Below are positions 1 to 64,000 of a stretch of 64,000 nucleotides of DNA, piece by piece (position 1 is the first letter of the stretch; each line of letters starts with the position of its first letter). Location of the stretch: positions 43,913 to 107,912 of the forward strand of contig CAVVMJ010000010.1 of the NCBI GenBank assembly GCA_963749445.1. Direction: 5' to 3'. The position numbers were made by a program, and so were the translations under genes. This DNA comes from an uncultured bacterium (GTDB taxonomy: Bacteria > Patescibacteriota > Doudnabacteria > UBA920). Under the pieces are notes generated by a model. That model did not search any database. It saw only the letters and a program-made list of their open reading frames with translations, and was not told the DNA's origin.

Positions 1-377
1 CGGTCAACCGTTAAAACCACGGCCGCGGGCCTGTCGTTTAAATTCAGCATCATTCCGCCGCCGCGGTTTTGCGCTTCTGTAATTAGTTGCTCTAAATAAT
101 TATTGTCCATATGCCACCGATTTAACGCGGATAACTACGCGGATCATGCGCTGATAGACAGCTTTCCGCGTTCTATCCGCGCCGTCATCCGCGTCATTCC
201 GCGGCCTTAAATAAAAACAGCCTAGATTAATTTTTAAGCTGTCCTTGATTTGTATATTTATTTGTGCGCCCGAAACTGTGCCTAGACTAATCATAGCACG
301 TTAAAAAAAGATTGCAAATTGGCTGAAACAAACGTGGGTCTTTAAAATTTTATTGGCCTTAATCTTGACACTTTTTG

Positions 378-710
378 TTATTTTGCAAAAGGCGAGGCCA
401 AATAACCTTTCAACATAAACACAAGAAGCGCAAATAATAAAGTTCCAATAAGGGAAAGTTTTGAGTAATTATCTTTTGGGGTTTTGCCCCCAGTCAGCAG
501 GAAAGTCAGTTCATCGAGGAACAAAGCCCAGCCGATGGCGTATATCGTAACCGAGTGAATCATTAAACCGGCAAAGATGCCCGCAACCCCATACATGTAG
601 TGATGAATCCTGAATTTTCCGATGGTCGGGGCAGCTATTGGGCGAATAAAAAGAAATACCCTGATGACAAGAACCGTTGCTGCAAAAAAATAAAAAAAGT
701 AATTGCCCAT
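378..710 (-). CDS. small hydrophobic membrane protein (hypothetical)
   Basis: 110-aa ORF with several predicted TM segments; no recognisable motif. Confidence 0.3.
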   Translation of the reverse strand: MGNYFFYFFAATVLVIRVFLFIRPIAAPTIGKFRIHHYMYGVAGIFAGLMIHSVTIYAIGWALFLDELTFLLTGGKTPKDNYSKLSLIGTLLFALLVFMLKGYLASPFAK

Positions 711-806
711 AGTTCACCTGTTAAAAAAATAAATCACGAACACGCCGACAAAAACCAACAACCCGCCGATTATGGTGGCGGTGTTAACCACGCAACACCT
801 GTACCT

Positions 807-1658
807 TTATTTTTCGCCATAAAATATTCCGTAAACTCCTAAACCATCTCGCCAAGCAAAGTACTGGTCGCGGAAAGCTCGCATATGGGAAGTTCTAAGG
901 GCTTTAATTCCAAACCACCCTAACACTTTAGAGACAGGCAGCATAATGCAGGCGAGATTGTAAACGCGTTTGGCAATCGGCATGACAAAAGAAGTTTTAT
1001 CTATCCATCTGATTTGTTTAAATCCAATCTCATTAAGATACCGTTCAAATTCCGTTCGTTCCGGCAGCACGGGGACATGCACGCCTTCAAAACAGGTTTT
1101 GGCAATAGCTTGTTCCCTGGGCGTTAGGGTGTTTTTGTCTTTTCCAAAGTAACCGTCGGCAATCGCCATGCGTCCGCCGGGTTTTAATATCCTCAAAATC
1201 TCCTTAAGTACCAGGGGCTTTTGTGTGGAGTGGCAAATGCTCTCTATGGCTATAGTAACGTCAAAAGTATTGTCGGGGAAAGTAGTGTGATGATAATCCA
1301 TTGTCAGAAAATCTGTGAGATGTTCCACCCTGTATTTTTCGGCCAATTTTTTAGCATGCATCACTTGGTCTTCAGCAATGGTAATACCGGTCACGTGACA
1401 GCCGATATGAGAGGCAAGCCAAACTGCCGTTGCACCATAACCACAGCCTAAATCAATGACCTTATCAAAAGAGTTCAGCTTTACCAGTTCGGCTAAGACA
1501 CGGTTCTCATTGAGCAAAGCTTCCTTGTGGCTCCGGGTGGTTTTGTCCCATAAACCAAAATGCATGGAAATGTTACTAAAGCTGCCGCTGTAAAGGCGGT
1601 AGTCCAGTTTGCTGAAATTATAATAATCCACTATTTCCTTATCGGTTAGATTTGGCAT
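807..1658 (-). CDS. class I SAM-dependent methyltransferase
   Basis: Motif I VIDLGCGYGATAVWLA and acidic motif II. The real start is likely ATG at 1658 (MPNLTDKEIV); the track ORF extends to 1757 across a terminator hairpin. Confidence 0.65.
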   Translation of the reverse strand: MPNLTDKEIVDYYNFSKLDYRLYSGSFSNISMHFGLWDKTTRSHKEALLNENRVLAELVKLNSFDKVIDLGCGYGATAVWLASHIGCHVTGITIAEDQVMHAKKLAEKYRVEHLTDFLTMDYHHTTFPDNTFDVTIAIESICHSTQKPLVLKEILRILKPGGRMAIADGYFGKDKNTLTPREQAIAKTCFEGVHVPVLPERTEFERYLNEIGFKQIRWIDKTSFVMPIAKRVYNLACIMLPVSKVLGWFGIKALRTSHMRAFRDQYFAWRDGLGVYGIFYGEK

Positions 1659-1687
1659 ATTTATCTTTATTTTAGCAGTTTTTAAGG

Positions 1688-1725
1688 TAAAATAAAAACA
1701 AGGGCAAGGCCTTGCGGCCTTGCCC
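1688..1725 (-). terminator. rho-independent terminator downstream of the giant surface protein gene
   Basis: GGGCAAGGCC-ttgc-GGCCTTGCCC stem-loop followed on the minus strand by a T-run (TTGTTTTTATTTT). Confidence 0.65.
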
Positions 1726-1746
1726 TTTACGGATTTACTAATGTAA

Positions 1747-4700
1747 TTATCTTCCAACCAATTTCAGAAGCGTTTTGCGCTTTTTTACCACCGCGAACGC
1801 GCCGACCATCAATCCGGCAAAAACAAAAGCGTTGGTATCCGCGCCGGTCTTGGGGGCCACAAGCGCTCCCAAAACCTGCGGCGTGTTGATGTTAATCGTT
1901 ATCGCGTTGCCGTAAGTGTTGGTCATAACGTAATGCAGATTGCTGGCCAAAAAGTACTTAATGCGCACGCGGAACGATTTGCTCACGCTGCCGCCGGCCG
2001 ACACAGTAATGGGCGGATAGTTGATGACATTGCCGGAAAGCGTGCCGCCGCCGTTGTCACTGATGTCCGCGTAAGGCAGAACCTGGGACAAATCATCCGT
2101 GACCACAAAGTTGGTGGCCGGCGAATTGCCGTTATTGGTTACCGTCAAAGTGTAAGTAATATAGTCTTCTTTGGAAGCCGGCTGTGTGGTAGCGTCAACA
2201 TTTTTGGTATCGTTCCAGGCTTTTTTGGCGTATATCAAATTAACATTGCCGCCGAGCACGTTGCCGTTGCCGTTAACGAAGACCCACGCGTCATCCTGCA
2301 CATTCGGCACGCTGTCGCCGCGGGCGCTGGCCGTGTTTTCAATGCTGGTGCCGCTGCCGGCCACAACCTGGGCCTGGAAAGTCGCGGTAACGCTCTGACC
2401 CGTGGAAAGCGAGCCCAAATTCAGGCTGTTGCCATACCAGTTGCTGCCGGAATTATAACCGTTGTTGTAATTATTATTGTTGTAATAACCGCCGCTGACC
2501 TGCGTGCTGCCGGAAATCCATTGCAGGCCGCTTACGCCCGCGTCGGTCAAAACCACATTATTGACGCTGGCGTTGCCCGTGTTGGTCACGGTAATTTGGA
2601 ACTGTACGGTATCATTCACGTTGGCGCTTACGGTTTTTTGGAACGAGCCGCCCGCCGTAATATTCCTGACCATTTTTTGGATGCCCAACTGCACGTACTG
2701 GTTATACGGTACCGGGTTATTATAGTAGTAAGGATTACTGTTGGACGACGCGTAGTAATAATAGGTGTTGGTCGTATTAGTTACGTTGTGGGAATCCGTA
2801 GTATTGGTTGTGGTATTGGTTACATTGTGGGAGTCTGTGGTATTCGTAATGTTATGCGAATCGGTGCTGTAATTTATATTATGCGAATCCGAGGTGTTGA
2901 TAATATTATTGCAGGAATTGTTTATGCAGGTATTGATGTTGTTTGTATTGCCGCCGTTGTTGTTATTTGAAGCCTGCAAAGTTATGGCGATAGTAGAAAG
3001 CAGCTGGTTGCAGCTTGCATCATACATCTTAAATACATAACTGCCGCCGGCCTGCAAATCGGAAACCGTTTGCTGGCCGTTGGCACCGCCGCTGGCAAAA
3101 GCCAGTTCCGCGGAAGAGCCGGGGTTGATGCGGGTTATGCGGATTTGGTTGGTGCCCGATGAAGCCCAGCTTATGGTTGAGCTGTAAGCGCTCCCGTTAA
3201 TCAGCAAAGCAGGCGCGGAATAGTTTAAGGTTGCGCCGGTATTGGAGGTACAAACCTGCGGCTGCTGCGAGACATGGACGCTGCAGTTAGCAGATTGGCT
3301 GCCGCTGGTCACGGTTACTGTTTTGGTGCCGATTGAAGTGTAAGTGACTCCGCTGAGCGTATTGCCCAAGGCCGTGCCGTAATTGGCGCCGGGATCGGAC
3401 CAGTTATAACTGCCGTTGCCGCCGGTAGCGGTAAAGTTTACGGCTTGATTGGTTTGGACGCTGGTCGGGTTGGCAAAGCAGGTTAAAGTTTGCGGCTGCT
3501 GGATGACGATGTTAACAACCGGACAACTCACGCCGTTGACTGTGGTTATGCCGCTGGTTACGCCGGCATTAAAGCGGGTAAGAAAAGTCGTGCCCTGGCC
3601 GGCAAACGGCACGGCGCTTTGCGCCGACCAAGTGTAGGTCTGGCTGGAAACAGGGTTGCTAATAGCGTAAGAGACCTGGTCAGACGGCGCATTGCTGCTG
3701 CCGTTTACTGTGGAAGGGGAAGTTAACTGGCAAATCGGCTGATTATTAACAGGAGCAGAACATTTAGCCGAAGCCTGGGCGCTGGCATTGGCCTGGGCCT
3801 GAGCCTGGGCTTGCTGCTGGGCCTGGCTTTGCGCCTTGTTTTGCGCGTCGGCTTGGCTGACGTTGCTGGTGGCTGTGGCGCTGGCCGAAGCCGAGGCCGA
3901 AGCCGAGGCAAACGAGCCGTCAGGGCAGGAAGCGCTGGCCGAAGCCGTGGCGCTGGCCGTGGCAGTTGCCGTAAACGTTCCGGGCTGAACCTGGATATTA
4001 ATAGTCACTATCGGACAGCTCACACCGTTAACGGTAACCGTTCCGGTAGATACACCGGCGTTAAAGCGGGTAAGAAAAGTCGTACCCTGGCCGGCAAACG
4101 GCACGGCGCTTTGCGCCGACCAAGTGTAGGTCTGGCTGGAAACAGGGTTGCTAATAGCGTAAGAGACCTGGTCAGACGGCGCATTGCTGCTGCCGTTTAC
4201 TGTGGAAGGGGAAGTCAACTGGCAAATCGGCTGATTAGCCGGAGCCTGGTTAACCAAAACCGAACAATTGGCGCGCTGGCCGTCAATGCTGCTGACGCTG
4301 GCGGTCTGCGTGCCAACGACACTGTAGTTAACGGTATAACTGGTATAATCCGCCGAAGCGTTCGCCGAAGAAGCGTTGCTGGTAGACCAGCCATAAGCGC
4401 GGCTGGTATCGCCGCCACTGGCGGTAAATACAACCGGTTGACCAAGAGTAATCGAGGCAACGTTGGCGCTGCAGGTTAAAGTCGGAAACTGAGTAGGAGT
4501 GCTACCGCAGCTCAAACTCGGCACAGGCACGTATTTATCAATTTGCGGATAACCATCCGCGGTTAAATAGAAATGTACGGTTTTACCGGGAGTCAACCAC
4601 GGGGCGTCTTGTCCTCCGAAGGGGCTGTTGGCAGCCGCTGCAAATAAACTAGGCTGGCCGGTGGAAGTATTAACTACATAGACTTTAACATTGTTTAAAT

Positions 4701-6642
4701 TGGAAGATGTCCAAGTCACGGTGCCGTCATACAAACATTGATTATAAAGCTGGTTGCCTACCTGGACGTTCAAAGTGGCACTACCGGCCGGAGGAGTGGG
4801 CGTACTGCCGCAGCTCAAAGCGGGCACAGGGACATACTTGTCGATTTGCGGATAATTATCGGCAGTCAAGTAAAAATGGACGCTGGTGCCCGGGGTCAAC
4901 CACGGCGCATCCTGGCTGCCACTTACAGCCGCGGCAAACAAACTCGGCTGGCCGGTTGAAGTATTAACCACGTAAACTTTAACATTGTTTAAATTAGAGG
5001 AAGACCAGGTGACAGTGCCATCATATAAACACTGGTTAGCAACCTGGCTGTTAACCTGAACATTTAACGTAGCGGTGCCGGCCGGAGGAGTGGGCGTACT
5101 GCCGCAGCTCAAAGCGGGCACATTGACGTATTTATCAATTTGCGGATAGTTGTCCGCGGTTAAGTAAAAGTGGACAGACGTGCCCGGAGTAAGCCACGGA
5201 GCATCGGAATTCCCCGAAACGGCGGCGCCGACTAAGCTGGGCTGGCCGGTGGAAGTGTTAACCACGTAGACTTTAACATTGTTTAAATTGGAAGATATCC
5301 AAGTCACGGTGCCGTCATATAAACACTGACCGGAAACCTGTCCGTTAAGATTAACATCCAAAGTAGCTGTGCCGGCCGGAGGGGTAGGCGTACTGCCGCA
5401 GCTCAAAGCAGGCACGCTGACATACTTGTCAATTTGCGGGTAACCATCCGCAGTTAAGTAGAAATGGGTGCTGGTGCCGGGAGTGAGCCACGGCGCATCC
5501 TGGCTGCCACTTACAGCCGCGGCAAACAAACTCGGCTGGCCGGTGGAAGTGTTAACCGCGTAAATTTTAACATTATTTAAATTAGAGGAAGACCATGTGA
5601 CAGTACCATCACCCAAACACTGGCCACTAACCTGGCCGTTGTAGCTTACATCCAAAGTGGCGGTGCCGGCCGGAGGAGTAGGCGTACTGCCGCAGCTCAA
5701 AGCAGGCACGCTGACATACTTGTCAATCTGCGGATAACCATCGGCGGTTAAATAAAAATGGGTGGATGTGCCGGGAGTGAGCCACGGGACATCTGCGTTG
5801 CCGCTTGTAGCGGCGCCAACCAAACCAGGCTGGCCGGTGGAAGTGTTAACCGCGTAAACTTTTACATTATCTAAACCTGAAGAAGTCCATGTTACAGTAC
5901 CATCGCCCAAACACTGGCCACTAACCTGGCCGTTATAGCTTACGTCCAAAGTGGCGGTGCCGGCCGGAGGGGTGGGCTGGGTTTGGCCGGTAACGGTAAC
6001 GGTAAAATAAATCAGTCTGATATAACCAAAACACGCCGGCTGGTCAGGCAAAGAAGCCGAAGAGTTTACAAAATTCAAGCTGCCCTGCCCAATGGGATCC
6101 ATATTCGGATCGCCGGTTCTCGCGCGCCATTGCTGGCCGCTGGCCGAAAGCGTTGTGCCGGAAAGCGTATTAATGTACATCTGGCCGTTTAAGGAATTGG
6201 AAGTGTTGTTAGCCGTAACCGAGGCGGAAATCATGTGACTGTCCGATGTGTTACTGTCAACCGTGGCGCTGACCTGTTCGCCGGTAGCCGCGGGGCCGCC
6301 CACGACCGCGCCGTTGTGCACATATAAAACAAATTCCACCTGGTCGCCGGGCTGGGCGCTAATCATATTATTTTCCGTATCGCCCTGCCAATCGCCGACA
6401 GCTTGCCCGTTGCGCACAATCTGGGCGCGCATAAACGGGGCGTCATTACAGCCGCCGCCGGTATGGGAAATTGAGTAAGGATTTAAAATCGGCGTGCTAA
6501 AAGTCGGGGTGCAGTCGGTTTCCGCGTGCAAAGAATTAATAACCCGCGGAGCCGCGGCCAAAACCGTCAAAGATACCGCAAAAAAACTCACCGCTAAAAC
6601 TGCGCCGACCTTGAAATTTAAAACCTGAGTATATTTTTTCAT
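1747..6642 (-). CDS. giant secreted tandem-repeat cell-surface protein (1631 aa) with sortase-type sorting signal
   Basis: N-terminal signal peptide with hydrophobic core. Five 98-aa (294-nt) tandem repeats. A duplicated roughly 90-aa module, Ser/Ala and Asn/Thr low-complexity tracts, and DUF11-like TVTNNGN segments. C-terminus APKTGAD, then a hydrophobic stretch, then KKRK. Confidence 0.75.
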   Translation of the reverse strand: MKKYTQVLNFKVGAVLAVSFFAVSLTVLAAAPRVINSLHAETDCTPTFSTPILNPYSISHTGGGCNDAPFMRAQIVRNGQAVGDWQGDTENNMISAQPGDQVEFVLYVHNGAVVGGPAATGEQVSATVDSNTSDSHMISASVTANNTSNSLNGQMYINTLSGTTLSASGQQWRARTGDPNMDPIGQGSLNFVNSSASLPDQPACFGYIRLIYFTVTVTGQTQPTPPAGTATLDVSYNGQVSGQCLGDGTVTWTSSGLDNVKVYAVNTSTGQPGLVGAATSGNADVPWLTPGTSTHFYLTADGYPQIDKYVSVPALSCGSTPTPPAGTATLDVSYNGQVSGQCLGDGTVTWSSSNLNNVKIYAVNTSTGQPSLFAAAVSGSQDAPWLTPGTSTHFYLTADGYPQIDKYVSVPALSCGSTPTPPAGTATLDVNLNGQVSGQCLYDGTVTWISSNLNNVKVYVVNTSTGQPSLVGAAVSGNSDAPWLTPGTSVHFYLTADNYPQIDKYVNVPALSCGSTPTPPAGTATLNVQVNSQVANQCLYDGTVTWSSSNLNNVKVYVVNTSTGQPSLFAAAVSGSQDAPWLTPGTSVHFYLTADNYPQIDKYVPVPALSCGSTPTPPAGSATLNVQVGNQLYNQCLYDGTVTWTSSNLNNVKVYVVNTSTGQPSLFAAAANSPFGGQDAPWLTPGKTVHFYLTADGYPQIDKYVPVPSLSCGSTPTQFPTLTCSANVASITLGQPVVFTASGGDTSRAYGWSTSNASSANASADYTSYTVNYSVVGTQTASVSSIDGQRANCSVLVNQAPANQPICQLTSPSTVNGSSNAPSDQVSYAISNPVSSQTYTWSAQSAVPFAGQGTTFLTRFNAGVSTGTVTVNGVSCPIVTINIQVQPGTFTATATASATASASASCPDGSFASASASASASATATSNVSQADAQNKAQSQAQQQAQAQAQANASAQASAKCSAPVNNQPICQLTSPSTVNGSSNAPSDQVSYAISNPVSSQTYTWSAQSAVPFAGQGTTFLTRFNAGVTSGITTVNGVSCPVVNIVIQQPQTLTCFANPTSVQTNQAVNFTATGGNGSYNWSDPGANYGTALGNTLSGVTYTSIGTKTVTVTSGSQSANCSVHVSQQPQVCTSNTGATLNYSAPALLINGSAYSSTISWASSGTNQIRITRINPGSSAELAFASGGANGQQTVSDLQAGGSYVFKMYDASCNQLLSTIAITLQASNNNNGGNTNNINTCINNSCNNIINTSDSHNINYSTDSHNITNTTDSHNVTNTTTNTTDSHNVTNTTNTYYYYASSNSNPYYYNNPVPYNQYVQLGIQKMVRNITAGGSFQKTVSANVNDTVQFQITVTNTGNASVNNVVLTDAGVSGLQWISGSTQVSGGYYNNNNYNNGYNSGSNWYGNSLNLGSLSTGQSVTATFQAQVVAGSGTSIENTASARGDSVPNVQDDAWVFVNGNGNVLGGNVNLIYAKKAWNDTKNVDATTQPASKEDYITYTLTVTNNGNSPATNFVVTDDLSQVLPYADISDNGGGTLSGNVINYPPITVSAGGSVSKSFRVRIKYFLASNLHYVMTNTYGNAITININTPQVLGALVAPKTGADTNAFVFAGLMVGAFAVVKKRKTLLKLVGR
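3470..4235 (-). repeat. duplicated roughly 270-nt module (two copies about 490 nt apart) flanking a Ser/Ala/Gln low-complexity tract
   Basis: aagt(t/c)aactggcaaatcggctgatt at about 3721 and 4212. The protein segment APANQPICQLTSPSTVNGSSNAPSDQVSYAISNPVSSQTYTWSAQSAVPFAGQGTTFLTRFNAGV occurs twice. Confidence 0.8.
4497..6003 (-). repeat. five tandem 294-nt (98-aa) repeats inside the surface protein gene
   Basis: Near-identical DNA blocks starting at about 4500, 4801, 5097, 5391 and 5688 (cgtactgccgcagctcaaagc...). The protein repeats begin TPTPPAGTATL and end PALSCGS. Confidence 0.85.
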
Positions 6643-6691
6643 ATGTCCTAAATGTTAGCTTACCAAAGCTAAGTTTATAATTTAACTTATT

Positions 6692-6720
6692 ATACTACAA
6701 CTTTTCCAACCTTTTGTCAA
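6692..6720 (-). promoter_or_regulatory. sigma70-like promoter for the surface protein gene
   Basis: On the minus strand: TTGACA, 17-nt spacer, TAGTAT, located about 50 nt upstream of the ATG in an AT-rich 340-nt intergenic region. Confidence 0.4.
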
Positions 6721-6980
6721 CCTCACTATTTAAAAAATCGCTTAAATAAAAGGATAAAACTTTTTTATGCTTTAACTGTGTGTAAATATTACGGCTACTT
6801 AAAACATATTTATCTGCTTTTCATTGTATTATAACCGTCATTTAATTTCCACTAATGTTTTGATTGATGGAAATTAAGCAACGGTTAATTTTAATGAGAT
6901 CTGCAGGGCTGGAGGGTGAATGGTTCATGATTTCTCATGTCCACTCTCCCCGTCCAGCCCGACAAAGCATATGAATCGTG

Positions 6981-8489
6981 TTATTTGCAGGCGCCCGGCG
7001 TTCCCGGGGCCAAAATGGGATTACAGGTTGTGACCGGTGCCCCCGGCGGCTTGGCTGGCTCCGTTTGCGTCGTTGTTGTTGTACCGCCGCCGTGATGCGT
7101 GGCAGCGATAATCGCGCCGGCCGCGGCAATCGCGACTACAATCGCAATCCACCACTTGCTACCAGCCGCCTTGAGCAGACCCTCACAGTGGATAACGCAC
7201 CCATCGTCGGTTGTTACATCAAGGGCAAACTGAACTTCCTTCTTCTTGTTCAGCTCGGCTGTTGTAACGAGCAGCGAGTTATCGCTGCCTGTGACGTTAC
7301 CGTTTACTCCCCACCTAATGGACTTTATCTGCCGACCCTTGAGTTGGGCCGGGGAAATGAAATCAGAGATGTTGAGCCGAATGCCGTCCTTCCCAACCCT
7401 AAAAGTCTGGTTGGGCTTGGAACAAGTCGGGCAAACCGGTTTCGAAGGTAGTGGAGGTGGTGAAGCTTCAACCCTCTTGACCACTACCGCAAACGGGCAG
7501 CTCGATCGCCGACCGAACTGGTCGGTAAGATCAAACGAGCCGGGATAAGTCCCGGGAGCGAAGTTGGTGATCTTAGGGCCGAAGGCGAATACATCTTCGC
7601 GCCCGTCGAGATCAGGGTTAGTGGACTGCACCTCCCCTTTCACCAGCCATTCAGCCTTCAGCCTGAGGTTTTCCGCCGCCCCAATAGCCCTCCCCCTAAA
7701 CTCAAGCACCTGTTCAGGAGTCAAGGAAAAAGGCGGCGTGTCAGTGGTAATGAGGTCGCCGTTCTGCCAAAGTCCGCAGGTTGCGAACCCGGGCCGTGTA
7801 ACTGGCGGCGTCCCTGGTTCGCTTGGCGTGGTCTCAAACCACACTTCCACGAACACATATCCGAAGTTGCCACAAATGAACACCAGATTGATAACGACAG
7901 CTTCGGATTCGATGAAGAATTCACAAGACTGCGTTCTGGCGGCCAGCTCCGGCGGAACCTCCAACTTCTCGTTCACCCCTGTACCATTCGCCATGATCAC
8001 GAACCTGCTCGGTTCGAGTAGCTTACTTGGCTTGCATGCTCCGGCTTCGATCTTTTTCTTGAACTCTTCCTTAGCCTCTGCCGACAAATTCAAACGTTTA
8101 TCTATGGCTTCAAAGAGCTCATCTTGCTGGTTCACGGTCGGCGGCATATTGACGATCGGGGTGGACGTAATGGGATCCCGGCGCCATTCGTGCTGCATGA
8201 CTGTCCAGTCCATGTCTGCGAGCCGCTTCATTTCGGGATCAACGTTCCCCTGCCTTTGCAGGTACGCGTCGATCTCCTCACGGGTACGCAGAACATGGAA
8301 GTAAGTTACCTTGCCATCCTCCACCTTCTTGTAGTCATAGCGCCGGCCGGAGGCTGTCACGCCACCGCCGTTCTGGAGCGTCGTAGGCAGTTGGGTTTGC
8401 GGTTGCTGGGCGAGCACGGACTGAGGTCCGGTCACCATCAACAACGCCAAAATCAAGGCCAGTATCTGGCCCACGTTCATACGATTCAT
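6981..8489 (-). CDS. secreted/membrane-anchored protein of unknown function
   Basis: Likely start MNRMNVGQILALILALLMVTGPQSVLA (signal peptide) with a GGAGG ribosome-binding site upstream. C-terminal TM segment WWIAIVVAIAAAGAIIAA followed by a Gly/Thr/Pro-rich tail. GC content is higher than in neighbouring genes. Confidence 0.45.
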   Translation of the reverse strand: MNRMNVGQILALILALLMVTGPQSVLAQQPQTQLPTTLQNGGGVTASGRRYDYKKVEDGKVTYFHVLRTREEIDAYLQRQGNVDPEMKRLADMDWTVMQHEWRRDPITSTPIVNMPPTVNQQDELFEAIDKRLNLSAEAKEEFKKKIEAGACKPSKLLEPSRFVIMANGTGVNEKLEVPPELAARTQSCEFFIESEAVVINLVFICGNFGYVFVEVWFETTPSEPGTPPVTRPGFATCGLWQNGDLITTDTPPFSLTPEQVLEFRGRAIGAAENLRLKAEWLVKGEVQSTNPDLDGREDVFAFGPKITNFAPGTYPGSFDLTDQFGRRSSCPFAVVVKRVEASPPPLPSKPVCPTCSKPNQTFRVGKDGIRLNISDFISPAQLKGRQIKSIRWGVNGNVTGSDNSLLVTTAELNKKKEVQFALDVTTDDGCVIHCEGLLKAAGSKWWIAIVVAIAAAGAIIAATHHGGGTTTTTQTEPAKPPGAPVTTCNPILAPGTPGACK

Positions 8490-8679
8490 TTCATTAGGCC
8501 TCCTTGGCCCTTTTGATTCTGTTTGGATTTTTTCTCGGCCTCGGGCCGAATTTGTACTTCCTACTTGGTTGGCCCGAGTTGGGTACCGAGTAGATAAGAA
8601 TCGCCAAAAAATAATTAAGGGAAAACCCAAAATAAGGGTTTTCCCTCCTCAAATTATTTGGTAAACCTAATCCACCCGA

Positions 8680-8721
8680 TAATGATTGACTTTTTGACGG
8701 CCGTCAAAAAGTCAATCATTA
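8680..8721. repeat. perfect 21-bp-arm palindrome between the sortase gene and the downstream gene
   Basis: TAATGATTGACTTTTTGACGG|CCGTCAAAAAGTCAATCATTA with no loop. Confidence 0.7.
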
Positions 8722-8740
8722 CTAAAATATTTTAAATTTA

Positions 8741-10255
8741 TTAATTTTCCACTTGCGTTAGCTGGCCAAACACCACCAAACGATATTTCGTGGAACCAAC
8801 CGGCCAGCAGGTGGACAAAGCCACCACGCTCTGGCTGCTGTTTTTAAACTGCGCCTGGTCGCTCGGGCTGTATTGCTGGCGGCCGACCACCACATAATGA
8901 AGCACGTGGGTCTTGCCGTCTGTGGTGGTTACGGTAATGCTGAACGAAGTGTCGTCGGCCAGTTTATCCAGCTGGGTAAAAACGTGATTATAATTGCCTT
9001 TGGCCCAGGAATAATTGCTGGAGTGGCCTGAAATGTAAGTAGTGCCGATTTCGCCGGGCAAAGCCGTGCCGGGATAATGGATGACGCCGCTCTGCAAATC
9101 AGTATTAAAATTTTTGGGGTCCGTGCTCCAAATTAAAGGCGCGTCAATTTTTAATGACGGGATGGAAAGTTTACCCGGAATATTTTGGTTGATATCCAAA
9201 TTTGAACCGCCTAGTTGCTGCCCGGCAGGCAAAGCCACTGGCGGATTCTGCACGGTTGAATTTTGAACGGTCGGATTCTGATTCTGCGCAGTTGAATTCT
9301 GCGCGGCCGGCTGCCCGGCGGCTTGCGAACTGCCGTTTACAGACGGCGCAACCTGTGCCGTTGGCGTACCAAAACCATAATTGCCGACTACGGCGCCGGT
9401 TTGCGCCCCGGCCACCTGGCCGCTTTTTTGCATTTGCGCCAAAGTCTGGCGGTTGGAAATGACTTCAAAATCAAAATACTTATCAATAATCGCCTGCTGG
9501 GCCGAGGTCAGCTTTAAACCGCTGGTCGGGTCAATGCCGGCCTGTAGTGCGTCGCTGTCAGACATGCCGAGACCCATGGTATCGTAAGACTTGGGGTTCA
9601 AATTCAAAAGATATTTCTGGAAGTTGGACAAGCCGTTTCCGGAATTATCCGCGTTGGGATCCAAAACTGATGCTTGGGAAACATCATAATAAAACTGGCC
9701 AATCCATTGCTGATAGCCGGACAGGTTCCCCTGCTGCAGCTGGGCCAAAGAATTCTGCTTTGGCGTTTCGGCCTGGGCTTGGGGTTTTGTCAAAAAACCA
9801 AAATTTAAACTCGCGCCGCTGAAAAAATAAAGATAAACAAACAGGGCCACGGTAAACACCGCCACGTAAGGCGTAACGTTTTTAACGAGGTTCAAAATTT
9901 TATTGCCGCCGGAAGGCGGAGACTGATGCAAATCGCTAATATGTACCGGATCCGGTCCGTGATTAACCGCTTCATCATGCGCGGAGCCAACGCCGGGCAA
10001 ATCGCCAAAAACGGAGTGCTTGTCAGCGTTGTCCAACACCTCGCCCAAATCCACACCCGCGCCTTGGGCAAACAAACTCTTGCCCTCCGGCGCCTTGCCG
10101 AAACCGTCTTTATAACCGGGATCAACGCCGGCGCTGGACGGAGGCGTTTGAGGCGTTAGAGAGAGCGGAATGGGCATACCGAACAACTTGGCAACTTCCG
10201 GAGTTGCCGCCGGGTATTTTTTGGCCAAATTGTCTGTAGGATTATTGTCGCTCAT
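8741..10255 (-). CDS. sortase-family transpeptidase with long N-terminal membrane anchor and low-complexity linker
   Basis: C-terminal sortase domain with His in ISGHSS, active-site Cys in VALSTCWP (TLXTC-type) and Arg in RLVVFG. TM segment near residue 135. Confidence 0.7.
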   Translation of the reverse strand: MSDNNPTDNLAKKYPAATPEVAKLFGMPIPLSLTPQTPPSSAGVDPGYKDGFGKAPEGKSLFAQGAGVDLGEVLDNADKHSVFGDLPGVGSAHDEAVNHGPDPVHISDLHQSPPSGGNKILNLVKNVTPYVAVFTVALFVYLYFFSGASLNFGFLTKPQAQAETPKQNSLAQLQQGNLSGYQQWIGQFYYDVSQASVLDPNADNSGNGLSNFQKYLLNLNPKSYDTMGLGMSDSDALQAGIDPTSGLKLTSAQQAIIDKYFDFEVISNRQTLAQMQKSGQVAGAQTGAVVGNYGFGTPTAQVAPSVNGSSQAAGQPAAQNSTAQNQNPTVQNSTVQNPPVALPAGQQLGGSNLDINQNIPGKLSIPSLKIDAPLIWSTDPKNFNTDLQSGVIHYPGTALPGEIGTTYISGHSSNYSWAKGNYNHVFTQLDKLADDTSFSITVTTTDGKTHVLHYVVVGRQQYSPSDQAQFKNSSQSVVALSTCWPVGSTKYRLVVFGQLTQVEN

Positions 10256-10339
10256 AAATCTAAAAATGCCTTATTTATGATGATTTTACTAAATATTAAC
10301 CGGTACGTTAACATCACATATTAGCACATTTATATATAT

Positions 10340-10368
10340 TTGTCAAGTCCATAGTTTTGATGTAAAAT
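10340..10368 (+). promoter_or_regulatory. sigma70-like promoter for the CAP-domain gene
   Basis: TTGTCA, 17 nt, TAAAAT, with the ATG about 10 nt downstream. Confidence 0.4.
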
Positions 10369-10378
10369 ACCTTTAGGT

Positions 10379-11518
10379 ATGCTATCAAAATCCCCATCTG
10401 AACAAACTTTAACAGCCAGGCGCAAGCCACTGCCGACCCACGGCTTTTTACTGATTTTACTGATAATCTTTGTTGCCTTCAAGCTTGTATTGGCACTGGC
10501 GCTACCGCAAAGCGCGGTTTTTGCCTCTGACCTTACCATAGACAACATCCTTTCGGCTGTAAATAGCCAACGGAGCCAGCGCAACCTTGTTACGCTCAAC
10601 ACGGACAGCCGCTTAAGCAGCGCCGCGCAAAGCAAAGCCGACGATATGCAGGCGCGACACTATTTCGCGCACGTTGATCCGGACGGCAATTATATTTGGC
10701 CAAAAATCGTGGCCGCCGGTTACACGCCTTATTTGGAACTCGGGGAAAACTTGGCCATTGAATTTTACGATACAGATAGTTTGATATCCGCCTGGATGAA
10801 CAGCCCAACGCACCGCGCCAACATTTTAAACGACGGTTTCCAGGACCAGGGCATGGGTCTGGACTTTGGCGACGCTAATAGCGGCCAATACCATTCGGTG
10901 GTGGCCAATACCTTTGGAACGCTGCTGTTGGCAAAAAAAGTAGAGGCCGCACCTCAGACGACCAAGTTTACCCCGACTACAGCGTCGGGGCCGGCCGTGT
11001 CCGGCGCCAGCGAAAAAACCCCGACGCAAACGGCTCCAAAAAATACTGCCCAACCCAAACCCAAGGCCCCGCCTACCGCCCCGCCCGCTGCCGCCCAACC
11101 GGAGCCAGAGGCAACTTCGGCTCCAGCCACAACCACGGCACAAAATAATCCCGCCCCTGCTCCGGAACCTGTTGCTAATCCGGTTAATCCCCGCGGCGAT
11201 TATGCCATGGGCCTGAGCCCAAGCCAACCCGAAGCCAGTACGGCCCAAGCGCAAACTTCCCAACCGGTTTCGTCATCTTCACCCCCCGCCCTGACCACGG
11301 CGCCGGCCATAGTGAACACCGAATCCCAAAACCCGCTGGCAAACTTCCAAACCAACCGCTATTTTACGTTGGCCTTTGGCATCGTCTTATTTTTATTTTT
11401 ACTCACCGACCTGCGCGGCATAATGAAACAAAAATCCGAACTCGTCGGCAAAAAAATCAACAACCTGACGCTCCTGTTTTTGGCTTTGGTCGTGATTGCG
11501 ATGATGTACTGGCTGTAA
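10379..11518 (+). CDS. CAP/SCP/PR1-like domain protein (YkwD-like) with Pro/Ala/Thr-rich linker and C-terminal membrane anchor
   Basis: HYFAHVDPDG ... WMNSPTHRANIL motifs typical of the CAP superfamily. N-terminal TM/signal segment and C-terminal TM. Confidence 0.7.
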   Translation: MLSKSPSEQTLTARRKPLPTHGFLLILLIIFVAFKLVLALALPQSAVFASDLTIDNILSAVNSQRSQRNLVTLNTDSRLSSAAQSKADDMQARHYFAHVDPDGNYIWPKIVAAGYTPYLELGENLAIEFYDTDSLISAWMNSPTHRANILNDGFQDQGMGLDFGDANSGQYHSVVANTFGTLLLAKKVEAAPQTTKFTPTTASGPAVSGASEKTPTQTAPKNTAQPKPKAPPTAPPAAAQPEPEATSAPATTTAQNNPAPAPEPVANPVNPRGDYAMGLSPSQPEASTAQAQTSQPVSSSSPPALTTAPAIVNTESQNPLANFQTNRYFTLAFGIVLFLFLLTDLRGIMKQKSELVGKKINNLTLLFLALVVIAMMYWL

Positions 11519-11576
11519 TGACCAATAAAAAAATTGAAAGATTGAAAATTGAAAGATTATGGGACTTTACGAATCC

Positions 11577-12564
11577 TTAAATCTTTAAATCATTCAATCT
11601 CTCAATTGGACTTATCATCGCATAATTGCACCCGTCCAGAATCCGCGCGCGGAAGTTGGTTACGGAAATCACCATGGCCGCAACCAAAACACTAATCAAT
11701 AAAATCTCAATAAAACTTTGGCGGGTCAAAGCGCCGTCCAGCCGATAATGGAACACGCCCCAGAACAGGTTGTAAGCCGCGGTCATAAAAATAGCGCCTG
11801 TAAAATAATTGTAGCCCCAGCGCACGTACACCAATTGGCCGATTATGGCCATTAATACGGCAATAATCAGCGCCGAAGCGATAGTGTAAAAATTCACCCG
11901 GCGGTGCTGGTAAAGCGCCTGGTAAATCAACAGAAAAGTAAAACACAACACTTCAACGCTGAAATACCAGGCCGGCAGGCAATTATAGCGGAGCCAGGAC
12001 AAAGCGGCCGCGTAAAGTACGCCGACCGCGTAAATTTTGACCACGGTTAAAACCACAAAAATGTCGCGGTCCACGATTTCCCTGCGCCGGTAAAAAATTT
12101 CCTTTAAGTACCAATAATAAAGTAATTAGCGCCGCGGATGACAAAAGCAGGACGGTCTGCTGGATTTTGACAAAACCGAAATTGACGTAAAACAGGGACA
12201 CCGTGGCCCAAAAAATAAATCCGGGCAAAAGCAAAAAATGCAGCCATTGCCGAACGTATGACCAGCGGCGCAGGTGCTCAAAGCGATCCCAAAAAGCGGA
12301 AAAAATTATTTGCCCGTTGCGGTGCAACCTGGAAATTGTGTTTTGGTGCTTGCGTTTGGCCCGCTGCCAGCTGCCGCGCTTTTTAAAATGCAAATCAAAG
12401 AAAAAAACAATATTAAAAATCAAGTATACAAATATCCAAAAAGCCACATTCAAATAAGTGGCCGGCTGGTTAAGATTTAAAATGTAAACCAGCGCTTCAA
12501 AACCACCCAGCACGGCCAGGGCGATGACAAAAAGGGCAACGGTTTTTTGGGTTTTTTGGGTCAT
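11577..12564 (-). CDS. polytopic membrane protein, apparently one gene split by a frameshift near 12075-12125
   Basis: ORFs 11983..12564 and 11577..12074 are both multi-TM. The frame of the downstream ORF stays open upstream as LLYYWYLKEIFYRRREIV, while the upstream ORF tail becomes nonsense. Confidence 0.4.
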
Positions 12565-12640
12565 GATAGCGATCCTAATCTACGAATAACATCCGAATTA
12601 TCCGATTCGCAAAAGTCCCCGGGATTCGGAACATTCGGAT

Positions 12641-13372
12641 TTAATTCGTAACATTCGGATCGGATAATGCTTTGCGCCGCATCAGCTCTCCCGCTCGGAA
12701 AAGTGATTCAAAAGTGCCGGCGTCTATCCATTCCCCTGTTACCAAATCTACTTTCAGCTCGTCTTTTTTTAAATACCAATTGTGGATTTCGGTAATTTCC
12801 AACTCGCCGCGCTCCGAAGGCTTAGCCTGTTTGGCCGCCTCGGCTACGCGGTTGTCAAACAAGTAAAGCCCCGTAATGGCGAAATCCGACAAATATTTTT
12901 TTGGTTTTTCCTCAATTTTTACGGCATTCATTTTGCCGTCAAATTTGACCACGCCAAAACGCTGCGGGTCCGGAACTTTTTTGGCGAATATGTGGCCGCC
13001 GCTTTTAAACTTGCGGATGGTGGCCGAAAAATCGTCTTCAAAAATATTGTCCCCCAAAATCATACAAACGTTGTCGCTGCCAATGAAGTCTTTACCGATA
13101 ATAAACGCGTGCGCCAGGCCTTCGGGCTTGTCCTGGATTTCGTAAGCGATGCGGCAGCCAAATTCCCGGCCCGATCCTAGCAACTTCATATAATCGCCGG
13201 CGTGGTCCGGCGCGATTATGACCAAAATATCCTTAATACCGGCCTGCAGCAGCGTTTGCAGCGGATACAAAATCATCGGCTTGTCGTAAACCGGCAGTAG
13301 CTGTTTGGAAGTGACTTTGGTCAGCGGGTGCAGGCGCGTGCCTGTCCCGCCAGAAAGAATAATGCCTTTCAT
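12641..13372 (-). CDS. rfbA: glucose-1-phosphate thymidylyltransferase
   Basis: MKGIILSGGTGTRLHPLT...LPVYDKPMI N-terminus, diagnostic for RmlA. Start chosen at ATG 13372. Confidence 0.85.
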   Translation of the reverse strand: MKGIILSGGTGTRLHPLTKVTSKQLLPVYDKPMILYPLQTLLQAGIKDILVIIAPDHAGDYMKLLGSGREFGCRIAYEIQDKPEGLAHAFIIGKDFIGSDNVCMILGDNIFEDDFSATIRKFKSGGHIFAKKVPDPQRFGVVKFDGKMNAVKIEEKPKKYLSDFAITGLYLFDNRVAEAAKQAKPSERGELEITEIHNWYLKKDELKVDLVTGEWIDAGTFESLFRAGELMRRKALSDPNVTN

Positions 13373-13407
13373 ATCAACTTTATTTAATAATATGCGTTGC
13401 CGCAAAC

Positions 13408-13767
13408 CTATCTGCCCATTTCCCAAATGCTGATTAATATCCCGACAAAACATAATAACAAGAATAGCCAAATGAATGGCTTAAGGATCTTGCGCGCGGT
13501 AGTTTCTTTAACTTTTGAAACCGTGTGCTGCCGTAAGCCATCCTTCAAAATCTCCCGGGTCTGGTCAATAAATTGTTTTTTGACATATACACCCCAAGTC
13601 TCAAAGGGCAATACCGCATTGCCCCGGACTACGGACAAAGCTTCGGTTGCGTCATCTTGCTTTATAAGGGCATCGATGTTGGCCTGCTTAAGCAAAGCTT
13701 GCGCTATCTGAGCTTCGGGTCGACCAGTTGCCATAACTAAACAATATTGGGAAAAATCAATTGCCAT
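13408..13767 (-). CDS. small protein with C-terminal TM anchor (hypothetical)
   Basis: 119-aa ORF filling the rfbA-rfbD gap; C-terminal hydrophobic segment. Confidence 0.35.
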   Translation of the reverse strand: MAIDFSQYCLVMATGRPEAQIAQALLKQANIDALIKQDDATEALSVVRGNAVLPFETWGVYVKKQFIDQTREILKDGLRQHTVSKVKETTARKILKPFIWLFLLLCFVGILISIWEMGR

Positions 13768-14605
13768 ATTTGTCTGTTAAAAATTCTTTTAACGCCGCCT
13801 GCCATGGACGAAGTGGCGGCAGTTTGGTATTTAACAAAACCGCTTTTTTCGGCCGTTTGGCCTGACGTAAAAAGTCCGCAGACTTCACCGGAATCAAATT
13901 GATTTTTTTGCCCGCGATGTTAAAAATTTCTTTGGCAAAATCATACCAAGAAGCCTGCCCGCTGTTGATAATATGGTAAATGCCGTAAGGCAGCTTTTTG
14001 GTAATCAAACTTTCCACCGCTTTGGCCAAGTCAGCAACATAAGTCAAACTGTTGATTTCGTCATTTACCGCCTTAATTGTAGCAGTTTTTTCCGAAAGAC
14101 CCAACATCACATCTATAAAACTCTTTTCGCGATACTTGCTTTCCGCCTCCTGGCCGAACAAAACCGAAGTCCTGATAAGATAATACCTCAGACAGTTAGC
14201 CTGCAATAATTTCTCCCCTTCGTATTTGGACTTCGCATATACTGATATCGGATTGGGCTTGTCGGACTCTCGGTATTCGCCTTTGACTCCGTCAAACACA
14301 TAATTCGTGGAAAAATGCACCAACGGGATGCTGAATTTTTTGCAAGTCTTGGCAATATTGCCCACAGCTGCGGCGTTTATTGAAAAAGCCTGGTCCTTTT
14401 CTTTTTCCGCTCCGTCAACGTTATTATAGGCCGCGCAATTAATCAAGGCCGCGGGTTTTTGCCCGAGCGCCGCGATTTTATTTTCCAAATCTTCAGCGTT
14501 GACAATATCAATTTCCTGCCTGTCCCAACCCAAAGCGCGCGAAAAAGTTCTTTTCAATTCTCCTCCCAACATTCCCTGCGACCCTAAAATCAATATCGTG
14601 CCCAT
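13757..14605 (-). CDS. rfbD: dTDP-4-dehydrorhamnose reductase
   Basis: MGTILILGSQGMLGGEL Rossmann start; RmlD-like length and motifs. Confidence 0.75.
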   Translation of the reverse strand: MGTILILGSQGMLGGELKRTFSRALGWDRQEIDIVNAEDLENKIAALGQKPAALINCAAYNNVDGAEKEKDQAFSINAAAVGNIAKTCKKFSIPLVHFSTNYVFDGVKGEYRESDKPNPISVYAKSKYEGEKLLQANCLRYYLIRTSVLFGQEAESKYREKSFIDVMLGLSEKTATIKAVNDEINSLTYVADLAKAVESLITKKLPYGIYHIINSGQASWYDFAKEIFNIAGKKINLIPVKSADFLRQAKRPKKAVLLNTKLPPLRPWQAALKEFLTDKYGN

Positions 14606-14648
14606 AAAAGCCTGTCTAATATCAATTCTGGCCAGAATTGATATTAGA

Positions 14649-15182
14649 CTAGATAAAATTAAACTTTTTCCTTAAATCTTTATCACTGTCCATTTCTTCA
14701 ACTTTCAAAATTCGGATAAAAAGCAGCAGGCCTGTTTCTCTCAAATACATAATCGCCTCTCGGTTTAAAGGATACGGGCTGACATAAACGCTGTGCTGCA
14801 ATTTCTTAAAACCGTTTTTCTTGAGAAGGCTTCGAAAAAAATTGCGTTTATCTTCACTTTCTTCGGGAATATCAAACATTATTATTCGCCATTTGCCATC
14901 CCATTTTTTTGGCCGTTCCGGTAATCGAGCTTTTGACAACAATGCTTCAAGCTCGCCTTTTGCTGTCAGTCTTATAAAACGTTCATTATCTTTATTTACA
15001 TATTTAATCCAGCCTTTCGCCGCCAAATAACTGACAATTTTATAAAAATTTTTGTTGTCACCCAGCGGCTGCCCCTTATATAACCGCTTGCGCATTTCGT
15101 GGGGAGTAACCAAAAATGTATCCCCCGCAACCAGCAGGGACATCAATATTTTGCTAGTTAAAGTAAAATCTTTTTTTGCCAT
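14649..15182 (-). CDS. PaaX-like transcriptional regulator (winged HTH plus Cas2-like domain)
   Basis: N-terminal winged-HTH (FIRLTAKGELEAL). C-terminal WRIIMFDIPE...LQHSVYVS matches the Cas2/PaaX-middle-domain fold signature. Confidence 0.5.
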   Translation of the reverse strand: MAKKDFTLTSKILMSLLVAGDTFLVTPHEMRKRLYKGQPLGDNKNFYKIVSYLAAKGWIKYVNKDNERFIRLTAKGELEALLSKARLPERPKKWDGKWRIIMFDIPEESEDKRNFFRSLLKKNGFKKLQHSVYVSPYPLNREAIMYLRETGLLLFIRILKVEEMDSDKDLRKKFNFI

Positions 15183-15213
15183 TGTCTAATATAGTTTCCG
15201 GCCATAAATGATG

Positions 15214-16227
15214 TTAGATAAGATTTTTGCCGTATTGCTGCTTGTAATATTTCTGGTAATCCCCGCTCTTTACTCTTTTCCACCAACCCCGGTTGCTCTG
15301 ATACCAGTCCAAAGTTTTTTGCAAAGATTCGTCCAATCCGTATTTAGGCTGCCAGCCGAGCTCGCGGGTAATTTTGGAATGATCCAACGCGTACTTTTGA
15401 TCATGGCCCGGACGGTCGGCAACGAATTCTATCATTCCATCACTCTGCTTCATCATGACCAATAATTTCCTGATGATTTCCAAATTGCTGAATTCCGGAT
15501 TGTTAGGCCCGATAAAATAAGTCTCTCCCGCTTTGCCTTTTTCTAATATTGTTTCTATGCCGCTGCAGTGGTCTTCCACATAAAGCCATTCACGGATTTG
15601 GTTGCCGGGTTTATAAACCGGAACTTTTTTGCCTTCCAATAAATTGGTAATGGCCAGCGGGATTAGCTTTTCCGGAAACATATACGGGCCGATGTTATTG
15701 GCGCAATTGGAGATGGTTATAGGCAAACCATAGGTGTAATAATAAGCGCGGACAAGATGATCACTGGCCGCTTTGCTTGCCGAATACGGGCTGCGCGGAT
15801 TGTACGGACTCTCCTCTGTCCACTTTGTTTTGGAATCAAGGGGCAGCGATCCAAATACTTCATCAGTAGATACATGATGGAAGCGCTTTACCTGATATTT
15901 GCGGGCGGCTTTAAGCAACTCATGCGTACCAATAACATTTGTCCGGATAAAATCATCAGGGCCGGATATTGAACGGTCAACGTGCGTTTCGGCTGCAAAA
16001 TGGACAACAACCTCAACGCCCTGCATCGCCTTATTGACAGCCGCGGGGTCGCAAATGTCGCCTTTGATAAAAGTTATCTTATCCTTAACCGCAGCCAAAT
16101 TTTCCAAATTGCCGGCATAGGTTAATTTATCCAGCACGACAATTTTGTCGTCCGGATGATTCTTGACCCAATAATGGACAAAGTTGGAGCCAATAAACCC
16201 CGCCCCGCCGGTAATAAGAATCTTCAT
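15214..16227 (-). CDS. rfbB: dTDP-glucose 4,6-dehydratase
   Basis: MKILITGGAGFIGSNF...; YxxxK in YSASKAASD; 337 aa. Confidence 0.9.
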   Translation of the reverse strand: MKILITGGAGFIGSNFVHYWVKNHPDDKIVVLDKLTYAGNLENLAAVKDKITFIKGDICDPAAVNKAMQGVEVVVHFAAETHVDRSISGPDDFIRTNVIGTHELLKAARKYQVKRFHHVSTDEVFGSLPLDSKTKWTEESPYNPRSPYSASKAASDHLVRAYYYTYGLPITISNCANNIGPYMFPEKLIPLAITNLLEGKKVPVYKPGNQIREWLYVEDHCSGIETILEKGKAGETYFIGPNNPEFSNLEIIRKLLVMMKQSDGMIEFVADRPGHDQKYALDHSKITRELGWQPKYGLDESLQKTLDWYQSNRGWWKRVKSGDYQKYYKQQYGKNLI

Positions 16228-16228
16228 T

Positions 16229-16762
16229 TTATAAATTCTTTAATAGCTTAAAATAATACAAAGCCACCATAACCCAACCGTCGTGAATTTTGCCGCTTTT
16301 AATCATTTTGTCAATTTCTCCCAAGGTAAAACCTTTCATATATATGTCGGCTTCTCCGGATTCCAACTCAGGTTCACCAAATTTTAGCTTTTCGGCAAGA
16401 TAAATTTCCGTCAATTGGTTGTTTGAGCCATTTGAAGGGTTAAATTCCCCCAAATGAACCCATTTGGCCGCGGTAATCCCCGTCTCTTCCTTTAGCTCTT
16501 TTTTAGCCTGCACCAGGAAATTTTTGTTTTCCGCTCCTCCGGCGGGAAACTCCCAACTGCGTTTTTGGACAGGATATCGAAATTGATTAACCAAATAAAA
16601 TTTCTTTCCGTCAAAAGGAACAATCAGGACGCTGGGTTTCTTTTTTAACCAAAAATAAACTCCGTGGGCGCCGTCGGGTTTAATCACTTTGTCTTCATAG
16701 ACTGCGAATTTATAGCATTCATAAACTTTTTTACTGCTGATTTTTTTCCAGGATTTTTTCAT
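16229..16762 (-). CDS. NUDIX hydrolase
   Basis: Nudix box GGAENKNFLVQAKKELKEETGI. Confidence 0.75.
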   Translation of the reverse strand: MKKSWKKISSKKVYECYKFAVYEDKVIKPDGAHGVYFWLKKKPSVLIVPFDGKKFYLVNQFRYPVQKRSWEFPAGGAENKNFLVQAKKELKEETGITAAKWVHLGEFNPSNGSNNQLTEIYLAEKLKFGEPELESGEADIYMKGFTLGEIDKMIKSGKIHDGWVMVALYYFKLLKNL

Positions 16763-17822
16763 GGCTGCTTTAGCTGCCCCGCGGTTAAAGTCAAAGTCAT
16801 CTGGCTTTTGCCGCGAATGATTTTAACACTGATGTTATCCCCCGGCTTGGCTCCGGCCAAGGCCGCTTCCAAAGAATTATTGTCGTTGATGTCGGTTTGC
16901 CCCCAGGTCTGGATTACGTCATTTATCATAAATCCCGCTTTTTGCGCCGGCTGCCCCGAAGTGATGCTGACGACTTTCGCACCAGCAGCCGAACCCAAAG
17001 CCTGGCCCTCAGCCGGGCTCACCATCTTGTAGGAAAACCAAATTCGGGGCGAATAACTTGCCCTTGGTTATTCAAATACAAATTGTCTAAATTCTTAATT
17101 ACGTCAATGGAAACAATGTGCCCCGCATCCCACAAACCCAAAACCGCGCCGTTGGTATCGGCAACCGCGGTTCCCGGGAGCAAAGTGTCGCGATCCTGTA
17201 TGGTAAAAGTCCGACTCGGCATATCGGCGTTTTTTTCGCTCCAGCCTCCTTGCGTCTGGCTAATAAAACTGGCCTCAAACACAGCGGAAAAATTAGTCAG
17301 CTGCGGCGTGGCCAAAATAACCCGTTGTCCCGCGCTTGCGTCTTTGGAGCTCGCAAAATCCGCCACCGGCAAATTCTGCAAATCGGCTTTCAAAATCACC
17401 AAATCCGTCGCGTTATCCGGGGTTAATTTTACCACCGGAGCCAGAGTGCCGTCATCTAATTTTATTTTCAGATTGGATAATTTTTGGCCATCCACAGCGG
17501 ATTTTACGGTGACAAACAGCCCGTCGGAAGTTAAATTCAAAGCTCCGCCCAAAACCGTCACCTGGCCGCCGTTGTCGGATACCAGCAAACTTAACTTCGG
17601 ACGGATGGCGGCCAAAGCTTGCTGGACGTCGCCGCTGTCGCTAACTCGGACTTCCTCGCGGGTATTGATAACTATCGGCGCCTGCGGACTGACCAGCTTA
17701 TAACGGCTCAACAGAGGCAAAGTGGAAACTTTAGCAGTTAGCCAGCGGCCGAATAAGATGCTAAATAACTGCGACAATATGATAGCGGCTATGAGTACAA
17801 AGAAAACTCGCCTTTTATTCAT
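16759..17822 (-). CDS. membrane-anchored HtrA-like protein (trypsin-fold region plus C-terminal PDZ), split by a frameshift near 17019-17025
   Basis: ORF 17019..17822 has an N-terminal TM and a protease-like region. ORF 16759..17025 is a PDZ domain. The canonical GNSGG serine motif is not evident. Confidence 0.45.
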
Positions 17823-17828
17823 AAAAAT

Positions 17829-18629
17829 CTAGGTTAAAATCTTCCACGGGGTGGCTAAAGCAACAATAGTAATCGCCAACGCGACCAAAACTAAGTGAAA
17901 TTGGATTTTTTTGACGGTTAAAGTCTGGAACAAATGGTAGTAGTTTAAAATCAGGCAAAAATAAAACAGGCAAAGCAGTATCAGTCCCTGGGCCGAATAA
18001 TGAAGCGGCAAAAAACTTTCCGCCCAAAACAGCTCGGCGGAAAACAGGCTCAATGCCAGGGCCGCCACCCACTTGGTCTTATCCGGCTGGGGGACAAATT
18101 CGTAAAACGCGCGGCTAAGAAGCAAGGTCACAAAAAATACGCCGAGCAAATAGAGCGGCTGCAGGGAAAACTGCCAGTTGAGCAAATGCCAGCGGCCCAG
18201 ATGCACGGCAATTTGGTGAAAATCCGGAAAAAATTGTCCGGCGGCCGAAAGGCCCAGCAGCAAACCGAAAGCAATCAGCAGCGTTTCATTAATCACCATA
18301 TTTTCCGTGAAATTGCCCAAATTGACTTCCGCCAAAAAAATCACCACAGCCGCGCTGGCCAAAAACCAACCGCGGAACACGGGCGTGGGCAGCATAAAAA
18401 AAATCGCGAAGCCGCTGAAAAACTGCAGCACTGACCGCGTTAAAATCCAGGGGTTGTATTTTTGGACGGACAATAAATATTTTTTGTTATAGTAAGCCAC
18501 CGCGCCGCAAAACAACAAAAAAACCGGCAGCATGATGCGGAACACAGGCTGCGGATTTGACAAGCGCCAAAGGACTGCGGCATACAGCACCCCAATGACG
18601 GCGGAAATTATTTTATGTTTTTGGAACAT
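17829..18629 (-). CDS. polytopic membrane protein (hypothetical)
   Basis: 266-aa ORF with 7-8 predicted TM segments. Confidence 0.4.
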   Translation of the reverse strand: MFQKHKIISAVIGVLYAAVLWRLSNPQPVFRIMLPVFLLFCGAVAYYNKKYLLSVQKYNPWILTRSVLQFFSGFAIFFMLPTPVFRGWFLASAAVVIFLAEVNLGNFTENMVINETLLIAFGLLLGLSAAGQFFPDFHQIAVHLGRWHLLNWQFSLQPLYLLGVFFVTLLLSRAFYEFVPQPDKTKWVAALALSLFSAELFWAESFLPLHYSAQGLILLCLFYFCLILNYYHLFQTLTVKKIQFHLVLVALAITIVALATPWKILT

Positions 18630-19482
18630 TGCGGTAAAGATATATCAAAACGCAAAAACTTATTGCGGCCAGGAGCAAACTGACCAGAGCGTTAAGTCGG
18701 AAAGCCCCAATAAAAGTACTGTCAATTCTTAAAAACTCCAAACAAAATCTCAGTAAATTATACAATAAAAAATAAGAAAAAGCAACGAGCCCCGCTTTTT
18801 GTTTCTTGCCGATTTTGAGCAAAAAAATCAGGATAAAAGTATTGCCCACGACTTCATACAAAAACCAAGGGTGAAAAAAATTATAATTGACAAAAATTTC
18901 CGGACGGAATTGCAATGGCACAAACATTTTCCAGGGCAGGTTCGTTGGATAACCGAATGCTTCGTAATTAAACAGGTTGCCAAAACGGCCGATAATTTGG
19001 CCTAGCAAAACACACGGCGCGAGCCAGTCTAAAAGAGGGCTAAGGGCTAAGGGTTTAGGGCTAAGTCTCCGATAAATTTCTAATATCAAAATGCCGCCGA
19101 GGACAGCGCCGTAAATGGACAAGCCGCCGTTCCAGACTTTAAAAATATCGATCGGATATAGCCGGTAATACCCAATGGACGAAAGCACGTGATATAATCT
19201 GGCCCCGATGAAACCGCCAATAATCACCCAAAATAAAATATCCTCGGCTTGCTTTGGGGTTATCCCAAAAGTCGATGATCTTTTCATCGCGAGATAAAAG
19301 CCGGCCGCCGCCGCAGCTGCCATTATAAGCCCGTAATAATGAATGGTAACCAACCCGATACGGAAGTATTGGGGAAGAATTATACGACCAGAAAAGACGC
19401 GTTGCAAAAAGAAAACCAAGGCTATCAAACTCGCGCCAACTAGCCTAATAATGACCTTCCTCGATTTTGAGGCAAGAAGCAT
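18613..19482 (-). CDS. lgt: prolipoprotein diacylglyceryl transferase
   Basis: Lgt signature IGRFGNLFNYEAFG and multi-TM topology. Carries an in-frame short repeat insertion encoding LSPKPLALSP. Confidence 0.8.
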   Translation of the reverse strand: MLLASKSRKVIIRLVGASLIALVFFLQRVFSGRIILPQYFRIGLVTIHYYGLIMAAAAAAGFYLAMKRSSTFGITPKQAEDILFWVIIGGFIGARLYHVLSSIGYYRLYPIDIFKVWNGGLSIYGAVLGGILILEIYRRLSPKPLALSPLLDWLAPCVLLGQIIGRFGNLFNYEAFGYPTNLPWKMFVPLQFRPEIFVNYNFFHPWFLYEVVGNTFILIFLLKIGKKQKAGLVAFSYFLLYNLLRFCLEFLRIDSTFIGAFRLNALVSLLLAAISFCVLIYLYRNVPKT

Positions 19483-19528
19483 GAAGTAAGAGTCAAGGAA
19501 CTTAATTCTTAACTCTTGATTCTTGCCT

Positions 19529-20110
19529 CTAGAACAATGCCGCCTGATGCTTCACTCCCACCCGCGGCGCGGCGTCCGCGATTTTCAGCGGTATTTCTTT
19601 GGTCTTAAAAAAATCTTTATACAGCAGCTTTTGGTTTTTTAACGCGTAATCGTAAATTTGTTTGGTGATTTTTACGTCGTCGGTGCAATATTTTTTAAGC
19701 AAATCCATTCTTCCGTTTTTGTAATACAAAAGCGCCTCCAGCCCGCTGCCGGACTTGCCGCTGCCCAGCGTACCCTGGGCCACCAGTTCCAATTTTATCC
19801 GGTGGTGCAAAACCTTTTCAATTTCCGCGAGCAAATCCAAATACGGAACCTCGTCTATATTAAAATTTAAATAAGGTTTTAAAACCTCAAAATCAAAATC
19901 TTTTATGTTATAACCGATAATCTGGTCTGCGGTCTGTAAAATCGGCGCCAGCCTATTAAGCTCGTGCTCTTCGTAAGCTGTATATTTGTCGGTGCTGTAA
20001 TCGTAAATTACGCAAACACTCACCTTTAACAAATGGTTCTTCCCCCGCCCCCCTACATCCTGGAAAGATTTCTGGGTTTCAAGATCTAATACAATCTTTT
20101 TTAAAAACAT
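19529..20110 (-). CDS. RNase H-like 3'-5' exonuclease (YprB/PolB-exo-like)
   Basis: DEDD-type motifs LDLETQ, YNIKDFDFEVL and CTDDVKITKQIY. Confidence 0.5.
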   Translation of the reverse strand: MFLKKIVLDLETQKSFQDVGGRGKNHLLKVSVCVIYDYSTDKYTAYEEHELNRLAPILQTADQIIGYNIKDFDFEVLKPYLNFNIDEVPYLDLLAEIEKVLHHRIKLELVAQGTLGSGKSGSGLEALLYYKNGRMDLLKKYCTDDVKITKQIYDYALKNQKLLYKDFFKTKEIPLKIADAAPRVGVKHQAALF

Positions 20111-20951
20111 TTTGGTTTTATTGATCAGTTATATATAAGCAATGTAGCGTGCCGATTCATCGGCGTCCGAAAACCGCCCATAAATGGGCACGCTACACTT
20201 ATTCATTATATAAAACATTTGTCAAAAAGACAAAAAAAGCTCTCTGCCAGATCAGAGAGCAACGGTACCCGGAAGCCCGCGTGCGGCCCCGGGATTTTTC
20301 TACGATACGCAACCGTTCAAAAACAAACGGCTGGTTCCCGCGGCAGATGCTGGCAACCGCGAAAAATTCATAATTGCGGCCCGGAGCTTTCGCCCCGGAC
20401 TGTGCCCCATGTGGGGCTCCTTCTCCTTGGTATTGTATACCCGCTTGCCAGTTCAGGCGGGGTGATGCAAAAGGGCAGAAGCCCCAACTACGCCCAAAAT
20501 ATCACCGATATTACTGGTTGGGCCTGCCTGATCAAACGCTCCCGGAGCTAAATGGAGTTAAAAAATATCAGGGCAGAAGCGCCTGCAGTCCTCGGCCGTC
20601 AACCGAGTCCTTTGGCGATTTTTTGCCCCTATTTCGTCCAAACCATCAGGGGCCAATGGATTGCACGTTGGGCTATCGGCTCAGCAGGTTGACGGACATC
20701 GTCGCACTCATAGACGAAACTCCCTTCTTCATGTGTTCCAATTGTTTTTCCGCAGGCCTTTTTCCTGCGGCGATTGGTTTAACCAGATATTACTCTCTCT
20801 CTCTGTTTTTGTCAACATTTTTGCCATTTTTACAATTTTGTTGTAAAATACTTTTATCATTGATTTTTAACAGCCCTACCGACTGTTTATCGGACGAGGG
20901 CTATCCTCAGAGGCCGATAAATCGGCAAACTACACTGGGGTGAAAGCAAAT

Positions 20952-22815
20952 ATGCAACGAACACTATCTTTGGAAACGCCCGAAAAAATCGGGCAAGACG
21001 TCTCGGTTGAGGGCTGGGTAAATTCCCGGCGCGACCACGGGGGCGTTATTTTTATTGATTTGCGCGACCACACTGGTTTGGTCCAGCTCGCGATTCATCC
21101 TGATGAAAAAGAGGCTTTCGCGGCCGCTGATAAATGCCGCGACGAGTTTGTAATAAAAGCCGAGGGCAAAGTTATTGAACGGTCGCCCGAAACCAAAAAC
21201 GAAAACCTGCCCACAGGCGGCGTGGAAATTTTAACTTCATCTATCGTCATCCTTAATACTTCCAAACCCCTGCCGTTTCAGGTGGCGCACGGCCATGGTG
21301 AAGAACAGGAAATTAACGAGGATTTGCGATTAAAATATCGGTTCCTTGATCTGCGCCGCGAAAAAATGCAAGCAATGCTCGTCAAACGGCACAAAATGAT
21401 TAAGTTTATCCGCGACTGGATGGACGAACATCAATTTATAGAAATCACCACGCCGATTCTGACTTCCAGCAGCCCCGAAGGCGCGCGCGACTTTTTAGTG
21501 CCGTCGCGCCTGCACCCCGGAAAATTTTACGCTCTGCCGCAATCGCCTCAGCAATACAAACAGCTGCTGATGACCGGCGGCGTGCCGCGCTATTTCCAAA
21601 TCGCGCCATGTATGCGAGACGAAGACCCGCGTGCGGACAGAAGCCCGGGCGAACACTACCAGCTGGACTTGGAAATCGGTTTTGCCCAGGAACCGGAAGA
21701 TGTGTTTTCGGTGATGGAGCCGTTTTTTGTGGAGTTGGCCGAAAAATTCGCGGACAAAAAAATCTGGAAAAAACCTTTCCCGCGCATTTCCTACGAAGAC
21801 GCCATGAATTTATACGGCTCGGATAAACCGGATTTGCGTTTTGGAATGGCAATGGTGGATTTAACGGAAGATTTACGCAATACAAAATTTAGCGTTTTCG
21901 GCAACGCCATAAAAAACGGCGGGGTGGTCAAGGCCATTTGTTGCGACGACGGCGCAAAATTAACCCGCTCGCAAATTGACGAACTTACGGAAATGGTCAA
22001 AAAAGAAGGCGCCGGCGGGCTGGCGTATATTGTTGTTGATAGCAAATCCGATAGTGGCGTAGAGGCACGCCGCGGCGTGCCTGATCAAGACGGCATGCCT
22101 CGGCATGCCGCTACAGGGACAGAAAACCTCCGCTCCCCCATCCTTAAATTTTTATCATCTGACGAAATTTCCGCCATCCTCACCAAAACCAAGGCCGAGC
22201 CCGGTGACATTATTTTCTTTGGCGCGGACCAGTTGCCGATTGTGAACAAAGTCCTCGGGAAGCTCCGCAGTAAACTTGGCGACGTCTTCGGGTTAAAAGA
22301 TCGAAAACCTAATAGCCTGGGCCTGGATTTACAACTTCCCGATGTATGAATACAATGAGCAGGAAAAGCGCCTGGACTTCGGCCACAATCCGTTTTCCAT
22401 GCCCAAAGGCGGGCTGGAAGCATTAAACACGCAAGATCCGCTCAAAATCATTGCCCAGCAATATGACATTGTGGCCAACGGCCTGGAAATTTGCTCCGGC
22501 GCCATCCGCAATTACCATCCCGAAACTATGTATAAGGCTTTTGAAATTGTTGGTTACGACAAAAAAACTGTGGACGAAAAATTCGGCGGCATGATCCGCG
22601 CCTTTGAATTTGGCGCGCCGCCGCACGGCGGCATGGCCCCGGGCATTGATAGGATAATGATGCTTTTGGAAAATGAACCCAACATCCGCGAAATTATCGC
22701 CTTCCCCAAAAACGGCTCAGCCGAAGACGTCATGATGGGCGCCCCCGGCACCGTGGAAGAAAAACAGTTAAAAGAATTGCATATAAAACTGGACCTTCCA
22801 AAACCTAAAAAATAG
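20952..22815 (+). CDS. aspS: aspartyl-tRNA synthetase, with an apparent frameshift in an A4 run near 22295-22298
   Basis: N-terminal anticodon-binding OB fold, class II motifs and motif 3 [19 protein letters not shown]. ORFs 20940..22349 and 22342..22815 are in different frames. The upstream frame reads ...GLKD and the downstream frame ...[16 protein letters not shown], matching the E. coli sequence around WAPLWVIDFPMFE. Confidence 0.85.
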
Positions 22816-22875
22816 CAGTCCATCCCGGAATTTTTTGCGCTGATGGCTATCACAGGCCGCAAAAAATATCCGGGA
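22816..22875 (+). repeat. hairpin repeat family F2, copy 1
   Basis: CATCCCGGAATTTTTTGCG - 20-nt loop - CGCAAAAAATATCCGGGATCC. Near-identical copies at 43998-44057 and, inverted, at 55140-55213. Confidence 0.8.
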
Positions 22876-22971
22876 TCCAGAATCGAGCAAAAATCTGGAT
22901 TCCCGCTTCCGTGGGAATGGCAAAGAGTAATTCACCGATTTATCGGTCATAAAAAATTAAATGCAAAAAAA

Positions 22972-23340
22972 ATGAACAATATAACTCTAAATTTAATCAT
23001 AATATTGGTACCCTTGCTCATCCTTTTGGTACTTTATTATGCTTTTAAGCGTACACAAGGACATTCAGTCCAAGAAAGTTCTTCCAGAACTTTTAACAAA
23101 TTGCCTCACACTTTTAAGGCTGGCGTTTCATTAGGGCTAAAAATTACCATTTTGGTTTTTGTTATAATTGAAATTGTTATGGTAATATCAACCATCGTTA
23201 GCCAGGCAAAAGATCCGGCTCCAATAATAATGGGGCCAATATTTACTTTTTTAATCGTAAGTCCGTTCATACTGGTCTTTATTCTTGGCATAGGAATGAT
23301 AGGTCATTTTATAGGAAAATTTAATCGAAAAAATAATTAA
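22972..23340 (+). CDS. small membrane protein (hypothetical)
   Basis: Start MNNITLNLIIILVPLLILLVLYY; three to four TM segments. Confidence 0.4.
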   Translation: MNNITLNLIIILVPLLILLVLYYAFKRTQGHSVQESSSRTFNKLPHTFKAGVSLGLKITILVFVIIEIVMVISTIVSQAKDPAPIIMGPIFTFLIVSPFILVFILGIGMIGHFIGKFNRKNN

Positions 23341-23352
23341 TTTTTCTTACAA

Positions 23353-23868
23353 ATGAAAAAAACAATCAAATCAAAAAAATCAATCAATCAAAAAATCAAA
23401 AAACTTGAAACCAAAGTTACTAAACTTCTTGATAAGGCAAAAATCAAATACAAAACTCTGGAGCACAAAGTTGTTTTTACTGCTCACGATGTCGGCGCGA
23501 CAACCAAAAAGAAACTTAGCGAAATCGCCAAGGTGGTTTTGGTAAAGGCGGACAAAAATTTTGTGCTCATTGTTTTGCCCGCAGGAAAATATTTGGACTT
23601 TTCCGGCATTAAAAAAGCTCTAAAGGCGAAAAAAGTTTCAATGGCTTCCGAAAAAGACATTACCAAATACTTAAAAACCAAAGTCGGTCTTCTCCACCCC
23701 TTCGGCTCCGAATATAATCTAAAAACTCTGCTCGATAAAGGAATGTCCAGATCCAAAAAAATGATTGCTTCAGCCGGCACGTTTACGGACAGCGTGGAAG
23801 TCGCATTAAAGGATTTTGAAAAACTGGTAAAGCCGGTAAAAGGCGCGTTCTCAAAATCAAAAAAATAA
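23353..23868 (+). CDS. YbaK/ProX-type aminoacyl-tRNA deacylase domain protein with Lys-rich N-terminus
   Basis: Core VVFTAHDVGATTKKKLSEIAKVVLVKADKNFVLIVLPAGKYLDFSGIKKALKAKKVSMASEKDITKYLKTKVGLLHPFG resembles YbaK/EbsC. Confidence 0.5.
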   Translation: MKKTIKSKKSINQKIKKLETKVTKLLDKAKIKYKTLEHKVVFTAHDVGATTKKKLSEIAKVVLVKADKNFVLIVLPAGKYLDFSGIKKALKAKKVSMASEKDITKYLKTKVGLLHPFGSEYNLKTLLDKGMSRSKKMIASAGTFTDSVEVALKDFEKLVKPVKGAFSKSKK

Positions 23869-23871
23869 GCA

Positions 23872-24000
23872 TTACGGCCTTCTCCCCTTTTGAGGGGAGA
23901 TGTCGCGAATGCAGCTGAGCGACAGAGAGGTTGCAATCGCACAAGGATACAACCTCTCCCCTGCCCCTCTCCTCAAAAGGAGAGGGGGCTCCGCGAAATC
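23872..24000. repeat. variant copy of palindromic repeat family F1 in the ybaK-scpA intergenic region
   Basis: CTCCCCTTTTGAGGGGAG hairpin plus ACAACCTCTCCCCTGCCCCTCTCCTCAAAAGGAGAGGGGGCTCCGCG. Shares modules with the copy at 62129-62175. Confidence 0.7.
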
Positions 24001-24003
24001 ACC

Positions 24004-24735
24004 ATGCTCCAAACCAAACTCCGACAATTTGAAGGGCCGCTGGATCTGCTGCTGTCCCTGATTGAACAGCGGCAGCTGAACATTACCGAAATCGCGCTGG
24101 CCGAGGTGACCGAACAATTTTTGCAGCACATTAAACAGCTGGAAAAAATTGACCCGACCGTGCTGGCCGATTATCTGGCCATTGCCGCCAAGCTTTTGGT
24201 CATTAAATCCAAGGCCATTTTGCCGACTTTGGAAATTGAGGAAGAGGAAGAGGACGCCGGCTTTGATTTGGAAAGCCGATTGCTGCTTTACAAACAGTTT
24301 AAAGAAGCCGCCAAGTACTTAAAGCATCTGGATAACAAACGAAAACAAAGCTTCACCCGCTCTTTACAATTTGAACAGCGGATGAATTTTTATCCCGACC
24401 CCAATGTCAGCCCGGAGACTTTGCATAACTCCATCCTCAGGGTGCTGAACGCCTTAAAAGAACTGGATGCCCTGCCCAAAGCCCAAATCAAAGAAGCCAT
24501 TTCCATCCAGGAAAAAATTAACCAGTTGCGCAATTTCCTGGAATCGCAGGTGGAAACCAAATTAAGCGATCTGTTAAAATCCGCCAAAAACAAGTCGGAA
24601 GTGATAATTACTTTTTTGGCGCTGCTGGAACTCATTAAGCAAAAAATCCTCACCGTCAACCAGGAAGCGATGTTCGCAGATATTGCCATAAAAAAATACC
24701 ATCCCGACACAAGCGGAATGCCATCGGAAAATTAA
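24004..24735 (+). CDS. scpA: segregation and condensation protein A
   Basis: MLQTKLRQFEGPLDLLLSLIEQRQLNITEIALAEVTEQFL, the ScpA N-terminal signature. Confidence 0.8.
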   Translation: MLQTKLRQFEGPLDLLLSLIEQRQLNITEIALAEVTEQFLQHIKQLEKIDPTVLADYLAIAAKLLVIKSKAILPTLEIEEEEEDAGFDLESRLLLYKQFKEAAKYLKHLDNKRKQSFTRSLQFEQRMNFYPDPNVSPETLHNSILRVLNALKELDALPKAQIKEAISIQEKINQLRNFLESQVETKLSDLLKSAKNKSEVIITFLALLELIKQKILTVNQEAMFADIAIKKYHPDTSGMPSEN

Positions 24736-24736
24736 G

Positions 24737-24842
24737 TTGATGGACATCTTCCTGCGGCTAAATAAATCAGCCGATGTTTATTGATTAAAGGATATTTTAT
24801 CGCTAACAGCACCACAACCGCGAAGATGCCCATCAAGCTCAA
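24737..24842. repeat. MITE-like repeat family F3, copy 1
   Basis: Terminal inverted repeats TTGATGG(G/A)CATCTTC ... GAAGATGCCCATCAA around a roughly 75-nt core. Other copies at 25712-25815 and 27868-27972. Confidence 0.8.
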
Positions 24843-24857
24843 AAGTAAAATCGCTAT

Positions 24858-25094
24858 ATGAACCGCACCCTAATCGGCCTTTTATTTCTGCTGGCCGGAG
24901 TCGCTTACGGCTCCATGGCCATTGATTCTTTTTACAACCACACTTTGGGCTGGTTGGTGGCAAACGACTGGATTAGCCAACAAACGATAAAAAAAGTCCC
25001 CAAAACCGCGCTCGGCCGCAAACCAACAATTTTGCTATACAGCTTATCTTTAATTATTATCGGGATATTTATTCTATGGAACAGGAACAACTAG
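24858..25094 (+). CDS. small membrane protein (hypothetical)
   Basis: 78-aa ORF with two TM segments; overlaps the scpB start by 19 nt. Confidence 0.3.
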   Translation: MNRTLIGLLFLLAGVAYGSMAIDSFYNHTLGWLVANDWISQQTIKKVPKTALGRKPTILLYSLSLIIIGIFILWNRNN

Positions 25095-25699
25095 CCAACG
25101 TTTTAGAAAGCCTGCTGTTTATTTCCCACAAGCCGCAAAGGGCGAAAGATTTGGCGAAATTTTTGGAAGTTGATGAGCCGGCGGTACAAGCGGCTTTGGA
25201 CAAACTGGCGCGCGAAAAAAAAGACCGCGGCGTGGTAATTTTGGAAAACAACGGGGAGTACCAAATGGCCACCGCGCCTTTAAATTCCGCGCAGGTCAAA
25301 AACTTTTTGAATCTGGAGCTGCGGGAAAAACTCACGGAAGCCACCGTGGAAGTTTTGGCCATTGTCGCCTACCGCCAGCCGATTTCCAAAGCCGAACTTG
25401 AGGCCATCCGCGGCGTCAATTCCCAGTACAGCCTGCGCGCGCTGTTGATGCGCGGGCTGGTGGAAAAAATTCCCAATCCCCGCGACGCCCGAAGTTTCCT
25501 ATACCAAACCACCACGGAATTTCTCCAGCATTTAGGGATGCTTTCTGTTAAAGATTTGCCGGAATTTGACAAACTAGTTAGCCAAATCAAACTGCCCGAA
25601 ACCCCGGCAATTCAAGAAGCTTTGCGGGAGCCGGGTACTCCCGAAGAAACGGCGCCGCCCGGCAATATCAACCAACCAGATGAAAAACCTCCCGGCTAA
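25076..25699 (+). CDS. scpB: segregation and condensation protein B
   Basis: LESLLFISHKPQRAKDLAKFLEV...; tandem winged-helix ScpB architecture. Confidence 0.8.
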   Translation: MEQEQLANVLESLLFISHKPQRAKDLAKFLEVDEPAVQAALDKLAREKKDRGVVILENNGEYQMATAPLNSAQVKNFLNLELREKLTEATVEVLAIVAYRQPISKAELEAIRGVNSQYSLRALLMRGLVEKIPNPRDARSFLYQTTTEFLQHLGMLSVKDLPEFDKLVSQIKLPETPAIQEALREPGTPEETAPPGNINQPDEKPPG

Positions 25700-25711
25700 A
25701 ACGGGAGGTTT

Positions 25712-25815
25712 TGTTGATGGGCATCTTCTCGCTAACAATGCCGCTTGCGATAGTTATCAGGCTGTCGATAAACAATCGCCGACATTAAAACAATCACAAA
25801 GATGCCCATCAAGCA
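25712..25815. repeat. MITE-like repeat family F3, copy 2
   Basis: TTGATGGGCATCTTCTCGCTAACA ... AAAGATGCCCATCAA. Confidence 0.8.
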
Positions 25816-26012
25816 ACGGCCGGAAACGCTTATCTAGGCAACTGGTTATAAGAAGCCTGCGGACTGGACGGCACTTCCTGTTTGAGCTGAACTTTTTGGC
25901 AAGCGGCCGCCAAAAGCGACAGTAAAACCAAAACCAAAATCAATTTCCTTTTACCCATATTATAAATCCCTTGTCTAACATCATTTCCGGCCGGAAATGA
26001 TGTTAGAGTAAA

Positions 26013-26774
26013 TTAAATCAATAGCGCCGCGCCCAAAGCTCCAGCGTTCTTTAATTGCGAAACCAAAATTTCAGTCTCGGCATTTTTGTCGAAAAGATAC
26101 TGACGCATCTCTAACTTCGCCGCGGGCAAATACTTTTTGCTTTGGTCGCTGCCGAATCCGCCCCCGATAATGACGGCATCGGCCGCGAAAATATTTATAA
26201 AAGACGCCAGTGCTTTGCCGACCACTCTGCCTACCTGCTTATAATCTTTCTTGTCCCGAAACCGCTTGAAAGCCGCTTCAAAAAACTCCTCGCCCAAAAC
26301 TATGTGCCCAAGCTCGGCGCCAAAATTGTTTTCGCCCCGATACAGCCGCCTGTTAATCACAATCCCGCCGCCGATGCCGGTACCCAAAGTCAAAGCCAAA
26401 AAATTTTTGAATTTTCTCCCCTGCCCCAACATCAGTTCCGCCCGGGCAAAACAGTTGGCGTCATTGTCAACCCTGACCCTTTTTATGCCGTTTAATTTAA
26501 GCAGCTTGGCTAAATTTAAATCACGGATAAATTTTATATTCGGGGAATGCCTGACCATGCCATTTTTCTGATCTACCAATCCGGCCATGCCCGCGCCGAG
26601 GCCGGAAATTTTTCGCTTTGCTGACAAAAAATCCGCGAGCTTGATGATGTTCCGCTCAAACTCAAATAAATTTTTCGGGGTCACAACTGTCAGCTCGTCA
26701 ATGATTTTTTTACCGTCATAAACAATGCCGGTGATTTTAGTGCCGCCGATGTCAATTCCTATAATATTTTTCAT
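26013..26774 (-). CDS. ROK/BadF-type sugar kinase (ASKHA ATPase)
   Basis: MKNIIGIDIGGTKITGIV phosphate-1 motif; DNDANC and GTGIGGGIV motifs; no ROK zinc motif. Confidence 0.6.
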   Translation of the reverse strand: MKNIIGIDIGGTKITGIVYDGKKIIDELTVVTPKNLFEFERNIIKLADFLSAKRKISGLGAGMAGLVDQKNGMVRHSPNIKFIRDLNLAKLLKLNGIKRVRVDNDANCFARAELMLGQGRKFKNFLALTLGTGIGGGIVINRRLYRGENNFGAELGHIVLGEEFFEAAFKRFRDKKDYKQVGRVVGKALASFINIFAADAVIIGGGFGSDQSKKYLPAAKLEMRQYLFDKNAETEILVSQLKNAGALGAALLI

Positions 26775-26866
26775 ACAATAGTATTTCTATTTTATTTCCA
26801 CTTATTTCTATCGTATTCCATCACAAAAAGAAATACAGTTGAAATATAGTCGATATAAAATTGAAA

Positions 26867-27862
26867 TTAATTGTTAAACAACTGTTTTGCTTTTTCCCAA
26901 AACTCCGGATGCCCGCGCTGCTTCATCCAGTACCACCACTCCACTCCCCACAAATACTGAGGTGAAAAGCCGGTGCCCCGCGCGTAACTGACAATGGTAT
27001 CAAAATGGTCCAGACTCATGGTTTTAAACTGCTGGTCAATGGGCGTATTAGGGATGCCGGCTGTGGTCCACGGCTCGGCCTCCAGTTCTATTATAGCAAT
27101 TTGTTTGCCAGGATGCAGCATTTCCACCAAACCGGCCTTAAACCTATACACAATGGGCAAAAAATAAAAGTTCGTCCAATAGCGTTTTAAGACATCGGAA
27201 AACACGTAGCGGTAAAAGGTGGTGCCAAAAATGTCGCCCCGCGCCGAGGCTGAAAACCACCAGTTCAGCTCGCCGCTGTCGGTAACAATGACGGGACGGG
27301 ACGGGTCCAGCTTTTTCACCAAGGCGATTTCCTCATCGAGCAGCGCGATATTCAAAGGCGGGCAAATCCCGAAAGTGGACAAAAACGGCTCATTCTCCAC
27401 CTGCCATGCAATGAGATTGGAATTATTTTGATAACGCCTCACCACGGTTTCCACGTAAGAAAGCTGCGCGGCTTCAAGGCCACTTTGGGAAAGATTGTTA
27501 ATCCATGACGGATCATGGCATTCCGGCCAGCGCGGCAGCCGGCGGCCCACGACCAGGACAATCTTGGCATTATGGCTAGAGGCCTGATCCATTTGAAAAT
27601 CCAAATCGTCAAAATTATACTGATCCTTCTGCGGTTCAACAGCATCCCAGTAAGCTGACAGCCGCAAATATTTGGGTTTGAGATCGTTTAATATATCCTG
27701 ATAAGCCTGCTTCCAATCCAGTCCCAGGCTTTGCGCGTAGGGAGCGCTAAAAGTGACTCCGTATTCAATTTTTTGGCTCTTGGGCGCGAACAAAGACACA
27801 AACCACACCAATACAAGCGCGATGATGATTAGGGATATTAGCCATTTGAAAAATCTTTTCAT
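26867..27862 (-). CDS. secreted glycoside hydrolase, TIM-barrel (GH5/GH113-like)
   Basis: N-terminal TM/signal segment; WQVENEP catalytic acid/base motif; second Glu in IELEAEPW. Confidence 0.5.
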   Translation of the reverse strand: MKRFFKWLISLIIIALVLVWFVSLFAPKSQKIEYGVTFSAPYAQSLGLDWKQAYQDILNDLKPKYLRLSAYWDAVEPQKDQYNFDDLDFQMDQASSHNAKIVLVVGRRLPRWPECHDPSWINNLSQSGLEAAQLSYVETVVRRYQNNSNLIAWQVENEPFLSTFGICPPLNIALLDEEIALVKKLDPSRPVIVTDSGELNWWFSASARGDIFGTTFYRYVFSDVLKRYWTNFYFLPIVYRFKAGLVEMLHPGKQIAIIELEAEPWTTAGIPNTPIDQQFKTMSLDHFDTIVSYARGTGFSPQYLWGVEWWYWMKQRGHPEFWEKAKQLFNN

Positions 27863-27867
27863 ATATA

Positions 27868-27972
27868 CGCTCGATGGGCACTTTCTTGCTGACACTCCCG
27901 CTGTCTATAATTATCCCCCAACTGATAAACACCGGCCAGCGGCTAAATTAACAGGAAGGTGCCCATCAACTC
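27868..27972. repeat. MITE-like repeat family F3, copy 3 (more diverged)
   Basis: GATGGGCACTTTCTTGCTGACA ... GGAAGGTGCCCATCAA. Confidence 0.7.
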
Positions 27973-27974
27973 CT

Positions 27975-28864
27975 TTATTGGTTCCCCAAAAACAAAACCA
28001 CGGTGCCTAAAAAAATCAAGGCAATTGCGGCGAGCTTTAATTTAACGGCGTGACGGTCCGTGTCTTCATCCAAAATATGCCGGAATTTGTAGCTTAAAAT
28101 TAAAGCGAAAATAAATAAAAAAGCGTAGCGGAAGCCTGACAATCCGTCCACTATGGGAACTTTGCCACGCGCCAAAAAATAGCTCAAAAAAATAAAATTC
28201 AATCCGCCGAGCGCCTGTTTAAAGACAAACAAAACGCCGGTATGGGCTTTTTTTCAACGTGTTCGGTAACCAGCGCGGCGCGGCGGAATTTTGGAATAAC
28301 CAATAAAATTATCAGGACGCCGGCCGCGCCCAAGCGGTTCCACATTAAATTATTTAAGCTTGACCCAACCTGCGCCCCGTACTGCCACAAAAAATTATAA
28401 GCGCTGTATAAAAACGCGGAAAGCAGCGCCAGGCCGAGAATCTTTTGGTAATCTTTACCGGAATGATAGCCAATCAATAGCGCCCCCGGTATTAGCAGCG
28501 CCATGGCCCCCAACTCCGTGGTTGTCAATGCGCTGCGCCCCGTGGCAAAAGATAACAGCACGTCAAATACCGGTACCAAACCAAAAATCAAAGGCACCAC
28601 GCGCGACACCTCGCCGTGAGACAAAACTTTGTAATACACGTACATCACCAGCCCAAAAAACGCGCCCGACAAAAGGTTAAAAAAAATAAATTTACCCGGG
28701 AGGGGATTATAAACCCACGGCCAGATTGCCAGCAAAAGCGCGCCCGTAACCACGGTATAAAACGCGTACGACAGCGGCTGGATTTTGCGCTTGCTGATTA
28801 AAAATTTGTCGAACAAATCGACAACGGCAAAGCTGGCATAGAGGAGGATAACTTGTGCGAGCAT
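27975..28864 (-). CDS. EamA/DMT-family transporter, apparently split by a frameshift in a T7 run near 28249-28256
   Basis: ORFs 28199..28864 and 27975..28232 are both multi-TM and adjacent in different frames. Confidence 0.5.
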
Positions 28865-28984
28865 AAAGGTTATTGGTTATAAGATATAGCGACCGGTCTG
28901 GTCTTAGGTATGTAGTTTTAAGTTACAAATACCTTAAAACCTTTTACTACGCTGGCCGCCACAACTTATAACATACGCCTAACT

Positions 28985-30210
28985 TTAAATCTCCAAATAA
29001 TTATTCTTGCATACTTCCGCAAACTTGACGGCGCTAAAGCGCACCCTGCGACGCAGCAAATCTTCGCGGTCAATTTCCACCAGCCCGAACCGCGGCCAAA
29101 AACCTTCTTCCCATTCAAAATTATCGGTAAGCGACCAGTACAGGTAGCCGCGCACGTCCGCATTTTTTTGGATGGCGCGGTGCACATAGAACAAATGGTC
29201 CTTAATGAATTTTTCCCGCTTTTCGTCTTTGCGATCCGCGATGCCGTTTTCCAAAATATAAATCGGCTTGCCGTAGCCTTTAATCCCAAGCAGTACGCGC
29301 TCAATGCCTTCGGGATGTATGCCCCAGCCGCGGTCGGTTTCGTTATGCTGGCTGTGGCTGTGCTTGCGCAGGCCGAACAGGCCGAGGTGGTGGTGGAAAT
29401 AATAATTCACGCCAATGTAATCGCACGTCTTGATGGTGCGGCGTAAAATATAATCGTTAACTACATAATCCGCCAAGCCCGCCGCCAAGCCGCCCAAAAA
29501 TCCGTAAGGCTGCAAGTCAGACAAATTAAACGCCAAACTTACCGGCTGACGCAGATGCTGCTGGATGTATTCGGCCAATAAATTGTGGGACCTGATTAAA
29601 TTATCCACCACTCTCCAAGCCGTGCGGAAACTTTTAACCTGCGGCGGATGCACGCCCAGCCAATAACTTTGTCCAGCGTACAGGCCAGGCTCGTTAATTG
29701 TCACCCAAAAATCCACGTACTGGCTCAACCGCCTGGCGGTATGCCGCGCATAGTGCAAAAAATCGCTGATGTTTTCTTTTTTGGTAAATCCCCCTTTTTC
29801 ATAAACCACACCGGGCTGGTATAATGGTGCAAAGTCAAAAATACTTTCAGCCCGTGATATTTGGCGGACTGCAAAATTTTTTCGTAATGGTCCAAAGCCT
29901 TTTCGTCAAACACGCCTTCTTTGGGCTCTATGCGCGACCATTCCACGCCAAACCGCGTGGCGTTTTGGTTAAGATGCTCAGCCAAAGCGAAATCTTCATC
30001 GTACCGGTTATAAAAATCGCAGGCAATACCACTCTGGAATTCGGCCGGATTTTTACCCGCTTTCCTGAGCGCGTCTTCCCGCCGCGGCGACCGTTCCCAA
30101 ACCCACCAATCCGCGTTGCTGTTACCGCCCTCGGTCTGGTAAGCGCCGCTGGCCGCCCCCCACAAAAAATCTTTGGGAAAGATAAATTTTTGTATCTGTT
30201 TCATTGCCAA
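28985..30210 (-). CDS. GH1 beta-glucosidase, split by a frameshift near 29790-29800 (C5/T5 runs)
   Basis: N-terminal FLWGAASGAYQTEGG. Acid/base TINEP and nucleophile YILENG in the downstream ORF. The junction lies between NEP and YILENG, inside the catalytic barrel. Confidence 0.75.
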
Positions 30211-30403
30211 AATTATTTTTCGACCTCGTGGAGAAGATAATTTTGTCCCCGCGCAATCGAAAAGTTTAGTGCTTTCATTATGCCACAGTTGATAAAAAAA
30301 TCAAAATCTGGTAAGATTGGTAGGACTTATAGGACAAATAAGGCTGATAAGCCACATGTGCTTGCAATCTTAAATCCAAAATCATAAATCTAAAATTATT
30401 CAT

Positions 30404-30478
30404 GGCGCTATCGTCTAATGGTCAGGACGAATGGTTCTCAGCCATTAAATCAGGGTTCGATTCCCTGTAGCGCTACCA
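30404..30478 (+). tRNA. tRNA-Glu (anticodon CTC) with encoded CCA
   Basis: Cloverleaf: acceptor GGCGCTA/TAGCGCT, D-stem GTCT/GGAC, anticodon stem AATGG/CCATT with loop TTCTCAG, T-arm CAGGG-TTCGATT-CCCTG. Confidence 0.85.
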
Positions 30479-30620
30479 AGTTCGCAATTTTGGAAACAAC
30501 TGACCAATATCAATCGTATTATGCTGGCAATTACTAACAAAGGCTATGAACATCAAGGGCAAAGTCGTAATCATCACCAGCGCATCGCAAGGGATATGTC
30601 CAAGTTGGCCAATATAAAAC

Positions 30621-31663
30621 TGGTTTAATGGTAAATTCTAGTGCTTGAAACCGGCTAAAACTTCCTCGATTAACCGCCAGCGCCTGTCGCGTTTCAGACC
30701 GCTATGGATGCCAATCAGTTGTTTAAGATATTTAAAACTGCCGTCTAAAGAATTCGTAGTATTGGGAATATTTAAACCGGTATATCGTTGGTAAGTAAAC
30801 AGGTAAGGCGCGTTGGTTTTCAAACTCCGATAAGCAGACCTAATTCGCTTGTGGGTGTAAAACCACTTTTTAGGATTAAAGGGATTAACGGTTCGTTCTT
30901 TTAAAAAGTCTCCCCATTTTTCATGCCAGGCATCCAGCAACAACAGCAACATGTTTTCAGTTAATTCAGTTAAAGCCAAGGCAATCATCCGCAGTTCTTT
31001 TCCCGCTTCCAGCTTCGGCCGTTTGGTCAAATACCTGGTAACGATGGCCATTTGGTGGAACTGGCAGACTTGTACCGGAATGTCGGAAAACACTTCTCTG
31101 ACGCCCTTTTTACCGTCTAAGACCACTGCTTCAAAGGTGTAGCCCAATTCTTCCAGCAGTTGTCTGGCTTCCCGATACACATCAGCCGTTTCAGTTTTAA
31201 CCTCCGTCCAGTACAGGTTCTGTTTAAGGTCAAAGGATCTAAAAACCAACACCCCGTAACCCCGACCCCAGAATGTGCAATCAGCGATGGCAACTACAGG
31301 TTGCGGATAAAGGCGAAATGACTTTGTAGGAGCTTTATCCAGCTGCTGCCGAATCCACTTTTCACTCCGCTGATATTTTTTAACCAGCTGCTTAACTGTT
31401 TGTTTGCCCCAGATGTATTGCCGCCAGAGGGCGCGTTGAAGTTTCTGTTTACGCCGTTTATTCTCAAAATTCTTTCCGCAATTCTTGCACTGGTAACGCT
31501 GGAGCCCTAACTGTTTCCCTTTCTTAATAATTGCCGAAGAACGGCATCTTGGGCACTTTTTTTACAAGCCATACATAATCAAAGTTAATTATTTATCTTA
31601 AGTATGGCACAAACGCCGAAATCTAAGCACTAATATTTACCATTAAGCCAAATGTGTTAACAT
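30621..31663 (-). mobile_element. IS1595-family (ISXO2-like) insertion sequence next to tRNA-Glu
   Basis: Imperfect terminal inverted repeats TTAATGGTAAATTCTAGTGCTT (30626-30647) and, on the other strand, TTAATGGTAAATATTAGTGCTT (31636-31657). One transposase gene inside. Confidence 0.7.
30638..31572 (-). CDS. IS1595-family transposase (N-terminal zinc ribbon plus DDE domain), frameshifted in a homopolymer at 31557-31563
   Basis: With one extra A the N-terminus reads MACKKKCPRCRSSAIIKKGKQLGLQRYQCKNCGKNF (the Zn_Tnp_IS1595 pattern) and continues into the 204-aa DDE ORF. As sequenced there is no ATG in that frame. Confidence 0.7.
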
Positions 31664-32084
31664 ACTGCACACCTACCCGCCAGGCGGGCGGATCGCTGGT
31701 TTTCTATAAACCGGACAAAGGCTATTTAAGCAAACTTTTAAGGACAAAACGAAGAGAAACCGCCTTTTAAGTTGCCATGAATAGCAGGCCTGCCTGCCGA
31801 AAAAACCGGAGGACAAGTTTCGTCTTGCCGCGTTATCGGCTGCCGTATCGCCTTCAGGTCCGCGGCGAAACAGCACGCTGAGCGCGACATTGCCATGAGG
31901 GCAGCTGATTGGGCTTTTCATCTGCGGCCCGCAGTTGCCCTCGTCGGCAAAATTTCAATTTGAGATCGTTGATCAGCAGAAACCTATCCGGTGAACATCA
32001 TTGGGGATACCCGGAACAGGATGCCGATTTTGGGCTTTGCCCAAACAAGCAGAACACGACTGTTTGGTTTCAACGATTCTCCGG

Positions 32085-32128
32085 CCCGGCAATTGGTTTC
32101 AAGCACCAATTGCCGGGTGCGTTTTTTT
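32085..32128 (+). terminator. rho-independent terminator on the plus strand with no upstream plus-strand CDS
   Basis: CCCGGCAATTGG - 9-nt loop - CCAATTGCCGGG followed by TTTTTTT. Confidence 0.6.
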
Positions 32129-32368
32129 ATACCCGCGGCCAAAGCACACCCCTGAATTCGTTGTTCACGATTAGCGGAACGCCGCGCAAACTTTGCACGC
32201 GCGCGGAAATTTCACTCACCGGGCATCGGTGGGCGCGGTTTGATCCGCAGGAGCAATGCGCGCATAAGCCGGAAAGTTGGCTCACAATGTTCAATTTTTG
32301 CTTTTCAAGTTCGCTCATAAATTAGTGAGTAGTTAGTAGCGGGTAGTCAGTAGCCAAACAGAATGTGC

Positions 32369-32722
32369 TCAATTTTTGTTTTGAATAAGCTTGTTAAGCA
32401 TTTTCATAACCTCCTCAAGCAAGCTGTCAACTTTTGAAAAATCCAAGCCTTTGCCGAAAGGCAATCTTTTTGCTATTTCTATTTGGGTTTCCAATTCGGC
32501 TCCGGAAGCAAAAGCAATCGACAAAAAATGATAAAACTCATTATCCCCGAATCTACGCCTGCCCTCGGCAATATTTGACGGAATAGAAACTGAGCAACGG
32601 CGAGACTGCGAAACTAAACCATACAACTCATTCGGTGGATATCTTTCCGTAAGCTTATATACTTCAACGACTAAATCCATTGACTTGCGCCAAACAATTA
32701 AATTTTTGTAATCCGCGTACAT
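32369..32722 (-). CDS. four-helix-bundle protein (TIGR02436; 23S rRNA intervening-sequence protein family)
   Basis: SIPSNIAEGRRRF...EFYHFLSIAFASGAELETQIEIAKRL signature. Confidence 0.75.
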   Translation of the reverse strand: MYADYKNLIVWRKSMDLVVEVYKLTERYPPNELYGLVSQSRRCSVSIPSNIAEGRRRFGDNEFYHFLSIAFASGAELETQIEIAKRLPFGKGLDFSKVDSLLEEVMKMLNKLIQNKN

Positions 32723-32765
32723 ACTTCGTCATACTGGCTACTTACTACTAACTACCATCTACTTA

Positions 32766-33380
32766 CTACTCAAGGTTTCTAATGACTCCAACCACCTTCC
32801 CCTGCACGCTCCATTCTTCCTTGGGATAAATGTTCTTATAGTCCGGATTCTCGGCTTTTAAGTAGGCGCGGTTTTTTACGTAGACCAGCCGTTTAACCGT
32901 GGCTTCGTCGTGCAGCAGCGCCACCACGATTTCGTTATTTTTGGCTTCCTTGGTCGGCCGCACGATTACCAAATCGCCCTCAAAAATTCCGGCGTTTATC
33001 ATGCTGCCTCCGCGCACCTTAAGCAAGAACACATCGCGCCGGCCTTTAATTAAGCTGGAAGGCAAATTAATCCATTCTTCAATTTGCTCTTCGGCCAAAG
33101 TCGGCACGCCGGCCTGGATGGCGCCCAGTAAAGGCACTCTGATTAGCCCTTTTTGCAAACTTTCGCCCAAAGTCTTTAGCACTTCAATGCCGCGCGCCTT
33201 GCCGGAAATCCTGATAAAACCTTCGCTTTCCAAAGCGTTCAGCAATTTAGCCACCCCGTTTTTGGATTTGACCTTAAGGTAAGTGGCCATTTCCGAAATG
33301 GACGGCGGCAAATTGTATTCCCGCACCTGCTTAATGATGAATTGGAGCAGTTCTTTTTGGCGCTGTGTGATTTTGTCCAT
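32766..33380 (-). CDS. lexA: LexA repressor
   Basis: N-terminal winged HTH; cleavage site region AIQAG (Ala-Gly); S24 catalytic Ser in GGSMINAGI and Lys in TVKRL. Confidence 0.85.
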   Translation of the reverse strand: MDKITQRQKELLQFIIKQVREYNLPPSISEMATYLKVKSKNGVAKLLNALESEGFIRISGKARGIEVLKTLGESLQKGLIRVPLLGAIQAGVPTLAEEQIEEWINLPSSLIKGRRDVFLLKVRGGSMINAGIFEGDLVIVRPTKEAKNNEIVVALLHDEATVKRLVYVKNRAYLKAENPDYKNIYPKEEWSVQGKVVGVIRNLE

Positions 33381-33490
33381 AGGTTTAAAATTAATGATAT
33401 TTAAATAGTATACCTTCGTTCACCGTCAGTCAACAGCATTAAAATACCGGCCTTTCGTCTGCCCGATTAAAGTTATCCACAAGCAATTAT

Positions 33491-33578
33491 AGCTAATAGC
33501 GCTTAGCGTTTAGCGATTAGCCTAACAAAAACCAGCCCTTTATGGCTGGCTAAACGCTAAATGCTAAACGCTAAATGC
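33491..33578. repeat. large imperfect palindrome built from TAGCGTTTAGC units around a central hairpin
   Basis: AGCGCTTAGCGTTTAGCGATTAGCC ... CCAGCCctttaTGGCTGG ... CTAAACGCTAAATGCTAAACGCTAAATGCT. Confidence 0.7.
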
Positions 33579-33815
33579 TCATTTCGTATTCAGCAAAAAC
33601 TTAATAAACTCCACCACCCCCTGCCAAATATTCTGCAGCATTGGCACCGATGTCGGCAGTAAAATCAGCAGGGCAATAATAAAAATAAAATCCTTTTTTA
33701 CCACCTTAAAAATGGAGTAGACCAAAAATATGGCCAAGGCGATGGAAATGACCGGCCGCGTGTTGACCGGAAAGTTGGCAAGAAACTGCAGGTAAAGGGA
33801 CTGAATTTGGTCCAT
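33579..33815 (-). CDS. small membrane protein (hypothetical) immediately upstream of lexA
   Basis: Start chosen at MDQIQSLYLQ. The longer track ORF translates the upstream repeat array. Two TM segments. Confidence 0.4.
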   Translation of the reverse strand: MDQIQSLYLQFLANFPVNTRPVISIALAIFLVYSIFKVVKKDFIFIIALLILLPTSVPMLQNIWQGVVEFIKFLLNTK

Positions 33816-33820
33816 AGAAT

Positions 33821-33920
33821 AATTGACAAGATTTAAAAGATTTAAATGATTGACAAGATTTTCAACTGGCAATCTTGCTCAATCATGTCAATCTTGTCAA
33901 TCTTGTCAATCTTGTCAATA
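33821..33920. promoter_or_regulatory. array of about six ATTGACAAGAT motifs (two forward, four reverse at 9-bp spacing) upstream of the small membrane gene
   Basis: AATTGACAAGATTT at 33821 and 33850. ATCTTGTCAAT at 33888, 33897 and 33906, with a partial fourth reverse copy ending near 33918. Each contains a TTGACA hexamer. Confidence 0.5.
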
Positions 33921-33951
33921 ATATTATAGCACAAACAAGCCGGATGTAAAG

Positions 33952-34560
33952 TTAATGCTTACCTTTACCCAGCGTGTCGCAAACCACGATGTGCGGGTAA
34001 TCAAAAATGTCCTTGATAAACTTGTCAAAAGTGTCGCGCCGGAGTTCAAACTCCGGCTGGGTCATTAAGCTGTAGTTGATGTCCTGGCTCATCATTTTTT
34101 CCACGGCTTTCAAAAAATCCGCCAGTTTCCTTAAGTTGATCCGGCCGACCAAAAGCAAATCAACCGGTAAGTTCGGCTGGCCGCAGAACAGGCCGCTTAA
34201 AAAGGCCGCCTTAATCTCCCCTAAATTCTTCAGCGCGGCAAACAGCTCGTCTTTGTAGGCCGGAACTCGGCCCAGACGGCGCTTGAGGTCAGGCAGAAGC
34301 GGATGACGAAGATTAACCAAAAAATATTTCTTGCCGCGCTTGCTGAAACTTTTAAGCAGGCCGGCCTCTGCCAGCTTATTTAAACTCACAGCGGCCTGCG
34401 CGTGGCTGAATCCCAGACGCCGGGCGATTTCGTGAATGGAAAAAGCCCTCGGCGGGGCGGCCAGAAAAAAACTCAAAGCCGGGCTTTCGGTTTTGGAATC
34501 AATGATGGTTTCCAGCATATGGTTGGAATTATAACACAGGCGCGGGGTATTTTGAAACAA
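33952..34560 (-). CDS. winged-HTH transcriptional regulator-like protein with uncharacterised C-terminal domain
   Basis: HEIARRLGFSHAQAAVSLNKLAEAGLL HTH-like segment. Confidence 0.35.
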   Translation of the reverse strand: MFQNTPRLCYNSNHMLETIIDSKTESPALSFFLAAPPRAFSIHEIARRLGFSHAQAAVSLNKLAEAGLLKSFSKRGKKYFLVNLRHPLLPDLKRRLGRVPAYKDELFAALKNLGEIKAAFLSGLFCGQPNLPVDLLLVGRINLRKLADFLKAVEKMMSQDINYSLMTQPEFELRRDTFDKFIKDIFDYPHIVVCDTLGKGKH

Positions 34561-34796
34561 ATTGATGCGAATCTTCGCAATTGTTTTATCGCCAGCCGAT
34601 ATTTATATATCGGGGGTTGATTTTCGGCGACCTTACTATACACAAGAAGATTCCCATCAAACCCTTAAAATATTTTGAATTCTTTTAAATTTGTTGTATA
34701 ATATAGCAGTAATCTTCACCCGCCAAAATTTGTTTCGGATTTGGAAATAAAGCTTAGGTCAATTAGGTCAAATTTCAATCAAATCTAAACTATTGT

Positions 34797-34925
34797 GGGT
34801 AACCACAAATTTAGGCGAAGGTTTACCCGCCAAAATTTTGCGGTTCCCAACAAAACGCTGGCGGTGACCATCCACGATATAAAAATAATAACTTTGTCCA
34901 AAATTATTGGGCAAAATTTAGGCGG
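34797..34925. repeat. MITE-like repeat family F4 (terminal inverted repeats TTTACCCGCCAAAATTTTG / TTGGGCAAAATTTAGGCGGGTAAA)
   Basis: TIR pair flanking a roughly 60-nt core. Solo half-site at 34718-34745. Second full element at 39912-40040. Confidence 0.7.
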
Positions 34926-34929
34926 GTAA

Positions 34930-36960
34930 ATGGAAGAATTAGAAAGCCAAATCGCCAAAATCCAACTAGGCAATTTCCGGCATACCGCCAGTTTCGTTTA
35001 CGCGATGGCCGAAAAAGCCGGCGGCAGCCCGGCCGAGCTTTTTGCCGTGGCCGAATTGCCCCTGCTCAACCCGGCGGCGCAGGAGTCGTGCGAAAGGATC
35101 TGCCTGGCCATAGCCGGCGCCCTAAGGCGGATTTACAAAAAACCCATAACAGCAGGCAGTTTTGAAACAGCCATTGCCCAAATCAACGACGACCTGGGCG
35201 CAGCAGCTTCTTTGGGCCAAACCCATTGGATCAATAAGCTCAACTGCGTCATCGGCGTCAAAAATGAAAACTCCTTTACCGTCGCTTCCTGCGGCAAGGT
35301 GGCGGCTTACCTGCTGCGGGGCGGCGAGTTCACGGACATTGCCTGTTCCCCGGACCAAAGCCATCCGCTCAAAACTTTTGAAAATTACGCCACGGGCAAA
35401 ATCCGTTTGGGCGATTTGCTGATTTTATCCACCACCCAACTGCTGAATTACGTGGCTTTGGACAGATTAAAAAATATTCTTATGGGGGCGGAATTTTTGC
35501 CCGCAACCCAAACCATCGTCAATTTACTTAAAGACAATGCCGGCCCGGAAGTCGCCTTTGGCGCGATTTTTAACCTCCAGGTACAACCCGGGCAAACCAA
35601 GGACGAAGAAATTGATTTGGAAAGTTACGCGGCGGAGACCCAAACCCCACGCGCTCCGATTTTTGCCAAAGCCTGGGATTACGTAAAATCCATGCTGGCT
35701 TTGGACAAAAAAAAGCGCCAGCCGCAAACCTCCCTGCCCGGCATCAAGTCTACCAGCCGGCTTGCCGGCTTCAAAACCGGCGCCAGATCGGCCTGGAGCA
35801 AAAGCAAAAGTTTTTGGACGCTGTTCGGCCGCGGCACTCAAGCCGGCCGGCGGGCGTTGGATCCCGAAAACTTTAAAACCTACAGCCCGGAAAAAAAGTT
35901 TTTTCTGGTTTCCCTTGGCGTTTTGTTAATGACTTTGGCGGTGTGTTTGACCGTGGCGGTGCACGTCAGGCAAACCCGGCAAAACGACGCGAATACCGCT
36001 GCCCGCTTGAAACAAACGCAAACCCTGCTGGGCAGCGCGCAGACGTCCTTTTTGTACAACGACCAAAACGGCGCCGGTAATTTTTTGGCCCAGGCCGAAC
36101 AGGCTATGCCGCCGACCGGCCAAATCAGCGGCGTTAACAAAACTTTATACCAAACGGTCGGCGGGCAATTGGCGGACCTGCGGCAAAAAATCCAAAAAGA
36201 AACCCAAGCCCAGGTAACAAATCTCGGCGCGCTGGCTTCAGGAAACTCTTTGATTAAATTGCCCAACCTTTTGGCCGTCCAGAGCAAAGGCAGCATCATC
36301 AGCTACAGCCAAACCACGGGAAAAATTGAGGAAGGCGTTTTAAAATCAAACGACAATATTTTGGATGAAGTCTATTTCGGCAATAATTTGGCGGCCATTT
36401 ACAATGGCGGCGCTTTGCGGCTGTGGGATTTTACGACCGGCAATTTAACAGCGCCGTTTACGCAAAACGTGCCGGCCCAAAGCGACTTTACGGGGCTGGC
36501 CGTTTATCCCACCAACAGCCGCGTTTACACTATCAACACCAAAACCGGCCAAATTGTGAGTTTCGCGGTTTTCGCCAATAATTTTATCAAACCGGTAATT
36601 TCCGTTTCCGCTGATGTCCTCAAAAATGCCCAGGATTTGGCTGTTGACGGCGCAATCTATGTACTGGCCAACAAAAGCGTCAGCAAATTCCAAAACGGCC
36701 AGCCGGCAACGTTCAGCATGCCGGTTTTAACCACGCCTTTGAGCGGCAAAGGCAAAATTTACACGGAAAAAGGCTGGCAAAATTTGTATATTTTGGATGT
36801 TGGCAACAGCCGCATAGTAATTTTGGACAAAAAAGGCAATTTGATTTCCGTTTTGCAAAGCAACCAATTTACCAAATTGATAGATTTTTCCGTGGATGAA
36901 AAAAATAAGGTGATGTACGTGCTCAACGATTCCAGTTTGCTCAAAGTGACGCTACCATAA
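34930..36960 (+). CDS. large membrane protein: cytoplasmic N-terminal domain, one TM, C-terminal beta-propeller-like repeat domain
   Basis: 676 aa; TM FFLVSLGVLLMTLAVCLTVAV near residue 320; C-terminal repeated YVLAN/LYILDVGNSRIVILD motifs (NHL/propeller-like). Confidence 0.4.
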   Translation: MEELESQIAKIQLGNFRHTASFVYAMAEKAGGSPAELFAVAELPLLNPAAQESCERICLAIAGALRRIYKKPITAGSFETAIAQINDDLGAAASLGQTHWINKLNCVIGVKNENSFTVASCGKVAAYLLRGGEFTDIACSPDQSHPLKTFENYATGKIRLGDLLILSTTQLLNYVALDRLKNILMGAEFLPATQTIVNLLKDNAGPEVAFGAIFNLQVQPGQTKDEEIDLESYAAETQTPRAPIFAKAWDYVKSMLALDKKKRQPQTSLPGIKSTSRLAGFKTGARSAWSKSKSFWTLFGRGTQAGRRALDPENFKTYSPEKKFFLVSLGVLLMTLAVCLTVAVHVRQTRQNDANTAARLKQTQTLLGSAQTSFLYNDQNGAGNFLAQAEQAMPPTGQISGVNKTLYQTVGGQLADLRQKIQKETQAQVTNLGALASGNSLIKLPNLLAVQSKGSIISYSQTTGKIEEGVLKSNDNILDEVYFGNNLAAIYNGGALRLWDFTTGNLTAPFTQNVPAQSDFTGLAVYPTNSRVYTINTKTGQIVSFAVFANNFIKPVISVSADVLKNAQDLAVDGAIYVLANKSVSKFQNGQPATFSMPVLTTPLSGKGKIYTEKGWQNLYILDVGNSRIVILDKKGNLISVLQSNQFTKLIDFSVDEKNKVMYVLNDSSLLKVTLP

Positions 36961-37056
36961 TTTAATAAACATAGTAGCGTCATCCTGAGGAGTGCACCCG
37001 ACGAAGGATCTCAAACACGGTTAAAAGATTCTTCGTCCCCCAGATGCATTCGGGAC

Positions 37057-38421
37057 TCAGAATGACGCCCTTGATAAATAATCTCCGATAATTTGCCTGG
37101 TTTCGTCCAGGTTTTTTGTTTGCATTAGCTTGGCGCGTAGCTCGTGCGCGCCGGCAAAACCGGAACAATAAGCTTTAAAATGCTTGCGCATAATCGCGAA
37201 TGATTTATTTTTGCCAAGTTCCCGGTCAAACAGTTCCGCGTGTTCCAGCATGACGCGGAGGCGTTCTTTTATGTCCGTCTGGTAATTATCATCGCGAAAT
37301 ACCCAAGGGTGCCCAAACGCTCCCCTGCCGATCATTACGCCGTCGCAACCCGTCTCCGCGACGCGCGCCAGCCCTTCCTCGCGCGACTTAATGTCGCCAT
37401 TCCCGATAATCAAAGTCTTAGCCCTTAGCCCTAAAACCTTAGCCCTGATATTCACCGCCTCGGCAATCTTGTCCCAATGCGCCGGAACTTTGGACATTTC
37501 CTGTTTGGTACGGCCGTGCAAAATCAGCGCCGCGATGTCCATCGCGAGCAAATTTTCCACCCATTTTTCCATCTCCGATGTTTTGCTGTAGCCGATGCGG
37601 GTTTTGACTGATATCGGCACCAAAACCACCTCCCCCCTCGGCTTCGCTCGGGGTACTCCTCCTTGAAAAGGAGGAGAGCTCCGCACTTTATCCGATAACG
37701 GGGACAATTGCGGAGCCTCCCCTCCTGTTAAGGAGGGGTGTCCCGCGGAGCGGGACGGGGTGGTTGGAGATTGCACGGATTGTCCCGACAGCCACCCTTC
37801 TTTTGTCGCGCTGATGATTTCCCAGGCGAGTTTCGGTTCGCGGATAAGCGCCGCGCAAGTCCCGCCCGCAATTTCTTTTTGCTGCGGACAGCCCATATTA
37901 ATGTCAATGCCGTCAAATTTTAAATCGCGGATGATTCGCGCGGCCTCTTTAAATTTTTCCGGGTCGCGCCCCCACAACTGCGCCACAATCGGTCTCTGCG
38001 CTTCGCTGTATTTTAAATCGATGGATAAATTTTTCCTGCCTTCCGGATGCGTCAACCCGTCCACGTTTATAAATTCCGTGAACGTAACAAAATTATTACC
38101 ACCTCCCCCGCCTTCGGCGGGTACTCCTCCTATGAGAGGAGGAGAGCTCCGCAAAATATTCGAGGATAACCGCGGAGCGCTCCCCTCCTTTTTTGAGGCC
38201 TTGATGAAGGCAAAGGAGGGGTGGCTCGCGCAGCGAGACGGGGTGGTACTTCCACTTTTAACTTTTAATTTTCCACTTTTAACTTGCCCGCCATAGCGGG
38301 CCACCATCTCCCGAAACGCAAAGTCAGTGACTTGCTCCATCGGAGCCAAGCAAAATATCGGTTTCTTTAAATTATTCCAAAAATTATTCATTGCGCAAGC
38401 AAACGACCTCTCTGTCGCCAA
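37057..38421 (-). CDS. tRNA-dihydrouridine synthase (Dus family; specific paralog not determined) carrying three in-frame repeat-element insertions
   Basis: CLAPMEQVTDFAFREMV, DINMGCPQQKEIAGGTCAAL and IGNGDI motifs. At 454 aa versus about 330 expected. Inserts correspond to family F1 copies at 38098-38240 and 37625-37766 and a short TTAGCCCT repeat at 37416-37451. Confidence 0.8.
   Translation of the reverse strand: MATERSFACAMNNFWNNLKKPIFCLAPMEQVTDFAFREMVARYGGQVKSGKLKVKSGSTTPSRCASHPSFAFIKASKKEGSAPRLSSNILRSSPPLIGGVPAEGGGGGNNFVTFTEFINVDGLTHPEGRKNLSIDLKYSEAQRPIVAQLWGRDPEKFKEAARIIRDLKFDGIDINMGCPQQKEIAGGTCAALIREPKLAWEIISATKEGWLSGQSVQSPTTPSRSAGHPSLTGGEAPQLSPLSDKVRSSPPFQGGVPRAKPRGEVVLVPISVKTRIGYSKTSEMEKWVENLLAMDIAALILHGRTKQEMSKVPAHWDKIAEAVNIRAKVLGLRAKTLIIGNGDIKSREEGLARVAETGCDGVMIGRGAFGHPWVFRDDNYQTDIKERLRVMLEHAELFDRELGKNKSFAIMRKHFKAYCSGFAGAHELRAKLMQTKNLDETRQIIGDYLSRASF
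37625..37766. repeat. palindromic repeat family F1, copy A (module order 1 then 2), inside dus
   Basis: CCACCTCCCCCC..GGGGTACTCCTCCttgaaaaGGAGGAGAGCTCCGC ... GCGGAGCCTCCCCTCCtgttaaGGAGGGGTG..GGGACGGGGTGG. Confidence 0.85.
38098..38285. repeat. palindromic repeat family F1, copy B, plus adjacent tandem TTCCACTTTTAACTT x2, inside dus
   Basis: Same module structure. Module 2 is nearly identical to the copies at 62499 and 63405. Confidence 0.85.
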
Positions 38422-38768
38422 AAACGATATTATTCTAAAAATTTTGGCGACATCTCCCCTCGCCAGGGGAGAATAATAATGAAGAATCTATCGCGAAATC
38501 CGTCACCTCTTCCATCGGCGCGAGGCAAAATATCGGTTTTTTTAGTTGTTGCCAAAAGTTGACAAACATATATTTATAACATAGCTGCCATCCCGAGGAG
38601 TGCAGCCGACGAGGGATCTTTCACATAGTTTAAATCAAAAACCGCGCTGATGCAATCGGTGCGGTTTTTGAACGTTTGATGATAATCGATGATTATTTAG
38701 GGGATCCTTCGGCCGCCTGTATAATTCTGATGACGGCCTCGGGATGAATTTGAAATAACAATGCTGTG

Positions 38769-39149
38769 TTATTTCAAATTCACCTTGCCGCCGGCGTCTT
38801 CAATTTTCTTTTTCCAGGCTTCAGCGTCGGCTTTGGCCACGTTTTCTTTGATGACCTTGGGCGCGGCATCCACGATATCCTTGGCTTCTTTGAGCCCGAG
38901 GCCCGTGACTTCGCGCACGACTTTGATTACGGAAATTTTGTTGGCGCCGGTTTCGGCGAGCTCAACCGTAAATTCCGTTTTTTCCTCGGCCGGGGCGGCC
39001 GCGGCGGCTGCCGGACCCGCCATCATCATGGCCGGGGCGGCGGCGGAAACGCCGAATTTCTCTTCCAAAACTTTTACCAGTTCGCTTAATTCGAGCACGG
39101 TGAGCTTTTCAAGGTGTTCGACGATTGTCTTAAACTTTTCTTCGCTCAT
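38769..39149 (-). CDS. rplL: 50S ribosomal protein L7/L12
   Basis: [34 protein letters not shown]...; Ala-rich hinge; C-terminal [26 protein letters not shown]. Confidence 0.95.
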
Positions 39150-39238
39150 AATATTAGTTGATTTCTGAATTCCGGATTGCGGATTGCGGATTAATCCGTA
39201 ATGCGTAATTCGTAATTCGTAATAAATTAATTAATAAT

Positions 39239-39757
39239 TTAGGTTTTTTGCGCTTTAGCGTTTAACACATTAAGCAGCCCGCGGATGGTGCCGGCCAAAA
39301 CGTTGACAAAGCCCGAAACGGGCGCGTTAATGGTGCGGACGATTTGGGCGCGCAGCTGGTCTTTGGACGGCAAATCGGCCAAAACCAAAACCTGGGCCTT
39401 GTTGACCAATTTTTTATCCACAATCCCTTCAAGCACCAAAATGGTTTTTAAATCCTTGGACAGATTTTTTACCGCGCGGGCCGGAGCGGTTTCGTCATCG
39501 GCCGAGACCGACAAAATCATCGGCTGTTTGTAATCCGCGATTTCCCCATCAATCCCCGCGTCCTTCATGGCCTTTTTGACCAAAGTGAGTTTATAGACTT
39601 TGGAAAAAACTTTTTGTCTACGCAGGGTTTTGCGGAAAGTATCCAGGTCTTTAACCGTTGTGCCGCGGTAATTGGAAAACACCACGCCTTTGGCTTCCTT
39701 GAGTTTGGCCGTGAGTTCCTTTAGGTCTTCGGTTTTCTGATTTTTTGCTTTGGGCAT
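39239..39757 (-). CDS. rplJ: 50S ribosomal protein L10
   Basis: 172 aa, N-terminus MPKAKNQKTEDLKELTAKLKEAKGVVFSNYRGTTVKDL. Placement immediately upstream of rplL. Confidence 0.9.
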   Translation of the reverse strand: MPKAKNQKTEDLKELTAKLKEAKGVVFSNYRGTTVKDLDTFRKTLRRQKVFSKVYKLTLVKKAMKDAGIDGEIADYKQPMILSVSADDETAPARAVKNLSKDLKTILVLEGIVDKKLVNKAQVLVLADLPSKDQLRAQIVRTINAPVSGFVNVLAGTIRGLLNVLNAKAQKT

Positions 39758-39900
39758 AATTTATTAGTAGTTAGCAGATAGTATTTAGCAGTTAGGGCTA
39801 GATCGACCTCGTAGCCGATAAATATCCTTTTAATAAAAAGACTCGGGCTTACCCGAGTGAATAAGTGTAGTGTGCACATTTATGGGCAACTAATGATGGC
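39758..39900 (-). promoter_or_regulatory. rplJ 5' leader (candidate L10-leader autoregulatory structure)
   Basis: A 140-nt untranslated region with hairpin potential (GGGCTTACCCGAG..) upstream of rplJ. Call is by position only. Confidence 0.3.
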
Positions 39901-39911
39901 CGATAAATCGG

Positions 39912-40040
39912 CGCACTACATTTTCCTCGGTGGGTTTACCCGCCTAAATTTTGCGCTTGTCTTTAGGGTTTGATAAATAACGAAATAATTTTGTTATCGA
40001 TCAAATTTCCAACTAATTGGGCAAAATTTTGGCGGGTGAA
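39912..40040. repeat. MITE-like repeat family F4, second element
   Basis: TTTACCCGCCTAAATTTTGCGC ... AATTGGGCAAAATTTTGGCGGGTGAA flanking an 85-nt core. Confidence 0.7.
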
Positions 40041-40253
40041 TTAAGGCCTTTCGGCCGCCAACTGTCTTTGGATATTTTCCGCCGGTCCTCGACTCTGAGG
40101 GACGAGCATCGCTCGGACTCGAATGAGAGACGGATCCGCCTTTGGCGGAAATTAAACCTATTATAGCAAACCCTTTAAAATCCGTCAACCCGCATCCGTA
40201 GATCTGTGTCCCGACATTTTAAGGCTAAAAAATCACAGCTGTGATAATTCAGC

Positions 40254-40892
40254 CTAATGCCCCAGTGCAAACTTGGGCAAATAATCAATCAATGCCGCGG
40301 CTTCGCGCAGGTAATGGAAAACCAAATCAGCCGACGAATACCCGCCGGACGTCTCCGGCGCTTTCCAATAAACCGGGCTAAACCCGGCCAGTTTGGCGGT
40401 AATCACGCCGCGCGCCAAATGGTAGGTATCGCTGACAATAATAACGCTTTTGGCCGACGGAATTAATTTTTTGGAATCGGCGATGTTTTCAAAAGTTGAT
40501 TGGGAATTTTGTTCCAAAATCATCACCGGCGCTTTATTCTCCCTCCCCTTTTGAGGGGAGGGATTAAGGGAGAGGTTGCTGTCTGATTCTTTCGCCACCT
40601 CATCCAGCACCGCGTTCTCCATATACTGCGCTTCGGAAATAGATTTAGGATAATCCTCCCCGCCGGACAAAACCAGTACGGGCGCCTTGCCTTCATCGTA
40701 CAGTTTTAACCCCTCAAGCGCGCGGTTATAAGCCGCTGGCGTCTTAATGGCCGCGCCAAGCACTATAATAGCGTCCGCCTGCCCCACCGGCCGCTGCCAG
40801 TGCCCCACGCCAATCACAACGCCAAGCGATATAACAAACACCGCGCACGTGGCGTAAATTAAATATCTGATGGTTTTCCAAAGTTTCCTCAT
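40254..40892 (-). CDS. DUF218 (YdcF/ElyC/SanA-like) membrane-anchored protein with an in-frame mini-repeat insertion
   Basis: N-terminal TM; LVLSGGEDYPKSISEA and TFENIADSK motifs. Insert at 40548-40585 encodes NPSPQKGREN. Confidence 0.55.
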   Translation of the reverse strand: MRKLWKTIRYLIYATCAVFVISLGVVIGVGHWQRPVGQADAIIVLGAAIKTPAAYNRALEGLKLYDEGKAPVLVLSGGEDYPKSISEAQYMENAVLDEVAKESDSNLSLNPSPQKGRENKAPVMILEQNSQSTFENIADSKKLIPSAKSVIIVSDTYHLARGVITAKLAGFSPVYWKAPETSGGYSSADLVFHYLREAAALIDYLPKFALGH

Positions 40893-40995
40893 ATGCCTTT
40901 AATTATAGCACTTTTCTTTTTTACCCAGATTTTGTATAATATATCAGTTACCCGATGTTAATCGTTAATTGTAAATTGTTAATCGTTGTCCGCAT

Positions 40996-41069
40996 TGGGG
41001 TGTAGCCAAGCGGTAAGGCAAGCGGCTCTGAACCGCTCATCCCAGGTTCGAATCCTGGCACCCCAGCCA
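40996..41069 (+). tRNA. tRNA-Gln (anticodon CTG) with encoded CCA
   Basis: TGGGGTGTAGCCAAGCGGTAAGGCAAGCGGCTCTGAACCGCTCATCCCAGGTTCGAATCCTGGCACCCCAGCCA; the U1:A72 pair and overall sequence are close to E. coli tRNA-Gln. Confidence 0.85.
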
Positions 41070-41077
41070 ACACTTTT

Positions 41078-41102
41078 CACCAATGTTTATTGGTGTTTTT
41101 TG
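41078..41102 (+). terminator. rho-independent terminator after tRNA-Gln
   Basis: CACCAAT-gttt-ATTGGTG followed by TTTTTT. Confidence 0.6.
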
Positions 41103-41167
41103 TTAGGCTATAAATTACTTTGGAGCTGTGATATAATAATGATGTAAAATACATTAATTCATTTTTT

Positions 41168-41383
41168 ATGAGTATAAACAATAGCGGCGAATTTGTTAGG
41201 GATAGCGAAGGTCCCGATATTAGCGGAAATCCCGAACGAGAAGAGCTAATAAGGCAATCTAGGGAACGGGCAGCAAGACAAGGCCAAGAGCCAGATCCAG
41301 TAGAAGAAACCAACCCTGAAATTAGGGCAAGGCAAAAAGCCGAAATGAAAAGACGCCTTTGGGCAATAATTTTATCTTACTAA
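41168..41383 (+). CDS. small charged protein (hypothetical)
   Basis: 71-aa ORF, Glu/Arg-rich; weak support. Confidence 0.2.
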   Translation: MSINNSGEFVRDSEGPDISGNPEREELIRQSRERAARQGQEPDPVEETNPEIRARQKAEMKRRLWAIILSY

Positions 41384-41509
41384 ATTTCTAACTTGGTCAA
41401 ATAAGACAGCCTTTAAAAATCACAAAACAACGAAACGCCAACGAGGCGTTTTTTTGATGCACCCAAAAACCAACATCCTTCGTATTAAAATTACAGAAAG
41501 TCAAATTCT

Positions 41510-42386
41510 ATGCGGAAAAAATATTCCTCTTTTTTAACCAGTTTGGCGGCGGCGGTTATTGTTATGCCGGTTTTTTTGGCGCAAACGGCGGCTGCGCAAA
41601 CCGTTAACAGCTCACGCAACTGGGCGGGTTATGTGGCTCAAAGCGGGCCGTACACCTCGGTCAGCGGTTCCTGGGGTTGTACCAGCAGTAAGCGGCGCGG
41701 GATCAACATCAGCCGACGCAGAGTGGGTCGGCATCGGCGGCGTCAGCTCCCCCGATTTAATCCAAAGCGGCACCCAGGCAATTACGGACACCAACGGACA
41801 AATTACATACCAGGCCTGGCTGGAAACTTTGCCGCAGGTCTCGCAATTCATCCCTGTTGCCGTCAAACCCGGCGACAGCGTAAGCGCGTCCATTACCCAA
41901 ACCTCGACCAACCAGTGGCAAATAGTTTTTAATGATTTAACCTCCACCCAAACTTTCCAGACAACTGTATCATACGTCTCTTCCCAATCTTCAGCAGAAT
42001 GGATAGTGGAAGCGCCGGCCTTGCGCGGCGGATTTTTGCCCCTGGATAATTTTGGCACAATCCAATTCAGCGGCGGCTTGGCAACGGCTAACGGCCAAAC
42101 TCAAACCATCGCGGGATCCGGCGCCGCGATTATTAACATGCTCAACAACAGCCAACAGGCATTGGCCAATGTTTCGGCTTTGGATGGTTCCGGCCAAAGC
42201 TTTACCGTAACCCGCACTTCTGCCACCGCCTCACCGCCGACCGGCCGCTACATTATTTCCCGCGGCCGCACTTTCCGCCGCGGCGGCAGTGGCGTCAACC
42301 AGCGCACGACCTGGCCGTGGGGTTTTGGCGGCAATGGTTTGAGAAATAATAACCGGATGATGTTTAGGTTTTCGTTTGATAGATAA
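41510..42386 (+). CDS. secreted peptidase G1 (eqolisin/scytalidoglutamic peptidase)-like protein, with a frameshift in a G4 run near 41672-41675
   Basis: Signal peptide; SRNWAGYVA, AEWVGIGG and QSSAEWIVEAP motifs of the G1 family. The N-terminal 50 aa lie in the frame of ORF 41510..41932 and the rest in 41559..42386. Confidence 0.55.
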
Positions 42387-42432
42387 AACTGCTTTTTGGT
42401 CGTAGCTTACAGCCCGCGCAATATCCGCACTT

Positions 42433-42537
42433 CCTGTCATTGCGAGGAGGCCGGGGCTTCGACCGGCCGACGCGGCAATCTCCTTCAACAATCGATAAAG
42501 ATTGCTTCGGTCGGATGCTACTGCCTCGCAATGACAG
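42433..42537 (+). other. compound hairpin element in an ORF-free gap
   Basis: Outer stem CTGTCATTGCGAGG / CCTCGCAATGACAG encloses two inner hairpins (GCCGGggcttcgaCCGGC; GCAATCT...AGATTGC). Confidence 0.6.
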
Positions 42538-42616
42538 CAAGTTTCGGTTTCTCTTGGCTTGAGCCGCCGGAACTGCTATAATTTAAAGGTCGTCAATCAT
42601 TAATCAAACCATACAA

Positions 42617-42919
42617 ATGGACCAACCAACTGAGACTAAAGATTCCCGTTCCCACGATTGCTCCTGCGGCATGGGCGGATGCCACGGCCACTGGGGCAGG
42701 TTTTCCCTGCTCCGCATACTGCTCGCCCTGATAGTCGCCGTTTTGCTGTTCGTGTTCGGCTTTGCCCTGGGCAGAGTCAGCGGCGGACGTTTCCGCGCCG
42801 GCAACATGATGTACTACCGCGGAGGCGCGCCCCTGATGCGCTATTATCAGGGTTATGCCCCGGGAACCATGGTGCCCTATGGCAACTGGCCAACGGCCAC
42901 CAGCACCCCTGCGAAATAG
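42617..42919 (+). CDS. small membrane protein with N-terminal Cys/His cluster
   Basis: HDCSCGMGGCHGHW followed by a TM segment LLRILLALIVAVLLFVFGFAL. Confidence 0.45.
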   Translation: MDQPTETKDSRSHDCSCGMGGCHGHWGRFSLLRILLALIVAVLLFVFGFALGRVSGGRFRAGNMMYYRGGAPLMRYYQGYAPGTMVPYGNWPTATSTPAK

Positions 42920-42932
42920 TTAGAATTGATAA

Positions 42933-42966
42933 CCCCGCCCTTTGCTAGCAAAGGGCGGGGTTTTTG
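42933..42966 (+). terminator. rho-independent terminator
   Basis: CCCCGCCCTTTGC-tag-GCAAAGGGCGGGG followed by TTTTT. Confidence 0.75.
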
Positions 42967-43021
42967 CGCTTTTTTATGGCTGTGATAAACTATTATCAGA
43001 GCAACTTTATCCTTACCCGCA

Positions 43022-43204
43022 ATGAAAACCCTTAAACGCCTCCTAATCGTCCTGCTGGTTTTGGCCGCTGTGTTTTTGTACTGGTTTTTACCCAAATATT
43101 CCTTTGTCCGTAAAAATCCCGGCTATTGCACGAATTTAACCTCGCACATTTACTACTGCGGAAGCCAGGCGGGGCTGGACAGGCTGTTTGACACAGTGAA
43201 ATAG
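43022..43204 (+). CDS. small membrane protein (hypothetical)
   Basis: 60-aa ORF with one TM. Confidence 0.2.
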   Translation: MKTLKRLLIVLLVLAAVFLYWFLPKYSFVRKNPGYCTNLTSHIYYCGSQAGLDRLFDTVK

Positions 43205-43365
43205 CGGCAGGCTTTCTGCTAAATGCTAAAGAAGCTAAAAAATACTAAACTTATATGCATCGGCTTTTTTTGTATTTAGTATATTTTAGTATTTAGTAGG
43301 GATTTGACAGAACTTCATCGGCAATCGTATAATAATACCAAAGACCAAAATCATCCGAAACTAAA

Positions 43366-43929
43366 ATGTCCAAATATAAACACTTAGCCCCCCAGACCAA
43401 AAGCTTTGTCATTCTGTTCGCCATCGCGGTGGTGGGCACATATTTGACGGTGATGGTCGCCGAACACCCGCTGGCGCCGGGACTAAACGGCTATCAACAA
43501 ATTTACTACCCCGCGCCACCGACCGGCTCCGTCCAGTCGGCGACCGACCGCTATTTGCCGAGCTTTAAACCCGTGGACACCTCCGCTTGGAAAACTTACC
43601 AGGACACGGCTTATGCCTTTAGCTTTAAATACGACCCGGCCTGGAAAATTTCGCCGGCCAAAAAACAAAACGGCTTTTACGTTTTGGAGATTGATCCCGG
43701 GGCAAAATTTTACAACATGAAAATTTACATCAGCGGCAGCGGTTATTACTACTCGCTGGACGGCCTGCCTGTTGTGGAAACCGACATCGGCAGCGCCAAG
43801 GCTTCTGACGTTTCCGACCTGCTTTACGCGATCAAAATGGGGCCGGATTATTACACTTTTGACAACGGTTTGTCCACGGCCATGATGGACGGTTTTAACG
43901 CAATGGTAAGAACCGTTAAATTTCAATAA
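43366..43929 (+). CDS. membrane-anchored extracytoplasmic protein (hypothetical)
   Basis: N-terminal TM FVILFAIAVVGTYLTVMV; Tyr-rich soluble domain. Confidence 0.4.
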   Translation: MSKYKHLAPQTKSFVILFAIAVVGTYLTVMVAEHPLAPGLNGYQQIYYPAPPTGSVQSATDRYLPSFKPVDTSAWKTYQDTAYAFSFKYDPAWKISPAKKQNGFYVLEIDPGAKFYNMKIYISGSGYYYSLDGLPVVETDIGSAKASDVSDLLYAIKMGPDYYTFDNGLSTAMMDGFNAMVRTVKFQ

Positions 43930-43997
43930 CTTTTTGTTTGCCCAAAAATCCCTGAAATGGGATTTTTTTCTTATTAACAAATCCTACAGGCCTTCCC

Positions 43998-44057
43998 ATC
44001 CCAGAATTTTTTTGTGCTGATGGTATTCATCGGCCACAAAAAAATATCCGGGATCCA
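43998..44057 (+). repeat. hairpin repeat family F2, copy 2
   Basis: CATCCCAGAATTTTTTTGTG ... CACAAAAAAATATCCGGGATCC. Confidence 0.8.
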
Positions 44058-44198
44058 AAAAGAAGCGCAACTGGATCCCGGCTCTCGGCGGCACTCGGCC
44101 GGGATGGCACAAGAAATACAAAACTTACCATCAATCATTGCCAACTTTTTTATTTTGCCCTATAATTTACGAAGAAATATCATTAATTAAAAGCAAAC

Positions 44199-46268
44199 AT
44201 GAACGAGAATACGTATTTGTACTACGCCTTGGCAGCCGGCATTTTGGCCCTTGCCTACGGCGTGTTTTTAATTTTTAGGATATTGGCCCAGCCGCAGGGC
44301 CAAGGCAAAATGGTGGAAATTTCGCGCGCCATCCAGGACGGTGCCAAGGCGTATTTGTCGCGGCAGTATAAAACTGTCGGCATTGTGGCGGTGGTGGTGA
44401 TTTTATTGATGTGGCTCGCGCGCTTTTCCGGACACACGATTGTTGGATTCATTTTAGGCGCGGTTCTTTCCGCTGTGGCGGGTTTTGTGGGCATGAACAT
44501 TTCCGTGCGCGCCAATGTGCGCACCACCGAAGCCGCCAAAAAAGGTTTGGGTTCGGCCTTGTCTTTGGCTTTCCAAGGCGGCTCGGTCACCGGTTTGTTC
44601 GTGGCGGGCTTAGGACTCTTGGCGGTTACCGGATTTTTGATGTTTGCCAGAACCGCTGCCGGACCCTGCATAAATTTGGGCGATGCCAACCAGTGCATTC
44701 CGACTCCGACTTTTGACCTGTCCGCGCTGGCGGGTTTGGCTTTTGGCGCGTCCCTGATATCGGTCTTTGCCCGTTTGGGGGGCGGCATTTTTACCAAGGG
44801 CGCTGACGTGGGCACGGATATGGTCGGCAAAGTTGAAGCCGGCATTCCGGAGGACGATCCGCGCAACCCGGGCGTGATTGCCGATAACGTGGGCGACAAC
44901 GTGGGCGACTGCGCGGGCATGGCCGCGGATTTGTTTGAAACTTACGTGGTTTCGTCCGTGGCCGTCATCTTGCTCGGCGCCGCGATTTTACCCGACTTTA
45001 CCAACGCGATTTTGTACCCGCTGATGATTGGCGCGGCTTCCATTGTCACCACGATTATCGGCACCTGGTTTGTGCGCTTGGGCAAATCCCAAAACATAAT
45101 GGGCGCGCTGTACAAAGGCCTGGCTGTTTCCGGAATTTTGTCTGCGATTGCTTTTTACCCGATTACTATGAAACTCATGGATGGCAATGGTTTGTATCCG
45201 ACGATGAATTTATTTTACTGCGCGCTAATTGGCTTAGCCGTCACCGCGGCCGTGGTGGTGATTACCGAATACTACACGTCCAAAAAATTCTCGCCGGTTA
45301 AAAATATTGCCGCCGCCTCCACCACGGGCCACGGCACCAATATTATCCAAGGGCTGGCCGTGGGCATGCAGTCCACGGCGCTGCCGGTTATTGTTATTGT
45401 CTGCGCTATCTTGTTATCGTTCCACCTGGCCGGTCTTTACGGTATTGCTTTGGCTGTGATGAGTATGCTATCGCTGACCGGAATAATTGTCGCGATTGAC
45501 GCTTTTGGCCCAATTACGGACAACGCCGGAGGAATTGCCGAAATGGCCGGGCTGGACAAATCCGTGCGCGACATCACCGACCCGCTGGATGCCGTCGGTA
45601 ACACCACCAAAGCCGTTACCAAGGGTTATGCCATTGCCTCAGCCGGTTTAGCCGCTATGGTGCTGTTTGCCGCCTACACGCAGGAATTAAGCGCACGCGG
45701 CATTTCGGCCGTGTTTGATCTGTCTGATAGTAAAGTATTAGTTGGCTTACTTATAGGCGGTTTGCTGCCTTATTTGTTCGCTTCCATTGCCATGTCAGCC
45801 GTGGGCAAGGCGGCCAAAGCCGTGGTGGAAGAGGTTCGTAGGCAGTTTAGGGAGATAAAAGGGATAATGTCAGGCGAGGCCAAACCGGATTATTCGCGCG
45901 CCGTGGATATTGTTACCAAAGCGGCGATGCGGCAAATGATTATTCCGGCTTTGATTCCGGTCGTGGTGCCGATTTTAGTTGGATGGTTGCTCGGCGCCGC
46001 GGCTTTGGGCGGGCTTTTGGTTGGCACGATTGTGACCGGATTGTTTGTTGGTATCTCGATGACAACTGGCGGCGCGGCCTGGGACAATGCCAAAAAATAT
46101 ATTGAAGAAGGCCACTTTGGCGGCAAAGGTTCGGAAGCGCACAAAGCTGCCGTCACCGGCGACACCGTCGGCGACCCCTACAAAGACACCGCCGGCCCGG
46201 CGATAAATCCGATGATTAAGATTATAAACATTGTCGCATTGTTGATGGTAAAATTTTTAAAGCCGTAA
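44199..46268 (+). CDS. hppA: membrane-bound proton/sodium-translocating pyrophosphatase
   Basis: [55 protein letters not shown] and about 16 TM helices. Confidence 0.95.
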
Positions 46269-46294
46269 ATTATCCACAAATAATCCAAATTGTA

Positions 46295-46323
46295 GGGACA
46301 GGGTATTGCCCTGTCCCTTTTTG
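46295..46323 (+). terminator. rho-independent terminator after hppA
   Basis: GGGACAGGG-tatt-GCCCTGTCCC followed by TTTTT. Confidence 0.75.
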
Positions 46324-46440
46324 GTGCCCCCGGGATTTTTGGCGCTAGTGGCTATTACTAAAATAAGAACCCGGACACAACATTATTAGTAGTGCCCGGA
46401 TTCGTTGATCTTAAGCTTCCAAAGCCTGTCTTGCTTCCCG

Positions 46441-48054
46441 CTACTTTCTTACGGAATAGCTTTTCTCGGCCTCTTGGTAAACTCGAATGAAGAAATCCCT
46501 ACGGCCAGGCGAAGTCCCGAAGTGCAAGGTCTTACGAGCCGTCGACTCTAAGAAGTACCCTAGTGATTCGTCCCATCCCATATCCTGGATAACGAATTGC
46601 AGGCACTTAACTTCCCATTTGGGCAGGCGCAGATACGAAATGTCAACCGCGCCGACGCAATGGGTGGGGAACTGGGTGTGCGAGTTCGGATTCTTGGCCA
46701 ACAACTTCTGGTATTCCAAGCTCCGAACCAGGGCGGTAATTTCCAGGGCGACAAAATCCTTTTCGCCCTTGGGGTGCGTTGCTTCCCAGAATCGCCGCGT
46801 CTCGAACGCGACGTACTCCAGGGCGCCGATGTCATCGGGCGGATCCTGCAAAAACAGTTGTCGGTGTTCCGGATCTTTCTCCCCGATTGCCTCAGGGCCG
46901 TTCGTGCGCAAAGTGTAACTGAAGAACTCCGTCCACTCCGGCACGGTAACAAGTCGCTTGCCGCGCGCTTCCGCCAAGTCACTGTTAAGTTGGAACATGT
47001 CTTTCGGCATATTCCATACCCATAAGCGGTTAAGCGCTCGCTCGTTAGGGTTGATGGGGTTGGTGTAGTGGCTCGCCAGGGTCTTGTAGGCGTTCGGGTC
47101 GTGACGATACAGAGCGAGCAGTTCCTCGCCCTTCCGGACACAGAAATAGTATGTCGGGCCATAGTCCTTTTCCATATCCTTTCCGATTAACTCATACAAG
47201 TCCTTCCGCCACTCCGGTGTGTTGCCAAAAAACACCAACGGCACGGTCGCGTCTTCTATTCGGTACTTGCCGATGAGCTTACGGACTTGGCCGATGCGTC
47301 CCTCGCCGGAATGGTAAGCCCAAAGGGCAAAATCCACGCCGCCGTAGCGCCTGGCCATGTCAGCCAAGTACTTGGCCGCGGCCGGAACCGCTTTGCTCGG
47401 GTCTAAACGCTCATCTACCAGGACTTTGTACTTTTCCTTTCTCGCCGGAACGTCTTTGTAAACAGCCGGGTGCCCGGGACGCGCTTTTTTAACCAGCTTG
47501 CGTTGCGCCAGGACTTGCCGTAGACGGGTCTCGGAATACTGCCTAAGACCCATGAGCTTGGCGGTTGACTTGCTGATCTGAATTATGCCCGCAGGCCCGC
47601 TTGGGCTTTTTGCGTTAGGATCACACCCGCTTTCCACAAATGACAGTCCCTCCAAAAGCCCTTTGGGAAAACCCGCTTCCTTGGCGGCAGAGATAAACAG
47701 CGCCTGCAACGAGCTGTCATTGCAGGTCTGGGCCCATGCAACGGCCCGCGGATCCCGCAAGATGGAAAAAGCCTGCGATTGAATCAGATTCGAGGTCCGG
47801 AATTGCAAGACTGCCGGACTCATGCTTTGGCGGTCAAGGCCGATGCCGGGCAAACGATTAGTCGGTTGAAAATACTGCTGCCCGGCCGGGATCTTGACCA
47901 CCGGCGGCAAAGCGTCCGGCTTTTTGTGCGGCTTCTTTGTTGCAGTTGCACCTTTGGGTACCGGCCGTACTGCCTGTAATTGCCAAACCTCGCCAAACAG
48001 GGCCAATACGACCGCCAGTAACGATAGCGAATACGCTTTCTTCATTCTCATCAT
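46441..48054 (-). CDS. secreted lytic transglycosylase (SLT domain) family protein
   Basis: Signal peptide. SLT motif ESGCDPNAKSPSGPAGIIQI at about aa 140-160, plus TLASHYTNP (aa 326-334). Longer than typical SLT proteins. Confidence 0.55.
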   Translation of the reverse strand: MMRMKKAYSLSLLAVVLALFGEVWQLQAVRPVPKGATATKKPHKKPDALPPVVKIPAGQQYFQPTNRLPGIGLDRQSMSPAVLQFRTSNLIQSQAFSILRDPRAVAWAQTCNDSSLQALFISAAKEAGFPKGLLEGLSFVESGCDPNAKSPSGPAGIIQISKSTAKLMGLRQYSETRLRQVLAQRKLVKKARPGHPAVYKDVPARKEKYKVLVDERLDPSKAVPAAAKYLADMARRYGGVDFALWAYHSGEGRIGQVRKLIGKYRIEDATVPLVFFGNTPEWRKDLYELIGKDMEKDYGPTYYFCVRKGEELLALYRHDPNAYKTLASHYTNPINPNERALNRLWVWNMPKDMFQLNSDLAEARGKRLVTVPEWTEFFSYTLRTNGPEAIGEKDPEHRQLFLQDPPDDIGALEYVAFETRRFWEATHPKGEKDFVALEITALVRSLEYQKLLAKNPNSHTQFPTHCVGAVDISYLRLPKWEVKCLQFVIQDMGWDESLGYFLESTARKTLHFGTSPGRRDFFIRVYQEAEKSYSVRK

Positions 48055-48171
48055 CTGGCCCTCCTGGCCATTGTAAAATTGATTCCAAAGCTAATCTGGA
48101 ATCTTATTATTATTCTATATTTTCAGACTTTTGTCAAGCCTTATCTACCGCCAAACAAGATTCATTGACCT

Positions 48172-48732
48172 TCAAAGCCCATTTTTTGCTTCTAAAACGT
48201 TTAACTGTAATGATTTTTTTATCTCTTCCAGCGCTATTTGTTTGTTTTCTAAACTTTTAACCTCTGTCACTTTGTTTTTCTGTCGGCCCACTTCGCGGTA
48301 AAAGGCCGTGCATTTTTCCAAAAAGCCCGGCGGCAAATTATCAGCGTCAAGATATTTACCGGCAAGTTCGTCGTCCAGAGGCACAACAATAATTTTATCA
48401 TCCACTTCGCCGCGGTCAATGGTTTTTAACATACCGACCGCTTTGCACTTCACGAACTCGCCCATCTTAATCGGCGCGGATGACAAAACTATGGCGTCCA
48501 AAGGGTCACCGTCGCCGCCCAAAGTGTGCGGAATGAATCCGTAATTAAAAGGAAAAACCAAATCCTTAAATACAAAATCCAATTTTAAACTGTCTGAGGC
48601 TTCGTCGTACTCGTACTTTAAATTACTCCCTTGCGGAATTTCCACAATGACGTTAAAAGCCTCCAAACTGCCAAAAGGAATTTGTTCCAGATTAATTTTG
48701 TCATTTTTATTATTTTTACTCATTTTTGTCAT
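48172..48732 (-). CDS. ppa: soluble inorganic pyrophosphatase (family I)
   Basis: Core region FNVIVEIPQGSNLKYEYD...LDFVFKDLVFPFNYGFIPHTLGGDGDPLDAIVL. Confidence 0.85.
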   Translation of the reverse strand: MTKMSKNNKNDKINLEQIPFGSLEAFNVIVEIPQGSNLKYEYDEASDSLKLDFVFKDLVFPFNYGFIPHTLGGDGDPLDAIVLSSAPIKMGEFVKCKAVGMLKTIDRGEVDDKIIVVPLDDELAGKYLDADNLPPGFLEKCTAFYREVGRQKNKVTEVKSLENKQIALEEIKKSLQLNVLEAKNGL

Positions 48733-50138
48733 TACCCAATTATTCCGCCGCCAACGCACACTTTACCCTTATATAATACCAAACTCTGCCCCGAAGCGAC
48801 AGCTTTTTGGGGATCTTTAAAGGTTACGCGATAAAGGCCATTTTTAATTTTGTCGATAGTTAGCGGCACCAGTTGGCCCTGGTGGCGGTAGCGGCCAACT
48901 AGGGCTAAGGGTCTAGGGCTAAGAGCTAAGTCGCTTTTGCTTAGCCCTATAACCTTAGCGCTTAGCCCTGTTTGCCCAATCCAGTTCACGCTATAAATTT
49001 GTACTTCTTTCGTCATCAGATTTTCGTCATCCGGATTATTTGTAACGTACAACGCATTGCTCTTTAAATCTTTTCTTACCACATAATACGGCCCGCCGGC
49101 GCCAACATGAATTCCCTGCCGCTGGCCGATGGTATAGTTAAATAATCCCTGATGTTGGCCGATTATGTTTCCTGAAATTGCAAGTGCAGCCGACTTGTCC
49201 GCCGAAGCTTCAGCGAAGGTGGAAGCAATCCCGTCTTTTATGGGATTGCCACGTCGCCCCTCCGGTGCAGTCGGGGCTCCTCGCAATTTCAAATCAGAAG
49301 AAACAAGAACAATCGGACCCGGTTTTGGCTTTAACCTCTGTTCCAAAAAATCTTTTAATCTTATCTTGCCGACAAAGCACAGTCCCATACTCTCTTTTTT
49401 CTCGGCGTTGGGCAGATCGATTTTCCGCGCCAGCGCGCGCACCGCCGATTTTTTCATCCCGCCGATGGGAAACAACAAATGCGGCAGCTGGTGGGTTTTG
49501 ATGTTATAGATAAAGTAGGTCTGGTCTTTAAATTCGTCGATACTGCGCATAAGACCATACCTAACTCCAACCTCCTCCCCCGCCTGACGGCGGGTACTCC
49601 TCCTTAAAAAGGAGGAGAGCTCCGCGGAGCCGCCAAGAACATCTGCAGAGCCTCCCCTCCTGCCAAGGAGGGGCGTCTGCGAAGCAGACGGGGTGGTATG
49701 AATCTGCGCGTAATGGCCGGTGGCCAAATAATCAAATCCGTTTTGCATTGCCCAGTTATACAAAAGTTTGAACTTGATTTCCTTATTGCACATCACGTCC
49801 GGGTTGGGGGTGAGGCCTTTTTTGTATTGGTCAAAAAAATAACGCATCACGTTTTTTTGGTACTGTTTTTCAAAATCCAAAGTATGCAGCGGAATTCGCA
49901 AAAACGCGGCCACGCGCAGCGCGTCCTGGCGATCTATTAGCCACGGACATTCGTTTTTTAAAAGCCCGGCCGTGGAAGACCAATTCTTCATAAACGCGGC
50001 CTCAACTTCGTAGCCCTGCTTAATCAGCAAATACGCCGAAACCGCGGAATCAATCCCGCCTGACAGGGCGATTAAAACTTTTCGTTTCTTAACTCCCCCT
50101 CTTTTGAAAAGAGAGGGCTGGGGGAAGTTCTTTTTCAT
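48732..50138 (-). CDS. mnmA: tRNA-specific 2-thiouridylase MnmA carrying in-frame repeat-element insertions
   Basis: PP-loop LIALSGGIDSAV; KDQTYF; C-terminal domains. The F1 copy at 49566-49700 encodes a 46-aa insert. A TTAGCCCT repeat at 48901-48972 encodes ALSPRPLAL. A mini-hairpin sits at 50091-50130 near the N-terminus. Confidence 0.85.
   Translation of the reverse strand: MKKNFPQPSLFKRGGVKKRKVLIALSGGIDSAVSAYLLIKQGYEVEAAFMKNWSSTAGLLKNECPWLIDRQDALRVAAFLRIPLHTLDFEKQYQKNVMRYFFDQYKKGLTPNPDVMCNKEIKFKLLYNWAMQNGFDYLATGHYAQIHTTPSASQTPLLGRRGGSADVLGGSAELSSFLRRSTRRQAGEEVGVRYGLMRSIDEFKDQTYFIYNIKTHQLPHLLFPIGGMKKSAVRALARKIDLPNAEKKESMGLCFVGKIRLKDFLEQRLKPKPGPIVLVSSDLKLRGAPTAPEGRRGNPIKDGIASTFAEASADKSAALAISGNIIGQHQGLFNYTIGQRQGIHVGAGGPYYVVRKDLKSNALYVTNNPDDENLMTKEVQIYSVNWIGQTGLSAKVIGLSKSDLALSPRPLALVGRYRHQGQLVPLTIDKIKNGLYRVTFKDPQKAVASGQSLVLYKGKVCVGGGIIG
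49566..49700. repeat. palindromic repeat family F1, copy C, inside mnmA
   Basis: CCTCCTCCCCCGCC..GGGTACTCCTCCttaaaaaGGAGGAGAGCTCCGCGGAGC ... CTCCCCTCCtgccaaGGAGGGG..GACGGGGTGG. Confidence 0.85.
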
Positions 50139-50268
50139 CCCGCTGATTATAGCAAAATTAAACAGAAAAATCTATGTCTTATATAACGTGCGGCCGCACG
50201 TTATATAAGACTAATAAAAAAACCCACTGCCACACGGCGACGTATGGCAGTAGGAAAACCCAAGCTTT

Positions 50269-51009
50269 CTATCTGGTAAACTTTAACAATTCTTGATGAA
50301 CTTTGCCGTTGGTAATAAGCGCGCCGTTGACTTGCCTATCATACCGTTGTTCCCTGCCATAGCGGTCTGTGACCTTACCGCCGGCCTCTTCCACGATAAT
50401 TTCTAACGCCGCCACGTCGTGGGCATTTTTGCCGGGATAACAAGTCGCGTTCAGCTCCCCGCAGGCAACCATGACCCCTTCATAACAAATGCACCACAGG
50501 CAAATTGCCTGAACTTTTGGATAATAATATTTCGCAATTTTGGTCATTCCCCTGTTGCTCCAGCCGATGACCCCGCTTTTCATATTCAAATTATTAACGC
50601 GGATTTTTTTGCCGTTTAAAGTCGCGCCTTTGCCAAGCTCGGCAAAAAACATCCGGTCCATAATCGGATCGTACACAACGCCCAAAATCGGTTTGCCGTC
50701 TTTAACCAGGGCCAAAGAAAAAACAAAAGTCGGGATAGCATGGGAAAACGGCACCGTGCCGTCCACCGGATCGCAGACCCACAAATATTCACCATGGTTT
50801 GATCTGTAACTTTCTTCCTCCCCCAACACATCGTGGCCGGGAAAATTCTTTTTAACCGCTTCAATGACCATTTTGTTGACCGCAACATCCGTTTTGGTTA
50901 CCGGCGAACCGTCCGCCTTAAACTTCTTTTCCATCCCGGCTTTAAAATCCTTCCGGATAATCTCTCCGGCCTGCTTGGCGATTTTGATGGCAAATTTTTT
51001 GTAAGTCAT
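50269..51009 (-). CDS. inositol monophosphatase family protein (SuhB/CysQ-like)
   Basis: VLGEEE and WVCDPVDGT metal-binding motifs. Confidence 0.8.
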   Translation of the reverse strand: MTYKKFAIKIAKQAGEIIRKDFKAGMEKKFKADGSPVTKTDVAVNKMVIEAVKKNFPGHDVLGEEESYRSNHGEYLWVCDPVDGTVPFSHAIPTFVFSLALVKDGKPILGVVYDPIMDRMFFAELGKGATLNGKKIRVNNLNMKSGVIGWSNRGMTKIAKYYYPKVQAICLWCICYEGVMVACGELNATCYPGKNAHDVAALEIIVEEAGGKVTDRYGREQRYDRQVNGALITNGKVHQELLKFTR

Positions 51010-51059
51010 AAAATCATTGGTAAAAGAGATCCCGCTCGTTCAGGGTGACGCCCCTGGTG

Positions 51060-51788
51060 TCATTTGTTCACGTACTGCTGCGCCTGCTGGAGCAAGCCGT
51101 TTAAGTCAGAAGCCTGCAGCTCGTGGCCGTTAAAAAAATAACTCGGCGTGCCCTGCAAATTTAAACCCAGCGCCTGGTTGTTGTCGTTCTCTATGGCGGG
51201 CAGGTATTTTTTCCCGGTTACGTCATTTTTAAATTGATTGATGTCGGAAACGCCGACGGTTTGGGCGTACTGGGCAAAGGTGTCCAGCGGATCGCCTAGA
51301 CCTTCCCAATCGGATTGTTTTTGGAAAAGGATGTCGTGCATTTCCCAATATTTTCCCTGCGCTCCGGCGGCTTCCGCGGCCATGGCCGATTCCACCGAAT
51401 TGGCGTGGATTTGCACCAGCGGAAAATAACGGAACACGAACACGGTGTCGGGAAATTTGTCCGGCACCTGCTTAAGCTCGACGCTGGCCGCGGCGCAGGA
51501 TGGGCACTGAAAATCAGCGTACTCGATTAGGACATTTTTGGCCTTGGCGTTGCCCAAATAATGATCCGCGGCCGGGTCAAAAGCCGGCACAGCCGAAAGC
51601 GGTTTGGCGCCGGAAGTGTCCAAGCTGGCGTTGTAAGAAGACGTGTTCCCCGTGCCGGTTTGCGTATTCGGCGAAATCTTGAGCAGGTAATATCCAAAAC
51701 CCAAAATCACCACCAAAATGATTATAATCGTAATAATTTTTTTTGCGCCCGATGACGATCCGCCGTCGGCGGGATTAAAATTTGCCAT
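51060..51788 (-). CDS. membrane-anchored DsbA-like thiol:disulfide oxidoreductase
   Basis: N-terminal TM; thioredoxin-fold CPSC active site in LIEYADFQCPSCAA. Confidence 0.75.
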   Translation of the reverse strand: MANFNPADGGSSSGAKKIITIIIILVVILGFGYYLLKISPNTQTGTGNTSSYNASLDTSGAKPLSAVPAFDPAADHYLGNAKAKNVLIEYADFQCPSCAAASVELKQVPDKFPDTVFVFRYFPLVQIHANSVESAMAAEAAGAQGKYWEMHDILFQKQSDWEGLGDPLDTFAQYAQTVGVSDINQFKNDVTGKKYLPAIENDNNQALGLNLQGTPSYFFNGHELQASDLNGLLQQAQQYVNK

Positions 51789-51818
51789 ATCTTGATGTTA
51801 GTTGTTAATCGTAAATTG

Positions 51819-52784
51819 TTAATTGTTTCCGCCAAAGGCGGATCCGCCTCCGGCGGAAATTGTGGATACCGCCGTGCTCGTGCCCAAAACTGTCTGACCC
51901 GAATTCAGCCACGCCAGGGCTTTGGCCTCTTGCGCCAGGCCGGCCAGAAGTTTAGTTTCCGCAAACGCCGTGTACAAATGCTGTTCGCCCAAAACCACAA
52001 TGGCCAGTTCCTGGCCGCCGGAGTAAACCAGCGAAGCAAAATTGTAACCGGATTGATCAAGGTAGCCGGTTTTGGCGCCGATGATCTGAACATCGCCGTC
52101 CGACAGCAGCTTGTCAGTATTCTTAATAGTCTGATTATAGCGGGGATTGTTGGTGGAGCGCAACGCGTAAGATTGCAGCACCGCAATGTTGGCCAAATAA
52201 GAATTTTCAAACGCGGCTTTGACAATAGCGGCGTAATCGGCCGCGGTAATGGTGTTGCCGGGATCCATACCCGTGGGTTCGTTAAAATGGGTTTGCGTGG
52301 CTCCCAAAACAGCCGCTTTTTCGTTCATGCGCGCTGCAAATTCTTCGGCAGACAAACCGGTGCTGCGTGCCAAAGCCGCGGCCGCGTTATTGGCCGAAGG
52401 CATCAACGCGGCGTGGAATAAGCCGTCCACCGTAAATTTGACGCCGGGCTTAACTTTAATACAAGCGCCGCCGCTGCTGCATCCGCCCGCGACTTGGTCG
52501 GCTGCGGTCATGGCCACGGTTTTTTTAAGGTTCGGGTTGGTATCCAAAACCACTAAAGCCGTGACCAGCTTGGTCAGACTGGCCGGCACCCAAGGTTCGC
52601 CGGAATTTTTGTTGACCAACACCTGGCCGCTTTGCGCGTCAACCACCACGTAACTCTGCGCGTTAAACCCGGCCATGTCCGCCAGCTCGTTAATGCTGGT
52701 CGGCAGCTGCAAGGCCAAGGTGAAAGTTGGAAACGTTAACAGTAAAACCGCAACTCCTGCAATTATTTTCGTTTTTTTGATCAT
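51819..52784 (-). CDS. D-alanyl-D-alanine carboxypeptidase (S11, PBP5-like)
   Basis: Signal peptide; SLTK (SxxK), SAN (SxN) and KTG motifs in order. Confidence 0.8.
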   Translation of the reverse strand: MIKKTKIIAGVAVLLLTFPTFTLALQLPTSINELADMAGFNAQSYVVVDAQSGQVLVNKNSGEPWVPASLTKLVTALVVLDTNPNLKKTVAMTAADQVAGGCSSGGACIKVKPGVKFTVDGLFHAALMPSANNAAAALARSTGLSAEEFAARMNEKAAVLGATQTHFNEPTGMDPGNTITAADYAAIVKAAFENSYLANIAVLQSYALRSTNNPRYNQTIKNTDKLLSDGDVQIIGAKTGYLDQSGYNFASLVYSGGQELAIVVLGEQHLYTAFAETKLLAGLAQEAKALAWLNSGQTVLGTSTAVSTISAGGGSAFGGNN

Positions 52785-52851
52785 TATTTTGTATTAAGAA
52801 GTACGGCAACTTTCTCCCTTAACTCTTAACTCCTAATTCTTAACTCTTGTC

Positions 52852-53154
52852 TTACTCTTTCATCATATTGCCGAACTTGCTTTGCAGCATTTTTTTATGA
52901 TGCTTAAACAAATCCTCCAGGGCCGAGCGAATGTGCCGCGCGATTTCGCTTTTGTCGCCGGCAATGTCCGGGCTGACTTCCACGCTTTTAACGTTTTGGT
53001 TGCCGTCAATGATTAAAACGATTTTGCCGCCGGACGATTTGCCGCTCACGGTTTCCACTGCCAACAGGCTTTCCATCTGCTTGGCCTGCTTGCGCATTTC
53101 GTTAATATCCTTTAACTTGTCAAAAATTCCCATAAAATAATTTTTTAATGACAA
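52852..53154 (-). CDS. ybaB: nucleoid-associated protein YbaB/EbfC
   Basis: 100 aa; central SSGGKIVLIIDGNQNVKSVEVSP pattern. Confidence 0.8.
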   Translation of the reverse strand: MSLKNYFMGIFDKLKDINEMRKQAKQMESLLAVETVSGKSSGGKIVLIIDGNQNVKSVEVSPDIAGDKSEIARHIRSALEDLFKHHKKMLQSKFGNMMKE

Positions 53155-53223
53155 TTCATTTCATTATAGCAAAATTTTGGGATAAATAAAATAGCCGTCC
53201 GCTTGCAGCAGATACGGCGACTA

Positions 53224-54093
53224 TCAGGACGCGCAGGCGTTAAAAGCCTGCACCCCAGCGTTATACTGTCCGGTGTCCTGCTTTAGCAAATCAACCTTAT
53301 TATTATAAATGTTCACCAAGTCGTTATATTGCGCGACGAGCTGGTTATACTGGTTGGCCTGCTGCTGGTTTTGCGGCTCAGGCGAACTGTCAATCTGGCT
53401 TTTGAGCGCCTGGAGCTGGGGCAAAATTGAGTCCACGTCGGACTTTAAACTGTCAATCTGGCTTTTGAGAACCGCGTCAACTTGCGGACAGCTTGACAAA
53501 GGTTTGCCGAATTCCTGCACCGCCAGCCACGTCTGCTTGCCTTCAAACTGCCCCTGGCCCACGGCCGCGCCGATTTCCTGGTACTTAATATTTAAAATAT
53601 TGGCGCGATGGCCCGGGCTGTTCATCCAGGCGTCCACTAAAGCGGCGTCGTCTTTAAAGTTGCCTAAAGCCAGATTTTCGCCGATGATGACATATTGGTA
53701 GCCCGCGGCCTTGGCCTGGTCCGCCGGCCCTTTGCCGTCCGGCGAAACGTGCTCAAAATACTGCCGCGCGAACATGTCAGCCAGTTTATTTTGCGCGTCT
53801 TGATCCAATTTTTGATTTTCTATTAATGGCGGTAAATTGCCGTTTTGCTGCCGCGCCTGGTTGGTAAAATTAATCACGCCGGCACGGGTTAAAAAAGCGT
53901 CGGGACTGTCCTGGGTGCCGCGCAAAGCGCCGCCGTTTAAGACCTGTTGCTTTAAATCCTGCACGGCCTGGTTATTTTGGATAATCTGCACCAGTTGTGG
54001 GCTTTTTTTGACCAACGATTCCAGCTGCGGCCAAAACAGCGCCGCCGCGGCGCCTAAAACTGCCAAGCCGATAATAAAAAAAACTTTTTTCAT
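53224..54093 (-). CDS. second CAP/SCP/PR1-like domain protein (YkwD-like), secreted, with C-terminal coiled-coil/Gln-rich region
   Basis: FEHVSPDGKG...WMNSPGHRANIL motifs; signal peptide. Confidence 0.7.
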   Translation of the reverse strand: MKKVFFIIGLAVLGAAAALFWPQLESLVKKSPQLVQIIQNNQAVQDLKQQVLNGGALRGTQDSPDAFLTRAGVINFTNQARQQNGNLPPLIENQKLDQDAQNKLADMFARQYFEHVSPDGKGPADQAKAAGYQYVIIGENLALGNFKDDAALVDAWMNSPGHRANILNIKYQEIGAAVGQGQFEGKQTWLAVQEFGKPLSSCPQVDAVLKSQIDSLKSDVDSILPQLQALKSQIDSSPEPQNQQQANQYNQLVAQYNDLVNIYNNKVDLLKQDTGQYNAGVQAFNACAS

Positions 54094-54111
54094 AAAAACT
54101 TTTCTTATGGC

Positions 54112-54393
54112 TTACTGGCAAAAATGGTTTTGGCAGGTTTGGCCGGCTGGGCATTCGTTACTGGCCACACATTCGCGGGCTACGGTCTGTTCAATGAACA
54201 TCCTGCCGCCGGGAGCCCCGCACTGCCTGGGATAACTTTGCATTACCGGATAGCCGGCTGCCGCGCACTCCTGGAAATTGCTGATTTTCGGCAATGGGGG
54301 ATTTTTTGACTTAAAAAAAATAATCACGGCTGCGGCCGCCAACAAAACCAAAAAAATTCCCGAATAAATTCTGACGTCACTGCGGATTTCCAT
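54112..54393 (-). CDS. small secreted Cys-rich protein (hypothetical)
   Basis: Signal/TM start, then six Cys in about 55 aa (QECAAAGYP...CVASNECPAGQTCQNHFCQ). Confidence 0.35.
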   Translation of the reverse strand: MEIRSDVRIYSGIFLVLLAAAAVIIFFKSKNPPLPKISNFQECAAAGYPVMQSYPRQCGAPGGRMFIEQTVARECVASNECPAGQTCQNHFCQ

Positions 54394-55078
54394 AATTTGC
54401 GATGTTAATTGCCAAACCCGGATTGTTGGTTATAATGCCGGTTATTTCCGGCCGCTGTAACAGCCGGCGGATCATTTTAGGATCATCAACCGTCCAAACC
54501 CACACGGCATGATGCTTTAAAGGAAATAGTTTATAAAATTTATATGCCCAATGCTTATAACTCAAAGACAGGTCATCAAATTGCCGGCTGAATTTCCTCA
54601 CAAAAATTAACTTTAAGATGCCAAACCATTCATGGGGATAGGTACCCAGGATCAGGCCGATTTTTATTTGCGGATAAAGCCGCTTAAGTTCGGCCAGATT
54701 CTTGGCGGAAAATGAAGTGACCAGCAAATCGTCAGCAACAAAATTCTTCGTCAAAATTTCCCCGACCAAATTTTCATAACCGCCTTCCTTTAACTCTACG
54801 TTTAGTTTGATTTTTCCGCGGCACAAATCCAAAACCTCTTTAAGGGTTGGAATTTGATGCTGCGATAAATCTGATAATTCCTGATAACCTAAGTCGCAAA
54901 TTAATTTTCCGCGATAAATTGGATCGTGCGCGGCCACCAAAACACCGTCTCTGGTCTTCCGGACATCCAGCTCAATCATGTCCGCGCCGATTTCTATGGC
55001 TTTTTGGAAAGCTTTGATGGTGTTTTCCGGCGCAAGATTGGACGCGCCCCTATGCGCGACAATTAATTTTTTAGCCAT
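54377..55078 (-). CDS. glycerophosphodiester phosphodiesterase
   Basis: HRGASNLAPENTIKAF...ELDV GDPD catalytic motifs. Confidence 0.85.
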   Translation of the reverse strand: MAKKLIVAHRGASNLAPENTIKAFQKAIEIGADMIELDVRKTRDGVLVAAHDPIYRGKLICDLGYQELSDLSQHQIPTLKEVLDLCRGKIKLNVELKEGGYENLVGEILTKNFVADDLLVTSFSAKNLAELKRLYPQIKIGLILGTYPHEWFGILKLIFVRKFSRQFDDLSLSYKHWAYKFYKLFPLKHHAVWVWTVDDPKMIRRLLQRPEITGIITNNPGLAINIANYGNPQ

Positions 55079-55139
55079 ACTTTTATTATAGCTTGTCCAC
55101 CCCGGAACCCCGGACTCCGATCCGGGGTATCCGGGGTCC

Positions 55140-55213
55140 AGGTAAAAGCCTATATCTGGATCCCGGATATTTTTTGCGGCTTATAATAATCGTCAACGCA
55201 AAAAATTCCGGGA
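55140..55213 (-). repeat. hairpin repeat family F2, copy 3 (inverted orientation)
   Basis: Reverse complement reads CCATCCCGGAATTTTTTGCG ttgacgattattataagc CGCAAAAAATATCCGGGATCC. Confidence 0.8.
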
Positions 55214-55221
55214 TGGAACCT

Positions 55222-55635
55222 TCAAAGATTAGCTACCCCGTTATCAACCAGCTCCTTGAAAAAGCTGTCCAAAATAGAAATGTCCATTGTTTTTATTTCT
55301 CCCGAGCTAAACCATTTGGCTTCCAGATGATCATCGTCAATCACCGGCTGACCGTCAAGCTCGCCAATGTAAGTCAAACGCACCACATGCTTATCGGTTG
55401 ACTTTAGAATATCCTGCGCCGCGACTAACTTAGGGTTGCCGATGTAGTCCAACCCGACCTCTTCTTTTATCTCCCGCTTCAAATTATCCAAAAGCGGCGA
55501 GCCGGGATTAATTCGGCCGCCGACAATGTCCCACTTGGGTCCGACCTCGGGGTATTTTTTAGGGTTGCGCCGCACCAGCAAATATTTGCCGTCGCGATTT
55601 TTCAGCAGCGCCTTCACACCGACCTGAAGTTCCAT
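55222..55635 (-). CDS. NUDIX hydrolase (second)
   Basis: Nudix box GGRINPGSPLLDNLKREIKEEVGL. Confidence 0.75.
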   Translation of the reverse strand: MELQVGVKALLKNRDGKYLLVRRNPKKYPEVGPKWDIVGGRINPGSPLLDNLKREIKEEVGLDYIGNPKLVAAQDILKSTDKHVVRLTYIGELDGQPVIDDDHLEAKWFSSGEIKTMDISILDSFFKELVDNGVANL

Positions 55636-55641
55636 ATTATT

Positions 55642-56388
55642 TTAGTTCTCGCGTGAGTCTTTTATTTTTTTCAAATGTAAAAGTAAATCGGGGGCGTTGC
55701 AGTCAAAACCAATTTTTGCCGAACTGGCTAACTGTTTTTGTAAAACTAAAAGCCCTCTTTCGGCTTCCTGACGGTTTTTAGAATGCCATTGCGCGAATAA
55801 AACCCCTCCGTCATTTAACAACCTAAAACATTTTCTAAATTGAAAAAGCCAAAAATAATTACTTACATTAAAATCAGAAATCGCTCCCTCCATCCTTTCA
55901 TCTGCGAAATCCGCTTTGCCGTTCCCGTACTTTGCCAACCATGATTCAATGTCAGAAAAGCCTGTCTGCTCAAAAACATTAGCTTCAATAACATCATGAC
56001 CTCTAACTTCATCAGCCTCTTTTTCCATGCCTTTACGGGTATCCAAGAGTACTACGCCGAGAGTTCTTTTAAAAAACCCATCTGAAAACCCTCTGAATAA
56101 TTTTGAGCCCAAACCTCCCAACTCAATGCCTAAAGCCTGTCCTTGTCTGTCCTGCAATTCAGATTCAACATAGCTTTTTAAGCCTCTTTCTTTCAAAAAT
56201 ACCCTATAAGTGCTGCTAAAACTGCCTATTGGCTTGTCATAAATCGCCCATGGAGCATATATGCTAGATTTGTCCCGGGGATATTGAGTTTTTCTATCAC
56301 GCAGAAGATTGTGGGCTGCTTTTTGCTCCTCAACCCTATAATCAGCTTTCAAAATCTGGAACATCTCATGTAGTTTTTCTGAATCCAT
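55642..56388 (-). CDS. hypothetical protein, possibly SAM-dependent methyltransferase-like
   Basis: Gly-rich LGIELGGLGSKLF segment; otherwise no firm motif. Confidence 0.25.
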   Translation of the reverse strand: MDSEKLHEMFQILKADYRVEEQKAAHNLLRDRKTQYPRDKSSIYAPWAIYDKPIGSFSSTYRVFLKERGLKSYVESELQDRQGQALGIELGGLGSKLFRGFSDGFFKRTLGVVLLDTRKGMEKEADEVRGHDVIEANVFEQTGFSDIESWLAKYGNGKADFADERMEGAISDFNVSNYFWLFQFRKCFRLLNDGGVLFAQWHSKNRQEAERGLLVLQKQLASSAKIGFDCNAPDLLLHLKKIKDSREN

Positions 56389-56398
56389 ACACTCTTCC

Positions 56399-57691
56399 TC
56401 AACTTGATTTTAAATATAAAATCAAGTTTTCTTTATTTACTATTGATTCTACCGACGTTGCCAAGCTTTTGACTTTAAACTTTTCACTTTTAACTTCCTC
56501 TTCGCCGACCACCAGCACGTACGGGATTTTTTCCCTGTCCGCGGTTTTGACCTGGGCGGAAACTTTTTTATCGGTAAGGTCAACGGCCACATTCACCCCT
56601 TGCTTTCTAATGTAGTCTGCCAATTTATTGGCCTCTTCGATATATCCTTCAAGATGACAAATGTACAGTTTTACCGGCGGATGATATTCGGGCAACAAAT
56701 CATAAGTCTCCAAAAAATCCCGCGTGGTCACGTCGCCCCAACCAAAGCCGATGCCCGAAACTTTTTCCACGCCAAAAATCCCGACCAAATCATCGTACCT
56801 CCCGCCGCCGAACAACGCGCGGGGGTTTTTGGGATTGGTATCGTACATTTCAAACACCGTGCCGGTGTAATAGTCAAAGCCGCGGGTTAAAGGAAAGTGA
56901 AATTTGATATTTTTTATTCCCTTATCATTTAATATTTTAAATATTCCGATGAACGATTTTACTTCGGGATTATGTCCAAACTCTTTTACCATGTATTCCA
57001 TTGTCAAAGTTTGTATCAGCTTATCAAATTCAAACGCTTTCTCTCTTGACCCAACTATTTCCGACAGGGCATCAACAAACTTATTAGGATCCAATTTATC
57101 TGATTTATCCAACAATTTCATAAACTTATGTTCTTGTACTTCTGACCATTTGTGTAATTTTGCAAACTCTTTTAAAATTTTGCGGCTGTTTATTCTTATC
57201 TCAAAATTTTCATCCTTTGCCCCAAACGCCTTCATAATATCATAGGCGAGCGATATTATTTCCACATCAGCCTCAATTGAATCCACGCCGAACAAATCGC
57301 AGTTCAGCTGCCAGTGTTCGCGCAAACGGCCGCGCTGGGGGCGTTCGTAACGAAATAAGTTCGGGATAGAATACCAGCGCAAAGGAAAAGTTAATTCTTT
57401 GCGCTTTTGCGCCACCATACGAGCCACGGTTGGCGTCATCTCGGGACGAATGGTTACATCGCGACCGCCGCGATCAGTAAAAGAGTAAGTTTGCTCGTTG
57501 ACGATTTCCTCGCCGGTTTTAGCACGGTACAAATCCGTCTCTTCCAAAATAGACGCGCCGTATTCCAAATAACCGTAGCTTTCCGCCACTTTTTTCCATA
57601 TTGAAAAAATGTAATTTTGCACGAACTGGTCCTGCGGATAAAAATCCCTCGTGCCTTTGTAGGGCTCCAAACTTAACTTTTTTTGTGTCAT
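56399..57691 (-). CDS. hisS: histidyl-tRNA synthetase
   Basis: Class II motifs, RYERPQRGRLREHWQ and anticodon-binding C-terminus. Confidence 0.9.
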   Translation of the reverse strand: MTQKKLSLEPYKGTRDFYPQDQFVQNYIFSIWKKVAESYGYLEYGASILEETDLYRAKTGEEIVNEQTYSFTDRGGRDVTIRPEMTPTVARMVAQKRKELTFPLRWYSIPNLFRYERPQRGRLREHWQLNCDLFGVDSIEADVEIISLAYDIMKAFGAKDENFEIRINSRKILKEFAKLHKWSEVQEHKFMKLLDKSDKLDPNKFVDALSEIVGSREKAFEFDKLIQTLTMEYMVKEFGHNPEVKSFIGIFKILNDKGIKNIKFHFPLTRGFDYYTGTVFEMYDTNPKNPRALFGGGRYDDLVGIFGVEKVSGIGFGWGDVTTRDFLETYDLLPEYHPPVKLYICHLEGYIEEANKLADYIRKQGVNVAVDLTDKKVSAQVKTADREKIPYVLVVGEEEVKSEKFKVKSLATSVESIVNKENLILYLKSS

Positions 57692-57772
57692 AATGAAAAA
57701 TCCTTACTTAAAATATAGCAAAGATAAGGATTTTTTACAATGATTGATGTCACGACGTTGTTGCTTAGGAAA

Positions 57773-57930
57773 ACTGCGGAGCATTCCCCTCCTATTCCCA
57801 GAATATCATCAGAATATAGGAGGGGTGTCGCCCGCAGGGTGACAGGGTGGTAAATACAGGTTGCCGATGTCTACCACCTCCCCCTGCTAGTGCAGGGTAC
57901 TCCTCCTGTTCCAGGAGGAGAGGCTCCGCA
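57773..57930. repeat. palindromic repeat family F1, copy D (module order 2 then 1), intergenic
   Basis: GCGGAGCATTCCCCTCC..GGAGGGGTG..GGGTGGTA - spacer - TACCACCTCCCCC..GGGTACTCCTCCtgttccaGGAGGAGAGGCTCCGC. Confidence 0.85.
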
Positions 57931-57956
57931 TATACCCCTATACTGAACAATTTCAG

Positions 57957-58208
57957 CTACTGCGCCGTCACATCTTTGCAGAAAAACTTCTGCGCGCCCA
58001 ACGCCAGCCAGGCAACCGCAAGAATCCCTGTGGAAGCCACACTCAGCCACAAATGCAGGGTGAAATACACAACCGTGTAAATAAGCAAAACACCACCGGT
58101 TAAAACGCTGGTGGAAACAGGCGGTTTGTCTTTGCCAAACAGCGAAGGAAACAAGGCAAAAATAAAAACCCACGAACCCACGGACAACACAACATCTTGC
58201 CAACTCAT
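57957..58208 (-). CDS. small membrane protein (hypothetical)
   Basis: 83 aa, three TM segments. Confidence 0.35.
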   Translation of the reverse strand: MSWQDVVLSVGSWVFIFALFPSLFGKDKPPVSTSVLTGGVLLIYTVVYFTLHLWLSVASTGILAVAWLALGAQKFFCKDVTAQ

Positions 58209-58266
58209 ATTTTTAAAATATAATTTTTTTGACCGCTATACTAAACTATAGCGATATTTATTGATG

Positions 58267-58452
58267 TTACTTTTTGTGCTGCGGTTTACAATTTCTGAAC
58301 CCTTCGCGCTTATCCCGCATGGCTTTAATTTTACTTTTGGACAGGGACGTCCAGGCTAAAACGCCGATAGCGGTAAAAACCGCCTCCCTTTCTTCATCTT
58401 CAAGCTGATCTTTATCCAACAACTTCATTAAGATTGTGGAAGCTTTTTGATG
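58267..58452 (-). CDS. small hypothetical protein
   Basis: Likely start MDHQKASTILMKLLDK; no recognisable domain. Confidence 0.3.
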   Translation of the reverse strand, partial: HQKASTILMKLLDKDQLEDEEREAVFTAIGVLAWTSLSKSKIKAMRDKREGFRNCKPQHKK

Positions 58453-58535
58453 GTCCATAACGATTGTATTATAACACTCCCGACAACAAATTGATAAATT
58501 GCCCAAAATCTTGTACTATTATTACAGTTTAAGCA

Positions 58536-58609
58536 AGCGGGATTAGTACAATGGCAGTATGAGACCTTCCCAAGGTTTAGACACGGGTCCGATTCCCGTA
58601 TCCCGCTCC
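58536..58609 (+). tRNA. candidate tRNA-Gly (anticodon CCC) with atypical T-loop
   Basis: Acceptor GCGGGAT/ATCCCGC plus T plus CCA. D-stem GTAC/GTAT. Anticodon stem AGACC/GGTTT with loop TTCCCAA. T-arm ACGGG-TCCGATT-CCCGT, where position 55 is C instead of T. Confidence 0.55.
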
Positions 58610-58655
58610 AAGTTTCCAAATTAGACAATATAATAAGCAATTAAATTAAACTTAT

Positions 58656-58997
58656 ATGGAAGAACAATTCATAAAAAAACAAAATTTAAACTTAAAATCA
58701 ACAGGCAGCGTCACCAATCCTTTTAAAATAGCCTATTATTTTTTTGGGTACATCACACTAACACTCAATACATTTATAGTTTATTTGGTTTTGAGATACG
58801 GGGCTGATTATGTGAACAAAATTTTTTTGGTTTGCGTGATTATTTTAGAAATTTTTCTTCCGATATCGCTTTTCTTTAGACGAAAAATTCAGAATGTAAA
58901 ATACTTAAAATTTGTGGTGCTTGTTATTTTTATTGCTTCTCTAATTGGAGTATCATTGTTTATATATTCATACGCTACCTTCAAAATCCATTTTTAA
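58656..58997 (+). CDS. small polytopic membrane protein (hypothetical)
   Basis: 113 aa; three TM segments; AT-rich codon usage. Confidence 0.35.
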   Translation: MEEQFIKKQNLNLKSTGSVTNPFKIAYYFFGYITLTLNTFIVYLVLRYGADYVNKIFLVCVIILEIFLPISLFFRRKIQNVKYLKFVVLVIFIASLIGVSLFIYSYATFKIHF

Positions 58998-59090
58998 ATA
59001 ACGGCGTTTGAATTAACTATTTCCGTCCGAACATCGTTCCATAACCCGCTCCAAAAAATCACAATTGGTACCAATTGTGATTTTTTGTAA

Positions 59091-59711
59091 TCAATCTTCC
59101 ACCAAAGGCACAAAGGCAAAGCCCCAATGCTCGGCGGTGCGGAAATTATCTTTGCCGATTTTGTCCAGAACAACAACATTGTCTTTAACCGGAGCCACAA
59201 TCCGCCCGCCGATTTTTAATTGCTCTTTCCACGCCTGAGGAATCTCTTGTGCCGCGGCCGCGGCTATGATTTTATCAAACGGCGCGGCCGCGGCAAAACC
59301 TTTTGTCCCGTCGCCCAGCGCTATCGTAATATTCCGATGAAGCCCGGGATATTTGGCAACATTTTTTTCGGCCAACGACTTTAACTCCGCGACCCGTTCA
59401 ACCGCAAAAATTTTCCCCGTTTTGCCGGCCAAAGAACAAAGCAACGCGGTTTGCCAGCCGCTGCCAGCGCCGATTTCCAAAATTTTATCCCCTGCTCGAA
59501 CATCTAGCAAGCCCAACATAAACGCCACGGTATACGGCTGGGAAATCGTCTGGCCGAATCCGATGGGCAACGGGAAATTTTCGTAAGCTGAATCCCGCAG
59601 CTGGGGCGGCACAAAATCCGCGCGGTCCACCTTCGCCAAAGCTTTTGCCAAGCGCTTATCCTTAAGTACGCCCTGCGCCGTTAACTCATTTAATAATTGC
59701 TTTTTTGTCAT
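59091..59711 (-). CDS. pcm: protein-L-isoaspartate O-methyltransferase
   Basis: VLEIGAGSGWQTALL motif I; QPYTVAFML; about 206 aa. Confidence 0.85.
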   Translation of the reverse strand: MTKKQLLNELTAQGVLKDKRLAKALAKVDRADFVPPQLRDSAYENFPLPIGFGQTISQPYTVAFMLGLLDVRAGDKILEIGAGSGWQTALLCSLAGKTGKIFAVERVAELKSLAEKNVAKYPGLHRNITIALGDGTKGFAAAAPFDKIIAAAAAQEIPQAWKEQLKIGGRIVAPVKDNVVVLDKIGKDNFRTAEHWGFAFVPLVED

Positions 59712-59758
59712 TTGTATGGAATAATCTAAAAGGCTCCAATCTATATTTTAAACCAATT

Positions 59759-61318
59759 ATGGCAAAAATCCAGCGCAAAATTCCGGCCACCATGGCTACA
59801 CAGCATCCTGACCACGCCGGCAAGCCGTTTTGGCATAAGGACAGTTTTATCCCCGCGACCGAGGAGGCCAGGGAGCTGTTTTTGTCGTTCGCCGATTTGG
59901 GAATTTCGGAATATATGTGGGACTGGGAAGGCAAGCTGGTTGACGAATCAATCCTGGAGCGCCTCTTTGGCGAACACTACCGTTTTTTCCAAAAACTTCC
60001 TTTGGGCAAAGAAAGGTTTTTGACGTTCCGCCTGCCCAACTCCAAAGTGGAAAACGAATTCCGCCTCGGCCGCGCCCTCATTGGCATGCTGTCCTCGGCC
60101 TCCATGGCCAAAAAGGTGGGTATGCACAGCCCGCCGATGTTTGAGGTGATTTTGCCGATGACGGAATCGGCGTCAGAAATGATAGACGTGCAGGAAGCCT
60201 TCGCGGAAATTACCGACTTAAAGCACCCGCTCAACAAATTCCAAAAAAACCTGCTGTCCCACATTTTGCTCATCCCGCTGTTCGAACAGGTTTCCACCAT
60301 CATCGGTTCCGATAAAATCCTCGGGTCATATTTAAAAAACCATAAAAAAAATTTTGGCTTTAACCCGCCGTATTTGCGCCCGTTTATTGCGCGTTCCGAT
60401 CCGGCGCTGAACTCCGGGCTGGTGCCCACGGTCTTGGCCGTCAAGATCGCGCTGTCGCGCTACCAAAAATTCGCGCGGCAACATAAAATTAATTTATACC
60501 CGATTATCGGCTGCGGCAGCCTGCCGTTCCGCGGCGGGCTGTATCCGCTCCGGCCGGAACGATTTTTGCGCGAATACCAAGGGATCAGGACAGCCACCAT
60601 CCAAAGCGCTTTTAGATACGACTACCCCAAAGCCACCGTCATCAAGGCGATTAAAACTTTGGAAAGGGGCTTGCCCAAAGGCAAGGCGGTTGAAATGACA
60701 ACCCGCGAAGAACAGGACTTGATTTTGGCAATAAAGCCGTTTGAGGCCGCTTACAAACACACTGTGGAGGGAATTGCGCCGTTGATTAACCATTTGGCGA
60801 CATTCATACCGCGCCGCCGCGAACGCGTGCAGCATATTGGGTTATTCGGATATTCCCGCGGCCACGGTAAAGTCAGCCTGCCGAGGGCCATTGGTTTTAC
60901 CGCGGCGCTGTATTCTTTGGGCGTGCCGCCTGAACTTATAGGCACCGGCCGCGGCTTGGCCTTGGCCAAAAAACAGGGGCGCGCGCATTTGGTGGAAAAG
61001 CATTATCTTAATTTCAAGCACGATGTGTATTTTGCCGGAAAATTTTTATACAAACCCGGCCTAGTCAGTTTGGCCAAAAAATTTCCGGCCTGGAATAACA
61101 TTTTGACCGACGTTGAAGAATTAGAAAAATACCTGGGTAAACCGTTTGCCCCCAAATATTTAAACGAGCAGGAACACCAGCTGGTTTCCGCGCGCATCCA
61201 CCAAAACCTAAAAAACCCGTCTCGACTCGGCAAGGCTTCTGTCCGATCCGAGGCGGGCGGCAAAAATCTTGCAAAATTAATTGAACAGGCCGCCGTTTTG
61301 CGGCATAGCATGGGGTAA
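59759..61318 (+). CDS. ppcA: archaeal-type phosphoenolpyruvate carboxylase
   Basis: N-terminus KIPATMATQHPDHA matches the atPEPC signature (..MSTQHPDN..); about 520 aa. Confidence 0.7.
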   Translation: MAKIQRKIPATMATQHPDHAGKPFWHKDSFIPATEEARELFLSFADLGISEYMWDWEGKLVDESILERLFGEHYRFFQKLPLGKERFLTFRLPNSKVENEFRLGRALIGMLSSASMAKKVGMHSPPMFEVILPMTESASEMIDVQEAFAEITDLKHPLNKFQKNLLSHILLIPLFEQVSTIIGSDKILGSYLKNHKKNFGFNPPYLRPFIARSDPALNSGLVPTVLAVKIALSRYQKFARQHKINLYPIIGCGSLPFRGGLYPLRPERFLREYQGIRTATIQSAFRYDYPKATVIKAIKTLERGLPKGKAVEMTTREEQDLILAIKPFEAAYKHTVEGIAPLINHLATFIPRRRERVQHIGLFGYSRGHGKVSLPRAIGFTAALYSLGVPPELIGTGRGLALAKKQGRAHLVEKHYLNFKHDVYFAGKFLYKPGLVSLAKKFPAWNNILTDVEELEKYLGKPFAPKYLNEQEHQLVSARIHQNLKNPSRLGKASVRSEAGGKNLAKLIEQAAVLRHSMG

Positions 61319-61543
61319 AATATGCATAAAGAACATCACATGACAGATCCCGCACTTGATGAAGATCCATTAATTGATCCACCTAACCAAGTACCTAACG
61401 TTGATGTGAGGCACAACCCATTAATTGAAAACATGCCGGACGACACCCGAATGGATAAGACTTTATTAAAAGACAAACATAATTATACAAAAAAGTAAAT
61501 TTATGCTGCCTTATCCTATGTAAATTTTTGATATAATTCCATC

Positions 61544-62491
61544 ATGAGCTTATTAATCGTCGGTAGCGTGGCGTTTGACAGCATTGAGACGCCGTTTGGG
61601 AAAATTAAAAAAGCTTTGGGCGGCAGCGCCAGCTATTTTTCTTTGGCTGCTTCGTTTTTTGCGCGGCCGAGCGTAGTCGGCGTGGTCGGAAAGGATTTTG
61701 CCGATATTTATCGGCAACCGCTAAAAAAGAAAAACATTGACCTCTCGGGCCTGGAGCAAACAGCGGGAAAGACTTTTGCCTGGGGCGGCAAGTACAGTTT
61801 TGATTTGAACAACCGCGAAACCCTGTTTACCCATTTAAACGTTTTTGAAAATTTCAAGCCAAAACTTTCGGCCGGCCACAAAAACGCATCTTATATTTTT
61901 TTGGGCAACATCCACCCGGCGCTGCAGCTTGAAGTTTTATCGCAAATAAAAAAACCAAAACTCGTAGGGCTGGACACGATGAATTTATGGATAGAAAAAA
62001 CGCCCAAGGAACTGGCTAAAATTTTAAAACTGGTTGATGTTTTTGTGATTAACGATTCCGAGGCGCGGGAACTGTCGGGGGAACATAATTTGGTGAAAGC
62101 CGCAAAGAAAATCATCGCGATGATGGACACAACCTCTCCCCAGCCCTCCCCTCAAAAGGGGAGGGAGACTGCAACGCTGATTATCAAGCGCGGGGAATAT
62201 GGGCTGCTGCTGTTTAAAGGCCGCGATGTGTTCCATCTGCCGGGATATCCCTTAGAAGACGTGATTGACCCCACCGGCGCGGGCGACAGCTTTGCCGGAG
62301 GGCTGATGGGCTTTTTAGCCAAAACTGAAGACCTAAGTTGGGGCAATTTAAAACGAGCCTGCGTGGCAGGCTCGGTCATGGCCAGTTTTTGCTGCGAGCG
62401 GCTGGGTACCCAAAGGTTGCAGGAAATATCGCCGGGTGATATAAAACGGCGGTTCAAAGAATTTAAACGGTTGACGCACTTTGATAACTAG
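61544..62491 (+). CDS. PfkB-family carbohydrate kinase with in-frame mini-repeat insertion
   Basis: DPTGAGDSFAGGLMGFL ATP-binding motif; N-terminal GG sugar-binding region. Insert 62129-62175 encodes TTSPQPSPQKGRETA. Confidence 0.75.
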   Translation: MSLLIVGSVAFDSIETPFGKIKKALGGSASYFSLAASFFARPSVVGVVGKDFADIYRQPLKKKNIDLSGLEQTAGKTFAWGGKYSFDLNNRETLFTHLNVFENFKPKLSAGHKNASYIFLGNIHPALQLEVLSQIKKPKLVGLDTMNLWIEKTPKELAKILKLVDVFVINDSEARELSGEHNLVKAAKKIIAMMDTTSPQPSPQKGRETATLIIKRGEYGLLLFKGRDVFHLPGYPLEDVIDPTGAGDSFAGGLMGFLAKTEDLSWGNLKRACVAGSVMASFCCERLGTQRLQEISPGDIKRRFKEFKRLTHFDN

Positions 62492-62498
62492 CAAACCC

Positions 62499-62647
62499 GC
62501 GGAGCACTCCCCTCCTTTTTTGAGGTCTTGATGAGCACAAAGGAGGGGTGGCTCGCGCAGCGAGACGGGGTGGTATTTATCGTTGATTCTACCACCTCCC
62601 CCCGCTTCGCGGGGTACTCCTCCTTTTCAGGAGGAGAGGCTCCGCAA
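62499..62647. repeat. palindromic repeat family F1, copy E (module order 2 then 1)
   Basis: Module 2 is identical over about 78 nt to copy F (63405-63480). Confidence 0.85.
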
Positions 62648-62993
62648 TTATTCTATGACAAAGGGCGGCCAATGGCCGCCCTATACGTCACCGGCTATTA
62701 GTTTCTCCGTTCAGCCAGCTATCCATCGTGGTGGGGTTAAAATTATAGGTTCGGCCGCCAAGGTGGCCGGACACGGGTACGCGGAACAGCCAGAGTACAA
62801 AGGCGGCTAAAATCAGCAGCATCAAAATTACGCTGATAATGGGGACTGGTGCATATATCTGTTGGTGGATAAATCAAAATCGCCTGTAGCTACAGGCGAT
62901 TTTGTGTATTTTTTCGTTACTAATTTCGTTTATGAAATCAGTTTTGCTTTTATGCTAATCAGTTAATCATCAAGCGCCGGTAAACATTAACGT

Positions 62994-63362
62994 TTATCGA
63001 TAATTTTGCCGTTTATCGATTAACTTTACCAACAGGTTAGTGCAGCAGTCCCTGATAATGCGGGCAAAAATTCCGGCGCGCGACAGAATGGACAGGCCCA
63101 AAAAAATTATCAGCACCGGCCAAACGTGGGAGAAAAACTGTCCCCACTCAAAACCGGTCACGTAGCCCAATGAGCGGGCCAAAAATGCCAGGCCGATCAT
63201 AATAATTATCATTCCCCAAAACAAGTGCCCGAACCAATGACCGTGGTAATGATCGTGGCGATGGTAATGCAAATCTTTAAATTTATCCCTTTGCTGCTGC
63301 TCGGGCGTGGGTTGGGTCGGCGTGGGCTGATGAATATTTGGATTCGTTTGATTGTTTTCCAT
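62994..63362 (-). CDS. small membrane protein with His-rich N-terminus (paralog of 63562..63906)
   Basis: HYHRHDHYHGHW His cluster; TM segments; shared WPVLIIFLGLSILSR motif. Confidence 0.4.
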   Translation of the reverse strand: MENNQTNPNIHQPTPTQPTPEQQQRDKFKDLHYHRHDHYHGHWFGHLFWGMIIIMIGLAFLARSLGYVTGFEWGQFFSHVWPVLIIFLGLSILSRAGIFARIIRDCCTNLLVKLIDKRQNYR

Positions 63363-63404
63363 AAGATTATAAATAGTTTTTATACTACGGTTTTAAGGAA
63401 TATC

Positions 63405-63558
63405 GCGGAGCACTCCCCTCCTTTTTTGAGGTCTTGATGAGCACAAAGGAGGGGTGGCTCGCGCAGCGAGACGGGGTGGTATTATCATAGCGAGTATTTA
63501 TACCACCTCCCCCCGACAAGTCGGGGTACTCCTCCTATGATAGGAGGAGAGGCTCCGC
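63405..63558. repeat. palindromic repeat family F1, copy F (module order 2 then 1)
   Basis: CGCGGAGCACTCCCCTCCttttttgagg..GGAGGGGTGGCTCGCGCAGCGAGACGGGGTGGTA - spacer - TACCACCTCCCCCCGAC..GGGGTACTCCTCCtatgataGGAGGAGAGGCTCCGCGG. Confidence 0.85.
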
Positions 63559-63561
63559 GGA

Positions 63562-63906
63562 CTACCTATGGCTCCCGCCGCGCGACAAAATCGCGATTCC
63601 CAAAACGATTATCAGCACCGGCCAGAGCACGTTCCAGCCAATCCAGGGCTGCGGGAACAACTGGTTCATTAAAGCCACGGCGCCGACAATTACAACAATC
63701 AACCCAAACCACAAACGGCGGTTTTGGCGCCTTTTTTCCCAATCGATATTTTTAACTTCACCCCTCACTTCGCCGGCCCAGTGTTGGGCGCTGGCTCTTA
63801 CGTCGGCCACGAAATCGTGAAATTGCTCGCCGTGGTTAACGACTCCGGCGCCTGGCCTGCCAAAGGCTCTTTGGGAATAATGATCGCCAAAATAATATAC
63901 AGCCAC
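63562..63906 (-). CDS. small membrane protein (paralog of 62994..63362)
   Basis: Shared WPVLIIVLGIAILSR motif and two TM segments. Confidence 0.4.
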   Translation of the reverse strand: MAVYYFGDHYSQRAFGRPGAGVVNHGEQFHDFVADVRASAQHWAGEVRGEVKNIDWEKRRQNRRLWFGLIVVIVGAVALMNQLFPQPWIGWNVLWPVLIIVLGIAILSRGGSHR

Positions 63907-64000
63907 GCTCCGCTGCCGCCGGCAAACAGCAAAACTAAAAAGATAATGCGGAAAATCAGCGCGTCCATGCTAAAATACTCGCCTAATCCCCCGCAAACCC

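Follow-up and report, generated by a model that had tools for sequence, protein, structure and literature searches.

The mnmA gene described here encodes a 468-residue protein in one intact open reading frame (48732..50138, minus strand, of the window, the whole 64,000-nucleotide stretch of DNA analysed), and this frame runs through four palindromic inserts: a mini-hairpin, a copy of the repeat element F1, a palindrome of the F2 type and a hairpin of inverted 8-mers. These four different repeat families account for ~23% of the length of the protein. With a probability of roughly two in three, we regard the inserts as members of REP/REPIN- or RPE-like repeat families of a Doudnabacteria-type lineage, which are tolerated in loops and translated through. 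Palindromic repeats that keep the frame are a known feature of Rickettsia, with sporadic cases in REP-rich Proteobacteria and Opitutus, and the genomes of the Candidate Phyla Radiation (CPR) are usually described as streamlined. Our literature search returned no description of in-frame palindromic inserts for Doudnabacteria or Patescibacteria, and the present case extends their occurrence to the CPR.

Four repeat elements in one MnmA

The host protein is recognizable as MnmA by its motifs, domains and predicted fold. The SGGxDS PP-loop is present as SGGIDS (residues 26-31), and C117 and C254 align with the catalytic cysteines of the Escherichia coli enzyme. The HUP domain (Pfam tRNA_Me_trans) is matched with an E-value of 4.7e-68, broken into two stretches, and is accompanied by the PRC-barrel and C-terminal barrel domains, completing the three-domain architecture of the family. 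The AlphaFold model (pLDDT 73.7, pTM 0.73) rests on an alignment of 120 sequences, since an alignment of 27 sequences gave a pLDDT of only 54. Its top Foldseek matches are the MnmA crystal structures 2hma and 2der, with a target-normalised TM score of 0.8. With both the motifs and the fold intact, MnmA probably stays functional despite the inserts. The protein is about 108 residues longer than the shortest orthologue (359 residues), and it exceeds the normal length by about a quarter because four different hairpin-forming repeats lie in frame in its surface loops. The earlier note on this DNA, made from the letters alone, had proposed that repeat elements sit in frame inside one intact mnmA, and the single 468-residue frame, the three Pfam domains and the repeat nature of F1 all bear this out. 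The note had listed three inserts, however, and overlooked F2.

The N-terminal mini-hairpin element (50091..50130, minus strand) occupies codons 5-16 (FPQPSLFKRGGV) and has a 10-bp stem at 50095-50117, which agrees with the hairpin noted before near the start codon. It had been left open whether this hairpin is 5'-leader rather than coding. The ATG at 50138 is the only in-frame ATG, GTG or TTG upstream of the PP-loop, and the mini-hairpin is therefore coding. By folding energy alone it would not stand out (z = -0.8), but the ~40-nt motif to which it belongs recurs three more times in the window, always sense and within ORFs, at 23946..23990 (plus strand, inside ORF 23890..24735 of the same strand), 40541-40585 (minus strand) and 62125-62165 (plus strand). 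MnmA orthologues exist both with and without this N-terminal element.

The F1 element (49563..49700, minus strand) contributes 46 codons, residues 147-192, at the tip of a β-hairpin after ATGHYA, between E. coli residues 143 and 149. It is scored by nhmmer with an E-value of 1.5e-36, and its single strand folds at -82 kcal/mol (z = -4.2). The peptide and the repeat had been correctly noticed before, but their start had been placed at 49566, 3 nt off, as the 46-residue peptide quoted spans 49563-49700.

The F2 palindrome (49174..49290, minus strand; 117 nt, 39 codons) is bounded by the terminal repeats GAAATTGCGAGG and CACTTGCAATTTC, folds at -59.8 kcal/mol (z = -4.9) and is located in a β-hairpin after GPIV. 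At this position, site 3 of MnmA, 62 of the 120 orthologues have 4 residues and the other 58 have 11-54 residues, the longer versions holding several unrelated palindrome-derived peptides. A further F2-type palindrome (GTCATTGCGAGG ... CCTCGCAATGAC) is intergenic, at 42437..42534, and when 578 kb were searched strictly for the terminal repeats of F2, no more than two additional copies emerged.

The fourth insert (48901..48969, minus strand; 69 nt, 23 codons) lies in a loop of the C-terminal barrel after VNWI and is composed of inverted arrays of the 8-mer AGGGCTAA, which form a hairpin of -38 kcal/mol (z = -3.2). It had previously been read as a tandem repeat of TTAGCCCT at 48901-48972. The sequence is indeed present, and both it and F1 lie within the 468-residue frame, as claimed for the two longer inserts; the arrangement is not tandem, however, but consists of two inverted sets of 8-mers, and Tandem Repeats Finder reports no array scoring at least 30 at 48901-48972. 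One-armed AGGGCTAA arrays occur at 19036..19067, inside ORF 18613..19482 (minus strand), and at 37417-37446, inside dus.

Homologue alignment and structure mapping, both suggested in the earlier note, agree on the nature of the insertion sites. All four are length-variable positions among the 120 aligned orthologues. The segments of at least three residues that are predicted with low confidence in the AlphaFold model (1-13, 160-173, 184-186, 255-259, 285-319 and 391-409) coincide with the four inserts, with the exception of 255-259, and three of the four inserts are flanked by paired β-strands, at predicted β-hairpin tips. For MnmA, the one host in which this was assessed, the sites are thus surface loops compatible with the fold.

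Architecture, distribution and conservation of F1

In F1, a ~65-nt unit with two hairpins, GCGGAGC - hairpin - hairpin - GGGGTGGT, forms an inverted doublet. In the head-to-head form the order is ACCACC...GCTCCGC / GCGGAGC...GGTGGT, and the element has the terminal inverted repeats CTCCAACCACCCC and GGGGAGGTGGTTGGAG and a closing stem that brings both of its ends together. The earlier note had asked whether element lengths are multiples of three. The ACCACC...GGTGGT form has a modal length of 128 nt, and only with the 5-nt terminal extensions CTCCA/TGGAG does it reach 138 nt, or 46 codons. The second hairpin of each unit is an invariant polypurine/polypyrimidine hairpin. CGTC precedes hairpin 1 (in 27 of 29 copies) and GTAC precedes hairpin 4, and the tail is often CCA or ACA. 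The stems are G+C-rich, with 3-6 covarying pairs, and enclose loops of 3-8 nt. Among 29 distinct copies, 95.1% of cells are paired, a level that none of 500 shuffles reached (86.6% in shuffles). Double changes, which cluster in the two variable hairpins, occur in 79 cells against 30.9, and covariation scores 0.207, where slid controls give no more than 0.043. The sequence modules do not vary among the genomes sampled. A 10-mer that hairpin 4 has in common with the PP-loop coding sequence is attributable to chance (about 0.4 expected).

The F1 core pattern has six matches in the window and none in 100 shuffles, and nhmmer recovers all six. Besides the mnmA copy, two lie in dus: that at 37621..37768 (minus strand) is absent from the L009 orthologue, giving a filled and an empty site, while the site of the other (38091..38249, minus strand), which has a long-loop hairpin, is also occupied in the L009 and L072 orthologues, in another reading frame. 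The remaining three are intergenic and permuted, in tail-to-tail order, on the minus strand at 57758..57951, at 62486..62668 between convergent genes and at 63393..63571 just downstream of ORF 63562..63906 (minus strand). The wider census yielded 88 copies in 76 sequences, a count biased towards well-preserved copies because the search was seeded with the exact 27-base core. Within the GTDB species set, only five metagenome-assembled genomes (MAGs) contain this core, four under the title Doudnabacteria and one under Saccharibacteria, and 49 metagenome contigs have it as well; every occurrence of the element came from Doudnabacteria-type MAGs or from peat or fen metagenomes.

The two forms differ in their placement. 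The head-to-head form lies in long ORFs in 26 of 30 copies, as against none of 11 for the permuted form, and tail-to-tail copies are located between genes, often adjoining the 3' end of one. Across 71 related loci the hosts fall into 22 protein clusters, and at least 20 housekeeping genes of the lineage other than mnmA are affected in this way. Pfam identified 17 hosts, which include class I aaRS of the Ile/Leu/Met/Val type, ArgRS, AlaRS, GatB, PolA, RecG, TatD, an M50 protease, a Mur ligase, transketolase, the gamma subunit of ATP synthase and a pseudouridine synthase, among others. Together with the two in-frame copies in dus, this distribution supports the earlier suggestion that the pattern is systematic. 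In the comparison of stop-free frames proposed at the same time, all 26 full intragenic copies have an open host frame, which follows from the definition, a copy counting as intragenic only when one ORF spans it; the other five frames are open in 29% of cases and intergenic permuted copies in 17%. From host to host the frame in which F1 is read changes, giving LLGRRGGSA, PSLTGGEAP or PPLLEKEGNAP, and the peptide is therefore not what is conserved. A phmmer search with the 46-residue peptide, which is too short and too low in complexity, retrieved nothing but two repeat proteins without relation to it. In Rfam, the gathering threshold admitted tRNAs alone and E ≤ 1 yielded miRNA matches at chance level; no Rfam family corresponds to F1.

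Occupancy and orientation vary between relatives. Apart from the dus copy missing in L009, a PolA copy is present in L017, L045 and L046 and missing in L018, and orthologous sites hold F1 in either orientation. Over the full genic copies the orientation relative to transcription is biased 24 to 2, and the sense strand of intergenic copies follows the local gene direction 16 to 3; for the genic copies this bias is not separable from local gene or replication direction, since the few opposite copies oppose both. One reading frame is taken by 22 of the 24 same-strand copies, a preference that avoidance of stop codons fails to account for and that speaks against reading F1 as a tolerated repeat. 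The sense strand of F1 in the window is the G-rich strand, and this and the bias towards gene direction fit a strand-specific, single-strand mechanism.

Between orthologues, no other part of mnmA is conserved as well as the F1 core, which has 94-96% identity against 71-84% elsewhere and, at third codon positions, 89% against 55-57%. The conserved stretch includes a copy-specific spacer, and the high-identity tract stops at the element boundaries; the core evolves more than tenfold slower than the synonymous sites of mnmA. This is at odds with reading F1 as a tolerated repeat: a decaying selfish insert should not be conserved in this manner, and conservation at the nucleotide level raises the question of whether such genic elements are purely selfish.

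Proposed spread and retention of the inserts

Based on these observations, we propose a DNA-level process by which the elements spread or undergo replacement; it probably involves single-stranded hairpins as intermediates, on which a REP-associated tyrosine (HUH/Y1) transposase would act. The survivors in housekeeping genes are copies with an open host frame in fold-tolerant loops, a pattern that selection may have produced. Judging from the preservation of frame and the avoidance of stop codons, these copies would be transcribed and translated as disordered loops rich in Pro, Gly, Ser and Arg. A plausible enzyme for such mobilisation is encoded on one F1-bearing contig by a RAYT-like ORF (L025:2389-2826) that scores 33.5 bits with Pfam Y1_Tnp, above the cut-off of 23, and 75.5 bits with NCBIfam REP_Tyr_transpos, below the cut-off of 80. 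The hairpins flanking this gene are GTAG-tagged REPs and not F1, and the window and 12 loci contain doublets of the same GTAG family, some of which lie inside ORFs. In the window, no ORF of 90-330 residues offered a candidate HUH-Y motif and none of 20 small ORFs matched a transposase family of Pfam; no parent insertion sequence for F1 was found, and a target-site duplication at the filled and empty dus sites was unreadable, as the flanks are too diverged.

The same repeat family could also have genic copies that are kept by host-level selection for a function of the nucleic acid, the peptide being a by-product. Candidate functions are an mRNA structure with sequestered AGGAGG/CCUCC hairpins, tuning translation speed or mRNA stability, and a protein-binding site on DNA. 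The slow evolution of the core up to the element boundaries, the conserved copy-specific spacer, the compensatory stem changes, the invariant modules and the orientation biases all speak for such a function, but close orthologues have empty sites without any sign of lost gene function, orthologous sites hold F1 in either orientation or unrelated palindromes, and Rfam has no corresponding family. Moreover, conversion or re-insertion from other copies could yield the observed conservation, and the census favours conserved copies. We therefore consider host-level selection possible but rather unlikely. The same tentative standing applies to the proposal that F1 is a domesticated REPIN-like structured module under purifying selection, acting on mRNA or single-stranded DNA. 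This proposal arises because F1 is conserved beyond the catalytic core of its host, has a single orientation relative to transcription and exchanges its variable hairpins as whole units; on mRNA, its role would be translation pacing or protection from RNase.

Much less probable is the idea that the inserts are lineage-specific loops selected for the action of their peptides, for example in extra contacts with RNA or partners, the DNA similarity being secondary. Although the inserts are stop-free, retained in several orthologues and rich in Arg, Gly and Pro, and nucleic-acid enzymes are enriched among the hosts, the F1 frame differs between hosts and even between orthologues (the Dus of the window and that of L009), copies also lie between genes, the inserts are predicted with low confidence and nucleotide conservation extends to third codon positions. 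Removal of the elements before the mature protein is formed, by intron-like excision, translational bypass or an intein-like process, would draw on the very stable single-strand fold and on the closing stem that joins the ends. Excision would not need the 26 of 26 full intragenic copies to be free of stops in the host frame, however, and group I or II introns and inteins are all far larger than 138 nt; with no Rfam match either, we judge removal to be marginally less probable again. Least credible of all is an artefact, with the frame produced by mis-assembly or belonging to a pseudogene that only seems intact. The sequence comes from a metagenome-assembled genome, in which repeats are easily mis-assembled, but F1 is found in frame at the same mnmA site in L001, L002/L003 and L004, which come from different samples and assemblers, and L047 and L062 carry a spacer-less variant in mnmA. 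The catalytic motifs are intact, residue identity to the F1-bearing orthologues L001, L002/L003 and L004 is 72-76%, and the synteny of the locus is conserved in relatives.

Under the preferred reading, that of repeat families tolerated in loops and translated through, the inserts account for part of the odd protein lengths and "lineage-specific insertions" of these genomes, and they matter for the annotation, alignment, phylogeny and structure prediction of CPR proteins. They also provide a natural map of the loops of essential enzymes that tolerate 20-50 extra residues. Moreover, the RAYT-like gene and the classical GTAG REP doublets supply a CPR lineage in which REPIN-type elements can be studied.

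Comparison with known repeat systems

There is precedent in aaRS, PolA and pseudouridine synthase genes, for which in-frame RPEs and intragenic REPs with GTAG or CGTC tags have been reported (PMC10969869, PMC3733652); RPE-1 and its relatives (Ogata et al. 2000) are summarised in the same two sources. F1 resembles the RPEs in being a palindromic repeat of ~100-150 bp with many copies (88 in all, six of them in 64 kb) and in occupying, in frame, housekeeping genes that are unrelated to one another, some of them tRNA-related or for DNA repair. As with RPEs, the mnmA elements would add peptide segments compatible with the fold, and several families coexist in a small genome. The phyla differ, RPEs belonging to Alphaproteobacteria and F1 to Patescibacteria/CPR. 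RPEs are described as decaying, whereas the F1 copy in mnmA is more conserved than its host gene. Also unlike RPEs, F1 is a doublet of two-hairpin units with a genic head-to-head and an intergenic tail-to-tail form, and is not read in the same frame in every copy.

REPINs and the BIMEs of E. coli lie essentially outside genes. F1 nevertheless shares with REPIN-RAYT systems and these BIMEs the inverted doublets, with both orders present, the compensatory stem changes and the strand-biased orientation, and an F1-bearing MAG carries a RAYT-like gene, with GTAG doublets also in the window. That gene is flanked by GTAG hairpins and not by F1. F1 itself is without the GTAG tag, its tags being CGTC and GTAC.

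Intragenic GTAG and CGTC REPs were surveyed in eight phyla by Di Nocera et al. 2013 (PMC3733652), and a minority lie inside aaRS, PolA, Uvr/Rec and pseudouridine synthase ORFs, encoding 20-80 residues. Like these, F1 is a small hairpin repeat that forms head-to-head dimers and lies 3' of genes when extragenic. CGTC REPs are defined by the CGTC tag, a stem of 8-9 bp starting with A/T pairs, a loop of 4-5 nt and a CCA tail, mostly in head-to-head dimers (PMC3733652). F1 has CGTC before its first hairpin and often a CCA-like tail, as they do, but its stems are of 3-6 covarying pairs against their 8-9 bp; being short and G+C-rich, with loops of 3-8 nt, they set F1 apart from CGTC families 1-4 (PMC3733652). 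Further differences from the tagged REPs are the second, invariant polypurine/polypyrimidine hairpin in each unit and the intragenic position of most full copies.

A self-splicing intron or intein does not fit an element of 138 nt with no Rfam match and an open host frame. Bacterial MITEs, on the other hand, are known to make in-frame fusions, as in ERIC and the QMITE of Coxiella (PMC5896051), and Nezha of cyanobacteria is listed among MITEs (PMC3733652). F1 has in common with them that it is short and non-autonomous, has terminal inverted repeats and is able to extend or interrupt ORFs in frame. While MITEs are found mostly at the ends of ORFs or in hypothetical genes, F1 lies in the middle of essential-type enzymes, at loops that tolerate it.

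The mnmA gene and its four inserts

The mnmA gene (48732..50138, minus strand; genes here are ORF calls, not annotation) is a single open frame of 468 codons, whose product gives Pfam matches to all three MnmA domains, the HUP match being split into two stretches. The PP-loop SGGIDS, NPDVMCNKE (C117) and GLCFVG (C254) are all intact. An earlier note, made from the sequence alone, had described an intact mnmA carrying in-frame elements, and this observation is confirmed with small corrections. Three inserts had been listed, and a fourth, the 117-nt palindrome F2, was missing from the list.

The F1 copy, a palindromic repeat doublet (49563-49700, minus strand), has a folding energy of -82 kcal/mol (z = -4.2), and F2 (49174-49290, minus strand) one of -59.8 kcal/mol (z = -4.9). 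The terminal repeats of F2 are related to those of an intergenic copy at 42437-42532 (GTCATTGCGAGG...CCTCGCAATGAC). The TTAGCCCT repeat, previously taken for a tandem repeat, consists of two inverted 8-mer sets forming a hairpin (-38 kcal/mol, z = -3.2) and was not called by Tandem Repeats Finder; one-armed arrays of its 8-mer occur in two other ORFs, dus among them. The N-terminal mini-hairpin is present as described, with a 10-bp stem and an unremarkable folding energy, and the three other copies of its motif of about 40 nt all lie inside ORFs in the sense orientation. It had been suggested that this hairpin might belong to the 5' leader. However, the ATG at 50138 is the sole in-frame ATG, GTG or TTG 5' of the PP-loop, and the upstream gene has a terminator-like hairpin at 50223-50254; we therefore place the start at this ATG and regard the mini-hairpin as coding.

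The earlier interpretation is supported. The best 120 homologues share 57-100% identity with the query across the aligned region and measure 359-492 aa; the named ones are labelled Doudnabacteria or Patescibacteria, except for one Legionella sp. Their lengths vary at four places, and the window protein is long at every one of them. The first is the leader at the N-terminus, with 0-82 aa; the second follows ATGHYA and spans 10-54 aa (50 in the window); the third follows GPIV, where 62 orthologues have 4 aa and the remaining 58 have 11-54 aa (46 in the window); the fourth follows VNWI, with 10-45 aa (26 in the window). At one and the same place the peptides differ among orthologues, each recognisably derived from a palindrome, and the peptide GLSAK...LALSP, encoded by the 8-mer hairpin, occupies the second or the fourth place, depending on the orthologue. 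Against E. coli MnmA (2DER), three blocks align, separated by the unaligned query segments 146-191 and 283-319, with further gaps around 392-410. In the AlphaFold model built from the 120-sequence alignment (pLDDT 73.7, pTM 0.73; a first model from 27 sequences was set aside for its low quality), the core is confident, and Foldseek superposes it on MnmA structures with a target-normalised TM of 0.8. The low-confidence segments 1-13, 160-173, 184-186, 285-319 and 391-409 all fall within the four inserts; one further such segment, 255-259, lies outside them and adjoins the catalytic Cys254. The paired strands 145-150/192-197, 274-278/324-329 and 375-386/414-417 bracket three of the inserts.

In six orthologues (P0006, P0023, P0029, P0037, P0052 and P0109), the KKVLIALS motif ahead of the PP-loop is doubled around an N-terminal insert (for example ...KVLIALSAPRQARGAQRKKVLVALSGG), which may reflect a long duplication of the target or the copying of a hairpin arm from host sequence.

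The window has 73 hairpins with a stem of 9 bp or more, compared to 10-16 in shuffles, and 34 of the 73 are inside ORFs. Near-perfect intergenic palindromes of 15-19 bp with 4-nt loops occur at 8680-8721, 14614-14649, 25974-26007, 50176-50211 and 59050-59089. The loop is GGCC in four of the five, and GTCTAA/TTAGAC-like ends are common to those at 14614, 25974 and 50176; a further repeat family, terminators or operators are the proposed alternatives. A dispersed inverted-repeat family of 63 nt, ATCCGGGATCCAG...CTGGATCCCGGAT, is found at 22819-22881 and 55155-55217, as well as at 44046-44083 and 55128-55169, its distant copies being 89% complementary. Elsewhere, a 1631-aa ORF (1747-6642, minus strand) holds at least five tandem 294-nt (98-aa) repeats (4491-5977, 72-85% identity), and a small protein with a PaaX central/Cas2-like domain is encoded at 14649-15182 (minus strand), with no CRISPR array seen in the window. 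A class II aminoacyl-tRNA synthetase is apparently split (20940-22815, plus strand): a 469-aa ORF (20940..22349) overlaps one of 157 aa (22342..22815), and the final third of tRNA-synt_2 falls in the latter. A sequencing error, a frameshift or a split gene could account for this.

Architecture and hosts of F1

Every one of the six F1 copies in the window contains a pair of related half-units on one strand, each running from GCGGAGC through an invariant polypyrimidine/polypurine hairpin and a variable G+C hairpin to GGGGTGGT. Genic F1 has its halves head-to-head (ACCACC...GCTCCGC, spacer, GCGGAGC...GGTGGT), whereas intergenic F1 is tail-to-tail. The modal length from ACCACC to GGTGGT is 128 nt; in about half of the copies the terminal repeat is extended to CTCCAACCACC...GGTGGTTGGAG, giving 138 nt, or 46 codons. 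Pairing was scored on 29 distinct full copies: the paired fraction of cells is 95.1%, compared with 86.6% in shuffles (none of 500 reaching the observed value), cells changed on both sides number 79, compared with 30.9, and covariation scores 0.207, versus a maximum of 0.043 with slid partners. These double changes lie mostly in the two variable hairpins, the remaining stems being nearly invariant. No Rfam family matches F1.

In the GTDB species set, the exact 27-base core is present in 22 stretches from only five MAGs (by title, four Doudnabacteria and one Saccharibacteria); 49 metagenome contigs carry it as well. In a census of 88 copies, seeded with the conserved core, 26 of 30 head-to-head copies lie within long ORFs (split 24 to 2 by orientation) and none of 11 tail-to-tail copies does. 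The hosts of the 55 genic copies form 22 clusters, bearing out the claim that in-frame insertion is systematic. By Pfam, the hosts include Dus, DUF6580, Mur ligase, FAD oxidase, M50 protease, TatD, GatB, a class I aminoacyl-tRNA synthetase of the Ile/Leu/Met/Val type, ArgRS, AlaRS, PolA, RecG, transketolase, the PPDK N-terminal domain, pseudouridine synthase and ATP synthase gamma. The host frame is open in 26 of 26 intragenic full copies, by definition of intragenic, compared to 29% for the other five frames; in permuted intergenic copies the value is 17%. Same-strand genic copies enter as ACC ACC CCG (TTPS) in 22 of 24 cases, and since the reading frame varies among copies past the first hairpin, the encoded peptides differ. 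The sense strand of F1, which in the window is the G-rich strand, tracks local gene direction in intergenic copies too (16 to 3). This bias would fit a single-strand mechanism, though a transcription-linked constraint may also account for it.

Signs of turnover, and conservation, of F1

F1 copies differ among related loci from other MAGs and metagenome contigs. The window Dus has two copies; in the L009 orthologue the first is in another frame and the second is absent. The PolA copy is present in L017, L045 and L046 and absent from L018. At identical sites, F1 has opposite orientations in RecG (L064 vs L040), a 306-aa protein (L005 vs L066) and PolA (L017/L045 vs L046), which fits either re-insertion or an inversion of the element in place, between its terminal repeats. 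The same-site mnmA copy is found in six orthologues, among which hairpin 1, hairpin 4 or the spacer has been swapped. Within dus, an F1 copy is immediately preceded by an A-rich 38-nt tandem repeat, AAAAGTGGAAAATTAAAAGTTAAAAGTGG (38255-38296; peptide GQVKSGKLKVKSGS), which is absent from the L009 orthologue and has similar repeats at 52823-52853 and 56466-56496.

From the sequence comparisons, we consider the inserts best explained as REP/REPIN- or RPE-like repeats that are probably tolerated by protein loops and translated as part of them, with a probability of roughly two in three. The main rival, that genic copies are kept for a function at the nucleic-acid level, appears unlikely. An unexpected result bears on it: when the window is compared with either L001 or L004, the 82-nt F1 core of mnmA is 94-96% identical and the remaining gene 71-84% (90-nt windows); at third codon positions, identity is 89% within the core and 55-57% outside. 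The high-identity tract stops at the F1 boundaries and includes a spacer exclusive to these three copies. Simple decay of a neutral insert offers no explanation for such conservation, which fits either nucleotide-level selection, as the rival would have it, or conversion limited to the element.

A candidate mobilising enzyme and known elements

A motif search over 578 kb (the window and related loci) returned one ORF, L025:2389-2826 (plus strand, contig CAIWKW010000083.1), about 330 nt downstream of an F1-carrying TatD gene. It scores 33.5 bits against Pfam Y1_Tnp (cut-off 23) and 75.5 bits against the NCBIfam REP-associated tyrosine transposase (RAYT), below the cut-off of 80 (E = 3.9e-21). 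GTAG-tagged hairpins, TGTAGTTT-GCCGATTTATCGGC and GCCGATAAATCGGC, flank this ORF. Hairpins of the form GTAG..GCC[GC]AT-loop-AT[CG]GGC also occur in the window at 20140-20200 (an inverted doublet, REPIN-like), 20913-20926 and 39899-39912, and the family extends to 12 related loci, often as inverted doublets, some within 545-613-aa ORFs. The RAYT-like ORF and these doublets together suggest that the lineage has a classical REP/RAYT system, and F1 may be mobilised by the L025 enzyme.

In the papers searched, such elements are not described for Doudnabacteria or Patescibacteria. The in-frame inserts match two descriptions from other bacteria. Rickettsia palindromic elements (RPEs) are about 150 bp long, with many in-frame, fold-compatible copies in unrelated metabolic genes (PMC10969869). 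Intragenic GTAG- and CGTC-tagged REPs and REP dimers occur in aminoacyl-tRNA synthetase, PolA, Rec/Uvr and pseudouridine synthase genes (PMC3733652). The tetranucleotides adjoining the variable hairpins of F1 are CGTC and GTAC, not GTAG. Because F1 lacks the GTAG tag, its stems and loops fall outside the definition of the CGTC-tagged families, and RPEs were matched by description, we regard it as a new family, one that behaves as RPEs and REPs do but belongs to neither.

Follow-up and report, generated by a model that had tools for sequence, protein, structure and literature searches.

We consider it rather likely that F1, the palindromic repeat flagged at this locus, is a MITE-like, gene-less derivative of a tiny DNA element that carries a DUF559 gene; the parent element is probably mobile. 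Since the same two-hairpin modules bracket DUF559 genes in relatives, and on a contig with a protein of the source genome (L197), the F1 copies are best read as gene-less derivatives. The full element would likely span ~ 0.5-0.6 kb and consist of module 2 (GCGGAGC, CCCCTCC hairpin, variable hairpin, GGGGTGGT with an optional TGGAGT), the DUF559 gene, and module 1 (ACCACC with an optional preceding AACTCCA, variable hairpin, CTCCTCC hairpin, GCTCCGC). The flagged locus (copy D) is the gene-less counterpart of this module 2-DUF559-module 1 arrangement.

Composite copies of one inverted unit

In the 64,000-nt stretch of DNA that we analyzed (the window), the following copies were located.

37625..37764 (+), copy A: order 1→2; module 1 at 37625-37684, 25-nt spacer, module 2 at 37710-37764; inside dus, site 2
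38098..38247 (+), copy B: order 1→2; module 1 at 38098-38152, 19-nt spacer, module 2 at 38172-38247; inside dus, site 1
49563..49697 (+), copy C: order 1→2; AACTCCA arm extension, module 1 at 49570-49625, 19-nt spacer, module 2 at 49645-49697; inside mnmA
57776..57929 (+), copy D, the flagged locus: order 2→1; module 2 at 57776-57851, 21-nt spacer, module 1 at 57873-57929; intergenic
62499..62645 (+), copy E: order 2→1; module 2 at 62499-62574, 16-nt spacer, module 1 at 62591-62645; intergenic
63405..63558 (+), copy F: order 2→1; module 2 at 63405-63480, 21-nt spacer, module 1 at 63502-63558; intergenic
23874..23994 (+), diverged 2→1 copy: arms AACCTCTCCCC / GAGAGGTTG; intergenic, with a ybaK-like ORF on one side and an scpA-like gene on the other
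62131..62165 (+), lone module of a sister subfamily: AACCTCTCCCCAGCCCTCCCCT-loop-AGGGGAGGG; in frame in the pfkB-family kinase ORF 61544..62491(+)

All six full copies described in the original prediction were present, in the orders given there and within a few bases of the positions reported, which supports its view of a dispersed, strongly structured palindromic repeat with modules in both orders. The covariance-model check that it had suggested was carried out with a model of one module (R1), run over the window with filters off. The scan recovered exactly 12 strong modules (52-78 bits, E from 1e-8 to 1e-13), corresponding to the six composite copies; those of copy D scored 52.7 and 71.3 bits. 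The core GGTACTCCTCC-N5-8-GGAGGAGAG occurred 6 times in the window, against 0.00 expected from 100 shuffles. Copy D lies between the ORF 57957..58208(-) and hisS, 56399..57691(-). Copy E begins 8 nt past the stop codon of the pfkB-family kinase gene, and copy F is flanked by two LiaF-TM-like genes on the minus strand. The polarity was identical in all window copies.

Among the variant or partial copies proposed earlier, the one at 23872-24000 was retained as the diverged copy, whose halves scored 33.2 bits (23949-23994(+), E 1e-4) and 18.4 bits (23874-23931(-), E ~ 0.09). The stretches 38441-38475, 40548-40585, 50091-50130 and 62129-62175 were not significant under R1 (E > 4), and the assignment of the first three hairpins to the family is without statistical support. 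The last one nevertheless contains, at 62131-62165, the module type that brackets DUF559 genes in two other loci (L184 and L189).

Module 2 is approximately the reverse complement of module 1, and each copy is therefore an inverted pair of one ~ 56-nt unit. The unit comprises two hairpins, and both modules are inverted repeats of it. The earlier description of two permuted modules thus holds for the two orders and fails for the two separate modules: the "permutation" is that of inward- versus outward-facing inverted pairs of a single unit. The two orders are also equal to two linearisations of one circle or tandem array. Three features had escaped the first reading, namely the reverse complementarity of the modules, the single polarity, and the location of copies A, B and C inside long ORFs (dus and mnmA).

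As had been predicted, the fold closes in either order, and the same six helices form in both. In the 1→2 order the junction is closed by ACCACC/GGTGGT, in the 2→1 order by GCGGAGC/GCTCCGC. Each copy folds into a closed six-helix junction, with RNA folding energies of -73 to -90 kcal/mol. Folding as single-stranded DNA gave -44 and -47 kcal/mol (z = -7.0 and -7.3), with -44.1 kcal/mol and z = -7.0 for copy E. Fold strength was equal on both strands. In an alignment of 119 modules from around DUF559 genes, which was fitted to the model and therefore leans toward structure, 95.8% of the cells were paired versus 79.8% in shuffles, and the covariation score was 0.297 versus at most 0.064 for slid controls. 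In the variable hairpin, each of the six pairs had changes on both sides, and G·U pairs occupied only ~ 7 of 1389 cells in the same 119 modules.

The near-identity of module 2 noted in the original prediction was also confirmed. Copies E and F agreed at 76/76 positions and copy B matched them at 71/76, while the module 1 partners differed. Either recent copying or gene conversion could account for the identity of E and F in module 2.

Insertions within dus and mnmA

Order and location coincided in the window: all three 1→2 copies are intragenic and all three 2→1 copies are intergenic. The two host genes are the following.

37057..38421 (-), dus: tRNA-dihydrouridine synthase (PF01207, Pfam E 1.1e-57; orthologue alignment A5), host of copies A and B
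48732..50138 (-), mnmA: tRNA 2-thiouridylase (Pfam; orthologue alignment A1), host of copy C

The PF01207 match in dus is broken into two stretches. Copy A is open in the host frame on the minus strand, where it reads ...TTPSRSAGHPSLTGGEAPQLSPLSDKVRSSPPFQGGVPRAKPRGEVV..., and the insertion is missing from most Dus orthologues in alignment A5. Copy B likewise keeps the minus-strand frame of dus open. Its site is shared only by P0129 among the aligned Dus orthologues, and in that protein the first part of the insert is in another frame. Copy C follows the ATGHYAxI motif of mnmA and is open in the host frame, again on the minus strand. The orthologous mnmA segments measure 201, 204, 204, 204 and 183 nt, all multiples of 3, and the changes in their hairpins are compensatory. 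Besides copy C, mnmA contains further repeat-derived in-frame insertions.

Taken over both genes, the 1→2 insertions are missing from many orthologues and the indels preserve the frame. The copies within dus and mnmA appear to be translated, judging from their reading frames. In this small-genome host, copies of F1 lie in frame inside essential genes.

Six independent 1→2 sites were found in long ORFs, and in 6/6 the host gene runs in the DUF559 sense; an additional 1→2 copy, in L034, lies outside any long ORF. No open frame of at least 120 aa extends across D, E or F. The diverged copy at 23874-23994 sits upstream of the scpA-like start, and the gene-bearing 2→1 copies of L100 and L197 are placed between called genes.

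The DUF559 nuclease gene associated with the modules

The original prediction had suggested a RAYT or another IS200/IS605-type Y1 transposase as the mobilizing partner. The associated gene turned out to be a DUF559 gene located between the modules. When ORFs near the module core were clustered all against all, without bias, a single family recurred, PF04480 (DUF559, E 1e-30). It was present in 14 of the at least 112 genome loci, in 12 of which it lies between or beside modules; among these listed loci, found by the module pattern, the gene adjoins a module in only ~ 13%. In the reciprocal test, 53 of the 66 metagenome loci picked by the protein alone had inverted-repeat flanks scoring above all 20 shuffles.

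The full form has the layout module 2-DUF559-module 1, with a DUF559 gene of ~ 117 aa. In a locus from Candidatus Doudnabacteria (L100), module 2 spans 2152-2206, the DUF559 gene 2212..2577(-), and module 1 2577-2634. The layout is the same in L117 and L197, so the terminal inverted repeats of the gene-less copies recur around a gene-carrying parent. All three loci belong to the subfamily of the window copies. L100 and L197 have the GCGGAGC/GCTCCGC outer stem of the window copies, and in relatives with this stem the DUF559 gene occupies exactly the position of the 16-21 nt spacer of D, E and F. L100 also holds a 1→2 copy in frame in another ORF. The arms vary among DUF559 loci (ACCACC type and AACCCCTCCCC type), and the up- and downstream modules of each gene share their type. 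In L066, the module 2-ORF-module 1 unit forms a tandem repeat, and in L121, L129 and L133 complete composite palindromes stand on both sides of the ORF.

The 64-kb window contains no DUF559 gene. The DUF559 proteins P0256, P0262 and P0270 lie on a contig of 372,259 nt, the length also of the contig with the window's own MnmA (P0001) and Dus (P0121). Going by this match in length, the source contig apparently encodes three intact DUF559 genes outside the window. L197 is a Logan contig with the exact P0270 protein, and it does not overlap the window.

The DUF559 profile matched PDB entries 3HRL (E 6.5e-29) and 3R3P (E 2.5e-5), the latter being the nuclease domain of the homing endonuclease I-Bth0305I (PMC3239194). 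The residues D57, E68, D70 and H74 are invariant in the family and intact in P0256, P0262 and P0270. By predicted fold and motif, with a Vsr-type nuclease fold and Asp/Glu/His catalytic residues, the associated protein is a Vsr-like PD-(D/E)xK endonuclease.

F1 is not private to the source genome. Module cores were found in at least 112 genome loci from Bacteroidota, many Patescibacteria, Verrucomicrobiota and other phyla, as well as in viral contigs; the scan needed an exact hairpin-2 core, and the counts of loci are thus lower bounds. Module-flanked DUF559 genes of this clade also occur in several phyla. A blastn search of plasmids with copy E gave no match. The phage collection held just three distant DUF559 relatives, with no link to known phage mini-elements.

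How such an element might spread can be outlined as follows. Nicking or cutting by the Vsr-like nuclease would occur in the modules, or in the empty loop that separates them, and would lead to copying by break repair in a homing-like manner. Loss of the ORF would then leave gene-less copies. Both orders may arise from one intermediate, circular or tandemly repeated, that is linearised in two ways: it would yield the 1→2 order if opened at the ACCACC/GGTGGT side and the 2→1 order if opened at the GCGGAGC/GCTCCGC side. In a compact genome, intragenic insertions would survive only with the frame kept open, and the 1→2 form would be stop-free. The inserted peptide might be a tolerated surface loop, as in the palindromic elements (RPEs) of Rickettsia. 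PD-(D/E)xK or Vsr-like nucleases are, however, not known to us to transpose alone, which counts against their bringing gene-less copies to new sites such as dus or mnmA unaided.

The DUF559 association could equally reflect the homing of an endonuclease gene into a pre-existing repeat. A broader alternative built on this idea, which we regard as rather unlikely but worth weighing, is that the modules are an independent REP-like repeat spread by other means, and that DUF559 is a separate, free-standing homing endonuclease targeting the GGGGTGGT...ACCACC loop of 2→1 pairs and spreading by break repair with the modules as homology arms. Such an origin would agree with the absence of the gene from most module copies, with an ORF that fills exactly this loop, and with the homology of the nuclease to a proven homing endonuclease. 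The composites on both sides of the ORF in L121, L129 and L133 also look as if the gene had landed between or within existing repeats. The alternative, however, offers no agent for the spread of gene-less modules, including their spread into coding regions, and the clustering gave no other recurrent candidate enzyme near modules. Moreover, the presence of one arm type in the two modules of each gene, with types differing among loci, fits a co-evolving unit at least equally well.

Under the preferred reading of F1 as gene-less derivatives of a DUF559 element, a more far-reaching proposal may be put forward, tentatively. The DUF559 clade and its two-hairpin modules may form an undescribed class of ~ 0.5 kb mobile elements across phyla and phages, in which the substrate of the nuclease would be the element's own palindromic ends, extruded or mismatched, permuted insertions would result when a circular or concatemeric intermediate was opened at one or the other of two symmetric stems, and essential coding sequences would be colonized in frame. 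If true, this would link length differences in conserved CPR/Patescibacteria proteins, RPE-type intragenic palindromes and DUF559. RPE-like "selfish DNA in proteins" would for the first time have an explicit proposed driver, and DUF559, a very large Vsr-like nuclease family, would gain a biological role. With a ~ 117 aa nuclease and ~ 56 nt substrates, the system would be small and tractable, and it bears on the spread of palindromes and on protein tolerance.

Known systems and other explanations

No named family was found for the F1 repeat in either Rfam or the literature; a known name would have spoken against the original prediction. Literature searches (motif strings, DUF559, Vsr-like homing endonucleases with palindromes, CPR in-frame insertions, MITE with endonuclease) returned no description of the element.

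The RPEs of Rickettsia are dispersed palindromes of 100-150 nt in a small genome, located between genes and in frame within conserved genes, where they are translated as an extra peptide. We know of no established mechanism for their spread and of no partner gene like DUF559. F1 is similar in being a small-genome palindrome, both intergenic and in frame in conserved genes, where it is absent from orthologues and apparently translated. It differs in its candidate partner DUF559, its two-hairpin modules, its two permuted orders, its cross-phylum spread and its host phylum. As the host belongs to the Patescibacteria, the likeness is an analogy and not membership, F1 being set beside the RPEs by behavior and not by consensus sequence. 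The original comparison with RPEs (mentioned in PMC1779305 and PMC10969869) is thus supported as regards selfish DNA behavior, and the sequence, which it took to be distinct, is not particular to this genome, with cores in at least 112 loci of several phyla.

The EDxHD, or Vsr-like, homing endonucleases (I-Bth0305I and the "fractured gene" endonucleases) have a Vsr-like fold and an acidic/histidine motif (PMC3239194, PMC2677866). The DUF559 protein shares both, and its gene is small, selfish-looking and present in many copies. The EDxHD enzymes carry an additional N-terminal DNA-binding region; group I introns house some of them, others sit between split inteins, and phages carry free-standing ones. 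In contrast, no intron or intein is involved for the ~ 117-aa DUF559 nuclease, which has no other domain, lies between hairpin inverted repeats, and either stands alone or forms an in-frame fusion with host proteins.

MITEs such as Correia/NEMIS and the Coxiella QMITEs resemble F1 in that short gene-less copies with terminal inverted repeats, here AACTCCAACCACC...GGTGGTTGGAGTT, occur alongside rarer gene-carrying copies. ORFs are lengthened or interrupted in frame by some MITE insertions (PMC5896051, PMC10969869). F1 differs from MITEs in that its repeats hold two hairpins each and occur in circularly permuted orders. Inspection of the copy ends revealed neither a target-site duplication nor a conserved target motif, and in place of a recognized DDE, serine or Y1 transposase the parent carries a PD-(D/E)xK nuclease.

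A functional structured RNA, i.e., a terminator, an mRNA stabilizer, a regulatory element or a small RNA with the six-helix junction as its fold, is improbable. The predicted folds are very stable and the covariation is strong, intergenic copies adjoin gene ends, and the inner-arm GGAGGTG of full elements lies 8-10 nt ahead of the DUF559 start codon, so that inner-arm pairing could mask the ribosome-binding site. Compensatory changes in the hairpins together with Watson-Crick pairing on both strands nevertheless point to a DNA palindrome and not to an RNA fold; the near-absence of G·U and the equal folding of both strands are expected of such a palindrome and unusual for a selected RNA. Furthermore, three copies lie in coding sequence and are apparently translated, and one polarity is kept although copies sit between plus- as well as minus-strand genes. 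Rfam returned only three tRNAs for the whole window at gathering thresholds, and only chance-level matches over 62400-63700 at E up to 10. We rejected an RNA-level function on this evidence.

Very improbable is a REP/BIME or REPIN family moved by a RAYT, an IS200/IS605-type Y1 transposase. REP-type repeats have a conserved GT[AG]G head, after which comes a single imperfect hairpin of 20-40 nt. The inverted pairs of F1 hairpin units, head-to-head and tail-to-tail, recall BIMEs and REPINs in both arrangements, as do the many copies and the one dedicated, single-copy-type gene, and the single strand polarity across the window could fit a single-strand mechanism. The F1 modules, however, begin with ACCACC or GCGGAGC and lack a GTAG-type 5′ head, the sole recurrent neighbor gene is DUF559 and not a Y1 transposase, and half of the copies lie within genes, whereas REPs are extragenic. 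As a minor point, no transposase was among the 25 of 61 Pfam families listed for the 56 window ORFs.

Removal of the intragenic copies before the protein functions, by a new small intron, an intein-like sequence or translational bypass, is the most improbable explanation and was rejected: paired terminal arms would bring the flanking coding sequence together, and introns or inteins are the usual home of homing endonucleases (PMC3239194), but all intragenic copies are open in the host frame, the indels of five orthologues are multiples of 3 although RNA-level removal would need no frame conservation, and the frame in which the same element is read differs among orthologues. An intein was also considered for the 1283-aa protein of L079, which holds the whole unit in frame. 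Pfam detected only DUF559 and R-M domains there and no Hint domain, for which the flanks, module-derived peptides of ~ 17 aa, are far too short.

F1 insertions inflate or fragment gene calls and confound orthologue alignments in metagenome-assembled genomes, and module-derived peptides give spurious protein similarity. The clustered "family" near the module core, as first recovered, was partly due to such peptides.

F1 copies and their fold

Sequence inspection of the window confirmed, in the predicted places, the six full copies of F1, the two-module palindromic repeat: A, B and C with module 1 first (1→2 order), and D, E and F in the 2→1 order. An independent repeat finder also recovered all six (families D5, D6, D7, D9, D13 and D19), and the core GGTACTCCTCC-N5-8-GGAGGAGAG occurred six times in the window versus 0.00 expected. 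All F1 copies had one polarity. R1, a covariance model of the kind called for by the original prediction, rests on an alignment (A3) of 29 single modules, taken both from the window and from close relatives. Run on the window with filters off, it returned exactly 12 strong modules (52-78 bits), six of module 1 on the plus strand and six of module 2 on the minus strand, because module 2 is approximately the reverse complement of module 1. Among the predicted variant copies, one stood as a diverged pair of modules under R1 (23874-23931 and 23949-23994), whereas four short variants had E > 4. The segment at 62131-62165, not significant under R1, had the same architecture as the modules beside the DUF559 (PF04480) endonuclease genes of loci L184 and L189.

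As predicted, both orders folded into the same six helices, the sole difference being the stem that closes the junction. As single-stranded DNA, copy E folded with -44.1 kcal/mol (z = -7.0) and the minus strand of copy A with -46.8 kcal/mol (z = -7.3). The near-identity of module 2 was borne out as well, at 76/76 positions between E and F and 71/76 for B. Despite this, the module 1 partners of B, E and F were unlike one another.

Copies within and between genes

The source names of the best protein hits place the organism in the Patescibacteria (CPR), near Candidatus Doudnabacteria. Three copies lay inside genes:

Copies A and B: inside a 454-aa minus-strand ORF, Dus tRNA-dihydrouridine synthase
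Copy C: inside a 468-aa ORF, MnmA

The host frame ran through all three without a stop codon. In the MnmA orthologue alignment (A1), the insert corresponding to copy C came after the ATGHYAxI motif. It was common to four close relatives (67-74% identical as given by the search) and missing from other orthologues, e.g. P0102, P0085, P0109 and P0010. The DNA alignment of mnmA placed all five orthologous inserts at one site, and the segments between fixed anchors measured 201, 204, 204, 204 and 183 nt, every one a multiple of 3. Their variable hairpin carried compensatory changes (TCTGC/GCAGA, TCCC/GGGA, CGCCC/GGGCG), with which the encoded peptide also changed. The Dus orthologues (A5) had two separate, differently distributed insertion sites. 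Site 1 was filled in the window protein and P0129, site 2 in P0121-P0125 and P0127, and in most orthologues both were empty. Moreover, the first part of the element was read in different frames in P0121, the window Dus (TTPSRCASHPSF), and P0129 (HHPVSLREPPLL). Since frame and distribution differ among orthologues, the inserts appear to be translated nucleic-acid elements. Judged from the orthologue sequences, they were shown to be in-frame insertions, predicted to be translated, present in some orthologues and missing from others. The MnmA and Dus comparisons argued against conserved protein modules and spliced sequences as descriptions of the inserts.

Intergenic positions were occupied by D, E and F as well as by the diverged copy, the latter upstream of an scpA-like start, with stop codons in all or most frames; no frame of at least 120 aa open across D, E or F was found. 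At 6/6 independent 1→2 sites in long ORFs of the window and related loci, the gene ran opposite to the module plus sense; another 1→2 copy (L034) lay outside any long ORF. The 1→2 form was open in the DUF559-sense frame, starting 'TTPS...', in 3/3 window copies (A, B, C), and the spacer of the 2→1 form was AT-rich. Order would track location if selection in a compact genome retained only insertions that keep the frame open. All copies within genes faced the same way with respect to the gene. The other open frame of the 1→2 form begins with a proline run, which, we speculate, host proteins may tolerate less well. No target-site duplication was seen at the F1 copies.

We also observed other lineage-specific in-frame inserts among the orthologues of MnmA (window gene at 48732-50138), at three further hot spots (N-terminal, behind GPIVL and behind HSVNW), as well as the recurrent repeat-derived peptides PPLTPPxKGGxSAVxPPLxKGRLGG and SLRGAPSASEERRGN...LAMT. 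These suggest that several further palindromic repeat families may occupy coding regions of the lineage. The 5' end of dus was duplicated (38317-38385 and 38492-38560), with a hairpin at 38441-38475 between both copies. The product of ORF 38435..38569 (minus strand), MFVNFWQQLKKPIFCLAPMEEVTDFA, repeats the N-terminus of Dus, with 75% identity at the DNA level. The duplication may be a rearrangement scar tied to hairpin insertion.

Association with DUF559 endonuclease genes

An exact-pattern scan for the module 1 core, with one genome per species, gave at least 112 loci in Bacteroides, Flavobacteriia, Chitinophagales, Saccharibacteria, Doudnabacteria, Woesebacteria, Nomurabacteria, Verrucomicrobiota, Elusimicrobiota and others. 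Among the loci listed, all conserved the ACCACCTCCCC arm upstream and the small variable hairpin, and many had module 2 directly 3' of module 1. The Bacteroides copies were in 2→1 order, with a 30-70 nt spacer within an extended GGGGTGGTAGGT/ACCTACCACC stem. Modules were also found on 40 viral contigs. One from IMG/VR (L206, 1141-1791) held a full module-DUF559-module unit, the 39 others modules without the gene. The element may travel between phyla on phages.

For the 112 loci listed, all-against-all clustering of every ORF up to 3 kb from the core gave a single recurrent family, a protein of ~115 aa that matched PF04480 DUF559 (E 1e-30) and, weakly, REase_MTES_1575. By tblastn, 14 of these 112 loci had the gene, mostly within 60 nt of a module. 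The usual layout was [module 2 - GGGGTGGT] - DUF559 - [ACCACC - module 1], with the gene running against the module sense. In the reciprocal search, a profile of 12 DUF559 sequences (A2) found at least 587 metagenome loci. In the best 80 of these, the flank upstream of the start codon held a CCCCTCC hairpin, then a variable one and GGGGTGGT; just beyond the stop codon came ACCACCCCG, one hairpin and a second of the CCCCTCC type. Of the 66 loci whose flanks were long enough, 53 had a flank-versus-flank inverted-repeat score that exceeded all 20 shuffles. These data show how the element is built and, in both search directions, its association with DUF559.

A gene-carrying relative of the window copies was arranged as follows in L100, a Doudnabacteria genome locus:

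2152-2206: module 2, starting GCGGAGC
2212..2577, minus strand: DUF559 ORF, 121 aa
2577-2634: module 1, ending GGCTTCCGC

This is the 2→1 architecture of the window, with DUF559 in the place of the 16-21 nt spacer of D, E and F; L117 had the same layout. The L100 locus also held a 1→2 copy without the gene, in frame in a membrane-protein ORF. With the L100 protein as query, 3380 relatives were found, among them P0256, P0262 and P0270 (69-74% identical), which kept all conserved acidic and histidine residues. They are encoded on a contig of 372,259 nt, exactly as long as that of the window MnmA (P0001) and Dus and apparently the same one. A Logan contig encoding exactly P0270 (L197), with no overlap with the window, read GCGGAGC - hairpin - hairpin - GGGGGGTTGGAGT|ATG...DUF559...TGA|CTCCAACCCCTCC - hairpin - hairpin - GCTCCGC.

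Among solved structures, the DUF559 profile matched 3HRL, an 'endonuclease-like protein' (E 6.5e-29), and 3R3P, a 'mobile intron protein' (E 2.5e-5). The latter shows the nuclease domain of the homing endonuclease I-Bth0305I, which is of the Vsr-like 'EDxHD' type, and Vsr nicks 5' of T:G mismatches (PMC3239194). Relatives in the clade are annotated 'very-short-patch-repair endonuclease' or 'endonuclease domain-containing protein'.

In L079 (451-4299), the whole unit lay in frame inside a 1283-aa ORF with Eco57I, N6_Mtase and TaqI_C domains, bordered by module-derived peptides. The same held for L002 (1195-4272) and apparently for L001, L083 and L105. In Bacteroidota and other genomes, we observed the unit fused in frame, at differing positions, within large type IIG restriction-modification/methylase ORFs. 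If translated, the endonuclease would form a domain within the host enzyme, with no intein involved.

Pairing, proposed spread of the unit and other repeats

On the 240 kb of DUF559 metagenome loci, R1 found 119 modules with strong covariation. Paired cells made up 95.8%, versus 79.8% in shuffles and 57-72% with slid partners, in an alignment that was fitted to the model and so biased towards structure; both the controls with slid partners and the independent mnmA comparison agreed with the covariation. Both sides had changed in 10/14 pairs, including 6/6 variable-hairpin pairs. In an RNA fold under selection, G.U pairs are usually accepted and the two strands become unequal, whereas strict Watson-Crick pairing is expected of a DNA palindrome (a cruciform, or hairpins on either strand). 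G.U occurred in only ~7/1389 cells of the 119 modules, and both strands folded about equally well. The hairpin conservation was shown to be of the palindrome type. Across phyla, the arms keep their sequence and so does the second hairpin (CCCCTCC/GGAGGGG or CTCCTCC/GGAGGAG), which suggests recognition by a protein.

We propose that the modules, or the gene-less loop, are the substrate of the nuclease, and that break repair would then copy the element in a homing-like manner. D, E and F would be remnants after ORF loss. Both orders could come from a single circle or tandem array, a - M1 - b - spacer - b' - M2 - a' - (ORF) - back to a, made linear at two different points. A cut beside the ORF would give the 1→2 form, with ends AACTCCAACCACC...GGTGGTTGGAGTT, and a cut in the b/b' spacer the 2→1 form. 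Concatemers exist, since L066 held the whole unit in a tandem array and L121, L129 and L133 had complete composites on both sides of the ORF.

The main rival is an independent repeat into which the endonuclease gene merely homes, and the present data fit either reading. At least one test contradicted each of the other explanations: an RNA function, by the pairing described here; RAYT-driven REPs, suggested in the original prediction, as the defining REP/RAYT features failed and the recurrent neighbour gene was DUF559; and intron- or intein-like removal, as the element fails the defining features of inteins and Pfam found no Hint domain in the L079 ORF.

The proposed DUF559-module unit resembles RPE in its behaviour within coding regions, MITEs in having full and miniature copies, and homing elements in its associated protein. 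Unlike classical MITEs, it showed neither target-site duplication nor a transposase. The element matched no Rfam family. A literature search of incomplete coverage did not find hairpin-flanked DUF559 elements or the motifs, and an earlier description may exist. That the unit represents a new class of very small mobile elements is a real possibility.

The window also held a second, unrelated 47-nt palindromic family, D10 (TGTCTAATAT...TTCCGGCC...ATATTAGAC), with three copies located by the repeat finder:

14609-14655: D10 copy
15179-15225: D10 copy
25968-26014: D10 copy

Two AT-rich intergenic motifs may be promoter or regulatory motifs: GATGTTAATCGTTAATTGTAAATTGTTAATCGTT (40954-40987, ending just upstream of the tRNA at 40996-41066, and 51794-51827) and CTTTTAACTTTTAATTTTCCACTTTTAACTT (38255-38285, 52823-52853 and 56466-56496). 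At 4491-5947, within the very large ORF 1750..6642 (minus strand), a 294-nt unit (98 aa) was repeated in tandem about five times, with 72-85% identity. Further repeats were a 492-nt duplication (3499-4237) and short GCNGNN-type units (3779-3964). Among the Pfam matches listed for 56 window ORFs, tRNA-synt_2, Glyco_hydro_1, CAP and NUDIX were each found in two ORFs, and a 23S rRNA intervening-sequence protein gene (PF05635) was also present.
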